NCBI RefSeq assembly: GCF_006345805.1
Contig: NC_042998.1
Coordinates: forward strand, 119,784,001-119,848,000
Reading direction: 5' to 3'
Length of the DNA stretch: 64,000 nucleotides
Source of the DNA: Octopus sinensis
Taxonomy: Eukaryota
The translations under genes were made by a program, and so were the position numbers. This document shows positions 1-64,000 of this stretch, in pieces (position 1 is the stretch's first letter; every line of letters starts with the position of its first letter). The notes below the pieces were generated by a model. It had not been told where the DNA came from. It saw nothing but the letters and a program-made list of their open reading frames with translations, and ran no database searches.

Positions 1-2293
1 TGCTGAATAAAGAAAATGAATGGGATAAAGAGAGTCTGCCGAATGTTGACCCAACAGAGGGACCAGCTATCCGAGTTGATAGTTCCGTGGTAGCTAAGGC
101 AATTAGAAGCATGAAGACAGGGAAAGCCCCAGGCCCATCAGGAATTACTGCAGAGATGCTCAAAATATCTGGCAGTGTCGGCTATAACCTAGTCACCCGT
201 ATAGTCAACCAGGTGATACACGAAGGAGTCATACCCAATGACTGGTGTAGCAGCATACTAGTCAACTGCTACAAAGGTAAAGGTGATGCCCTGGATACAA
301 ATAATTACAGAGGTATCAAGCTGTTGGATCAGGTAATGAAGGTTACGGAGAGGGTCATAGCCCAACTAATTAGAGAGAGAGTTAGTTTAGATGAGATGCA
401 GTTTGGGTTTGTCCCAGGGAAAAGCACCACTGATGCTATATTCCTGGTAAGGCAGCTGCAGGAGAAATACCTAGCCAAAGATAAGCCCCTGTACCTGGCT
501 TTCGTTGACATGGAGAAAGCCTTTGATAGGGTCCCCCGATCCCTCATCTGGTGGTCAATGAGGAAACTAGGGATAGATGAATGGCTGGTGAGGGCTGTGC
601 AAGCCATGTACAGAGATGCCGTAAGTAAGGTTAGAGTTGGCAGCATGTACACAGAAAAATTCAAGGTAGAGGTTGGGGTCCACCAGGGTTCAGTACTCAG
701 CCCCCTCCTATTTATCATAGTCTTCCAGGCAGTTGTGGAGGAATTCAAGACAGGTTGCCCCTGGGAGCTCCTCTATGCTGACGACCTCGCTCTAATCGCT
801 GAGTCACTATCAGAACTGGAGGAGAAGTTCCAGGTGTGGAAGGAGGGTTTAGAATCGAGGGGCCTTAGAGTCAACCTAGCTAAAACCAAAGTACTAATAA
901 GTAGAAAGTTAGAAAATCCACAAATATCCTCAGGAAGATGGCCCTGCTCGATCTGTAGAAAAGGTGTAGGTAGAAACTCTATAAGATGTACCCAGTGTAA
1001 GCTATGGACACATAAGAGGTGCAGCAATGTCAAAGGTAGGCTAACTGGGAAGATAGTTTTTGTATGTGGCAGATGCTCTGGAGCATTGACCTCCGAAAAT
1101 CTGCAGAAAACAACTTCCGTCACTTTCCGGGGGGAAAAACTAGAAGTAGTTGATAGCTTCCGCTATCTAGGTGACCAAGTCAGTAGTGGGGGCGGGTGCG
1201 CTGAAAGTGTAACTGCTAGAATAAGAATAGCCTGGGCAAAGTTTAGGGAGCTCTTACCTCTGCTGGTGACTAAAGGCCTCTCGCTCAGAGTAAAAGGCAG
1301 ACTGTATGATGCATGTGTACGAACAGCTATGCTACATGGCAGTGAAACATGGGCCGTGACTGCTGAGGACATGCGTAAGCTTGTGAGGAACGAAGCCAGT
1401 ATGCTCCGATGGATGTGTAATGTCAGTGTACTTACTCGACAGAGCGTTAGTACCTTGAGAGAAATGTTGTACCTAAGAAGCATCAGTTGTTGTGTGCAAG
1501 AGAGACGATTGCGCTGGTATGGTCATGTGGCGAGAATGGATGAAGATAGGTGTGTGAGAAAGTGCCAATCCCTAGCAGTTGAGGGAACCCGTGGAAGAGG
1601 TAGACCCAGGAAAACCTGGGACGAAGTGGTGAAGCACGACCTTCGGACGTTAGGTCTCACCATGGAAATGACTAGAGACCGAGACCTATGGAAGTATGCT
1701 GTGCGTGAGAAGACCTGGCAAGACTAGTGAAGCCATAATCCGTGGCCCCTACCTGGGACGTAGTCAGTCCACCTGTGCATACCTTCCTTCTTGTGACACT
1801 TGTGAAGACCTGTTGAGGCAAGTGAGAATCGAATCGAATCAAATCAAATCAAATCGAACCAAATCAAAATAGATGAACATCAATGGAATTTGTATCCTTG
1901 TGGTACCAGTGCCGGTGGCACATAAGAAAACCATCCGAACGTGATCGTAGCCAGTACCGCAACGACTGGCCTCCATGCTGAGGGCACATAACAAACACCA
2001 TCCGAGCGTGGCCGTCCGCCAGCCCCGTCTGGCACCTGTGTCGGTGACACATAAGAAAACACCATCCGAGCATGGCCGTCAGCCAGCCTCGTCTGGCACC
2101 TGTGCCGGTGGCACATAAAATCACCCACTACACTCTCGGAGTGGTTGGCGTTAGGAAGGGCATCCAGCTGTAGAAACACTGCCAGATCTGACTGGCCTGG
2201 TGCAGCCTTCGGGCTTGCCAGACCCCAGTTGAACCGTCCAACCCATGCTAGCATGGAAAGCGGACGTTAAACGATGATGATGATGATGATGAT
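1..2293 (+). mobile_element. RTE-clade LINE, 3' portion (runs off the left edge)
   Basis: Uninterrupted RT ORF, then an approximately 560-nt 3' UTR with (AAATC/GAATC)n, approximately 60-nt internal repeats, the palindrome CCATGCTAGCATGG (2243-2256) and an (ATG)n tail. Confidence 0.93.
3..1727 (+). CDS. RTE reverse transcriptase (partial, open from the window edge) with an embedded PHD-like finger
   Basis: Motifs KAPGPSG, NYRGIKLL, QFGF, FVDMEKAFDRV, GVHQGSVLSPLLF, YADD, FRYLG and RRLRWYGHV, with no stops from position 3 to TAG at 1727. Confidence 0.95.
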   Translation: MNKENEWDKESLPNVDPTEGPAIRVDSSVVAKAIRSMKTGKAPGPSGITAEMLKISGSVGYNLVTRIVNQVIHEGVIPNDWCSSILVNCYKGKGDALDTNNYRGIKLLDQVMKVTERVIAQLIRERVSLDEMQFGFVPGKSTTDAIFLVRQLQEKYLAKDKPLYLAFVDMEKAFDRVPRSLIWWSMRKLGIDEWLVRAVQAMYRDAVSKVRVGSMYTEKFKVEVGVHQGSVLSPLLFIIVFQAVVEEFKTGCPWELLYADDLALIAESLSELEEKFQVWKEGLESRGLRVNLAKTKVLISRKLENPQISSGRWPCSICRKGVGRNSIRCTQCKLWTHKRCSNVKGRLTGKIVFVCGRCSGALTSENLQKTTSVTFRGEKLEVVDSFRYLGDQVSSGGGCAESVTARIRIAWAKFRELLPLLVTKGLSLRVKGRLYDACVRTAMLHGSETWAVTAEDMRKLVRNEASMLRWMCNVSVLTRQSVSTLREMLYLRSISCCVQERRLRWYGHVARMDEDRCVRKCQSLAVEGTRGRGRPRKTWDEVVKHDLRTLGLTMEMTRDRDLWKYAVREKTWQD

Positions 2294-2381
2294 ATATATA
2301 TATATATATATATAAAACTATGTATATAAGCCATTGGCACCACTTGCAAGTGAATGTGACTTTGCTGCAAGTACCTATTTC

Positions 2382-2610
2382 TCTACTACCCACAAGGGGC
2401 TAAACACAGAGGGAACAAACGGATTAAGTCGATTACATTGACCCCAGTGCGTAACTGGTACTTAATTTATTAACCCCAAAAGGATGAAAGGCAAAGTTGA
2501 CCTCGGCGGAATTTGAACTCAGAACGCAGCGGCAGACAAAATACTGCAAAGCATTTCGCCCGGCGTGCTAATGTTTCTGCTAGCTACCAATCTTTTATTA
2601 TTTGCTTCAG
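2382..2610 (-). mobile_element. tRNA-derived SINE family 1
   Basis: B-box GAGTTCAAATTCC and the central GCCTTTCATCCTTTTGGGG...TAAGTACCAGT block shared with copies at about 17125, 17430, 32520 and 56515. Confidence 0.8.
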
Positions 2611-2863
2611 GTGACTATGTTGTCTCAATGTACATAGACACCCTCTCAGCAATCCTATACTTGACCCACTGGAATACTAAGGATGTGAGAGATGGAGGGT
2701 TGTATGAGCTTCTAATCATTTTCTCCAATGAACAAACTTGTGCTTAATTGGGAACACTTTTGTAGTAGCGTTATCAATGCACTGCACAAAGAATATGATA
2801 CATGATGACAAGACTGGACCAGAGTGAACTACACAGCTGTGAAGAGAACTACTTAACCATACC

Positions 2864-3760
2864 TACGAAGGGGTACCCAAAAGTAAGTGGAAACATTCTT
2901 TGTGAGACAAACCCATTGTAGTTCAGGCTTACAGCTGCTAGAAGTCACTAGATGTGACTCTCAGGCATCAATCTGCTGACCAGTGATGTCGGGTGGTGTC
3001 GTACTGCTATGTGATGTGTCTTTCTTTTGCAGTGCTTCTCCCCTGTTCTTTGATTTTTGCAATGACTAAAACAAAGCAACAGCGTGCTTCTGTGAAATTT
3101 TGTTTTCTGCTTGGAAAAACTGGCTGAAACAGTTGTCATGCTCCAAACAGCTTACAAGGACACTGCCATGAACAAAACACAAGTTTACAAGTCGTTTTCA
3201 CGCTTTAGGAATGGTCACTTGTTGCTTGAAGACCAACCTTGTTCAGGACGACTACCAACCTCCTGAATGAATGAAAACATCATAAAAATTCATGAACTGA
3301 ACTTGGAGGACCATCACCAAACAGTTAACAAACTTGTTGATATGACTGGTGTGTCCTGGAGCTCTTGCTAACGAATTTTGAATAAAAAGGAATTGCGAAT
3401 AAAAAGAGTTGCAGCAAAATTTTTGCCTTGCTTGCTCATGAAAGATCAAAAGCAGTCACGACTGAACACATGTCATGAACTGAAAGACTAGTCAAAGTTG
3501 ATCCAGATCTTTATTCGGAGGTCATCACTGGTGACAAATGCTGGTGCTAAAGAATTTACAGATGTGGAAGAGTTGAATGAAAAAACAACAGAGGCGTTAG
3601 AAGGCATCACTTTACATGAGTTCTAGCACTGCTTTGAATAGTGGAAAATGTGCCTGGATCAATGCATTGCTTCAAATGGAGAATACTTTGAAGGCAATAA
3701 AAGTGTAAACATGTAAAACTAAGTGAATAAAATAATATTGCAAAATTCTAGTTTCTGATG
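2864..3760 (+). mobile_element. Mariner-like transposon, internally deleted pseudogene
   Basis: Left end TACGAAGGGGTACCCAAAAG. Remnant peptides MTKTKQQRASVKFCFLLGK, EDQPCSGR and VITGDKCWC join directly to the C-terminal CIASNGEYFEG, so most of the DDD core is deleted. No right TIR seen. Confidence 0.8.
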
Positions 3761-3894
3761 CTGTTAAAATGCTCATTTGTTTTTACATTAGTAATATTAT
3801 ATTTTGTAAATACTATCCAAGAACACAACATGCTTCCCATTCCGGGGATTGAAGCCATGATCACAAGCCCAACATCCTAACTACTAGGAAATAT

Positions 3895-4110
3895 TATCAT
3901 CATCAACTAACGTCCATTCTCCATGGGTTGGATGGTTTGACAGGATCTGGCCAGCTGGAGAGCTGCCCATACTCCATTTGTCTGTTTTGGTATGGTTTCT
4001 ATGGCTGGATGCATACTGGGTGCTTTTTGTGGCATTGGCATGGGAACAGGGGCTTTTATGTGGCACTGATATGGGCACAGGGGCTTTTATGTGGCACTGG
4101 CACAGGCGCT
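3895..4110 (-). mobile_element. Degenerate 3'-end copy of the RTE family
   Basis: catcatca tail, ccatgggttggatgg and the internal ttttatgtggcactgg repeats. Confidence 0.65.
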
Positions 4111-5830
4111 TTTACATGGCTGTGTGGTTAAGAAGTTTCCTTCCTTATCAAGTGATTTTGTTTCATTTTCACTGCATGGCATCTTAGACAGGTATCTTCT
4201 AATATAGCTTCAGGTCAACCCAATACCTCCTGAATGAAATTTGGTAGATAGGAACTGTAATACATGTGTGTGTGTGTGTGTGGGGGGGGTTGTCTCCACC
4301 TTGACACTCCTTGGCAGTTCAACATGCAAAATCATGAAATAAAGCATGTTACTTAAAAACAAGGGTTGGTGTCAGGAAAGACATCTGACCATAGAATACT
4401 GCCTTAAGAATAAGTGTGTGTGAAATAATGGGCATTATGTTTAATGGGCAGCCTGTGTCCCATGGTACTTTCTGCATGACACAGCATGAAAAAATTACCT
4501 GAATTTTGGTAATGCATCCTGCTACTTGAAAAAGGTTGTCCATACCTGCCTTAAGTATTACTAAGGAGCAGATGAAATATTTATAAAAAGTGTTCTGGAA
4601 AACTGAACAAAACATTTTGACTTTGATGATATTAAAATATTTAACAGTTTTTATTTTTATTTTAAAATTTTTATCTAACATGAAGAGTCATTAGAGTATC
4701 ATGGTACCTTATATTTGTTCTAATACTTTATGCTCTGAGTGAGTTCAAACCCTTCTGCCTTTCATCCTCTTGAAGCTAATAAAGAACCAGTCCAAAGTCA
4801 AGTAAATTGAGAAGTTCTTGAGAAGTTGTGAAGAAGTCACATATGATAAACAGGGTGGGTAGAATATTCTGATACTAAAATAATTTCAAATGCAAAACAT
4901 TCTAACTTACTTGTTTATATTAAAAAGAAAATTATTAAATCAAAGAATAAATAATATATTTAAATAATATTACTTCAAAAGCCCCTCTGTAACGGTAAAA
5001 TGAACAATTTAAAAAAAAAAATTCTACATACATTAAGAAGTCACTTCAGAAATGTACAGTGTTCATTACAGCTAGATGTCCTTCCTGTCACTAACCCTTA
5101 CCTGTTTTACACGTAAGAGATTTTTTATTTCCTCACGCATCTTTGGAAACAGAGCTAGAGGATGATTTGTTGACAAGAAATGTCAAAAAAGTTCACCATT
5201 ACATACATGTGCATTCACACACAGACACAGACAGACAGACACACACACACAGAATATACTTTATATAGTTTACTTCTACTAAATTAACTCACAAAGCATT
5301 GGTCAGCCTTGGGCAAGTGTCTGCAATTGAAAATACCAGCCCAAGATTCAACAGTGGGACTGAATCCCAAACTATGTGGTTGAGAAGCAAATGCAAAAAA
5401 AAAAAAAAAAAAAGCAAATGCCAAGACAAAAATATAAATTTACTATAGAATTAAATAATAAATTACAATGTTTATAAAATAGCTAAGTTTGAGAAACCAA
5501 ATGTTTGGTAAGTAAGTGAAACATTCATGTGTTCTGAAAGAAATAAAGTTTATTCTTATAGTTAAGACTTAAGTCAGCTCTAATTGAGTAGACTTGGGTT
5601 CAAAGGTGTTATAGAAGATAGAGCAGCATTTGTGGGTCTCACAGATCTGGAGGTCAAGCCCCCAGATAAACACAGATGCACAGGCTGTTGTTATCAAACT
5701 GAGCGAGTTGAAGGTGAATATACAACGGAATAGCAATTATTTTGTCTTAGCTTTCACTGCTTATGCTAAACACGACATGTTTGCCTTACGATATGGAACA
5801 TTTTCTTTTCTTTCACTCCTTTTTAAAAAT

Positions 5831-6152
5831 GGCCCTCAGTTATGATGATGAGGTTCTTGTTTATCTGATCAACAGAACAGTCTGCTCATAAAATTAATGC
5901 AAAAGTGGCTGAGTACTCCACAGACATGCATACCATAACCTAGTTCTCAGGGAGATTCAGCCTCACACAGAATGTGACAAGGTTGGCCCCTTTGAATTAC
6001 AGCTACAACTCATTCTTGCCAGCTGAGTGGACTGCAGCAAGGTGAAGTAGAGTACCTTGCTCAAAAACACAGTGTGCCACAGGGAGTTGTACTCATGATT
6101 TTATGACCGTGGGCCGAATATCCCTAACCACTGAGCTATGCACCTCCACTCT
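5831..6152 (-). mobile_element. tRNA-derived SINE family 3
   Basis: Minus-strand head GGAGGTGCATAGCTCAGTGGTTAGGG followed by TTGAGCAAGGTAC...CAGTCCACTCAGCTGG; related fragments near 3830 and 17660. Confidence 0.65.
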
Positions 6153-6654
6153 CTTAACTAGAGAGAGAAAGATTGAAGCGACAGAGAGAGACAAAGGAAA
6201 GCATCAGTCATCTACAATGACAATTAGACTGAAATGTGATTGATCTTTTCTAGTTTCTTTACTTTTAACAATGAAGAAGAGGGAAAGACATTTAGAAATG
6301 AATAGAGGGAAAGTGTTTCAGGTGTTTATGTTTTTATTCTGTGAGTTCTAGAACAATCGAATGTTAGTTTTCTCTTCTTTCCCCCCACCCCCGGTACTCA
6401 TTCGCCTTTTTTCATAGTTCTTCATGTCTTTTAGTTGTGGGGAAAGGTCATGTTTTTTTTCAGGCACGTTTAACATTTTCTCTACAAACAAGCCCCTCCC
6501 TTCCTTTTTTTTTGTTCGTCACACAAAAACTAATGCAAATTTCAAACGGGATATAGCTGTGAAAGGAGCCTAGAAAATTGGGTAATACCCACTAAAAATG
6601 GGCGGGGGAGAAAAGTTGCCAACTGGTGGCTACACTAAATTCAACTCTATACTT

Positions 6655-6995
6655 TAAAGAATGTCTTCTACCATAGCTTCAGGCCAACCAAAGCCTCATG
6701 AGTGAATTTGGTAGATGGAAACTGAAAGAGGCCCGTCATATATATATATATATATATGACAGGCCTCTTTATATATATATAAATATATATATTAATGTAT
6801 GTGTGTGCTTGTCCCTACACCACCAATGTTGGTGTGTTTGTGTCCCTGTAACTTAGCTGTTCAGCAGAAGTGACTGACAGAATAAGCACCAGGCTTACAG
6901 GGAATAAATTCAGGGGTTGAGGTCATCAACTAAAGGGTGGTGCTCCAGCATGGCCACCGTCAAATGACTGGAACAAGTAAAAAGAATAAAAGAAT
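6655..6995 (+). mobile_element. SINE family 2, 5'-truncated
   Basis: Matches the body and 3' end (GGTGCTCCAGCATGGCC...GTAAAAAGAATAAAAG) of the copies at 18301 and 24672. Confidence 0.8.
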
Positions 6996-7306
6996 ACCTG
7001 AAAAATGTTCCGTACCACTAAACCAAGAAGGTTTTTCGAATATGTATGATGTATTTTAAGGCTAAATAGTAATTCTGTTTACGTTTGCGTAACTGAAATA
7101 TATTGGTTGATTATATAGCTATCGGTTTTACACTTCTTTCTGTATTCTGTAACTGCCACAACATAGAAACATTTCTCATGGCACCAGCACAGAAATTGCA
7201 GATGCTTACATTTTTTATGTTTTCCATGAATTTTTCACAGGCCCAGCTAGCAATTATTATCATTATTAATACAATATTTATACACATGTACACACTAAAT
7301 GGCATA

Positions 7307-7500
7307 TCTATTATATAAAATCCGTTCTGTTTGTTTGTGTGTGTGTCTTCTAGGATCTTGGGCATCCTCCATCCAATTGCACTCAAATTTGATATGTAGA
7401 TACTCACAGTATCAGGGCATGTATAAGTCTTCAAAAAGTTACAAAAATCGATTCCAGTGAGAATGCGATCGATAAAGCCGTGGGAATGTGCATTTGTATG
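7307..7500 (+). mobile_element. Helitron-like 5' end fragment
   Basis: A|TCTATTATATAAAA followed by GT-rich sequence, typical of non-autonomous Helitron starts; no matching CTAG end found. Confidence 0.45.
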
Positions 7501-10084
7501 TGCAAGTACATCAGCAGTTGGGATCGATGCTACGTGTATGCTAGAAAAATGCACGTGCAGTTTGCGCAAAAAAAAACCGGCTGGCTTGAAATAATGTCAC
7601 AAAATGCAGTATATTTAAGAGACCAAAAATGTAAGATGCAAAAGAGATATTTTCTTCAAACTTGGCATGAAGGAAGGAAAGACTATTTGGTTTCTCAAGA
7701 AGTTTTTCTTTGTGCCTTAACTTCGTTTAATAAAACCAAAAATTTTATAAAGGCATGCTTAATTATTTTTTAATGATAAGAAAACACTGATTGCTTTTAT
7801 TCAAGGAAGAAAATATTATTTTCTTGCTAATAAATGATTTTTGTTGCCTTACAGCTTTAAACCAAAAAAAGTGTGTTTTTTAGTGAAAGAAAACCATTAT
7901 TGTATTCAATCAAGATTGTTTGAGCTTTATTTCAAGGTGAATGTAGTCAAAATACTTCAATTTTAGAAACAAAAGACTATTTACTTGCTTCTTAATCATG
8001 CAATATTTGTATTTTCTAAATTAACCTACAATTGACCAGTTTATCGGATAAACTTATTATTGTCTCAGGTACGTTCTCTTCGGTTGCATATTTGTGGGAA
8101 TAAAATCGTCTTTCTTTGGAATAGAAAAAAAGTCTATCTTTATTTCTTCTTTTGCTGGTGTCTCAAATTTAGGTTAAATCAGTGTTTTTCAAAGGGGAGG
8201 CCTATGGGACAGTCAGACAAGTTGTTTTGAGAAAATTTGGTTTAAATGTTTGACAACTCAGCACCGTTCATTGGACTGGGAGGCGTTTTGCTCATTTATC
8301 ATATAAACATATAAGCAATGAGGATGGAGTGTACAACAGGTCTAGAGGAGATGGGAGCAGATGGGAAAGAGGAATTGTAAACATTGATTGATCCGGTTAC
8401 ATTTGAATAAAATAAGATGTATCGATGCAACTCTGAATTTTGATTATGATCAACCAATTACATTATCTCGTAAATTAAAGAATCTGATGTTATTTGGAAT
8501 TAAAGTTGGGAAATTTGGGCAATTTCAGCTAATCAACAGACAGCATGGCATTAGCAGCTTGTTACCATGACAACCAAACGCAGATTTTTCAGTTAATTCT
8601 TCACACCTTGAGATTCTTTTCACCCGCATGTTTAGTTTCAATTCTTCTGTGTGTTAGTATATTACATATTTTTCTGTACTTCTGTGTGTCAGTATTTTTT
8701 TTTGTACTTTTTTCTGTGTGTTAGTACTTTTCTGTGCTTTTTTCTGTGTTAGTATTTAAAATTTTTTGTTCATATATTTTTGGGACTCATTGACTCAGAT
8801 AGCTGGGTTTATGATTTCACTAGGTTAATTCTGTTCATAAAAATTTAAATTAGGAGTATTTCTCAAACCATTAGCTTCATATTTCAACAGTTTAACTGAA
8901 ATTTAGCCCACGTAACAGGAACTGAGAGGGATATTGTGGAACAGAGAAACTGTGGGTAATAGAGATAATTTGACATTATTTTTGAATTCTGCATGCAGAA
9001 ACATACAAGGTACAGTTATTCTTTTCCTTGGGACAAATTCTTTGTTGACTACTGTTATTCTTATCGTAGTTTACAAATCCAAGCATGAAAACGTTACTCA
9101 ACTTTGGAGTTTAGGAGACAGACACCACCTTCACATACACACACATGAATGCATAAATGTACAAATAAACATATATATATATGAATACATAAGTCCACAT
9201 GCACTTATATATTAATGATGTACAAAAATACATGACAAGTATACATAATACTGAAATATGCATAAAGTAAACACATGCAGACATACATTTATATAACAAA
9301 TTTTTAAAAAATAATTAAACCATACAATCAATGAAGAGACAAGAGAAACAGTAAGATGATACATGTTGATTTCATTAGGTATTTCTGTTTATTTAGAAAC
9401 CTACAATGAACAGGTCAGACGCTAAACTCTAAATTTCACAGGGAACAACCTTAAAGTCGACACTGCTTCACTAAATGCAGAAAATTTCTGTGTCGCTATT
9501 GGCTAAAAATATACAGTTTTTTTCAATTTTTAAACCTCTGTCACTTTTTTCTCCAATTTTTGCCTCCACAACATTATGCCTTCAAAGCAATGAAACTGGA
9601 AGGCCACATTATTATAGCTGATTTTCAGATTTTTTACTTTTCGTTTGAAAAATGCATATTTTGCGAATGAAAACTTAGCTGTTGTATCACAAACAAAATA
9701 ATAGCCAAAAGTGAGTGATGTTTATGAAAGCTATTCCTTAAGTATGTTAATGGTCACTATGCTAGAGAACCCATGCAGAGAAATACAATGGTTCTCCCAT
9801 GTCGTTTACAATTTTAATGAGAAGTTTTAATATTTAATTATTATTATTATTATTATTATTATTAATACAATATTTCATATCTGTGTGTGTGTGTGTGTGT
9901 GTGTGAGTGCCTACACACAGCGGAAACTGCTTATTGCAATCATTTGGGAAGAATAAATTTTCATAATAATAATAATAATTAGTTGATAATCAATTTTGAA
10001 TAAATAGTTTGGAACCTGCTAATATTGGTTTCAAATTATGGCACAAGGCCAGCTATTTCATGGAGAGGGTAAGTTGATTATATT

Positions 10085-10375
10085 GACCACAGTTTCTATA
10101 GCTAGATGCCCTTCCTAATGCTAACCACTTTACAGAATGAACTGGGTGCTTTCTACATGGTACCAACATCATCATCATTTAATGCCTGCTTTCCATGTTA
10201 GCATGGGTTGGATGATTTGACTGAGGTCTGGCGAACCAGATGGCTGCACCAGACTCCAATCTGATCTGGCAGAGTTTCTACAGCTGGATGCCCTTCCTAA
10301 TGCCAACCACTCTGAGAGTGTAGTGGGTGCTTTTACGTGCCAGTCAGGCGGTACTGGCAATGGCCACGCTCAAAT
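10085..10375 (-). mobile_element. RTE-family 3'-end copies
   Basis: catcatcat-ttaatg...ccatgttagcatgggttgg...ctggatgcccttcctaatgccaaccac. Confidence 0.8.
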
Positions 10376-10383
10376 GTTGCTTT

Positions 10384-10423
<40 letters not shown>

Positions 10424-11621
10424 AATATACTGTGCAACTGTTAATCCAGACATGGTTTGTTCTCTCCACCTTTGTTCTTCTCTCTTCTGTTTTCTCTCAT
10501 TTCTTTCTGTAGATGAGCATAGGCTCAAAACATCAAGGATTTTTTCCTTTTTCCTGAGCATCAACTTGTTTGTTGTTCCCTCACCTGTCACTAGCTTATG
10601 TTTTTTGTCTTTTGTATAATTTTGAACTACACACACATTCGTTTGGATTCATTAACTAGAGGAAAAGAAGGCTCATTATGTATATAGAATTTATTCATTG
10701 GTTTTGCTGATTAAGAAGAACAGAGCTGAAAGTCTCAGAGTTAGGGCAGTGTTAGCCTCAGAGTTAGTCCTAGCTTTACACACTCCTAATCGTCATCATT
10801 TACATCTGTTCTCGAAATAATATTTTGGGATTTTCTTGTTCTTATTTTTATATTTTGTAATTGGATATGTATTCTTAAACATATGCAATTCTTATACAAT
10901 GTATGATGTTTCAGGTAAGTTTTACTTAAGTTTTTAAATGATCAATAACTTGTTGACATACATATGCAATATAAATTTAATTTCCACTGATGTGTTTTCA
11001 AACTATTAAAACCTGTATACTTACTCATATCATCACTTCATTATCATTATTACAGTCAATACTTGGTTATTAATACAAATATTCTGATGTCACACACATA
11101 CTTATCAACATTATTATTTTATGTCCGTTTTCTTTGCTGACATCACATTATCAACAGCAACAGTGGAATAAATAGTATTATTATGTAATTGTCTTTTGTA
11201 TTGTTTCTTTCTCCTCTTTTTCTTATTGTGAATGAGGTATCAAGTATACAGGGTCAAATGACTGTTGGTCAAGAACTATTTAGGAACAGCAGCAAGATTA
11301 TTTGCTTAGAATAAATGTTCACATTTGAATTGAAATATGTACTTATTTGTCGGCTAATAAATAACTCTTGGGAAATAGCTGATAACTGAGAGATGGATTT
11401 TAATATAGAATACTGGCATCTTTTCAACAGGAACTTTTTGATTTTTTTTTATGTACACCTTTGTAAAAATTGTTTTCAGTTCCATATATTTCTTCACAAC
11501 TGCAGAAGTAAAATGTAAAATAAATTTTGCTTGAAATTGAACTCAGAACTATGAGCAGTAAGATAAAAAGTCACTTAAGTCTGAGCTCAGTAGTATGAGG
11601 TTTCTTCGCTGTTATATTGGG

Positions 11622-11701
11622 TCACAAATCATTGTTTTTTATGTAACGGTTCCCTTCTGAATGACGGCCAAAATATATGTATCGACTTTTACCATATCGC
11701 A
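11622..11701 (-). CDS. LRMDA: LRMDA exon 7 (coding part, to TGA)
   Basis: TTTCCAG acceptor; (V)RYGKSRYIYFGRHSEGNRYIKNNDL*, the conserved LRMDA C-terminus. Confidence 0.95.
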
Positions 11702-11820
11702 CTGGAAATAAAAAAAATTTCATTTAACTTGGATTATCTGAAAAAATAGGATTAGTGTTAGCTAGATAAATAGGGTTATCTGGAAAGTATGAGTATTATT
11801 TAGGGTTTATGAGTGTAGAT

Positions 11821-12239
11821 CAGTGGTTCTCAAATGGGGTTCATAAGGCCCTTGGGGATCTGTATGATTGAGTTGGCCAATACTTTCACTGGAGAGTATG
11901 CCATCATTATGATATCCCACACCCTAAGAAATGGTATGAACACCAACCAGAGCCAGTCACTGAGGGAGAGAATATTACCATCCTATGGGATTATAGGATA
12001 CAGACAGACAGGCAAATAAATGCTAACAGACCAGGCATCGTCACCAAAGACCTAAGACAAAAAAACATTAGTTATACTTCTGCAATACACAAAATATTAA
12101 AAAAATTTTTATGCTATTCCTAATATTTAATTATAAAAGTATAAGATTTTTTTAAACATCAAATGGTTAGGAAGGTCTGTCCGAGTAAAATAGTAACCAA
12201 AGGGGTCCATTGGTAAAAAAAATGGTTGAGAAACCTTAG
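11821..12239. mobile_element. hAT/Charlie-type MITE carrying a 200-bp LINE fragment
   Basis: Left TIR CAGTGGTTCTCAA, degenerate right TIR TTGAGAAACC; internal 11864-12066 matches 16555-16757. Confidence 0.65.
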
Positions 12240-12729
12240 TCTTTTCCAGGTGGTGCTATTGAGTTAATTATGGCCTAGGCTGATAATGACTGAAACCAAT
12301 CTAAGTTATCTAAGTTAGATAGTAATATGAATACAGTTAGTGTTGTTTTCAAACAACTGGATCTGTATGCAATGCACAAATATCAGGATACTAGCTTTGT
12401 GTTTTCTTTCCACAAATATTGGTATACTAATTGTGTGCAAATATGTACACAAGTAATGCTATACTAGTGACTAAGCATTTGGTTATGTCTCTTTATATTC
12501 TACATAAACAACCTTGTCCCTTCCAGCAACATAAACAATCCTATAAGTTTGATATCAACCTGTCTGAGACCACTCCTGGTTCTAGGATATAAACTTTCAG
12601 TTTTAAAGACAACTAAATCTAAAACATTACATCAAAATTATATGTTAATTTATATTCTAAACACCAGCTTAGTAGCAACAAAGTTATTTTACCAAATTCA
12701 TTATTTTGAAGTTAATTGAAGCTCCAATG

Positions 12730-13149
12730 ACTGACAACTGACTTAGTAAACATACACAAAATTATAACCATCGTGCCAACAACCACCTTGAACACCTTTT
12801 TGAGCTCCATGTGTCTAACACATGTGGGCATGCCTACAAAGTCAGAAAACAGCACAGCTCCCATGACTTTCGGAAACGTTTTTTTACACTCAAGAGTTGC
12901 TGAAGCACATAACAAACTAGCTGCATCAGTTTTTAGTTGCCGAGACATTGCATCCCTTAAAAACCTCCATGCTCCCTGAAATTTGCCAACACTACACCTG
13001 ATATCCCCCTCTCCATATGCATGTACACATGTATACCATGACTCTTACACTGTTCACTTTTCTGACTTTTGTACATAATTCTGTACATGAACCATTGAAG
13101 AGTTGTAGTGCATCTGAGCACTATACACAATAATTTCATTATTATTATT
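12730..13149 (+). mobile_element. CR1-clade LINE 3' fragment
   Basis: Collinear with 23630-24057 and has the same (ATT)n tail. Confidence 0.85.
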
Positions 13150-13529
13150 AAAGGCACAGTATTTCAACAAAAGCAGTTCTGGTGATATCCCAGTCATGCA
13201 GAAGTTACCACATATACACAATTACCAAGAGATATAAGGTGTAATTCCCATCAGAAATTTTTTTTTTTTTGTGATTCAATAGCTATGCGGTTAACATACT
13301 GGATCAAACTTAGCTACAACCACCGAATTATGTGAGTAACTATGTGAGTGAAATATAAAGAATTCAATATCTAGTGACTCCAGTGTTTGCCATACTGGCT
13401 GTATGGCATTTTTTACTTCGACTACTTGTTTTCCTATCTTTCAACCTGTCCATGTTGAGTAGGGACAAATTATAATATATTCACTTTGTTACTGCTGTTG
13501 TTTTAGCAGTTTTTATTCATAATTTGTAC

Positions 13530-13562
<33 letters not shown>

Positions 13563-13799
13563 GTGTAAGAAAATGTGCTGGAAGTGTGTGTGAACAAGAG
13601 TATGTCTTTCAGATACGCTGTGCATTAGAGAGAAAGTGTGTGTGTGTGTTTACATGTTAGAGATAGAATGTGTTTGAGAAAGTATCAAAAAGAGAGAGAG
13701 AGAGTGTGTGTAAGTTTGGTGAGAAAGAGAAAGAGAATGTACATTTGGGAGTTTCATACTACTTTTAGAAATGAGATACAAAAAAAAAAGTAAACTTAC

Positions 13800-13863
13800 C
13801 ATTTTTGCCAGGTTTAGATTCAGGAAGTGGGGTAAATCTGGACTCTGTATATTTTTCATGACT
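13800..13863 (-). CDS. LRMDA: LRMDA exon 6 (64 nt)
   Basis: CTCAG acceptor; SHEKYTESRFTPLPESKPGKN plus G; donor GTAAGT. Confidence 0.92.
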
Positions 13864-13880
13864 CTGAGTTAAAAACATTT

Positions 13881-13908
13881 TATAATAATAGTAGGAGTAG
13901 TAGTAGTA

Positions 13909-13972
<64 letters not shown>

Positions 13973-14002
13973 GAGCAATAATAATAAAAATGATAATAAT
14001 AG
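13881..14002. repeat. (TAA)n/(TAG)n microsatellite
   Basis: Directly visible, about 18 nt from the exon 6 acceptor. Confidence 0.95.
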
Positions 14003-17000
14003 TAAACAACATTCGAAAACATTCAACCTATTGATAAAGATACTTTTGACCATGATGTTGATGTAGGCAACTTAGAGCTTGAAGTAGTAGACGACCAAAC
14101 TGAAAGTGAAGTAACAGGATGTAGGAATGAACTTGAGGCTGAAATGGCTGACACATTCACCAAAGCCAATAGAAAGAAAATACTTGAGGCAAACAACAAT
14201 ATCCTGAGAGAGCTAGGCATCTCTAAACATCTAGAAATGAATGAGGGAGATCAACTACCAATGTTTCAGAAGACCAAACTAAATCACTATGATCAAAATA
14301 TATTACTATGCCTCGAAGCAACTTCTCCTTGAAACTGAAACAGATTTTAACCTCATTAAACCATCTTATATAGTGAACAGCTATTGTTGCCACAAAGAAA
14401 ATAGGCATCAAGATAAAGGGAAAAGGTTCACAAAAAAGCACTCAAACACCCAAGGTGGAAAGAGTGCTTAAATAAGGAAATCGAGAGCTTCCAATGGGAA
14501 TTATCTATCTTAGATGAACTCTCCAAAAGAAATAGTGTAAAAACAAGAAGGACTAGAAAGATAAAGCAAAAATACAATCTGATAAACAAGAATGAAGTCC
14601 TGAGAGCAAAAGAGATGGTTAAGCAAAAAATGCAGGTTAAGGCCCAAATTTTACAGACAAAATAAGATATTTAAAACTGATGCCAAAAAATTCTACTGAA
14701 AGTTAGGGAAACAGTCCAAATTAAAAGACCAACCAGATAATGAAATAAGTAGTGACATTTTGGAAAAGTATATGGAATGATAGAAGGGAATTCAACAAGG
14801 AAGCTGACTGGGTAGAGAGGGAAGAAGAAAGAATGGCTGAGACTGAAGAAGAGATGGAACAATATTACAATGTAGAAACTAACAAGATTTATCTAAAACT
14901 CATAAGTGGAAGTCTCCTGGACATGATAAAATTCCAAACTTCTGGCTTAACAACCTCCCATCATTACACTGTCAGTTAATGGAATGTTTCTCTAATGTCA
15001 TCAGAAACTCCTAGAAGACTCCAAGCTGGCTAACATTAGGGATAACATACCTACTCCCTAAAACAAGTGGCACAAGAAGCCCCCAAAACTACAGGCCAAT
15101 CACTTGTTTGGCCACCATGTACAAAACACTTATATTCATCCTCACTAAAAGGATGTAGCAATTTCTCAATGCAAACAACATCCTTCCCCTTGAACAAAAA
15201 AGGTGCAAAAGAAACTCATACAACTGCAAAGACCAACTACTAATAAATGCATGATGCTCAAAAATTGCTCATTCAAAAAATGAAATCTTATCACAGCATG
15301 GAAATACTATTGTAAGGCATTTGACAGTATCCAACATAGGTGGATCTTAAAGGCACTAAATAGATACAAGATCTCTCCTTTCATAAAAGAACATCAAAAA
15401 TAGACCATGGAATATTCTATGGTGGTTCACTCTCTCCTCTCCTCTTCTGTCTTTCCTTCATTCCCTTGTCCCATGAGCTGAATAGAACAAATCACAGTTA
15501 CAAAAATGTTTGTCAAGATCATCTCACACTTACTCTACATGGATGATCTGAAATTATATGCAAATAATGACAGTGGCTACTAGTAACTGAAAAAATTCAG
15601 TGATGACATAAATATGAAATCTGACCATGACAAGTGTGTAAAAGCTTTGTTCAAACTTGGTAAAGTGACAGCTAATACCATAACCCAACTTGATCATGAT
15701 ACAACTATGAAAGACCTGGATCAAGAAGATTTTTATAAGTATCTTGAGGTACATGAAGGGAAAGGGATCCAACATGGATCAATAAAAGAGATCAGGAAAG
15801 AGTATGTCAGAATGGTCCAGAATAGAATTGCAGCTATAAACTCCCTGGCAGAACCAGTTGTCCAGTATAGCCTTAATGTCATCAACTGAAATCTGCGTGA
15901 ACTCCAGCATATGAACATAAAAGCCAGGAAACTGCTGATACTAAACAGAATGCATCACTCAAAATCAGACATTCAAGGCTCTATCTCTCATGAAAGGAAG
16001 GCAGTAGAGGCCTAATTCAAGTTGAAACATTCTATAAAACAACTACAATAGGACTCCAAGTGTACATCCATAGTAACACAGACTGGATGATACAGCTGGT
16101 AAGGCAATATGAACAGAGTAAGAAACTCTACTTAATCTCAAAGGAGATATAAATATAGATAAGCGATTAACCTCCCTGATTATGATGATAAGGAGGACAC
16201 ACCATCCACTAAGACAGCAAAAAGGTGTAAAAAAAACCAGGCAGGAAAACTTGAAGGTAATATTGAGAATGTGGTAAAAAAAAAAAGAAAAACATTGCAT
16301 GGGTAATACCCCAAATGAGCTGGGGAAGCTAATGTAGATATGAGAAGAACTGCAGAATGCTGGTTTGAAAGCCAAAACAGAAACATTTATCCTAGCGGCA
16401 CAAGATCAGAGTCTTCTCACTGAGAACTTTCAAGCTAATGTCAAACACAATGTGGTAGAAACAAAGTGTAGACTCTGCAATGACAAACTTGAGAGTATTG
16501 ACCACACTGTTGCCAGCTGCTCAGTCCTTGCCCCAACAGAATATAAAACCAGGCATGATTGAGTTGGCCAATACTTTTACTGGAGCATATGCTGTCATTA
16601 TGATATCTCACACCTTAAGAAATGGTATGAACACCAACCAGAGCCAGTCACTGAGGGAGAGAATATTACCATCCTATGGGATTATAGGATACAGACAGAC
16701 AGGCAAATAAATGTTAACAGAACAGACATTGTCACCAAAGACCTAAGACAAAAAAGCATGTATGTCAATTGATATGACAATGCCTACTGATAGAAATATC
16801 TCAGCAAAGGAATTTGAAAAACTGTCAAAATATAAGGCCCTTGAGATTGCGATATCTAGGATGTGTCAATTAAAAACCAAAACCATCCCTATGTTGTAGA
16901 CACCTTAGGAATGATCAAGAAAGCAGTGATAAATTTTTTGACCAGATCACTGGGAAACCAATAAGCTAGGAGACTCAAAAAATTGTGTTGGCATAAACTG

Positions 17001-17119
17001 TTCACATTCTCAGGAAGTTTCTCTCCATGTAATATATATACATGCCTTAGGTCTCTAGTTGAGACCTGGTCAGAAGATGAAATAAAATGTAAATCAATCA
17101 GAAAAAAAATAATAATAAT
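14003..17119 (+). mobile_element. R4/Dong-clade non-LTR retrotransposon (RT plus CCHC plus restriction-like endonuclease), pseudogenised
   Basis: Remnant peptides FWKSIW, NYRPITCL, KDQLLIN, YMDDLKLYA, LKAKTETFILAAQDQSL, CRLC..ESIDHTVASC, ILWDYRIQTD, RTDIV and KYKALEI; 3' hairpin GGTCTC-tagtt-GAGACC; TAA repeats on both sides. Confidence 0.88.
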
Positions 17120-17124
17120 CATGA

Positions 17125-17305
17125 CACAAAGCAAGCAAGTTTGTGGGAGGGGGTAAGTCAATTACATAGACTCCAGTACTTGACTGGTACTTATTTCACT
17201 GCAAAAGGTTGAAAGGCAAAATCAACTTCAGTGGAATTTCAACCCCGAATGTAAACAGATGAAATGGTGTGAAATATTTTGTCCAGCATGCTAATGATTA
17301 TGCCA
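17125..17305 (-). mobile_element. SINE family 1
   Basis: Reverse complement of the copy at 17430-17625. Confidence 0.75.
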
Positions 17306-17310
17306 ACTTG

Positions 17311-17625
<315 letters not shown>

Positions 17626-17997
17626 CGTACGTACATACATACATACATATACACACACATTGGGCAATGTAAAGTGCCTTGCTCAATGATGCAACAAGCC
17701 ACTGAATCTGGATCTTATGATCATGAGCTGAACATGCCTAATGTTAAGGACATATGCACTCACAGTGTAGGTGTAAACATTAAAAAAATGCTTCATCTCT
17801 CAGGATGACATTAATAGACCAAAAATCTTATCTTATCAATAAAAACCCATTTGGGTGATTGAACTGCGTGTGTGTGTGATTTTACTGATGAGTACAGTTG
17901 ATTAAAAGGTTCATTGGATGAATGCTTTAAGGTTTTAGAAAGAATGAAAGAAAGAAAAAAGACGGTAATAAAGGTAGAATACAGAACAAAACTCTAC

Positions 17998-18124
17998 CGT
18001 GCTCTCAATTGGTCTGGCTACTTTCATATATTGCCCAATTCGTAAAGCTTCTTTCACTTCTTCATCCTTTATTGGGGTTGAATCGAGGAATTTGAGAGTT
18101 TTTAATTCATAAATTACATAATAC
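17998..18124 (-). CDS. LRMDA: LRMDA exon 5 (127 nt, LRR cap region)
   Basis: TTTCCCAG acceptor; (R)YYVIYELKTLKFLDSTPIKDEEVKEALRIGQYMKVARPIEST. The donor ACG|GTAGAG is weak but gives the required phase 0, so the 3' boundary is less sure. Confidence 0.88.
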
Positions 18125-18300
18125 CTGGGAAAGAAAAAAACCCCAATATTTTCATTATTATATAATAAAACATGAAACAAAGTCCATTAACTGTCCAAAC
18201 AGCTCAATAGATGTTGCTGCAGGTTTATTCACATCCACCATGTGGTTGGGAAGCAAACGTCTTACCACGCACTCATGCCTACACCTATACAGACACACAT

Positions 18301-18700
18301 ATCTCTTTTACTCTTTTAGTTGTTTCAGTCATTTGACTGCGGCCATGCTGGAGTACCACCTTTAGTCGAGCAAATCGACCCCGGGACTTATTCTTTGTAA
18401 ACCCAGTACTTATTCTATCGGTCTCTTTTGCCGAACCGCTAAGTGACGGGGACGTAAACACACCAGCATCGGTTGTCAAGCAATGCTAGGGGGACAAACA
18501 CACACACATACATATATATACATACATATATACGACAGGCTTCTTTCAGTTTCTGTCTACCAAATCCACTCACAAGGCATTGGTTGGCCCGGGGCTATAG
18601 CTGAAAACACTTGCCCAAGATGCCACGCAGTGGGACTGAACCCGGAACCATGTGGTTGGTTAGCAAGCTACTTACCACACAGCCACTCCTGCGCCTATAT
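18301..18700 (-). mobile_element. SINE family 2, full length
   Basis: Head GGCGCAGGAGTGGCTGTGTGGTAAG, B-box GGGTTCAGTCCC, internal (TA/TG)n, tail TAAAAGAG repeats. Confidence 0.9.
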
Positions 18701-19458
18701 CTGTACATATATAACCCTCAACACTATTCGCCGTAATATTATTGTAAGTGCATTGTATTTCAAATACAATGTTTTGAATTGTTGGAATGACAACAGTATT
18801 ATACTACCAAATCAAACACATATACACATGATGAGAATGTTAGGCAAGTTCAGCGACCTATTATATTTCTCTATTGTCTTACCTATTGAAATGTAACCAC
18901 ACACATACAATATAATTATAGTTTTGGAGGAAAATTGTTTTATGACTGTGTGGGTATATAACAATAAAACTATATTAAGCATCATGTATATGCAGACATA
19001 CCCACATATACATACACAATCATCATATGACCACACATACACACATATGACTACACACAAACCCATGCCCACATGCATGATTATACCATAAACCAGTATG
19101 AGAGCCTTTATGCAGGTGCCCAACATGCTAGAAATAGAAGCTAAATTACTTCCTACTGTCTTGAAAAAGAGGATAGAATGAATATGAACCTATATGCACA
19201 CTTCCTACAAAAACAGATGGAATAGTCATAACTGGAATGCCATTGATCATAGGTCTGCTTAGTCAGGTTAAACAATAACAACAAAAACATGCTTACACCA
19301 CACATTCTCACATGAATCCATACATATGACTCTATAGATACATAAGCAAACACACACACACATAGCTGTAATAAAATTATTTCCCTATTGTGTGTTTGAA
19401 ACACAGTTGTCTCCTCAGTCAATAAAAGCAGGAGCCATTCTTAAGGTTGGTAGTTTAA

Positions 19459-19633
19459 CCCTTTCGTTACTGTATTTATTTTGAGATTTTCTGTGTTTTT
19501 TTCAATTACCCTCAATATAGGAACCATAAATTGTGACAAAGGTTTGGTGGAAGATTTTAATTCAAAACTTACAAAAACAAGACATTTGTACTCAGAGCCA
19601 GAGCTGGTTTCAGCCGGGTTGGTAACGAAAGGG
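19459..19633. mobile_element. piggyBac-type MITE (175 bp)
   Basis: Perfect 12-bp TIR CCCTTTCGTTAC / GTAACGAAAGGG flanked by a TTAA TSD on both sides. Confidence 0.9.
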
Positions 19634-20377
19634 TTAATTCTGTCAAAAATCACTGCACTGCTGTCAACTACAGTATTTTTCTGCTCATCACAGTTTCCAT
19701 AATCAACAGTAAACCTATGGTCAAGTGATTAGCCCTGATTAGCTCTGATCATTGGTGGGATTTAATTTTCTGAGCAGACTTTGAACTCAAAATGCAAAGA
19801 ATCAGAACAGATACCTCAAGACATTTCATTAAATGCTCTGATAATTCTGCCAATGCTCTGCTCTTGACTGGCAATTTATCAGCTCTGGATTGTTGAAAGG
19901 CAAAGCTGACCTCAGCAGGATTTAAACCTGGAGCCCTGAAAGCTAGAACAAGTACTGATAGCTCAAATAAATCTGTCAGCTTGATGTATGCTGGAAAAAA
20001 ATGGGTAAGGAATACCAGAAAATGAAGAATCTGGAGAATAAGGATTAGACAAAGTGATTAATGGGTGAAGCATTAATCAATTTTCATCAATCAAACAATC
20101 AAATTCTCTCAGAAGAATAAATAAAGAAGCAGTTGTTGTTTAGACGCCAGGTTAGCTCTGATCAAGCAGACCTGTGATCAAAAATGTTCAAACCATAACC
20201 ATCTCATATTATGCTCAGTAAAATGTATCAAGGACAACATTATCTAATACATCCTCCCTTTCTGAAGATAGAAATGGTTTCAGTGGGACATGACTGCGAC
20301 CTCTATCTGTGGAGAACAACCACAGTCATTACATTGGTCTTGGTGGCAAAATTAAATTAAAAAAAAATTGAACTTAC

Positions 20378-20517
20378 CTATAACGTTGGTAATCTCCATC
20401 ATCTTTTTCTTTGTCTGATAGTTGGTTAGGACAGGCATTATTTCCAAGAAGACTGAGGTATTTTAAGTTAGTGTAAGATGCTTTTAATTTTAAAAGAAAA
20501 CTTTCTAAATCAGAAAT
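20378..20517 (-). CDS. LRMDA: LRMDA exon 4 (140 nt)
   Basis: CTAG acceptor; ISDLESFLLKLKASYTNLKYLSLLGNNACPNQLSDKEKDDGDYQRY plus AG; donor GTAAGT. Confidence 0.96.
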
Positions 20518-20526
20518 CTAGTTGAA

Positions 20527-20535
20527 GTTAAGGAA
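20527..20535 (-). promoter_or_regulatory. U12-type branch point of LRMDA intron 3
   Basis: TTCCTTAAC ends 9 nt before the end of the intron (TTCCTTAAC-ttcaactAG), with no pyrimidine tract. Confidence 0.92.
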
Positions 20536-20539
20536 ATTT

Positions 20540-21760
20540 TACAAAAATTTTATCCAAGCTTCCAGTTTTCATATTCTAGATATCTCTATTTCTAAGTTCT
20601 TATTGGATAGTTTCTATAACTCTTTCAGAGTTATAAAATGAAAACTTAATAGCAGACACTTTTTATTATTTATGGTCCTTAACAATAATAGTAGGACATT
20701 TTGTAATTACCATTCCAACAGTGTCTACAAACATGTTCTGTATCATTGCCAACATGTCATTATCAAACATTGTTTGTGTTATATGCTTGAACTACCTGTT
20801 TCAACTGCTTAATTTTATGTTTCTAGTTCAGTTTCCAATTTACTTACATATCTACCCACTTTGTTGTAGTCTTAGCAAAAACTAATTTTTGTTTTGCCAA
20901 GACAATATGATCAATTGTTTCTTTGTTGCTTTAAAATATCATTTTACATAGCTTTTGGTAGTTACAGATTGAATCTGTGCAGATATCAAGAGATTTTTTT
21001 CAACTTTCAAACCTAAACTCAGAACCAGTGTGGTGATACTTGATAGAATATTGGCCAGCCCAAAGTTATACTCCCTTACCATCAGCTTTTATGCCATATT
21101 TTCTTAATCTTATGTTTTCTTCTCAGAATTCATTTTATTTGTGGGGCTCAAGTAAGGCTGTCTGCTGGCTCTTGTATAATTTAAAAACTTAATTAGCCAC
21201 TTATATGATGACATATAAGTGACTTATTAGTAGGATAGGAACCTTTCCAATATCAGAAGTCTATAGGCCCCCATCAAACTATCAAATTCAAGCAGGTCTT
21301 TGAGTTACAGCACACTACTGATTGTGCTCTTATCACTCATACACCCTAGTTCCATAGACCACCATTCCAACAGCTGTAACAGCTCACAGATGAGCCTAAT
21401 GGTTAATGTTCAGAAAACAGATCATTTGAAACACCCTTTTCTTTCTCAGGACATCCCCTGTTTCAGAATCCTGGTCTGTGTTATTTCCATTATTTTTGTT
21501 TGGGAAATTCAGAACAGCCTCAGATAGGCCACAAATTTGAGAAGGATTCAGCTATTTCTAGCAGACTGAGTGACCACATTGGGAATAAACAAGATGAATT
21601 TGATCAATTATATTTCCTGTTTTCCGCAAAAGTGAGAAGTTGTGTCTCAGTCATGACCATCCTCTTTTCTACAGACATTATCCAAAGTATTTTTTTTTTA
21701 AATAGTGGGACATTTGTTGGTCACTTCCAGCAGGTTGAGTAACAGTGTAGAGGCTTGTTA
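20540..21760 (-). pseudogene. Old R4/Dong-like LINE remnant inside the U12 intron
   Basis: Minus-strand remnants ETIDHIV, NKVGRY..NWKL, ISAQIQS and KNLEIEISRI parallel the element at 14003-17119; heavily decayed. Confidence 0.5.
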
Positions 21761-22611
21761 ATTGGGTTGAATTAAGGGGCCCTGTTTATAAGCTTATTAC
21801 TAGATAGTGTGCTGTTATATTGCCTTCAAGTTTCTATTAACAAAGGAGTAGTTAATCCCAGCACTACAAGCTATATTTGTGTTATATCGCACGTTCGGAT
21901 GACCTCTACTCAACTCCTCAACGTCTAGAATTCTCCCTCTATATCTATGTATTGGGCTAGCTTACTTCATCATCTGGGGGCGTCAACACAACAATTTGAT
22001 AGTGAAATGTATCTCTTTGACAATACATATCTCCAGTCAGTTGAGTTTCACCTTCACATAATATCAATATAAAGTTAAATAACCTTTACTTCTTAATGGT
22101 AGACATAAGCAGCTAAATGTACAGTTAGGTGATATAGTCTTAGTGACAGGACAAAAATTGCTAATCTTTTAAATAGTTTCAATAGTTAAGTTAATGTTAA
22201 CATAGTTAATGTATGGAGTATTAAAAAGCTAATTAGAAATGAATGTGTAGATAGGAAAAAAAGAATATTAGCCAATGGTTAATATGATTTTCATTTTACT
22301 GGTAAGTATGGGAGATAATGGTGGACGTATATTGAGCTTATAAATGACTTCACCATTAAAAGAATAGCAAAGTGAATGAATGTACAAGGTTGGATATTCA
22401 TTGGTGCAAAAAAAGTAGATTTGTTTACAAAATAAATATCTCATTTATGCTACTCAAAAAAACAGTTAAGTTAGTGTTAATATATCTAATGCAACAATTT
22501 GGTCTGAGGCTAAATACAAGTCCTAAATAAATGATATAGGAAACATGATAGACTAAGTGAAAAAAATGAAATTACAAAATTGTAAAAGCAGGAATCAATT
22601 TAAAAAAAAAT

Positions 22612-22620
22612 AAAGGATAC
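22612..22620 (-). promoter_or_regulatory. U12-type 5' splice site of LRMDA intron 3
   Basis: GTATCCTTT matches the minor-intron donor consensus RTATCCTTT exactly. Confidence 0.93.
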
Positions 22621-22747
22621 ATTATTTTTATTTAAAGTTAAAGTATGCAGTGAATTTAAAGCTGGGAACTCTGTGTCATCATCAATCCAGTTGTTATCTA
22701 ACACTAATTCTTCCAAGTCTGTAAAATTTTCTAAACCTTTTAATGTA
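22621..22747 (-). CDS. LRMDA: LRMDA exon 3 (127 nt, LRR repeats)
   Basis: TTTCAG acceptor; (Y)TLKGLENFTDLEELVLDNNWIDDDTEFPALNSLHTLTLNKNN; donor GTATCCTTT. Confidence 0.96.
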
Positions 22748-22904
22748 CTGAAATATAAAATAGAATGTTAGATACAGGGAATGGTAGTGGTGAAGATAGG
22801 ACATAAAATGTAAGGAATGATGGTGGTGAAAGAAGGACAATGTAGATAGTTACGAAAATATGAAGTTTAAAAGAGAGATGGGGGAGAGAGAGATAAATGC
22901 TTTA

Positions 22905-24057
22905 TACCACGACAACTGGTTGAAGTCCTTTATCTTCAGCCGAAAAGAGGTTGTCACAGTTCTAGGACAGCACTCTTCACCCTATGAGATGACATCTGGT
23001 GTACCACAGGGATCTGTTCTTGGCCCCCTTTTATTTGTTGCATATGTTAATGACATAGATGCCAACTTAAAGAATGCCACAGTGCTGAAACATGCAGATG
23101 ACATCAAGCTGTACCTCGAAATAAAGAGGACAGATTCTGTACACTATAGATCTCTATTGCAAGCAGACCTGGACACAATGCAGCAGTGGATCATGGACTG
23201 GCAACTCAAGCTGGCTGTGGACAAATGTACCACCATGCATATTGGGAGGAGAACCCAGCATCCATCTACTCCCTAAACAACACTAATCTCAAAAAGTCTT
23301 CATGTGAACGTGACCTGGGTGTTACTGTCGACAGTGATTTGCGTTGGACAAAACACATCGCTAAAATTGTCAAGAAGGCTGAGGGTGTCTTGGCATCACT
23401 CACCAAATCCTTTGTGAGCCGCTCTCTGTCTATCTATCTGCGGCTTTATATAGCTATGGTAAGACCTCACCTGGAATTTGCATCACCGGTCTGGAACCCC
23501 TATCTTGCCCAGGATATCAATCGCCTGGAAGCTGTTCAGCGACGTGCAATCAAAAGAATACACTCCATCAGGCATTTGTCATATTCTGAACGCCTTACTT
23601 GGGCATGGACACATTGAAACTCCGACGTCGGGCAGCTGACTTGGCAGACACCCATAAAATTATCAACCATCTTACAAACAATAACTCTGAGCACCTTTTC
23701 AAACTCCACCTGTCTAACACCCGTGGACATGTTTACAAAGTCAGAAAACAGCACAGCTCCCATGACTTTCGGAATCATTTTTTCACACTAAGAGTTGCTG
23801 AAGCATGGAACAAACTGCCGGCATCAGTTGTTAGTTGTCGGAGCACTGCATCCTTCAAAACTTCCATGCTTCCTGAGATTCACCAACACTACACCTGATT
23901 TTCTCCTCTCCATACACACACAAGCATGTATCTGACTCATACATTGTTCACTTTCCAGACATTTGTACATTACTGCATATACTCTATACGCACTTTCTGA
24001 CCAGTTGTGGTGCACCTGAGCACTGTATACAATAATTTCATTATTATTATTATTATT
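22905..24057 (+). mobile_element. CR1-clade LINE, 5'-truncated and frameshifted
   Basis: SGVPQGSVLGPLLF, HADD, ERDLGV, RPHLEFASPVWNP and RNHFFTLRV..WNKLP, then an (ATT)n tail. Confidence 0.92.
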
Positions 24058-24671
24058 CAAATATGTGATATTATGGTTTTATCTCATACATGTTGATATG
24101 TGTGCATGCACGTGCACAAGATAACCAGCATTACAAACCTATATGTAAAAATTTGTAATCCAGTACTATATACATAACTTTGTCAAAAAGAGAGGAGAAA
24201 TCTGATCTTTTTGGAATTGTTCCTTCATTTGAGTCTATTAGACTTATTATCATTATCTTTTAACATCCATCTTCTATACTGGCATGGTTTGGACAGTTTG
24301 ACAAGATCTTATGAGTCTAGAGGATCCATAAGACCTTGTCAAACACTGTGTTCCTATGTCTGCTTTGGCATGCTTTCTATAGCTGGATACTCTTCTTAAC
24401 ATCAGCTACTTTACATCTGTAAATTGGTTGATGTTACTGTGTTGGGTGTTTTTTTTTTCTCATGGCACCAGCACTAGTGAGGTCACTAATAGCAGCACAA
24501 TAGTATAATTTGAGATAGAATGATTGACAGACATTCTGTAGTGTTGAAATTGGTAACACAGTCACCTGGCAAGTATGGTTTGGAGATTCCATCATTGAGC
24601 CTTTTTCTCTTTCTTGTTTCAAATTGAATTTTATGATACCTAATATGACTTTATGTTAAAAATCTTACCAT

Positions 24672-25106
24672 AGGCATAGGAGTGGCTGTGTAGTAAGTAC
24701 CTTGCTAATGAACCACATGGTTCCAGGTTCAGTCCCACTGTGTGGCACCTTGGGCAAGTGTCTTCTACTATAGCCTTGGGCCGACCAAAGCCTTGTGAGT
24801 GGATTTGGTAGACGGAAACTGAAAGAAGCCTGTCATATATGTGTGTGTGTGTGTGTGTGTATGTGTATATATGTATGTATGTATATATGTATGTGATTGT
24901 GTGTCTGAGTTTGTCCCCCCCACCTCCAACATCACTTGACAACCGATGCTGGTGTGTTTATGTCCCTGTAACTTGGCAGTTTGGCAAAAGAGACCGATAG
25001 AATAAGTACTAGGCTTACAAAGAATAAGTCCTGGGGTCAATTTGCTCGACTAAAGGCGGTGCTCCAGCATGGCCACAGTCACATGACTGAAACAAGTAAA
25101 AGAGTT
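24672..25106 (+). mobile_element. SINE family 2, full length
   Basis: Same structure as 18301-18700 in the opposite orientation. Confidence 0.9.
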
Positions 25107-25253
25107 AAGGTAAAGAGAGAGAGAGAGAGAGAGAGAGCACACACACACACAAACAGACAGACAGACAGCTATAATGTTGTGTATGTGTATGCAGATGAAT
25201 GCGCATAATCTGTTGCAGAGAAATGGAAGAGAAACTAAGATAGTACAACTTAC

Positions 25254-25354
25254 TACAGTAGATTATAACTTAGATCCAGACGTTTGGTTTTCGTACAGAA
25301 ACTTTCAATTAATTTTTCTGGGATAACATGAACATCATTGCAAGCATATGTCAA
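25254..25354 (-). CDS. LRMDA: LRMDA exon 2 (101 nt)
   Basis: Pyrimidine tract then CTACAG acceptor; LTYACNDVHVIPEKLIESFCTKTKRLDLSYNLL plus TA; donor GTAAGT. Confidence 0.95.
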
Positions 25355-25859
25355 CTGTAGATGGACCGAAAAGATAAAGAAAATAGAAACAATTCAATTA
25401 ACAAAAAGTTGCTGCAACAATAAGTCATAAGCGAAAGATCAGAGATCACAATTTATAATTTATGTCATAAGAATTTAGGTAAAATAATTTGTTTTTAACT
25501 GAAGAACTCAAAAGAGAAAGTTATAAATAATAGCATGTAAACATTGGCTTGAAAACTCTTTTGGGTAGAAAAAAATCAGTCTCATAAGCAACCTTTGACT
25601 TTTGTTATTATTTATAGCTTTATCTACTTTGAGTTTTACAGTTGAAAACTGTAATAATATATAATATCTAACTGAATTAAATAAGAAAATCTAGATCCTA
25701 ATTTTAAAAAAATAAATCATAGTGTTTCTTTTCCTGTTTGAAATTTCAAGCTAAAATATTTTCACAAATAGAAATCACGAGAAAACAGATAAAAGTTTTC
25801 AAAAAATAGAGAGTGATGTTTTAAAAAAAGCAAGCTGTGGTGTGTGACATATGAGATGA

Positions 25860-26220
25860 ATTGAGATGTTCTATGTAGAGAATTGCAGAGAAACATTATT
25901 TCCATGTAAAGAGATATAGTCCAGTGTAGATATAGACTTGGCATAGAGAATTCTAGAAGGGTATAAATAAATCCAGTGTTAATCTGAGTTAGTGTTATAG
26001 AAAACTACAATCCCAAATAAAGGGTTGTAGACAAACAGTCCTATGTAGAACTGTAGAGAGGCATAGTCATGGGTAGAGAGAGACCTTGTGCTGCATAGAT
26101 ATATACTCCTCTGTAAAAAATTGTAGAAAGACACGAACCTGTTGAGAGAATTGTAGAGAGACTTTGTTCTGTGTAAAGAAGCACAGTCCTGTATAGAGTG
26201 TTGTACTGAAATATAGTCCT
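25860..26220. repeat. Degenerate minisatellite (gtcctatgtagagaattgtagagag-like units)
   Basis: Recurring imperfect units of roughly 20-30 nt. Confidence 0.55.
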
Positions 26221-26513
26221 TGAATAAAACCCTGAAATGTAAGGCTTTAATGAGATGTGGTCATGTGGAGAGAGGCTTAAAAAAGGGAATGAGAAGTAGG
26301 AGCTAAAAAGAGTGAAAAAGGAAGGAACAGTGAATGTGTCAAGAGCGGTTATAGGAATAAGGTTTAGAGATAAGCATAGGGTGAAAAAGAACTAGTCTAG
26401 AAACTGAGAAATGAAAATGCAAGTGTGCTTAATACATATAATGTTGATGATGATGACAAGAAGAGGAGGAGAAGGGCTGACATGATTTTGTCTTATTTTT
26501 TAAAAGTCTAACA

Positions 26514-26645
26514 TCATCATCATCGTTTAACGTCCCTTCTCCATGCTAGCATGAGTTGGACGGTTCAACCAGGAATTTGGGAAGCCAGAAGGCTGCACCA
26601 GGCTCCAGTCTGATCTGGCAGTGTTTCTACAGCTGGATGCCCTTA
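26514..26645 (-). mobile_element. RTE-family 3'-end copy
   Basis: catcatcatcgtttaacgtcc...ccatgctagcatga...ctggatgccctt. Confidence 0.85.
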
Positions 26646-27239
26646 TTGTTATTTTTTAAAGGTTAAGATTGCAAAGTCTAATCAAACAGACATATTTCAT
26701 TTGTCACCATATTTATATATCAGATACTATATTTTCCAATGTGTCCTTTATTCTATGGTTGAGTGTAATTTAAGATATATTTGGTTACTATTTCTAGTAG
26801 GTCAAATGATTACATAAAGGCTCCTCATATCAGCTCGGCTGAAGATTAAGGAATATTTGTGTAAATGCACTCCCTAGTTACACTTCCACCATTTAATTTG
26901 ACACAAGGCATTCAGCCTCAGCTTTACCTTTCTTTCTGGGCCTCACCTTTCATATTGTATAACCAACAGACATGCAACTATATTCTTAACTAACATCAAT
27001 CTGTCACTTTTCCCAATTCTTCCAAAATCAAGTTGCTAGAAATAGCTGCTTAATCTTTCTCAAATAACATTTTACCATCTTATATAATGTGGTCTTTATA
27101 CACTATTTCTGAAAAAAAAAAAAAAATGTTTGCCAGGGCAGAAATACATTTGATCATTGACCAGCTTGATCAAAGATGACCTGAGTCTAAATAATAATAA
27201 GCCACTAAAGGAGCCTCTATTTATTATATGCACACTGAG

Positions 27240-27760
27240 GAGGCTTCCACCTTCACATCATTATCACAGCAAGGGAGCTCTTACCATATCGCAATGGTAC
27301 CAATCATTACTACAGTGTTAGAGTTTCTACTTACAGTACAGAAGACTATCATTGCCACTGTGAGAAAATTTTTACCCACAATTATCATGGGACAGGAGTC
27401 TCTATGTAACACTACTACAGTGGGGAACTTTCTAACCACCATTATCATAGTGGGGACATCTCTGCCTCACTATTACTACAGTGGAAGAGTCTCTATTCAC
27501 CTTAAGCAGCATTATCACAAAAAAAGGGGAGCCTTTATCCATCACTACCACCATAAAGAAGTTCTACTCAGCATTACCACAGCAATAGAGACTCTACCAT
27601 CTATTATACCATTACCACAATAGAAGAGCTTCTACCTATCATTACCATTGTAAGGGAGTCTTTACTCACCATTACCACAATAAGATGCTTCTACCCATCA
27701 TTGCAACAGTAAGGGAGATTCTACCTTTCACCACTGTAAGAATGCTTATATCTGTCTTTA
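27240..27760. repeat. Degenerate 30-bp minisatellite
   Basis: Units such as CCATTACCACAATAGAAGAGCTTCTACCTA recur with a period of about 30. Confidence 0.75.
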
Positions 27761-28720
27761 TGATAAGACAATGGAGGAAACTTTAGTTGCTCAACCTGAT
27801 AAAAAAAGCAACTGAATCAAGAGTCAATGCTTCAAAAATCATATCTAATTTTTAAAATTGGATAATGACAACCTAAATACCCTGTGTGTGAGTAGAAGAC
27901 AGGATAGTTAAAACTGGAACCACTTTAATCAGAAGTCTGATAGAATTAAGCCTGATCTGAAACAAAACAATAACAATGGCAACAACTACTATCACCAAAT
28001 CTTCTGTTCCTTCTTATTTACCACAGAGATATTAACAAATTCAACTGAAGGCCTGTTGCTAACAACCCACTACTAGGTCTAATAAATATCTGTAAAGTTA
28101 TTTACAATGATGTAACCACCTACAATGATTCCTTAAACACTACAATGAAATTTCAAGTAATAGTGTACATAAATGCAATTATATATAGAATACTATAAAC
28201 ATAAAAATAATAAAAATAACAACAATAATTATTGTTGTTATAATTCTGTCTGATACAAGATTACAATGGGGTATTATAATTGCCCCAGTTGTATTATTAA
28301 TTAAAACAAAATCACTAACATTCAGTGCAGTTTTTTGATTTAGTCTTGTAATTACTTTGTTTATGTATGGGAACCTTTCCAACCCAAAGAGAAAAGTTTA
28401 GTTTTTAGCCATTAAAAATAAAAAAGATAAAAAGAAAATAAACTAGGGTCATATTACTTGTCACAAACAATATTATTTCCAAGGAAATATAAATTTAGAT
28501 TACTTTTTTTATATTTCTCAATGTAATTTTTGGTTTTGAATCTTATCCGAAATCATTTCAATGCTTGAGTCATAACCAGTAACTAATATTTTTTTACAGA
28601 CAATTTTGTGTGGTACATTGATTTCATTAAATTCATTTATAAAAAGATTTCTTCACAGAAACAGGTTTATCTGAAAATCAATTTTTTTATGCTTTTATAA
28701 TTATTCAGAATAAAAAAAAT

Positions 28721-29097
28721 TAATAATAATAATGAAATTATCGTATACAGTGCTCAGGTGTACCACAACTTGTCAAAAGTGCATATAAAGCATATGCAGT
28801 AATGTACAAATGTCTGAGAAGTGAACAGTTTATGAGTCAGATACATACTTGTGTGTGTATGGAGGGGAGAAAATCAGGTGTAGTGTTGGCAAATCTCAGG
28901 AAGCATGGAAGTTTTGAAGGATGCAGTGCTCCGACAACTAACAACTGATGCCGGCAGTTTGTTCCATGCTTCAGCAACTCTTAGCACGAAAAAGTGTTTC
29001 CGAAAGTCATGGGAGCTGTGCTGTTTTCTGACTTTGTAAACATGTCCACGGGTGTTAGACAGGTGAAGTTTGAAAAGGTGCTCAGAGTTATTGTTAG
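28721..29097 (-). mobile_element. CR1-clade LINE 3' fragment
   Basis: Reverse complement of about 23685-24057. Confidence 0.88.
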
Positions 29098-29299
29098 TAA
29101 CTGAATTCCAAACTCTGGAATCGTTATGATTTTCTGCAAGTTTGTTCTTCTAACAGTAGATTTCTTTGAGCTAAATTTATATATTTAAAAAATTTTGATG
29201 CTCACAATTCCTTATCAGATACACCTACTATTTTGATCTCAAAATCAGACTGACTAATCTTTTAAAATACTGATAGATTTATTTATGATATTTCTGCGT

Positions 29300-30750
29300 C
29301 AATGGGTGCTAGAAGGATCACTACCACTGCTTTTTTTCTTTTGGAAAAGCTGTAAACCTTTTACCAAATTTATTTTTTATGTTTTTGATGGTTAGTTACA
29401 AATAACTTGCACTGATGTTATTTTTCCTTCCACTGAAATTTATAAGTGAGGTAAAAATCAGCTAGTTTATATTATTTTGAAGGACTTTCACAAGCTCTAT
29501 AAATTTGTGCTTAAATGTTACAAACTTCTTCTCATTACTGAAGAGATGTGTTTGTTTTTCCTTGAAAATGTTTGCTAAGCAAATCCACCATGAAATGTAA
29601 CTTTACTAGCCAATCAGGATCTTCCAATTCAGGATAGCTACTAGCATTACCACAAAATGTTTGGAAGAATTACCAAAGGTACTCTATGTAAGCTGCAAAT
29701 CTTTTCAGAACATCACCTTTAGAAAATTCTTAGATGTTATTATGCAGCAATAAATTTGAATAAATACAGTTAATCTCTTTTAGTAATACATAGTAATTTA
29801 GACCTCTTTGCTATTATTTCATTTACAACTTTGATTTAAGATTCATAACTTTCTTACGCTTGGGAAGTAAAGTTTGAGTGCAGAGTGCTGTTTTGGTGAA
29901 TGACACACTGAAAAGAAAGCAATTATTGATTAAGTCATCAGGAGAATCACAAATCCCTTCTTTATCCTTTTCATGCTTGGTAACCCATCTATTGCTACTG
30001 AAACTAAATTTTTAGCGCTTATTTTCTTCTCTTTCAAACAATTGAAATCAGTCTAACAAATATATTTGCCACTTGCTTGTCTCTCATTTTTTTGTTAATT
30101 CAATCAGTTCTTCCTGAGAACCTTTACAATAAATAAATCTACATAAATGCAATCTGTCCAACATTATTTACATCACATGACTCATCACAAGCAACTGAAT
30201 ATCCTGGAGGAGAATTAATGTCTTTGATATGGTATTCAGTAATATTTGATGCCATATCAATAGCTCTTTGGTTATTTTTGGTGGGGGAGAATTTTTTTAT
30301 TATATTAATTATATCATTTTTGTTGTTGAAATCAGAAATTAAATGCCTAACAATATTCTCCATTGGTAAAGGTTTTTCCTCCTTTTGAAATAATTTCCTA
30401 AAATTATCTCAACTTTTTCTATTTTCTTTTCCAGTTTAGAACCATGCATTTTTGTTATTCCCTAGCTGGATACTTTGCAAATGTCTTTCTAAGTCACTCT
30501 TACTGTTCACAAATTTCTCAAAACATCATAATTGTAAGCCAATTGAGTCTTCAATGTAAGTATACATCTCCAACCAAAGAGCTTTGTAGAAGATCCTACT
30601 CTTCTCATCACCAAATTTTTTTCAGATCCAACATAATTGTTCTATCATATGATAAGCTCAATGCTACAAACATTTTACCAATTCCACCAATATTTTACAA
30701 CATAACAGTGACAGACAGGGCAAAAAGTAAAAAACACAATTGAAGCCAAG
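29300..30750 (-). pseudogene. hAT (SPIN/GTF2IRD2-like) transposase remnant
   Basis: Peptides KGGKTFTNGEY, YSVACDESCDV..GQ, LVSVAIDG.PSM, LLLHNNI...G.VLKRF and YPELEDPDWLVKLHFMVD in order, with stops and frameshifts. Confidence 0.82.
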
Positions 30751-31312
30751 CATGAGTCCTGGACCAATCGTATCTGACCCATGAAAGAGAGAGAAAGAGA
30801 GAGGGAGAGAGAGAGCTCTTAGACATCAGATTCAAGCTCAAAGCTCACCAGATATAAATTCCTGATCATGTGCTTTAAATTTTTTTTAAAATTCAATTTG
30901 AGCATGTTGTGCCTGTCTGACATATAAGCTAATACAAGATAATAATCATAAATTGACTTATTGTAGCTCACTGGCATATATGGCATTGATACATGAATAA
31001 CTGGCATATGGGATACTGACACACAGGTGTTGAGAAGAATAGTAAATAGATTAACATAGAAAGCATTCATTTAAATATTTATTTGTGTTTTTTAATTTAA
31101 CAAAAGGATTGCTAGAATACTCATTAATCCACCATTTTGCTTCCAGGATATTTACAAAGCAAACTTTTCGTATTTAATAATAAAGCAAGTGCAATCATAT
31201 TTGATGTAGTCAGCCATTTGACATAAATTTATGTAGATATGTAACAAAGACCAAACAAATGTATCTATGATATTCAATGTTTGCTGACTATTTTTGTAAA
31301 TCTTAGATTATA

Positions 31313-31705
31313 CTAGCAGTATCGCCCGGCGTTGCTCGGGTTGTAAGGGAAATAACTATATAAGCATTTTTAGAGAGTTATAGCCAAAAAATAGCAAAAA
31401 AATGCATTAAAAATTGAAAAAAAATTAAGGTAAATTTTTTTTAAATCGTTGACACATCGTAGATATTTTTAGAGAGTTACTTCCCTTATATAAAAGCGAA
31501 AAAATGCATTAAAATGGAAAAATATGATGGTAAATTTTTTTAGAATCGTAGACTCATCGTAGACGCGCGCTAATACCCAGAAGGGCTCGATATGAATCAC
31601 GACTATAGGATACCCGCTTTTGGTTAAACTGCACCGCAAAATGTGGGAGTAATTACGAATGTAAATCGAAGGGGACAGACACACAACTTCACTCTTATAT
31701 AAAGA
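31313..31705 (-). mobile_element. Complete non-autonomous Helitron (393 bp)
   Basis: 5' A|TCTTTATATAAG, 3' hairpin CCCGAGCAACGCCGGG then CGATACTG-CTAG|T; inserted between A and T with no TSD. Confidence 0.9.
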
Positions 31706-32479
31706 TGCTTTTTTTTTCAGTCATAGAGTTAGATTTATGAAGGTCTTCAGTAGAAAATCCTTCGAATTCTGACTCGCTGCTTGATATAATGAAATTCGTA
31801 TCCATTTTTTGTCAGAATTACAAATTTTGAAAACACAATAGGAACAAATTTCGGAAAAAAATCTCCCATAATTCACGGAATTAAAATTACACTTCGATTT
31901 TTGTACAAAACTGTATTTGAAGTGTTTACGAAGTATAATACGTGTTTTCACGAATGTACTAAAGAGATTTACTCTGATATTCTCATTTAAATATGAATAG
32001 GTAAATTCGGGCGGTTTGGTAACGAAAAGGTTTATATAAGTGTCGTCTGTTTATACATAAACACTGTTTCATACTTTCAGTTTAGTCTTCCTCAAATCAC
32101 TCTGTCGCTAATTTACTCTCTTCCAAGAACATTTTCACTCACTCTTATCTGTTAGCTTCCCATACATTTTACTCATGTATCTATCAGCGTGATAGACAGA
32201 AACAAATATTACATCTAGTTTCACTTTATTCGTTGCACACTGTGTGTTTGCGTGTGCTGTAAACCAGACTAAGAAAAGCATTTGACATACACACCAGAAT
32301 GTGAGTTTTCTGTAAATTTTGCTTAATTGGAGTTTAAATTTTAAAAACTGGACCTGGCATGACGCGATGCATTGTACTCTTAAAACTGCTAGGTAAATTG
32401 TAATTGAAGAAATCCTATATTGTAGATTTGTATAACTCCCAAAGGGAGGCAGATAAAATCTGCCTTTTATAATAAGAGA
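31706..32479 (-). mobile_element. Second Helitron-type 5' end and adjoining sequence
   Basis: A|TCTCTTATTATAAAAGG at 32479, with no hairpin-CTAG end of its own found. Confidence 0.5.
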
Positions 32480-33292
32480 TTTGTGATATTTTGCAAACAT
32501 TTATACCATATATGGTGGTGAACTGATAGAATTACAAGAGCATATTTGTTTCTGCTCTGCATTCTAGGCTCAAATTTCACTGAGGTACATTCTGCTTTTC
32601 ATTCTTTAAGGGGGTCAATAAATAAAGTAGCAGTTCAGGAGAATGGTTCATTGAAATTTTAGAGTGTTGGCTGAGATGCCTTGTAGTAACTGTTCCAACT
32701 CTGAGTTCAAATTCCACCTACAGATGGTCATGCCATATACAGAGAAGGTTTCAAAGTGGAACATGACAGACTATGGCACTGGAATCTATCTGCAGACAGA
32801 CAGACCTTGCCCACTATCATTTAAAAACAGTTGTGCCAAAGATTCTGGGACTTTGAAAATCAAACACTGTGGGGACTAAACTCACAATTCTTTCTCCAAA
32901 CTAGTCAAACTCTCAAGCAAATGGCTCCTAGATTTTAGAAAACTTGGAAACACCCTTAACAAAGAAATGCTGATGATATCAAACTACTAACTAACAAGCT
33001 GCTAAACATGTTTCAGATTATGGAATCAAACAAGTAGAATCTAAGGGAATGTTCGTGCCATTATATAGTCTATTTGATTCTGCAGCATTTCTGTCAGTGA
33101 GGCACCTGAATTTCTCAACCAATCTTTTCTGCCCTTTTCAGTCTTGGACTTTCAACCAATCTGACATAGAATTAAATATTGGTATAACTTTCACTCAAGT
33201 GCTTAATTGGGTTTGATAATTCTGGTAGTGCCTACCTCTTCTCCAGGATATGGTTGGTATTGGTATTCAAGGAGTTTATCTTCCTTTGAATT

Positions 33293-34750
33293 CATCATCA
33301 TCATCATCATTGTTTAACGTTCACTTTCCATGCTGGCATGGGTTGGACAGTTTGACTGAGGAATGGCGAGCCAGAAGGCTGCACTAGGCTCCAATCTAAT
33401 CCGGCAAAGTTTCTACAGCCAGATGCCCTTCCCAATGTCAACCACTCTGAGAGTGTAGTGGGTGCTTTTACGTACCACCGGCACAAGGAGCAGTCAGGCT
33501 GTTCTGGCAACGACCATGCTCAAAAGGTGTTTTTTACGTGTTATCTGTACGGGATCCAGTCCGGCGGAACTGGCAACGACCACACTCGAATGTTGTCTTT
33601 TCATGTGCCACACTTGCAACAATCACGCTCAGATGGTGCTTTTAACGTTCCACTGGCACAAGTGCCAATCAGGCGGTACTGTCATTGGCCGCATCAGCAA
33701 TTTTGATATTGATTTCACTTGCCTCAACAGGTCTTCGCAAGCAAAGTTTATTGTCCAATGAATGAGGGGCACTTTTAAGTGGGCTGGTTATACCCACTGG
33801 CATAGGCCATGGGTTATGGTCTCAGTTGGCTTGCTAGGTCTTCTCAAGCACAGCACATCTCCAAAGGTCTCAGTCACTAGTCATTGCCTCAGTAAGGCCC
33901 AATGTTTGAAGGTCATGCTTCACCACCTCATCCCAGGTCTTCCTGGGTGTACCTCTTCCACAGGTTCCCTCAACTGCTAGGGTGTGACACTTTTTCACAC
34001 AGTTGTCCTCATTCATTCACAACACATGACCATACCAACACAGTCGTCTCTCTTGCACATCACGTCTGATGCTTCTTAAATCCAACTTTTCTTGCAGGGT
34101 GCTTACACTCTGTCGTGTATGCACACTGACTTTACACATCCAGTGGAGCATACTGGCTTCATCCCTTGCAAGCTTACGCATGTCCTCAGCAGTCATGGCC
34201 CATGTTTCAATGCCATGTAGTATGGCTGTTCATATACATGCGTCATACAGTCTACCTTTTACTCTGAGCGAGAGGACCTGTGTCATCAGCAGAGGTAGGA
34301 ACTCTCTGAACTTTGCCCAGGCTATTCTTATTCTAGCAGCTACACTTTCAGAGCATCCAACCCCGCAACTGACTTGGTTCCCTAGGTAACTGAAACTATC
34401 AACTACTTATAGTTTTTCTCCCTGGAATGTGACAGAAGCTGTTCTCTGCACATTTCCAGTGTTTATTGCTCCTGAGCATCTGCCACATACCAAAACTATC
34501 TTCCCAGTTAGCCTTCCTTTGATATTGTTGCACCTCTTATGTGTCCATCTTATGGAGTTTCTACCTATGCCTTTTTTACAGATCAAGCAGGGCCATCTAC
34601 CTGAAGGGATTTGTGGTTTGTCTGCCTTCCTACTTATTAAGACTTTGGTTTTAGCTAGGTTGACTCTAAGGCCCTTCGATTCTAATCCGTGCTTCCACAC
34701 CAGAAACTTTTCCTCTAGGTATGATAGTGACTCGGCAATTAGAGCAATCC
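33293..34750 (-). mobile_element. RTE LINE, 5'-truncated and degenerate (same family as 1-2293)
   Basis: IALIAESL..LEEKF..WK.GLESKGLRVNLAKTKVL, GRWPCLICKKGIGRNSIR and the same 3' UTR and tail. Confidence 0.92.
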
Positions 34751-36099
34751 TGCTCAACACCCACACAACCTCTCCACTGGACCAACTGAGTAAGGGACCA
34801 GTTTAATGACCAATCACTCAACCATGAGCAGGTATCACTATATCACATGGTATCTCTGGCAGGTTTCCATCAGCTTGTGACGGGACTGGTTTTAACTTGA
34901 TATAGCTTTATAGTAAGTATAAAAAGTTAACCAAGTCAGATTTGTTTGTTGTGAAGAATGGAATAAGATAGACATTTCAGATGGAATCCATTAAATAAAT
35001 GAAGGACCCTGTCTGAAACATTAAATTTTACTCAGCTCCTCATGGACACTAACTTATTCAACTTTGTGGACTTTTTGTTCAGCTTATCAACAAATTTGTA
35101 TCTAAATGAAAGTTGTAAACTTCATGACTTCAGCAGTTGAATTGGGAATACAAGTAGGATATTCATTTCATTGGCTCATCATACATTGACCATAACATTT
35201 CATTTGATATATGCTAACACAGTAACAGATGTCAGATAAAATATAATTATACAACACATTATAATCACATAGCATAAGACTAAACCAATTATTGAAACAG
35301 TTGATAACACAACCACCGGATATAGAATTTTTCACGCATACAAAAAATAAATACTAATAATAAATACACAAAAAATAGAAGCTTAATCATAAAAGCAATA
35401 GTAATTGTACAAAACAAAGCAAAATTGAACAGTATGATAACACATCCTTCTAACTAACTGAGATTTGTCCATGGCTAGTGAAAGAAAGCTTTAGTCAAAA
35501 GTCAAAAGTTCAAACCCATTGATAATGACACTATCAGATACACCATCCAGACAAGCCAGCATTGGAGCTTTTGCATGTTCACTTGAACTGGTAGAAATAG
35601 CAGCCAAATCTCTTTAAAACTACCACCTACTATCTTAAAAGAAGGATTCACTAGCTAGTGTAGTCCTAGCTGTCTAAAAAGATGAAACAGTCACAGCTTG
35701 ATGCCATAGGTCTGCTTGATCAACAATGACTTCATCCAAATTAGTCAATGTGGTTACTCAATTGGTTAGAAATAGTTGCCACTCAGTCTCAAATTTCATC
35801 CTACATCTTTTTTTAAAAAAAGGACAAATTGGGTAGCAATGTCCAAGGTACTCTGAGAAAAGACATGATGGTCACAGCTAGACAATCTTTGGTCATTAGT
35901 CTGCTTAATTAGAGCTGACTCAGGTTTAAACACCAACGTCATGCAGAAGATAAGATTGTAAGGATCTAAAAATGTTAATGGACTCAGGAACATTAATTTA
36001 TTTATTTGTGGGTTATCATTAAAGAATTTAAAGGTAAATAAGACCTGTCTTCCACAGCAGAAATGTTAATGCCACTTCTCCTGATGAAGAGGATTGACC

Positions 36100-36350
36100 T
36101 GCAAGAGCCCTTTGCCAATGTCACGTAAAAAGTGCCCATGGGGGCATCACGTAAAAATTGCTCATGCCAGTACCATGTTAAAAGCACCCAGTACGCACTG
36201 TAAAGTAGTTGGTGTCAGGAAGGGCATCCAGCTGTAGAAACAAAGCCAAATCAGACTGGAACCTGATGCAGCTCTCCTGCTTGCTAGCTCTGGTCAAACT
36301 GTCCAGCTCATGCCAGCATGGAAAATGGATGTTAAAGGATGATGATGATG
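36100..36350 (+). mobile_element. RTE-family 3'-end copy
   Basis: ggaagggcatccagctgtagaaa...catgccagcatggaaa...gatgatgatg. Confidence 0.8.
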
Positions 36351-36719
36351 TTATACAAAGTACATTTTATTAATCCCCTAACAATTTTTTTTTATCACAG
36401 CAAAGGATATGATCATTAATTAAATATTTGGCACAAATTTTGTGTGATAATCATTATGTGGAGTAAATATCCAGATAGACCACTTTCTATCGTAAAAATG
36501 TCCCTTAGGCATGATGTGATACAACACACTGTGGTACCACTTAAAGAACTATATTGTAATATATCCATTATAGCTACTATGTTTTTTGTAACATCAGAAT
36601 TAATCTTTTCTACTGAATATTCAGTTTAGCAGGGTTCAAAGTTATTTCAAGCATTGAATATTAAATTTTTGTCACTCTTCTTCACTGATCCTATTTTTGT
36701 GTGTTTTCATTTGTAGATA

Positions 36720-37981
36720 CAGCGGTTGGACAAAATAATGGAAACATCTAGCATCATAATTTTGAAATATTTATAAAACTGTCAAAAGCTTGTTTATTTC
36801 TATGTTTTTTTAAATTTATTATTGGTGTTGCTAAATATATTTTGCTTAAATTGCTGTTTCTTTTCAGATATCATTAGAAAAAGGTAATTAAAATTCATTA
36901 AAATGACAGATCTATCGGATTTTCAAAGAGGTCAAATTGTTGGTGCTCATATGGCAGGTGCTAGCATAACAAAAACAGCCAAAATGTTTGGTGTATCAAG
37001 AAGTACTGTCTCAAAAGTAATGACAGCCTTTGAGAAAGAGAGTGAAACCTCCTCGTTGAAACAAAACTCCGGAAGAAAACCAAAACTTTCAGATAGGGAC
37101 CATTGGACTCTTATGTGAATTGTTAGAAAGGATCACAGAAGTACAGCTCCCAAAATTACTGCAGAGCATAATGACCACCTTGAGAACCCAGTTTCAACAA
37201 AAACTGTTCACTGGGAGCTGCACAAAGCTGGATTTCACAGGAGGGCTGCAATCAGAAAACCACTAATTTCAAAAACAAACATTGCAAAGCATTTAGAGTG
37301 AAGTAAAAACCTACAGAATTGGTTCCTAGAGCAGTGGAAGAATGTTATTTTCTTGGACGAATCATCCTTTACCCTATTTCCAACTACCGGCCAAGTATAC
37401 ATGTGGAGACAGCCAAAAGAAGCATTCGACCCAGACTGCTTTCTGCCAACTGTTAAACATGGAAGAGGATCTGTGATGATCTGAGGGGGGGGGGCGCTAT
37501 ATCTCGGAAATCCGCCAGCCCAATGGTTTCCCTTCATGGCAGAATTAATAGTCAAGACTATTTAAGCATTTTATCTGGTCAAATTCATCCTATGGTTGCA
37601 GAACTGTTTCCGGAGGGAAATGCAACCTTTCAAGATGATAATGCACCAATTCACACAGCTAAAGTTGTTACTGAATGGCACGAGGAACATTCTAGTGAAG
37701 TTGGCCACCACAGTCCCCAGATCTCAATATTATGGAATATTTATGGTGCATTTTAGAAAACCAAGTAAGGAGTTGATATCCTCTACCATCATCACTACAA
37801 GAACTGGAAACTGTTTTAGCTGAAGAATGGACAAAAATTCTTTTGGAAACAATTCAAACTTTGTACGAATCCATACTTCATAGAATTCAAGCTGTAATTA
37901 CTGCCAAAGGCGGTCCTGCCTCATATTAAAATTAATTTATTTGAAATTTTAAGGCGTTTCCATTATTTTGTCCAACCCTTG
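36720..37981 (+). mobile_element. Tc1-family DNA transposon, full length (1262 bp)
   Basis: TIRs of about 27 bp (CAGCGGTTGGACAAAATAATGGAAAC / GTTTCCATTATTTTGTCCAACCCTTG) with TA TSD at 36718-36719 and 37982-37983. Confidence 0.95.
36903..37929 (+). pseudogene. Tc1 transposase (DD34E), several stops and frameshifts
   Basis: MTDLSDFQRGQIVG, SGRKPKL, FLDESSF, TVKHG.GSVM, FQDDNAPIH, SPDLNIME and AVITAKGG. Confidence 0.92.
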
Positions 37982-38523
37982 TATATGTGTAAACAAACAC
38001 GTACACACTCTCCCTCTCTCCTCATCTATCTATCAACCTATCAATTGGTTAGCTGTCATTTTTATATTGCATGCATATTAGACAACCACTATCATATGTA
38101 TACTTATCAATATTATATTAATTTTACTATATTACATTCTTTTATTTCAAATACAGATTCCTTTTTTGGTGATTTAACATGAAACCATATTTTGGTGAAA
38201 GTTTTATTTTCATTCATAAGACTTATGAAGGTCTAAGAATGTCAATAGATTTAGGAATTTTAATGTTTCAAACAAAATGTAAAAGACTAATAAAAATATG
38301 AAAATCCTTAATAAAAATCATTAACCCATTACCATTTAAACTGGTCAAATCCAGCCCCAAATTTTCTACCTGTTTTATGTTCAAACTGGCCAGATTTGGT
38401 CTCTCAAACCTACTTAAAAACATCATTGAAAAATCAGCAATCACACCGGTTTCTGCCTGGCCAACTCCTGACAAACCCACCCACCCATGCCAGCATGAAA
38501 GGCAGATGTTAAATGATGATAAT

Positions 38524-38920
38524 GATGTATCATCATCATCATCGTTTAGCATCCGTTTTCCGCGCTAGCACGGGTTGGACGGTTCGACCGGGGTCTGGGA
38601 AGCCAGGAGGCTGCACCAGGCTCCAGTCTGATCTGGCAGTGTTTCTACAGCTGGATGCCCTTCCTAACACCAACCACTTTGAGAGTGTAGTGGGTGCTTT
38701 TTACGTGCCAGGGGAGTCTGGCAGTGGCCACGATTGGTTGGTGCTTTTAATATGCCACCGGCACGGAAGCCAGTCAAGGTGGCGCTGGCATCGGCCACGT
38801 TCGGATGGTGCTTTTTATGTGCCACTGGCACAGAATCCAGTCGAGGCGGTGCTGGCATCGGCCATGTCCGGATGGTGCTTTTTATGTGCCACTGGCACAG
38901 GTATCACAACTACTATTTCC
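38524..38920 (-). mobile_element. RTE-family 3'-end copy with internal repeats
   Basis: Collinear with 1900-2293. Confidence 0.88.
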
Positions 38921-39678
38921 ATTGATGTGTGTATATATATGTATATGTGTATATATATGTATATATGTGTATGTTTGAGTGTGTGTGTGTGTGTGTGCGC
39001 GTATGCGTGTGTGTGAAAAAAATCAATGAGTGAATCAGCGGTGAACTGACAAATATTTTGAGGTGTTTATGTATTTTTTTTCACACTTTGGTGATGTCCT
39101 TTTGTACCCAACATCAACGTTGCTCCTTAAGAGATTAATAAAATGATAAGTATCAGATAAAATTACCGAAATCACTATATTCAATGAATTCTTAACATTG
39201 ATACTCCAATATGGTTGCAGTCCATACTGAAAGAAGTGAAAAAAATATAAGCAAATGATACATACTGCTGATGTGATATTTTGTAATTCATTCTAATGAC
39301 AATTGAATTGTTTCCATAGACTAATAACTTAAGAGCATTTACACAGTCTTAAAGCTGATTTACACCAACTAATCTTTTAGAGGTGAATTTTTAAAATATG
39401 TCAGTTCTGTGTAGAAAACAACAACTGATGCAACCTTAATCCACGGTTCATTCATGTTCAACTCATGTAAAGATTTAAAAGTGTGTCAGATTGCAATGAT
39501 TTTTTTTTTTTATGGTTTAAATAAGAGAACAAAAACTGTACACATATTACTTGTAGGCCTTCTGAGACAAGTGAAAATACAAAATTGACATTCTAGAGGA
39601 AAAAAGGATAAAAGAAGGGTAGAGGGAGTATACAAGTGAAACAGCAAATATACAATGATTCAAGCAAATTACAATGCT

Positions 39679-39736
<58 letters not shown>

Positions 39737-40213
39737 CATACATACATACATACACATATATATACATACATACATACATACATATGGACGGACAGACAGA
39801 CAGATAAATGTCTGACCCATGTCAACCTTGAAAATAGACTTTAAATGCTACTTCTGCTGATGATGTATACACACACACACACAAGTACGGCTGTGTGGTG
39901 AAGAAGCTCACTTAAAAATTTTTTTTTAATGTCAGTAGCCACATGTTTTGTATTGTGATATGAGTATGGTAAAATGCAAATGCAGGTTGACATGCGTGCA
40001 TGCTGATAACTAGCCAGCTCTAAGTAGTTGAATGGAGCAACATCTGTTTTTTAAAAAAATATTCTGAAAAGAAGTTTTTAACTAGAAATAGCTTTGATAA
40101 TATGAACCATTTAAGATTTTTCAACTTGATATATCGGATAGATGAAACTCTAATGTATCTGTATTTATTATGCAGAATGCTCCTGAAGTATTTTCTTATA
40201 GGGAATGTAAATA

Positions 40214-40450
40214 TCATCATTTTCCATGCTGGCATGGGTTGGACGGTTCATCAGGAGGTGACAGGCCAGAGGGCTGCAGTAGGCACCTGTCAGTTTTGGC
40301 ATAGTTTCTATGGTTGGAAGCCCTTTCTAATGCCAACCATTTTACAGAGTGTAGTGGATGCATTTTACATGACACCAGCATGCGTACTTTTTGTGTGGAG
40401 CAAGCACAGGTGCTTTTTTATGTGACTCCAGCACAGATGCTGTTTCATGT
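40214..40450 (-). mobile_element. RTE-family 3'-end copy, degenerate
   Basis: catcatcatttccatgctggcatgggttggacggttc. Confidence 0.7.
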
Positions 40451-41269
40451 GGGGCCAACACGGGTGCTTTTTTATGTTGCACCAACACAACACCCTTCTA
40501 GCTTTTTAGGTGGTAGTAGCACAGTTGCTTTTTTTGTAGGGCCAGCATGGGTGTTTCTTATGTGGCACAAGTACAGGTGCTTTTTCTACATGGATGAGTA
40601 TTTTATCTCTTCTCTTGATAGTGCTAAATGTGTTTCTCCTCTATATTGTCACTCCCCTTTCTCTCTTAAGTCAAGATGGATGAGACTTGAAGCAAACAGC
40701 ATTCACATACAAAAATGTACATACTAACACACAAATACAGATAGATGAGGACATCTCTATATGCATACACCCATATATTTGCATGTGCATGTGTGTGCAT
40801 GCATGTGTATGTATTTGTACATACACATATATAAACACACATACACAACAAATCCTGTCTTGCTTTCTCTTTCTCTAACCTTCTCTGACCTCAAATACAG
40901 ACATAAATGTTTGTAAGGCAATGGGTCTACTTAGTTTTTTTGACAATGAGTATTTTCCTATATTTCAGTAAACTGAACAGCCAACTCACTGAAATTGTAA
41001 GTGGTGTAGTGTTTTACAGAATTGGCATGACACAGTGTGTAATAAGACTTGCTGCTTCAATTACAAGTACAGTCCATCTGGCAGCTTCCACAAAGTTTCT
41101 AGTTACTCAGTTTAACTCTTAAGGCCTGAGTTGACCAGAGGTTGCAGTCATTTACACTTACTCAAGATGTCACACAGTGGGATTGATCTATGACTTCTTG
41201 GTCAGTGCTGGTGACACATGAAAGGCACCCGTGCCAGAGGCACACAAAGGACATCCATGCTAGTGCAAT

Positions 41270-41670
41270 ATCAAAGGCACTCGTGCCAGTGACATGTAAA
41301 AGGCATCCATGCTGATGACATGTAAAAGACATCCAGTACATTCTATGAAGTGGTTGGTGTTGGGAAGGGTATCTAGCTATAGAAATCAAGCCAAAACAGA
41401 CTGGAACCTGGTGCAACTCTCTGACTTACCATCTCCAGTCAAACTGCCAGCATGGAAAACATATGATAAATGATAATGATGATGATACATGTATACACAT
41501 TTATAAATACATAATTATACAGAAGTTTATATATCATCATCATCATCATTTAACATCCGTTATCCATGCTGGTATGGGTTGGCCAGTTTGACCAGGGCTG
41601 GCCAGCTGGAAAGCTGCATCAGACTCTAGTCTGATTTGGCATAGTTTCTATGCCTAGATGCCCTTCCTAA
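41270..41670. mobile_element. Two RTE-family 3' ends, tail to tail (+ about 41270-41485; - about 41535-41670)
   Basis: gatgatgat tail on the plus strand facing a catcatcat tail on the minus strand. Confidence 0.7.
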
Positions 41671-44600
41671 TTTTATATGCACATGTGTGTGTGTGTGTAT
41701 TTGTGTATATATCCTCATCATAATGTAATGTCCACCTTTTCATGCTTGCATGTATCAGAGTTTATTTGAGGATGGTTTTCTTTCATCAGATGTCCTTCAT
41801 GTCACCAACTGTTCTCTGTTTGCCAAGTAAGGTAATATTTCCCCATGGCAAAATACTGGAAATGACTGACACTTGTATAACAATGACACTCATTTCAATT
41901 ATCACACAATGTCAAGACAAGAAGGCATAAGCACATGCACACACTCACACACACACTCACATACATGTATACACATACAATGCAGGATTCTTTCATCATC
42001 ATCCTCCTCATCATCATCATCACTTAATATCCGTTTTCCATGCTGGCATGGATTGAATGCTCCCAAATCCACTTTCAATGCTTTCGTCAAACTGGGAATA
42101 TAGCAAAAGATACTTGCTCAAGGTGTCACATTGTGGGACTGAATCTGGGACTATGTGGTTGGGGAACAAACTTCTTACCACACAGCCATGCCTGCATCTA
42201 CTATGTATAAACGTGTTCACACACATTCATACATATACATACAAACATATATATAAATACATACATATCAATGTGCAGAAAATCTTCCTGTCAAAAAGAT
42301 AATAATATAAATGATATTAAATGTTATAAACACTAATTTGAGACATCTTGTTACCCTTTCTGTCTTTCAAACATCTGCTAGTTTTCCCTTCTCTCCAACC
42401 CTTTTCTCACTCATTGAGCTGTTATTTAGCCCTAATCCAGCACACCTCTGAAAACTATTCAAGATATGGCTATCCTGTCATTTATCCAGACAAACTACAT
42501 TATGCTACCCCCACCCTTTTTTTTTTTTTTTTAGATGATACAGAGATTTGAGATTTTGAAGGAGATTTGGCCGCCATTCCTAACTGGAAAAGTGATATTA
42601 AAGAAGCCCATTTATTAATAAATGGTGACTATAAATGTTGTTGGTTAGTCCTTAATTGGTCCTAATTAAGCAGAATTATGATCAAAAACATTCCACTCAT
42701 GACCATTCCATCTTTTTTCTGGCCATAATATACAAATATTTTAAAATGTATATCTACTATATGAGAATAATGTGAAAAGGAGAGATATGATAAGAAATTA
42801 AACAAACCCCCAACCCCACCAAATAAAAAAATTGATAACTTTGGTATCGAATGATCTACATGAATAGATCTGTCAAACTGTTATCTCTTTGGTTAACTTG
42901 TAATGCAATTATTACTAAGAAAATTTGAACCAGATATGAAAGGGAAGAGGAAATCATACATATGAAGTGTTTTATTTATGTTCTTCAGTTATCAAAAGGG
43001 TTTTTAAGTGTAGATAAAGACTTTCATAAATCCGTGAGGAAATATACATTTAAATCAACTAAAATTACAACTCTAATGAAAAGTAAAAAAATACTAGTGC
43101 TAGTGATAATTCTTGTCATGAACAATAGGGGACATAATTGAAAAATCAAAACAGTAAAACTTGAATGGGAACATGTCATGATTAGTGAATCTGGTCTTTT
43201 GTAAAAATGACTTTGCCTGATATTATTTCTTTCATTAAACTAGAAAAGGGAGAAGAATTTTTCTATTTTTCTCCTTCACCCATTTCAAATCATTAAATGA
43301 TGAGTCAATAAGTAAGTTGCTACATAGTTCCTTGCCCTACTATAAATAGAAGCAACAGTTTCAGGTTACATACATCAGTGTCTTAAACAGGCAAGGACAC
43401 ATTGGAAAAATGTAGTCCAAAATATGTAACAAAATGGGATAGTTTTAGCTGGAATGCATTTGACCATAAATGAAGCCTTCAATCAGGATTGACTTGTGAC
43501 TAAATAACCACTTAGGTACAAGAATGTTTATAGCCTAAGATCTAAAATGGGCAGACATTGAAATTTATGTCTTCAGTAAAACTGTCAACAGTAAAAGCAA
43601 TAGAGATTTAACTGATAGAGCCGAGTATATCATAGATCCAAACTAGTTTATGTGATGATATTGGATCCAAATTACTTTATGTAATGATATTAAGATTCAG
43701 TTAGGGTATCAGAAGTTCACATACTCAAAGGCTAGTAGAGATCCAAAGGACATGGTACTTAAATGGTACACTATTGCTATCTGCTTTCACAAGCTTCTTA
43801 TCTGACCAATCTTTCATAGGAATGAGTTTGGAGCATTATATGTTATGCTTTGAGGAAACATTAATGTCTATCATCAGGACTGACTTGGGAAGCAAACAGT
43901 GGATACTGCTGGCTATTGAACACTACAGCAGATCCTTAATAACTAAAAAGGGAAGACTATTTTTGATTTTGTCTGACAAACTTACCTGCACTTACCACAA
44001 CTCAATTATATCTGGGCATCTCAGTGCAGGTGAACTCGTATGTCCTACAATACTATGAACAGAAAGGGTCGATACTACAAAAGAGCAAACTTTTGGGAGA
44101 TGAAATGACACTTTAAATTAAATGACTGGTAAAGGATCCTAAAAAAGGTATGCATTTGGGATATAACAACTATATAAAATGTTATGGGTTTATCCTTTCA
44201 AATGACAAGCACAGAGAACCTGAAAGAATTATCTCCTCTGCCATCAACTGAAAAAGAATAAATGAAAGGTCACACAAGCAAGATACAGCCACAAACAGGA
44301 AAAGAATCTGATGAAAAGAAAACAATACCAGAATGAAGATAGACTTGATGAATGACAATATTAGCAGCTAAACTGTTAGAGCATTGTAAACTCTCTCTCT
44401 CCTTCTTCTAGAACAGGACACTCCCATATTAGCCACTGATCCTGCATACTTAGCAACAAAAGGAAAAATCTACAAAAGTAATTGTAAAAAGGATCCCCCA
44501 CCAACACCAGGCAACATAATAAGGGATAATTTTCAACTCAAAAGACATCATAAAGACAAGTCAGCAAAACCACCAATTCTGGTCATACAACAACCAAAGT

Positions 44601-45599
44601 CCTGAAGAAGTACTGTAAGGATGGGTTAGTTTCTCATGTTACCTATTTAAGTGCTGCCTTACAGCACATGTCCAAACCTATATTTCCTGTGACATCTATA
44701 CATAAGGTGGATTTTAAAGAAGAGCCCCAAACGACTAACACATATCTTTACTTGAGATCACTTATTAAGGTTATCTCGACAGATATTCTATAGAAATTAT
44801 AGCCAGCACTAATTTTTGTTATGACATTTTGTTTCCAAGATGTCAAATGTAAACAAACATTGAGATCAAAAACGAAAAAAGGTAATGGGCTTATATGCCA
44901 TATTTCAGGGGGTTTTGCCCCTCCATCAGCACCCATCTAACCCTTTAATCTTTTATTTAATAGTCACAAGTAAAGTAATGGAATCAGTAATCAGTAAATA
45001 ACTGCTGAAAAATGAACTCATTTCTTGATGACAATTTGGCTTCTGACAATACTAGAGTACAACAGGTCCCACTATCCTTTCTCAGATATGGAACAATCAC
45101 TCAGACATGGATAAGGAAATACATGTTAGTCCTTAACATCTAAGGAACACTGAAGAACAGTCTATTACAACAGAATTTGCAAGAAACTGAAATCAGTCGA
45201 TCTGTAGGAAACTGTTTAGGTAACTGCAAAGCTATCTTAAGGAGGCCCATCAAAGTCACTCTTTCAGGATACCTATCAAACTTACTCTGTCTTCTAATAG
45301 TCCTCATTTTCATAGACAATTGGGTCAATGTCTGTCAAAATATGTTGAACTTTTACATGAGTGACTTTATGCTTTTATGGACTTTATTCACTTGTGAGCT
45401 GAGAAGGTGAATGTGACTTTTCAGCAGTCAGCTGAAGTTATAAAAACTTGGGTGAAAGACTACAAAGTGACTTGTAAAAGAGGCCAATCAAACCACTTGA
45501 GATACTCAACTAAAGCATTCTTGGAAACAGCAAGCTTCTAAATTAATTTGACATAGCAGCAAATCATGGTGTAAAATTATCAAAGAGAAATTGATTATG

Positions 45600-46240
45600 T
45601 TCTTTAAGGAGAATGACTTGCCAATTGGTAAACAAGATAAAGCTACTCAAACAGTCAAAATAAAGATATGATAAACTTAACCTTTAACTAAAAGTAAAGG
45701 GAGTGGTTATACATCTTATTAAGAGAGATAGATAAAGATTTTTCAAACAACAGTACCCTTTAAAAACATTCAAACAATTCTGAGTAGGAACACTCTTGGA
45801 CCTATAACTGTATGTAATAGCTCTGTTAGACATTTTCTATATGCGCTGATCATCCCAACATATCAAAAGTAACTAAAATCATGATGCTGAATAAGTGTAC
45901 AGATGTAAACAACATGCAATTTAATAGTGGAAACTTTCAAACATTTAGTCATCAACCCTCTAGCACATACAATATAGTTTAGAAGGCTCCAATAACAAAA
46001 GTAATGCAAGAGTCAATATTTTTGCAAGAGGTTGATCAACTGATGTGTTCATCCACCTAGTTCACAAGGTTCACAACCTGAGAACATCATTAGTATACAT
46101 CACATATTCATAGCAGCACACTACAGATGTTTTCAATTACACTCAGATTTTCTCTCAGCTCATTTGTGCTCAATCATTCAATGGGATGTTCAGCAAGTAA
46201 TGCTCTGTTTTTGCATATTCTCTGCATTTAGCACCCATGT
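45600..46240 (+). pseudogene. Possible very old CR1/L2 remnant
   Basis: Weak remnants LLGP, YA.D and NNMQFN..NFQ in the expected order. Confidence 0.35.
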
Positions 46241-46600
46241 TTTGTCACCATGAAATATGCCACTCCATACACAAGCCTCATACAATCTACTATTCACTCA
46301 GAGAGAGAATTCCTTTGTTGCCAGAGGAGGTAACAGTTTATTTTTATTTAGATGGCTGCATCTTCCCCACCCCCACTATCTCCTTCAAAGACTCAGCCCT
46401 ACTTGTTTCAAAACCCACTATCCCTTATCACTTTCTTTTGTTCTGATTCTGTTTAACCTATTATCATTATTAATATTATTATTTTCATTATATCCTCCAA
46501 ATACTCATGAAAAAACACATACACATATATACTTTGTTGGGTACTTCACTAGCAGTATATTGGATATACGTTATCCCATAGAGGGTTGGATTTACAACCC

Positions 46601-46802
<202 letters not shown>

Positions 46803-46902
46803 TTGTCCAACCCATGCTAGCATGGAAAACAGACGCTAAACGATGATGATGATGATGATATACATATATATACATATATATATATTGATATATTAATATA
46901 TG

Positions 46903-46934
<32 letters not shown>

Positions 46935-46953
<19 letters not shown>

Positions 46954-47162
46954 GTTTGTGTGTCTGTGTTTGTCCCTCCAACATCGCTTTACAACCGATG
47001 GTGGTGTGTTTACATCCCCATAACCTAGCAGCTCGGCAAAAGAGACTGACAGAATAAGTACTAGGCTCACAAAGATTAAGTCCTGGGAGCGGTTTGCTCG
47101 ACTAAAGGCAGTACTCCAGCATGGCCACAGTCAAATGACTGAAACAAGTAAAAGAGTAAAAG
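46935..47162 (+). mobile_element. SINE family 2, 3' half
   Basis: Matches 24900-25106. Confidence 0.85.
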
Positions 47163-48224
47163 ATTAGTAGAACAAGCAATATGTAGTCCAATATTAATCA
47201 AAGGTATTTTTCACATAGATGACACCTAAACCTATCCACTCTGAACTTTGTAGCAGGAAACAAAAAGGAACAGCTCAATCCAATTCACTGTTTCACTAGA
47301 AACAATTCCAGAAAGAAAACTAATCATGCAAAAGGTGGTGCCCCAGCATGGCCTCAGCCTCTGACTGAAACCAGTAAAGTAAAAGAAAAGAAATATTGGG
47401 CCTAGTTCAGCTCCTGTCATTAAACTGTTCAACCCATACCAGCATGGAAAATGGACGCTAAATGATGATGATGATAAGTGTGTATGAGTGTGTGTATGTG
47501 TGTGAGTGAATATATATATATATATGAAAATATTGTTCCAATGTACACATATACTAATCTATATATCAACAAAAATATGTACTTAAACACACACACACAC
47601 ACACAAATCAAGGCCAGATTAAGGTCAACAGATGCCCTAAGCACAATCCCTCAACCCTTTCATTCTCAGACAAGATGTTAATAAGACATAACAAAAGTGG
47701 ATTGCAGAATAAAAGATTAAAATTTCAGTTTTCTTTCAGGTCAAACCCAACAGCTGTATCAAATATAATGTTTATTTTAATTGTATTTAACAGCAGCAAG
47801 GAATATACGTATATAGTTCATTGATAACTAGGGCCACAAGAAATATTCCACATTTTCAACACTAAATGTTTGACATTAAAAAAATAATGCTATTGTAAGA
47901 GAAATATAGAAATTGAAAAATTTGTTGAAAAATTATTTTTACAGAGATTGATGGTTTTGAAGAAAAAAAGAAATTCTAATGAAGTAGTATCAGTATTTGT
48001 CAGAAGCAAAATATTCATTCCATTTGTTTCTAACATTGAAGATATACAGCAATTTAACATATGTGAATCAAATTGTAAAATAATATTTATTGTTGCTTAC
48101 TAAGTGCAGATTTTAATCTATGGAATTTTGTTAATAGTTTAACTTCTAATGAATTTCCTTGTTAGCTTTCATTCTTCTCCCAATTCTGTGTTATCCCAGA
48201 GCTGTAGAAAATTGTACATATTAA

Positions 48225-48493
48225 GAATAAGGAAGTAGACAAGATTTTGGATAATACTTTAGTGTTGTCATCTCATTTTGAGAGATTCATCATAAATGAT
48301 TTATTTACAGAAAATTCATGCTTTTTATATATATATGTCAGTTAGTTGAAAAAATCTGGAGTGACTCTGGATTTTTTTCAGCTAACTCACAAACACGGTA
48401 TGAATTTTCTGTAAATAAATCATTCATGATGAATCTCTCAATAAGAGATGAAAGTGCTAAATAATTATCCAAAATCCTAACTACCTGATTTTC
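48225..48493. mobile_element. Palindromic MITE with a putative TTAA TSD (Kolobok-like termini)
   Basis: Arms 48243-48360 and 48362-48476 are reverse complements; TTAA at 48221-48224 and 48494-48497. Confidence 0.7.
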
Positions 48494-48548
48494 TTAAAAT
48501 ATATATACACAAACATACATGAATATATACACATTATATACAATAATG

Positions 48549-48608
<60 letters not shown>

Positions 48609-48667
48609 TACATACAATATATATATAGTGTGCACCTTTGTCACTTGCTCTCTCTCTCTTTCATATA

Positions 48668-50275
48668 CAGGCATACGTCAATGTAAGTTGTTTTGATTTA
48701 AGTCATTCTCGATTATACGTCATTTTCATAAATAATATATAGAAAAATAAAAATCAAGTTTTACTTTTACTTGACTTTACGTCTGCCTGCTACATCATTA
48801 AAAAACCCATTAAAAGCACATAAAATCATGTTACTGTACAATAAATAAGAATAAAAGCATATAAAATCTTATTAAAATACATACAGTAAGTAAATGTAAA
48901 GATACACATCATAAAGTAGTGTAGCTTAGTGAACGGAATCAGGAAATCAGTTGTGTTGTCTTATTTATCGGTCTTTTGGAGCTCATTTTGCACTGTATTT
49001 CCAATACCTACCATTAGGTGTTGTCACGCGTGATTCCCGCAATTGTTTTGAATTAAGATTTGTTTACATCTGTTTATCAGCTACTTTCTCATTCTCATTC
49101 ATTTGTGACATTATTTTCTACCCCCATGACTCCTTAGAAAATTCATAGTGAAAGTGCTAAACATCATGTTATAATGCTGGAAGATAAACTGGCTATGATA
49201 AAATGCCATGAAAAAGGTGAAAAAGTGGTAGCAATTGCACGATCTTTTGGGATGAGTTGGACAACTTTATCAACCACTATACATAATAAGGACAAGATTT
49301 TAGCACATATCAAATCTGAAGCTCCAGGGATGAAGAATATTGCCATCAATAAGAAAAGCGGCAAAATCTTTGAAGAAATGGAAAGTCTTCTTTTTCTTTA
49401 GATTTTTAGGTTGAATCATCAGCATGCTACTATTAGTTAAGAAATTATTCAAGAGAAAGCGTTGTCTTTGTTTGAAGACCCGAAGAAAAAATATCCAGAT
49501 GAGAAAGATGTAGAGTTCAAGGCAAGTCAAAGATGGTTCATGAGATTTAGGGAGTGAAGAAGTTATCACTCCATTAAGAAGCAAGGTGAAAGCGCATCAG
49601 CTGATGAACAAGCAGCAGAGGAATTTCCTAATGCATTAAAGAAAATCATTGAAGAAAACGGGTTTCTTCCTGAACAAATTTTTACCATAGACGAAACTGG
49701 ATTAGATTGGATAAAATTGCCAGACCGTTCATTCATTTCCAAAGGAGAAGAAAACTATTCCAGGCTACAAGGTCTCAAAAGAACGTGTATCCATTATGTT
49801 GGGAGGTAATTATGCAGGAGTTAAAGCCATTGCTTGTGCATCATGCACACAACCCACATGCCCTGAAGAACATACCCAAGGCATCTCTCCCTGTTATATG
49901 GATGGCTAATTCAAAAGCATGGGTTACTGTTATTGTTTTTGAAGATTGCTCCTTCAATCATTTTATCCCAGAAGGGAATTCCTTTCAAGGTTTTACTTAT
50001 TTTAGATAATACTCCTGGCTACCCGCAAAACATCGTAGATTTTGACCCCAACATTACCATTGTATACCTCCCTCTGAACACCACTTCTTTTCTGTAGCCA
50101 ATGGATCAGGGAATAATTGCTATCTTCAAGCATTACTATATGAAGCGTACGCTACAGCAAGCAATAGCTGCAACTGATCTTGATGAGTCCATCACACTTC
50201 GTGACTTTTGTAAGAGATACAATATCTACAAGGCTGTACAGAACATAGCAGCGGCATGGAATGATGTACAGAGCA
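48668..50275 (+). mobile_element. Tigger/pogo transposon, 3'-truncated, transposase pseudogene from 49174
   Basis: TA|CAGGCATAC left end; CENP-B-like HTH (EKGEKVVAIARSFG), FKASQRWF.RF, IDETGL, KAWVT, LLILDN, LP.NTTS.L.PMDQGII. Confidence 0.88.
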
Positions 50276-50940
50276 TGGTTAATAACACTCTCAGATGTGT
50301 GATGCACAAGTACATCAAATACAACTTCTATATGATGAGGGCAGTTTGTGTCCTGTAGGAACCATGAAATTGCTTGTTAGATAAACTCAAGCACTCCAAA
50401 CATCCTTTCATGCCCTGTCTTTTCTTCAATGAGAATAACTTCAACCAGAACCAGAATGTGAACAAGAAGAATGACAGATGGCTATACGTGGACCTTACAG
50501 AAGAACTCATGGTGATACAAACCAAGTTCCTGTTGTCTCAGATGAGCCTGAGTGTCGTGAGAAACAATAGCCATGTCATGCCACCTCACTTCTTCCTGCA
50601 GGACCTCAGGATTAATGCCACCACCCATATCAAGATGTTACACCTGATGGTCAAGTCTTGGGTTGAGGAGTGATCCAAAAAAGACTGTGTTTTGGTAGAA
50701 CTCTACTTCCTCCAGCATGGCTCTCATGACCCAGGAGGAGCTGACCATAAATTTTTATGTGGCCTCTTAGTCTTCTTGATCAGAACTCATAGGACTACTA
50801 TATCTGAGGTGTGACCGAGAGAATTATTAACCAGCAGCCTCAATACCGGCAGCTCATTGAAGGCTGCTATTGTAGATGTAATGGGCAACACAAACAAGTA
50901 TCACTAGATTTTGGCTGAGAACTATTCTATTGAAAATTCT
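50276..50940 (+). pseudogene. maT-like (DD37D) Tc1/mariner transposase fragment
   Basis: KLKH, NDRWL, TKF, VMPPHFF.Q.LRINA, WP.S..DQNS.DYY and SLKAAIV. Confidence 0.7.
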
Positions 50941-50955
50941 GTTTCTTTAATATAT

Positions 50956-52030
50956 CTAGTAACACATTTTTTTTGTCGTTATATATTTTTCGGTTAATGT
51001 TGACATTATTACCCGGAAACGAAATCGAAAATAAAATAGTGCAACGGATGTAAAAAAAAGGTGTAGGAAACGAATATAAAAACAAAAACTCCTGGAAAGC
51101 AACGGGGGTGGTGGTGGATGGAGAAAGGCCTTCAGAAAATTCACAAGATCCAATGTTTTTCCCTCATAACTTTTCGGAAAATGTTTTTTTTTGTTTTTAT
51201 TTTGATGAAATTTTATATAAATACCTTTCAAACGGTATAGATTACGATTATAAAGAAATTTGTGGGAAAAAATCTTTTTCGAGGAGATGGGGAGAGGACT
51301 TCGAAAAATTCACAAAGATCCGATGTTTTTTCCTCGTAACTTTGAGGAAAATGGATATATTTCTACTTCACAGCCACATAGGAAACAAATCTGAAAACAA
51401 AAATACACAAAAAGCAACAGGGGTGGGAGAGGACTTCGGAAAATTCACAAGATCCAAATTTTTCACTCGTAACTTTGAGGAAAATAGAATCCTTTTGAAA
51501 TCACAAATTAGGCTTTGAAGGGTTCGGGTCCTTCTACTATATAAATAGATAGATTTCCTACACCTTTTTTTTTACACCCGTTGCCATATTTTATTTTCGA
51601 TTTCATTTGCGGGTAACATTGTCAACATTAACCATTTTTTCTATTTAATATCTTTGTCATTCCTAATATTCTTATTCTGTTCTCTTTACACTATATATAA
51701 GCATACCTACAGAAGTGTAACATCCTCACCAACTTTGTTTCTTCATATCTTTCAGAAAACCGGATACTACAATTTTTCCAAAATTTCAAGTTTCATATTG
51801 TAGATATATATGTAATGTATGTCATTTTGTATGTGTGTGTGTCTACCAATTTTCTTCTCACATTACATTTCGATATAATCGTAATCTACACGCCAGAAGG
51901 GTATTTGTAGAAAATTTCATTAAAAAAATATTCATTTTTCGGAAAGTTACGAGGAAATAAAATCGATTTTCAGAAACTCGTGTCTTTCATCCAAGGAAAA
52001 AACCTTCACAACAAATTTCACACCTGTGTA
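50956..52030. mobile_element. Back-to-back related elements; the left one has a Helitron-type 5' end at about 51549 on the minus strand
   Basis: A|TCTATTTATATAG on the minus strand; inverted modules 50992-51070 vs 51553-51633 and about 51160-51250 vs 51875-51955. Confidence 0.55.
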
Positions 52031-53742
52031 GGTGTGTGTGTGTGTACAATGGAGCAATGTTGGAAATAGAGAGGATATATTGGGGTACGACGTATACCCA
52101 CTTCTCAGTTTCTGGATTTTATTCGTTCATTATCTATTATTATTATTAAACTATTATTAGCTATCCTTTGTCAAGTTTCTATTACTGTAGATTTACTTAT
52201 TTTATTTATTATAAATGTGCACGCATATTTTATTCAGTTATCATAATAAAACACATGAAAAGATTAATTTATAATACTGTATGAGAAGTTCAGTATTCTG
52301 GCTGGAACAATGGAAATTAAGGGATTGGATGATTTTGCGAAGGATGAAGTAAGGTATTTGATATACGTATATTTATCTATGGTACACACAGTTCCAAATT
52401 TAGGACAAATGAGGCCCTATGCTAATTAAGTTATGATACGTGTTCAGGAAATTCATCTTAAAAAAGATCTTGGACGGGAAGATGCCCCCCCCCCACATAT
52501 ACACCTGGTGAAACGGGGCCGTGTGCTTCCGGCACTGGTTACATACCAAGTACATGTCGCTGGCCGCTCCGAATTATTTCTCTTTATTTTTGTTTAAATT
52601 ACAATAAGTATACTGACTGAACAAAAGAAATTTTCCATGTAAACAAACTTATACTTCTTTTCCAACACATCGTAGTTATGTTTACGTACATAACAAAAGA
52701 ATAAAATCTGCAATAAGTCAATGACTACATTTCGTCACTTTTACATTCGATACATCAAAATTACTGGTAAAGTACAACTCAGTAACTAGGAAAGTACAAC
52801 TCAACAGGTAGTCAGTGTGTGTATGTGTGTGTGTCTATGTATTTAGGCAAGCTGGTATGAATGTAACATACGTACGTAAACGCTACATGTTTATTTTCCC
52901 ACAAGATGAAAAACAATAATAAAAGTTAAAGAAATTGGGGGACGAAAAGCTGTTTCACAGAAATCTTATTCCACAAAAGAAGGAAGTATGAACACAAAAT
53001 TCTAACTTTGGAATATATAGGGTGAGTGTTATTGTTTAGACTCGTAACAACAGATGCCCCGCTGATGTTCGCTCGGCAATCGTGTTCAACCACGGAAAAT
53101 GTTGAGGGACAGTGTTCCTCCACTTTTCGACTCACGGAGATGGGGAGATTTAAAGCGACTGATCCCAACCTCAGCCTCAAGTTCCAAATACTCATTTCCG
53201 TCACATTGTGCAGCTCTTTTAGCAAACGCCTTCTACAATAAACTCTGCCAACACAAAGCTTGTCAGTGAAATTGGGCACACAGAAATTAAGAGAAAGTTA
53301 GCACGATGAACTGTATCTGTAATAGAAAGGGCTAGCCTTGTCATACACTATCACACTAGTTCTGACGGAAGATTAAGTTAAGAGTACAAAGTGTCAATGA
53401 AATACTTCCATGAGCAATTTAGTTGATTGAACGACTAGAATAGTCATTATTGAAACTGTAGCGTAATGGAATATGAACTTTATAAACAATTAGATCCAGG
53501 CTAGCAAGGATTCTGCCGACCTATGATCAAAGGCAGTTTAGTCATGACTAACCCACCTGTTTCAAACAGTATATCTATTTTGCATTATCTAATTTAACTT
53601 CCTTTATTTTGAAGATGTGACTGTTAATTCTAGCAGGCCAAGTAACCGCGAGGGGGATCCCTTGTTGGTTCTTAGTTTATGAGGTGTGAAGGAGAGGGAG
53701 AGAGAATTTCCTCACGGTTAGCGAAAACAAAATGCAGTTTAC

Positions 53743-53832
53743 CTGTCCGTTTGCGAAGACTATATTTTCCTTCTTTTTCTCGCTCTTCTCTCCATTTTTA
53801 GGTAAAATAGGTTTTCCTTTGTTAGTCATCAT
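53743..53832 (-). CDS. LRMDA: LRMDA exon 1 (coding part, 30 codons)
   Basis: ATGATG start with an in-frame upstream TGA. Encodes MMTNKGKPILPKNGEKSEKKKENIVFANGQ and ends CAG|GTAAAC in phase 0. IVFANGQ resembles the end of LRMDA exon 1 (human LVVRGTQ). Least certain exon because it lies 28 kb from exon 2. Confidence 0.75.
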
Positions 53833-54269
53833 GAAGAGATGAACTGACAATGAGCCACTGGTATGGAGAAAAGTTGGAAATCACGATTTAATAGAAAGGC
53901 GACAGCTTTCGTTAATAACTTACAGCTTAGTTTGCCAGCGAATGATTCTACTGGCTGAATGTTTGTGTGCGTGTATGTGTGCGTGTGTGTGTGTGTGTGT
54001 ACATGCATAGATATAAAATTAAGCCAGTTGTAATGAGACAAGGAAAGGTGTCTCGTGATATAATATTGTTTGTACTGACAGCTGAATTGGACAGTTAAAT
54101 CTATGGAGTGAGGTATGAGGGGCGATAAGGTATCTTTAGTTTAAAAGTAGCAATTATATAACGCACAGACACACACACTCTCGTTCAAAAGCGCACATAT
54201 AGATGTACTCATACAGAGATTACTTGATATCGTTTCGCGCCACCCAAAACGTGCTAGTCCATGCCTTGT

Positions 54270-54500
54270 CTTTAGTTTTTTGGGTTTTATATATATTTTT
54301 TTTAGTATGTGACCTCGTGAAGACTACCTGCAATTTTTTTTCCTCTGTCCTCCCGTCTCGGGATCTTTCTTTCTCCTATGTTTCCGACGAAGAGCTCCGC
54401 TCGAAACGTCATTTTCCTGAGCGCCTAATAATAATAATACTGTAATTGTTCCACGTGTTGTTGTTTTTTCTGTTTTCCCGTTTGGATTAACCTTATATAT
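54270..54500 (+). mobile_element. Penelope-like element terminal fragment with a hammerhead-like core
   Basis: TTTCCGACGAAGAGCTCCGCTCGAAACGTC; the CYGANGA...CGAAAC signature is typical of PLE pseudo-LTRs. Confidence 0.55.
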
Positions 54501-54804
54501 ATATATATATATAGTTAATTGTAGTATGCGGTTTATAACCTTTTGCTTAATCCATCTCCTTTTCTTAGAGACTGAATACTGCGAGTTGCCTTACATGCCC
54601 ATCTCACACTAGTCCATTCTGAGTAGGTGAGAAAAAGAAGGAATTTCTCCAGTACTTGAATGGTTCTTTACCCATACCCGGAACTCGAAAAGCAAAGTTA
54701 CTTGAATTTGCAACGCAAAATACTGTAAAAATACTCCAAGGCATTTGTACAACACTAATTCTGTCATTGGGTACCTGTGTGGGTGTTTATGCACATACAA
54801 TGTG

Positions 54805-54837
<33 letters not shown>

Positions 54838-55046
54838 ATATATATACACACAGTACTCAAGTACCTAGGTTGATTTTATCGACTAACTCCGTCCCCTCGA
54901 AATTGCAGGTCTTGTTCCTAAATTTAGAAACCATTATTAATAGAAAACAAGTTGCAGATATACGCTGTGTCAGAAGGGTTATTTTATCAAAAGGTTAATA
55001 TGTAGGATATGCACTTTGTGAATTCTGTAATATACATAATTGGGTT

Positions 55047-55107
55047 ACTTGCACTAAACAACTTTACGTATAATAAAATATTATACGTAAAGTTGTTTAG
55101 TGCAAGT
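55047..55107. repeat. Perfect palindrome, 29-bp arms with a 3-nt loop
   Basis: ACTTGCACTAAACAACTTTACGTATAATA-aaa-TATTATACGTAAAGTTGTTTAGTGCAAGT. Confidence 0.95.
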
Positions 55108-55353
55108 CATCGTTGATCGAACAGACCTAACACCAAGGGAATTCCAGCCATTGTGGCCTTCCTTTTTCTCGTGTGAGCGTGTGTTTCATATCAGGAATTA
55201 TATTGGCTAATGCTGGGATTATCAAACTTTTCCTTCCTACATATCCTTCATCATGTTCGGCTGTTTTGGCGTACCCCTTGTGAAGTGTATAGTTTAAAAT
55301 AGAAGACATAGTCATTAATTATTTGGACTAAAGACTTCCAGACAATATATTTG

Positions 55354-56417
55354 ATGGATCTTTTCGGTTTGAACGGCAGTTTTTTCATGTCATATGACAT
55401 TGTCGCCCATAATTATGACCCTAGTATCGATCTATTGCATTTCAATCTGTTTTTGGGTTGGGGGGAAGGGTATCTTTTTTTCTTCAGAAATGTAAGTAAA
55501 CCCAATCTGTTTCTTAAACGAGGGACATATTCATAGGGCACAGAATGTTTTCACCTCATGTGAAAACATGAGTTAGACGTCATTGATTGGTTGAAATTGC
55601 AGAAAAAAAACAACAAATATTTTACAAACTATAGAATTTTCGGGTCTTTTCCTTTTGAACGGCACATGTCAACACAATTTCTAGTTAACTAAACACTTTT
55701 AAACTTCGTATACTAGCAGAATGTGTTTATAAAACATCATTTTTTCTTGGCTTTATTGAGAAAATTCTATAGTTTGTAAGATATTTCGTCTGAAATTTCG
55801 AGCATTTCGGCAATTTTAACCAATTGCTGACCTCCATTTGGGTATAATTATGGGTGACATTTTCATTTGACACCACTAGAAAAAAATCCCATTTTCCGTA
55901 GCGGTGTCGTATGAAATTGTCACCCATAATTATAACCCTAGTATCAATCTATTGCATTTCAATCTATTTTAGATTTAGGGTTAGGGCTAGGGGTTGGGGA
56001 TGGGTATCTTTTTTTCTTCGCAAATGTAAATAAACCCAATCTGTTTCTTAAACGAGGGACATATTCATACAGCACGGAATGTCTTCACCCCAAATGGAGG
56101 TCAGCGATTGGTTAAAATTGCCGAAATGCTTGAAATTAAAGTGGAAATATGTTACAACATATAGAATTTTCTCAATAAAGCCAAGAAAAAATGATGTTTT
56201 ATAAACACATTCTACCAGTCTACGAAGTTTAAAAGTGTTTAGTTAATTAGAAATTGTGTTGACATGTGCCGTTCAAAAGGAAAACATCTGAATTTTCTCA
56301 ATAAAGCCAAGAGAAAAGATGTTTTATAAACACATTCTACCAGTATACGAAGTTTAAAAGTGTTTAGTTACGTAGAATTTATTTTTAAAAACTGCCGTTC
56401 AAACCGAAAAGATCCAT
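55354..56417. mobile_element. Foldback/MITE composite (1064 bp) with 31-bp TIRs and a nested related copy
   Basis: Perfect TIR ATGGATCTTTTCGGTTTGAACGGCAGTTTTT (55354-55384 / 56387-56417); inner IR of about 195 bp at 55647-55842 / 56088-56284. Confidence 0.85.
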
Positions 56418-56514
56418 TTTTTAAATATAAAAACTATATATAATTGCGAGGATGCACCATTGAAAAGTTTAATACAACATTCATTATTCTTTATTACAGG
56501 CACAAGGTCTGAAT

Positions 56515-56830
56515 TTTTTTGGTGGTGATGGTGGCAGGGGAATAGTCAATTACTCGACTCCAGGATTCAACTGGTACTTATTTTATTGGCCCCAAAGGAT
56601 GAAATACAAAGTTGACCCAGCGGAATTTAAACTCAAAATGTAACGACGATGAAATGCTGCTCAACATTTTGTTTGGCATGCTAACAAGTCTACCAGCTCA
56701 CTGCCTTAAATTTATTATTGATTTGAGCTGATAGAATCGTTAGAACACCGGACTAAATGCTTTGTGGCATTTCATCCGACTGTAGTTCGACTTTGTCTTC
56801 CATCCTTTAGGAATCGATGTGATAGACTTA
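56515..56830. mobile_element. Head-to-head pair of SINE family 1 copies
   Basis: Minus copy at about 56515-56705, plus copy from gagctgatagaatcgttag at about 56725. Confidence 0.7.
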
Positions 56831-57829
56831 ATCTTTCTCCTAAAAAGATGTCATGTAGTGAGTCAGGAAAGCTATTTGTGTTGCCGCAGCACAGCACAGT
56901 TGTACTATGCCATACTCCAGCCAATCAGGGCTGGATATGTAGGAATACAAAGAGCCGGTCTCTGCACAAGTAGAGAAGCGGGAGTTTTAAGCAGTTGGTG
57001 AAAGGACTGCACAGCAGCAACATTTCTTATTTCAACATAAAACAACATTTGGTTTTTCACCACCAACTTCAAGCAGCTGACTTGGAGTTATTTCGGCTCT
57101 TGACTTATCACCTCCTGAACAACCTAGTTCATTTATGTTAACTTTGCTCCTCAAAAGTCTGGATGATATCAGCCACAACTCTGCCTCATAATGAACAGTA
57201 TATTTTTGTTTAAACTATCTTCATTCCTATTAGCTTATAACAGCTTCTAACAGAATCATTTTGTTTAAAAGTAAGTTATAATGCTTCACCTGACTCACAT
57301 ACACATACAGGCTACACATCTTGCTACTTGTCAGCTCTCATTCTTATTTTGATAAAATTACAATGTTTTGTTTAAAAACTGCCTATTAATATTCATTTAC
57401 ACACGCTTCTCAAAAGTGCATTTAATGAACTTTTCACGAACACTTTCATACTTTAAATTAGTGATCGCTCCCACTAAATGCCTATAGTAGAAAGAATTAT
57501 TAAAGATGATAAAAGGGTAGTGGATTTGAGGAATTGTTAAGGCATCAGTCAAAATATTTTGCTGTATTTTTCAGCTCTTTGCATTCTGAATTCTAATACC
57601 TCTGAAGTCAACTTTGCTTTCATCCTTTCTACCCCTACCCCTAAAGAAAGTGCAAGCTTTGTACTTAAATCAGAAATAACTATTAAAGATGATACAGTGT
57701 AAGATTTGGCTGCTACTTTTAGTGAGTAAAGTCACCACTTGAAGGCTCCCTACTTAACTCTCAGATATACAAAATTGTAAACTCAAGTATAATAATTCAT
57801 TTCCATGGGCCCTAATTCTTGCTTATTTT

Positions 57830-58500
57830 TGACATCATCCACGAGTGATGTTTTGATTGAAAAGGATCACTATATCTACCAGTATGCTTATCTCTCTTTA
57901 TTTTGATAATGATATCAGCTTGATTTGCTTTAATCTCATCCTCTCAGATTATTGCAGTCGAGTCATTGTCACTAGGTTCAAGTGCTTAGAATATTTATTT
58001 TTAGTTTTCCTGTTGAAGTGTCACCTTTATTGCTCAATAGATATATCTACCAAAGAGGTTATCTCTGGATATATTCTGATTTTGCAAAATCTAGGCAACT
58101 GTGATGTAGCAGTTTGTTTCTTTATGTTTATTCCATATTCTACAATTGACATTGCCTCTTGTTTTATTATTTTATTTTTAAAAGACTTTATTTAGTTCAG
58201 AACTTTTGAACTTGTTACGAGGTTTTGGAGGTTTCTATATTATATCACTTTTCTCTGTTCAGTCTTGCAAGAATTTGGCCAAGGTGAGGTTTCCCCTAAT
58301 TTTTTTCTTCCTTCAATATTTATTGAGAAGTGTTTTTGTTTCATTTTGTCTTGTTTCTTTAAAAACACCCAATTTTTCTGTTGATTTGTACCATTCAAAA
58401 ACTTGCCCCAGCATAGTTAGCGTCTAGCTAGTACATTATTGTTTTTTATATGAAGAAACTTTTTTTCTTTTTGTATCAACCATCATGTTTCTTTTTAGAA
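57830..58500 (-). pseudogene. Possible very old R4-like LINE remnant
   Basis: Weak remnants resembling the HxTVA, K.DIIIK and LVDIVI endonuclease-region motifs. Confidence 0.3.
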
Positions 58501-59109
58501 TACTTCTCTAGATCAATTATGATTAGTTTGTAAAAACCTCATCAATCTACAAACTCTCTATATTAACTTTAGATTGGTGGATTGAGGATGTGTTGTTCTC
58601 AAATTTTATTACCTAAGCTCTTTGACTTATTTAATTTAGAAGTTATTATATTGAAGATGGGTTTATTGTTGGGATGGCTAGTACATGCTATGGCAAAAAG
58701 TTGAGCGATCACCACATGCAGAGACATACCACTGAATCTATAGGAGGAATTAGAGAAAGAAGGTTAACATGCAATTTACTGTTGCAAAATAGTCGCAGTA
58801 AATTCTTAGAAAATGAAAGTGTAAGGGTTGTGCAATGTAAGGTGATGAAACTGGTTCTTTCATACCACATCACACAGCCATTACAATAAAGAAGAATTAA
58901 TAGAACACATAAGTGCAAGAAGGAAAAAGAGACACAACTGCATAGAATTATTAAGAGAAGATTTATTGATATGTTATTATGTGTGTGCATCATGTATACA
59001 GAATAATAGACAGGCTGTCATGAGAACAAGATGTATGTGTGTGTCTGTGACCATAGATGTATGCACATGTTAAGAACATATAAGGATGGCAATGAAGAAG
59101 GAGATAATG

Positions 59110-59494
59110 TGTAGTGATGCTACTGTGTAAGGTTCAGCCACCGGAAGTCTTCCCCATGCGCATGTGCGGGAAACTGACCCCTAAGGAACAGTAAACTCGA
59201 TCACTCTCTCTGGCCATTTCAGCCCTCGTGAACAGACGTGCATTTGGTAGTCTCTGATAACTATACCGACTTAGCCGTGGACGACATCGAATCACTTCAA
59301 CCAACCAACAAGAAGCTGTACAACAGATTCGGCTGTCGTTTCCCCTCAGAAAATACGCACACCATCACGAATAATAAACAACACTGCTGTCTTTCCCAGA
59401 TAACCTGACTTCGTCTGTTATATCTAACTAAATTGAATGTGACGGGATCGGATTGGATACCCCTTCAGTGATACCGATTCTAGATCCTGTTACA
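59110..59494 (+). repeat. 5' LTR (385 bp)
   Basis: TGTAGTG...TGTTACA, direct repeat of 63556-63973. Confidence 0.97.
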
Positions 59495-59496
59495 AT

Positions 59497-59506
59497 TGGT
59501 GACCCC
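59497..59506 (+). promoter_or_regulatory. Primer-binding site, probably tRNA-Trp
   Basis: TGGTGACCCC, 2 nt after the LTR, is complementary to the GGGGUCACCA 3' end of eukaryotic tRNA-Trp; the match stops after 10 nt. Confidence 0.75.
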
Positions 59507-59855
59507 AAGTACAAAAAAAAAAAAAAGAACAGAAGACGCAGCAAACAGGTTTTGCTAGTTAGAGCACTGAACACTCAGTTTTCACTTTCATTTTTCTTTT
59601 CAGGACGGCGAAGGTGCGTACAAACAAAAGTTTTCTTCATCGCACTCAGTACACTGAAAAAAAAAAGAAAAAAAAAAGAAACACACACACATTATTTTTT
59701 TTTCTTTTCTGTACCTTTTGTTTTTCCTTTGTGCACACACACACACACACCAGTACACAAAACACGATTTTTGATTTGCTTTGTTGGTTCCACGTGTTCT
59801 CCACTTCTCGTTCATACCTTCTGCCCCTTTCTGACAGGCGATTCTTCGGACAAAC

Positions 59856-60541
59856 ATGGCTGCATCAGGTTGCCTTCATTCACAGGGGATGCAGGTCTGT
59901 GGCTTGCCCAGGTGGAGTCGCATTTTGCCGCACATGCCGTTCCTCCACAGCAGCAGTTGCATCTGCTATATTCGAGTTTGCCTTCCCGACTTGCCACATC
60001 GGTCAGGGATCTCATAATGAGTCCCCACCCTGACGCCACATACGCGTCAGTAAAGGCCGAAATCCTCCGCCGCAACACGCGGTCGGAGGAGAGTCAATTC
60101 AATGAGCTGATGGCCGACGAACAGTTGGGGGACAGGACTCCATCCCAGTTCCTGCGCCACCTAAGGGAGCCAAGCGGCAACGCAGCGGACGCTCCGCTCT
60201 TACAGAGGATTTTCTTCTCCAGGTTGCCTGCCGACATGCAGACAATGTTGGCCACGGTACTGGTGTCTGTGTCAGTAGACCAGATTGCCACGATGGCCGA
60301 TAAAATATTGGAATTTCCGAAACCATCTCCATCGCGAGGCCTGTGCGCATGTACAGAGCCCCCTCCGACAGTTTCTCCGACGCAAAATTCACTAGCCGAG
60401 TGGCTCGATACGCTCACGTGGCGAATCGATGATCTGTGCCGTGCGATCGGGCGCCGACCACGCAGTTGTAGTCGCAGTGGCTCTGCCGAAAAGGCAGAAT
60501 GGTGTACCCAGCTGTGCACTTTTCAGCCCTCGGGAAGCTAA
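59856..60541 (+). pseudogene. Gypsy gag
   Basis: IRLPSF..DAGLWLAQVESHF, LGDRTPSQFLRHLR, IFFSRLP and IATMADKI. The likely ATG (59856) is out of frame and the Cys-His box is truncated. Confidence 0.85.
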
Positions 60542-63419
60542 ATCCGGAGGAGGTGAGCACGTCACCTTCTTCCTTCTCGTTTCCCCAAAATCGTGCATTC
60601 TTTGTAAAAGATCTGGTGTCGAAGAAATTCTTCATGGTGGACACCGGCTCTTGTTGCAGCATCTGGCCCCTTCGTCTGACTGCAGACAAGCCCAAGCGCT
60701 CTTCAATTGTCTTGCATGCCATTGACTCGTCTCCCATAACCACCTTCGGTCAGATTTCGCTGCGCCTCGACATCAACCTTTGTCGAGATTTTCAATGGGT
60801 TTTCGTCATCGCTGACATCCCGCATCCTATTCTCGGCGCTGATTTCTTCGATAGGTTTAATCTATTGGTGGATGTCAGGCGTCGGAGGCTTCTTGATAGC
60901 ACGACGTCGCTCTCTACGCCGACTGGGAGTTCCACCAATGCGGTCCTTAGCCCGACATTCTTTGTTGCCACCTCTGGAGACGCTTTTCACTCTCTTTTGG
61001 CTTAATTTCCGGAGCTAGTGGACATTGCCTTTCAACCGAAAAAGCCTACCCACTCGACCCTCCATTTTATCACCACCACTGGGCCGCCTGCATTTTCGCG
61101 CCCACGGCGCCTTGCGCCTGACCGACTAAAAACGGCTAGGGCCGAGTTTGAGCACATGCTTCAACTTGGCCTTATACGCCCCTCCACCAGCCCATGGGCG
61201 TCTCCCCTTCATTTGGCATGAAAGGGCGAGTCTGATTTTCGCCCGGTAGGAGACTATCGACGCCTCAATGCCGTAACAATAGCCGACAGATATCCAATCA
61301 GAAATCTACAGGACTTTACGGCAAATCTCCATGGTTGTACCATTTTTTCGAAGGTCGACCTTATACGTGCGTACCATCAAATACCGGTCAACCCAGCCAA
61401 CGTTCCGAAAACTGCGATCACTACCCCTTTTGGGTGTTTTGAGTTTTTGTATATGAGTTTCGGATTGCGGAATGCTACTAGCACTTTCCAGCGTTTCATT
61501 GATGAGGTTGTCTGCGGTCTTGATTTTGTGTTTGCCTATGTCGATGATATACTCATTGCGAGCGACACACGTGAAAATCATCTCCAGCACCTTTCTCAGC
61601 TTTTTCAGCGTCTTCGCGCTTATAGTATACGTATAAATCCCGACAAGTGTGTTTTCGGACGCTCTTCCCTAGATTTTCTAGGCCATCATATTGATTCAAG
61701 TGGAATCAGCCCTCTGTCGTCAAATGTCGATGCCATTCAACGCATCGCACCCCCCACTTCCTTGCGCCAGCTCAGGCATTATCTAGGGATGATCAATTTC
61801 TACAGACGTGAGCTCCTAGCGATCGATTCGTCATTTCCAGCATCAACTTGAAGGGCGAGATTTTGTGATCTATACGGATCACAAGCCCCTTACGTTTGCC
61901 CTGTGTTCAAAAACGGACAAACTTTCACCTCGTGCTTTCCGGCACCTGGATTTTATCTCTCAATTCACTAGTAACATTCGACACATACCTAGAAAAGCGA
62001 ACGCTCTCTCTTGCCTTCCAGTCTGCGCCCTTTCGTCTCCTGCTGCTATCGACTTAACTGCCATCTCGCAGGAGCAGTCACCTTTGGCGTCGTTAGACTT
62101 AACTTCTCCCAAGTTCTCCTGTTGCCAGTTTTCCTACCTTCCGCTTCCGTCAGCCGAAGGCACCATTCTTTGTGATACTTCCACTGGTTCTCCCAGGCCA
62201 CTCGTGCCTGAGAATCATCAACGCTCAGTGTTTGAAGCACTGCATTCCTTATCACATCCTGGCATCGCTGCCACCCGTAAGCTAACCACTGCTCGTTTTT
62301 TTTGGCCGAATATGCGTCGCACTATTACTTCTTGGACACGCACCTGCTCCAAGTGTCAACGGTCCAAGATTCAACGGCACGTTCGTGCCCCGCTTGGACA
62401 TTTTCCCCCTACGGAGGCCCGTTTTCGCCATGTCCACATCGATCTGGTTGGACCATGGCTGTGAGTCGCGGTTTTCTTATCTGTTAACTTGTGTCGATCG
62501 TTTCTCCCGCTGGCCAGAAGCCATTCTGATAGCAGACATTTCTGCTGAGACTGTTGCGCGAGCCTTCGTTTCAAACTGGATTTCCCGTTTCGGAGTCCCG
62601 TCCAGATTGACTACTGATCGTGGACGTCAGTTTGAAGCTTCGCTATTTCGCGAATTGTCGCGCATTTTAGGTGTGCATCATATCCACACTACCAGCTATC
62701 ATCCAGCGTCTAATGGATTAGTTGAACGGTTCCATAGACAGCTCAAGGCCGCTCTTCATGCCTCTTCAGATCCACAGTCCTGGATTGAATTTCTGCCAAT
62801 TGTGCTTCTCGGTTGTCGGACTGCTGTCAAGGCAGACCTGGGGTTTTCTTCTGCAGAGCTGCTGTATGGTACCACACTGGCATTGCCTGGTACGATGTTG
62901 GTGCCAGACACTTCCCAGCCCCATGATCCGGCGACCTATGTCGCCAGACTGCGTTCATATTTCTCGAATCTTCCACCCATCGTTCCCAGGAAACAATCTC
63001 CACCATCCCATCTCCCACCGGATATGGACACTTGGTCGCATGTTTTTGTTCGGGACGACTCTGTCAAGGGACCACTTGTTTCTCCCTATAAAGGACCTTT
63101 CCGTGTGCTTTCTCGCACACCTAAGGTTATCACCATTGAAATAAATGGTCATTCAGAGACCGTTTTCGTGGACCGACTGAAGAAAGCATACTTTGAGACG
63201 TCTTCATCTTTTGATGACAACCTTGCCACACCCACCTATGCACCTTTAACAACACCTTCACCTGCACAAACACCTTCACTTGCACAGACACCTTTGCCTT
63301 CACCGGCTCCTACAACACCACCTTCGCCGTCAATGGGTGCCCCGAGCACACCGTATATTACAAGATCGGGCAGAACAGTGCATTGGCCCAAGAAACTTTC
63401 AAAGACAATTTATATTTAA
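60499..63419 (+). pseudogene. Gypsy pol (protease, RT, RNase H, integrase) with stops, frameshifts and an internal deletion
   Basis: VDTGS, ILGADF, SPWASPL, DYRRLN, YVDD, FLGH, YTDHKPL, the HHCC motif (HSLSHPG..CSKC), [16 protein letters not shown] and NGLVERFHR. Stops at 61003 and 61219; YRR is fused to ELLAI at 61809/61810. Confidence 0.95.
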
Positions 63420-63540
63420 CTTTCTTTCAAATTTCTTATATTTGTATGATATTATGTACCAAATCTTCTGGGGGATCGGCAAGCCATCTGTTTTTCTGCA
63501 GCACCACTACAAATTTTCTTGTTTTCGTACTTCTGCACTC

Positions 63541-63552
63541 GAGGGGGGGGGG
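63541..63552 (+). promoter_or_regulatory. Polypurine tract
   Basis: GAGGGGGGGGGG ending 3 nt before the 3' LTR. Confidence 0.9.
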
Positions 63553-63555
63553 CCA

Positions 63556-63973
63556 TGTAGTGATGCTACTGTGTAAGGTTCAGCGCGCATGCGCAGAATG
63601 GGACTACTTCCGGGTGGCCACCGGAAGTCTTCCCCATGCGCATGTGCGGGAAACCGACCCCTAAGGAACAGTAAACTCGATCACTCTCTCTGGCCATTTC
63701 AGCCCTCGTGAACAGATGTGCATTTGGTAGTCTCTGATAACTATACTGACTTAGCCGCGGACGACATCGAATCACTTCAACCAACCAACAAGAAGCTGTA
63801 CAACAGATTCAGCTGTCGTTTCCCCTCAGAAATACGTACACCATCACGAATAATAAACAACACTGCTGTCTTTCCCAGATAACCTGACTTCGTCTGTTAT
63901 ATCTAACTAAATTGAATGTGGCGGGATCGGATCGGATACCCCTTCAGTGATACCGATTCCAGATCCTGTTACA
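63556..63973 (+). repeat. 3' LTR (418 bp)
   Basis: Direct repeat of the 5' LTR plus an extra 34 bp at 63584-63617. Confidence 0.97.
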
Positions 63974-64000
63974 AGTGAAAGAGTCTATAGCCATCGAAGT

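What the first reader, a model, noticed from the sequence alone, without database searches (positions are those of the whole stretch)
20518..22620. U12-type (minor spliceosome) intron in LRMDA, filled by an old LINE
Seen: intron 3 begins GTATCCTTT and ends TTCCTTAAC-ttcaactAG with no pyrimidine tract, while the other six-exon-flanking donors lack this signature. Established: these are the U11 donor and U12 branch consensus sequences. Minor introns are rare and often rate-limiting for expression. Seen: more than half of the 2.1-kb intron looks like decayed R4-like LINE ending about 10-20 nt from the branch point. Inference: minor-spliceosome efficiency could act as a rheostat on this pigmentation-gene orthologue, and the phase-0 position may be ancestral.
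Basis: partly seen in the sequence, partly recalled or inferred. Interest (0 to 1): 0.7.

Follow-up and report, generated by a model that had tools for sequence, protein, structure and literature searches.

The report
Conserved minor-spliceosome intron in octopus LRMDA
Intron 3 of the octopus LRMDA gene is a textbook U12-type (minor-spliceosome) intron inherited from early animals and already catalogued in the human and mouse gene, so it is real but ordinary, and it does not contain the claimed LINE.

Summary
The window is Octopus (vulgaris/sinensis-type) DNA. It carries a 7-exon LRMDA gene on the minus strand. Its translation is identical to the O. sinensis protein.

Intron 3 (22620..20518, 2103 nt, phase 0) starts GTATCCTTT and ends TTCCTTAAC-TTCAACT-AG. 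The branch adenosines lie 11-12 nt from the 3' splice site. Each 9-mer occurs only once in the 64 kb, exactly at these exon borders. The other five introns have U2-type donors.

The intron at this codon position is also U12-type in:
- O. bimaculoides, Argonauta and scallop (GT-AG)
- starfish and a fish (AT-AC)
- a jellyfish (AT-AG)

It is U2-type in an annelid, a beetle, a horseshoe crab and a sponge. MIDB already lists human and mouse LRMDA as minor-intron genes (ATATCCTTT donor). The U12 call and the ancestral position are therefore supported, but not new.

The "old LINE fills the intron" claim is not supported: there was no RT or other protein similarity in any frame and no repeat copies. 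A real LINE fragment with a reverse-transcriptase domain lies in intron 2 (about 22894-24050, + strand). It is absent from O. bimaculoides, so it is young.

The "rheostat" idea is untested. Repeated conversion to U2-type in other lineages weakens it.

The parts
11622..53832 (-). LRMDA coding region. The 7 exons are 53832-53743, 25354-25254, 22747-22621, 20517-20378, 18124-17998, 13863-13800 and 11701-11622 (stop included).
   Evidence: The spliced CDS of 729 nt translates to 242 aa identical to P0006, O. sinensis LRMDA.
22621..22747 (-). Exon 3 (...[42 protein letters not shown])
20518..22620 (-). Intron 3: U12-type GT-AG intron, 2103 nt, phase 0
22612..22620 (-). U12-type 5' splice site GTATCCTTT, preceded by exonic AAT (-1 is T, not G)
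   Evidence: Single occurrence in the window. Identical 9-mer at the same position in O. bimaculoides, Argonauta and Pecten.
22600..22602 (-). In-frame TAA, 6 codons into the intron (NKNN-VSFIFF*). A retained intron would truncate the protein.
   Evidence: Direct reading of the sequence
20527..20535 (-). U12 branch-point sequence TTCCTTAAC. The branch adenosines are 11-12 nt upstream of the 3' splice site.
   Evidence: Single occurrence in the window. The last 30 nt of the intron are identical in O. bimaculoides.
20518..20519 (-). 3' splice-site AG (TAG|ATT)
20378..20517 (-). Exon 4 (ISDLESFLLKLKASYTNLKYLSLLGNNACPNQLSDKEKDDGDYQRY-R)

Best explanation
Intron 3 of Octopus LRMDA is an orthologously conserved U12-type (minor-class) intron of the GT-AG subtype. 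By the established mechanism, U11 snRNP pairs with the /GTATCCTTT donor and U12 snRNP pairs with TTCCTTAAC, bulging a branch A 11-12 nt from the AG. U4atac/U6atac.U5 then catalyses excision and joins ...NKNN to ISDLE... . This mechanism is inferred, not shown here. The intron position and its U12 character date back at least to the cnidarian-bilaterian ancestor. Deuterostomes keep AT-AC ends, a jellyfish has AT-AG, and molluscs have switched to GT-AG. Annelid, arthropod and sponge lineages carry a U2-type intron at the same site, which fits class conversion. The body of the intron is ordinary fast-evolving non-coding DNA. If the intron is not removed, a TAA six codons in truncates the protein. 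Slow or limiting minor splicing would therefore lower output, as for any minor-intron gene, but nothing here shows that this is used for regulation.
For: The splice signals match the consensus exactly, are unique in the window, and lie at the exon borders. The junction is used by annotated proteins of O. bimaculoides, O. sinensis, O. vulgaris and Argonauta. The same-position intron was read directly from genomic loci. U12 GT-AG: O. bimaculoides, Argonauta, Pecten. U12 AT-AC: Asterias, Pogonophryne. U12 AT-AG: Rhopilema. U2-type: Owenia, Tribolium, Tachypleus, Ephydatia. MIDB supplementary tables list human LRMDA (CGA|ATATCCTTT, BPS AGATTCTTAACC, scores 94.3/74.3) and mouse Lrmda (CAA|ATATCCTTT, AGATCCTTAACC, 97.9/82.0) as minor-intron genes (PMC6717393). 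Most orthologues of human minor introns in mollusks are also classed as minor (PMC11347168). Molluscs are relatively minor-intron rich, and O. sinensis was one of the species compared in the pan-eukaryotic intronIC survey (PMC10639083). The intron body aligns at 91-92% with O. bimaculoides. It shares only the last ~28 nt with Argonauta, so only the signals are conserved.
Against: No RNA-seq junction, lariat or snRNA-dependence data could be examined. intronIC itself was not run. A simple pyrimidine-content measure does not separate this intron from introns 4-6. Phase 0 is the least common phase for U12-type introns (PMC7367187), though this is only a statistical bias. That the human and mouse intron is at the same codon rests on the 3 exonic nt in MIDB (CGA/CAA = R/Q after NKN) plus the fish locus, not on a human locus read here.
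Confidence: 0.93

Rival explanations
1. The intron is removed by the major (U2-type) spliceosome, or by either spliceosome (a 'hybrid' intron). On this view the U12-like motifs are coincidental or vestigial.
For: The termini are GT-AG, which U1/U2 can use in principle. Pyrimidine content near the 3' end is not lower than in introns 4-6. The same position is U2-type in four other lineages.
Against: The donor matches the U1 consensus at only 5 of 9 positions and has T at -1. Both U12 motifs are perfect and have been kept unchanged across octopus, Argonauta and scallop, while the rest of the intron has diverged completely. The branch site lies 11-12 nt from the AG with only 7 nt between, which leaves no room for a U2AF-type tract.
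Confidence: 0.04
2. One reading: more than half of intron 3 is an old, decayed R4-like LINE that ends 10-20 nt from the branch point.
For: One sense-frame stretch (…HTGSEFRF…CTDSIC…ETIDHIVL…) loosely resembles the Cys/His motif near the C-terminus of some LINE ORF2 proteins. This is my own reading and has no statistical support. LINEs are common in this window. In O. bimaculoides, 1.7 kb of extra repeat-rich sequence does end 12 nt upstream of the BPS.
Against: No Pfam family (RVT_1, endonucleases or any other) in six frames at E<=10. No protein among 5.8 billion at E<=10. No nucleotide or translated similarity to the LINEs in the window or to about 53 kb of other cephalopod sequence. The true RT-bearing LINE fragment maps to intron 2, not intron 3.
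Confidence: 0.07
3. One reading: U12 dependence is a selected, rate-limiting 'rheostat' that tunes LRMDA expression in octopus pigment-related cells.
For: A subset of U12-type introns is spliced more slowly than U2-type introns, which has suggested a rate-limiting role (abstract of PMC4066798). Retention would introduce a stop after 6 codons. The U12 signals have been conserved for hundreds of millions of years.
Against: The same intron was converted to U2-type in annelid, beetle, horseshoe crab and sponge while the protein stayed conserved. A pan-eukaryotic survey argues that neutral processes explain much of minor-intron evolution (PMC10639083). No expression or retention data exist for octopus. 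LRMDA is present in animals without melanocytes.
Confidence: 0.1

Closest known systems
Minor (U12-type) intron of human LRMDA and mouse Lrmda as listed in the Minor Intron Database (Olthof et al. 2019, PMC6717393)
   Same: Same gene family. The donor follows the codon after NKN (human CGA=R, mouse CAA=Q; octopus AAT=N). The TATCCTTT donor core is identical and the BPS is of the TCCTTAAC type.
   Different: The mammalian intron is AT-AC and 11.0 kb (human) or 6.4 kb (mouse). The octopus intron is GT-AG and 2.1 kb. The human locus itself was not read here.
Canonical GT-AG U12-type introns (e.g. FRA10AC1 and POLR2K in MIDB, which have GTATCCTTT donors and TCCTTAAT/TCCTTAAC branch sites)
   Same: Identical +1..+9 donor sequence in both genes. 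The TCCTTAAC branch-site core is the same as in POLR2K and mouse Lrmda. MIDB scores for these motifs are 94-99 (5'SS) and about 82-84 (TCCTTAAC-core BPS).
   Different: Nothing structural. This one is phase 0, the under-represented phase for U12 introns.
U12-to-U2 class conversion and AT-AC/GT-AG subtype switching (Burge et al. 1998; Dietrich et al. 1997; Moyer et al. 2020, PMC7367187)
   Same: One orthologous position shows AT-AC, AT-AG and GT-AG U12 forms and also U2-type forms across Metazoa, as these models describe.
   Different: The direction and timing of the changes are inferred from 11 taxa only. No ancestral reconstruction was done.

Membership tests
U12-type (minor-class) spliceosomal intron | 5' splice site /RTATCCTTT (U11 and U6atac pairing) | tested here: met
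   GTATCCTTT, 9/9, at 22620-22612 on the minus strand, and unique in the window.
U12-type (minor-class) spliceosomal intron | Branch-point sequence TCCTTAAC (U12 pairing) near the 3' end | tested here: met
   TTCCTTAAC at 20535-20527, unique in the window as a 9-mer.
U12-type (minor-class) spliceosomal intron | Short branch-site-to-3' splice-site distance (about 10-20 nt) | tested here: met
   The branch adenosines are at -11/-12 and there are 7 nt between the BPS and the AG.
U12-type (minor-class) spliceosomal intron | No polypyrimidine tract | tested here: inconclusive
   There is no room for a tract downstream of the BPS. However, pyrimidine fraction at -33..-4 is 0.60, equal to the U2-type introns 4-6 in this AT-rich gene.
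U12-type (minor-class) spliceosomal intron | Orthologous introns in other species are U12-type | tested here: met
   U12 signals at the same codon in six other species read here and in human and mouse per MIDB.
U12-type (minor-class) spliceosomal intron | Excision depends on U11, U12, U4atac and U6atac snRNPs | not testable with these tools
   This needs knock-down or in-vitro splicing. Rfam found no snRNA gene in this window, which says nothing either way.
U12-type (minor-class) spliceosomal intron | Classifier score in the U12 range (intronIC or MIDB PWMs) | not tested
   intronIC and its PWMs are not available here. There is only an analogy to MIDB entries with identical motifs.
LINE (R4-like) retrotransposon remnant inside intron 3 | Reverse-transcriptase or endonuclease coding similarity | tested here: not met
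   No Pfam hit in six frames at E<=10 and no protein-database hit at E<=10.
LINE (R4-like) retrotransposon remnant inside intron 3 | Other copies of the element in the genome | tested here: not met
   No copy in the other 62 kb of the window or in 53 kb of O. bimaculoides and Argonauta loci. This is a weak test for a low-copy family.
LRMDA (C10orf11) orthologue | Full-length similarity to LRMDA proteins with an LRR_9/LRR_4 architecture | tested here: met
   Identical to O. sinensis LRMDA. There are 304 hits, and the named top hits are almost all LRMDA/C10orf11 with PF14580 and PF12799.

The most novel reading that the evidence does not exclude
In cephalopods, minor-spliceosome activity might really limit LRMDA output. 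Intron-3-retaining transcripts, which carry a stop 6 codons into the intron, would then be a regulated 'off' state in particular tissues. Separately, this single position offers a natural series of forms (AT-AC, AT-AG, GT-AG U12, then a GTATAC-type U2 donor in horseshoe crab and fully U2-type introns) for studying subtype switching and class conversion.
Probability: 0.1. Interest if true: 0.45.

Novelty: already known. Interest (0 to 1): 0.15.

Why it matters
The main value is for annotation. It confirms the exon 3-exon 4 junction of octopus LRMDA, and it explains why three public fish gene models go wrong at this spot. Those models read 'ISF' out of the ATATCCTTT donor of an AT-AC intron. It adds one more worked example of deep conservation, subtype switching and U12-to-U2 conversion of a minor intron. 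It does not reveal a new mechanism: LRMDA is already listed as a minor-intron gene in human and mouse, and conservation of human minor introns in molluscs has been reported genome-wide.

Tried and rejected
LINE in intron 3:
- Six-frame Pfam scan at E<=10 found nothing. The first attempt with DNA references failed because of stop codons.
- blastn of the intron against the window gave only 3 short hits (29-51 nt) elsewhere in the window, plus a 40-nt inverted self-match inside the intron.
- tblastn of the six frames against the masked window plus two cephalopod loci found nothing.
- A six-frame concatenated query against 5.8 billion proteins found nothing at E<=10. One search was rejected for its max_evalue value.
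I did not pursue it by other means.

Other dead ends:
- The Rfam scan of the window found no family.
- Locus look-ups for Hydractinia and Acropora LRMDA were not on record. A jellyfish (Rhopilema) was used instead.
- A full-text search for 'LRMDA' plus 'minor intron' found nothing, and 'C10orf11' plus 'U12' found only albinism papers. The information was in the MIDB supplementary tables.
The final model rests on P0006.

Full report
**What is in the window.** The region lies in an AT-rich (about 35% GC) animal genome. The peptide encoded on the minus strand either side of the claimed intron matches 'leucine-rich melanocyte differentiation-associated protein' of Octopus bimaculoides at 100% over both exons. 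I mapped the Octopus proteins onto the window and read the borders. This gave a 7-exon model on the minus strand: 53832-53743, 25354-25254, 22747-22621, 20517-20378, 18124-17998, 13863-13800 and 11701-11622. Its 729-nt CDS translates to 242 aa identical to the O. sinensis LRMDA protein P0006. The O. vulgaris protein P0008 is 100% identical over the part it shares. The window is therefore O. vulgaris/sinensis-type DNA.

**The observation.**
- Intron 3 runs from 22620 to 20518 on the minus strand. It is 2103 nt and phase 0.
- It begins AAT|GTATCCTTT and ends TTCCTTAAC-TTCAACT-AG|ATT.
- The two adenosines of TTAAC lie 11 and 12 nt from the 3' splice site. From established knowledge of U12-type introns, this is the preferred branch-to-acceptor distance.
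- GTATCCTTT and TTCCTTAAC each occur once in the 64 kb on both strands, against 0.69 and 0.75 expected anywhere by dinucleotide shuffling. Relaxed versions of the motifs (RTATCCTT, TCCTTRAY) occur 4 and 10 times; no other site lies at an LRMDA exon border, and other genes were not modelled.
- Having both at the ends of the same coding intron has a chance probability of roughly 5e-9. This is my estimate from those counts.
- The other five introns have GTAAAC, GTAAGT, GTAAGT, GTAGAG and GTAAGT donors.
- The donor matches the U1 consensus at only 5 of 9 positions and has T at -1.
A simple pyrimidine count near the 3' end (0.60) does not separate intron 3 from introns 4-6. The real point is that only 7 nt lie between the branch site and the AG.

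**Comparison across animals.** I fetched the LRMDA loci of ten other species and read the intron between the codons NKNx and (I/L/F)xD (sequences). An intron sits at exactly this phase-0 position in all of them.

| Species | Group | Intron type | Donor … 3' end | Length (nt) |
|---|---|---|---|---|
| O. bimaculoides | mollusc | U12 GT-AG | GTATCCTTT…TTCCTTAAC | 4082 |
| Argonauta hians | mollusc | U12 GT-AG | GTATCCTTT…TTCCTTAAC | 1221 |
| Pecten maximus | mollusc | U12 GT-AG | GTATCCTTT…TTCCTTAAG | 482 |
| Asterias rubens | echinoderm | U12 AT-AC | ATATCCTTT…TCCTTAAC…AC | 487 |
| Pogonophryne albipinna | fish | U12 AT-AC | ATATCCTTT…TCCTTGAC…AC | 1380 |
| Rhopilema esculentum | jellyfish | U12 AT-AG | ATATCCTTT…TTCTTTAAC…AG | 1094 |
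| Owenia fusiformis | annelid | U2 | GTAATA…TTCTTCCAACAG | 278 |
| Tribolium castaneum | beetle | U2 | GTGAGT…TTGTTGTAG | 73 |
| Tachypleus tridentatus | horseshoe crab | U2 | GTATAC…TTGCTGTGTTGCAG | 4307 |
| Ephydatia muelleri | sponge | U2 | GTAACT…TACTAAC…CAG | 55 |

The U12 character goes back at least to the cnidarian-bilaterian ancestor. Molluscs show an AT-to-GT subtype switch. Other protostome lineages carry a U2-type intron, which suggests class conversion.

**What is already known.**
- The supplementary tables of the Minor Intron Database paper list LRMDA as a minor-intron gene in both human (CGA|ATATCCTTT, BPS AGATTCTTAACC, scores 94.3 and 74.3; chr10:76036135-76047163) and mouse (CAA|ATATCCTTT, AGATCCTTAACC, 97.9 and 82.0) (PMC6717393).
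- Other entries there with exactly the octopus donor GTATCCTTT score 94-99. One with the same TCCTTAAC core scores 84.
- Olthof et al. [quoted passage not shown]
- Larue and Roy 2023 note relative minor-intron enrichment in molluscs and include Octopus sinensis among the species compared (PMC10639083).
- Class conversion, and the bias against phase 0 in U12 introns, are described in Moyer et al. 2020 (PMC7367187).

The finding is correct, but it is the expected orthologue of a catalogued minor intron.

**The LINE claim.** I could not find any LINE in intron 3.
- The intron has no ORF longer than 80 aa.
- Its six-frame translation hits no Pfam family at E<=10 and no protein among 5.8 billion at E<=10.
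- It has no other copy in the window. It has no translated similarity to the LINEs elsewhere in the window or to the O. bimaculoides and Argonauta loci.
- Almost the whole intron aligns colinearly with the O. bimaculoides intron at 91-92% identity. With Argonauta it shares only the last ~28 nt, the branch-site region.
- The O. bimaculoides intron is larger because it carries two extra blocks made of interspersed repeats. These are about 408 nt and about 1.7 kb, and they have many copies in the window. The second block ends 30 nt from the 3' splice site, about 12 nt upstream of the branch site.

A real LINE fragment does lie next door, in intron 2.
- ORFs at 22860-23617 on the + strand carry the C-terminal half of an RVT_1 domain (E 1.5e-16). 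A typical LINE ORF2 tail follows.
- Compared with O. bimaculoides, this fragment is part of a ~1.16-kb insertion (about 22894-24050) that is absent from that species.
- A very decayed, low-copy element in intron 3 cannot be formally excluded without a cephalopod repeat library.

**Mechanism and function.** The established mechanism of U12-type splicing (inferred here, not shown) is as follows. U11 pairs with the donor. U12 pairs with TTCCTTAAC. U4atac/U6atac.U5 then catalyses the reaction. Read directly from the sequence, an unspliced intron adds VSFIFF and then a TAA (22602-22600), so retained transcripts cannot make the full protein. A subset of U12 introns is spliced slowly, and whether this holds generally is an open question (abstract of PMC4066798). 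Two points weaken it. The intron became U2-type in several lineages while the protein stayed conserved. The gene is also widespread in animals without melanocytes.

**Verdict.** The U12-type intron is real (confidence 0.93) and ancient. It is already known for this gene family. The LINE part of the finding is not supported, and the regulatory inference remains speculation. Interest is low (0.15).

Noticed in passing
window 22894-24050 (+), inside LRMDA intron 2: A 5'-truncated LINE fragment, antisense to LRMDA. It has the C-terminal half of RVT_1 (E 1.5e-16) and an ORF2 tail spread over three frames. It is part of a ~1.16-kb insertion absent from the O. bimaculoides intron 2, so it is lineage-specific and young.
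   Followed up: yes
window 87-1727 (+); related fragment at 34407-34766 (-): An uninterrupted 546-aa LINE ORF with RVT_1 (E 1.7e-31) and a weak PHD/C1-like zinc finger, in a GC-richer stretch (47%). A second, partial copy of the same family lies at about 34.4-34.8 kb.
   Followed up: partly
window about 59450-63420 (+): A GC-rich (49-51%) block of ORFs that looks like an LTR-type retroelement. It has a DUF7041 gag-like domain, an RVT_1 fragment and an integrase core (rve). It lies about 5.6 kb beyond LRMDA exon 1. It was not assembled or analysed further.
   Followed up: partly
window 18305-18697, 24671-25114, 46933-47162, 6662-6992; L006 30452-30862 and 18074-18530: An interspersed repeat of roughly 400 nt (74-88% identity between copies) is scattered through LRMDA introns 1, 2, 4 and beyond. 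One copy is inserted in O. bimaculoides intron 3 but not in the window, and one is in the window's intron 2 but not in O. bimaculoides.
   Followed up: partly
L006 (O. bimaculoides) 30921-32615: O. bimaculoides intron 3 carries about 1.7 kb of extra repeat-rich sequence. Its 3' edge is only 30 nt from the 3' splice site, about 12 nt upstream of the U12 branch site. The last 30 nt are identical to the window.
   Followed up: partly
Public gene models P0001, P0008 (Octopus) and P0002, P0004, P0005 (fish): Several deposited LRMDA models are wrong. P0001 ends at ...QRYR* by reading into the GTAAGT donor of intron 4. P0008 lacks the exon 5 sequence, and its C-terminus matches frame-shifted readings of exons 6 and 7. 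Three fish models read 'ISF' after NKNQ, which is the translation of the ATATCCTTT donor of the AT-AC intron. This was verified on the Pogonophryne locus and inferred for the other two.
   Followed up: partly
L010 (Tachypleus) 12933-12942: The horseshoe-crab U2-type intron at the orthologous position starts GTATACCAAG. This may be a remnant of a GTATCC U12 donor combined with a newly acquired polypyrimidine tract, that is, a possible conversion intermediate.
   Followed up: no
window 46257-47070: A long, imperfect TA/TATG-type microsatellite region that produces spurious 'IYIYIY' ORFs on both strands.
   Followed up: no
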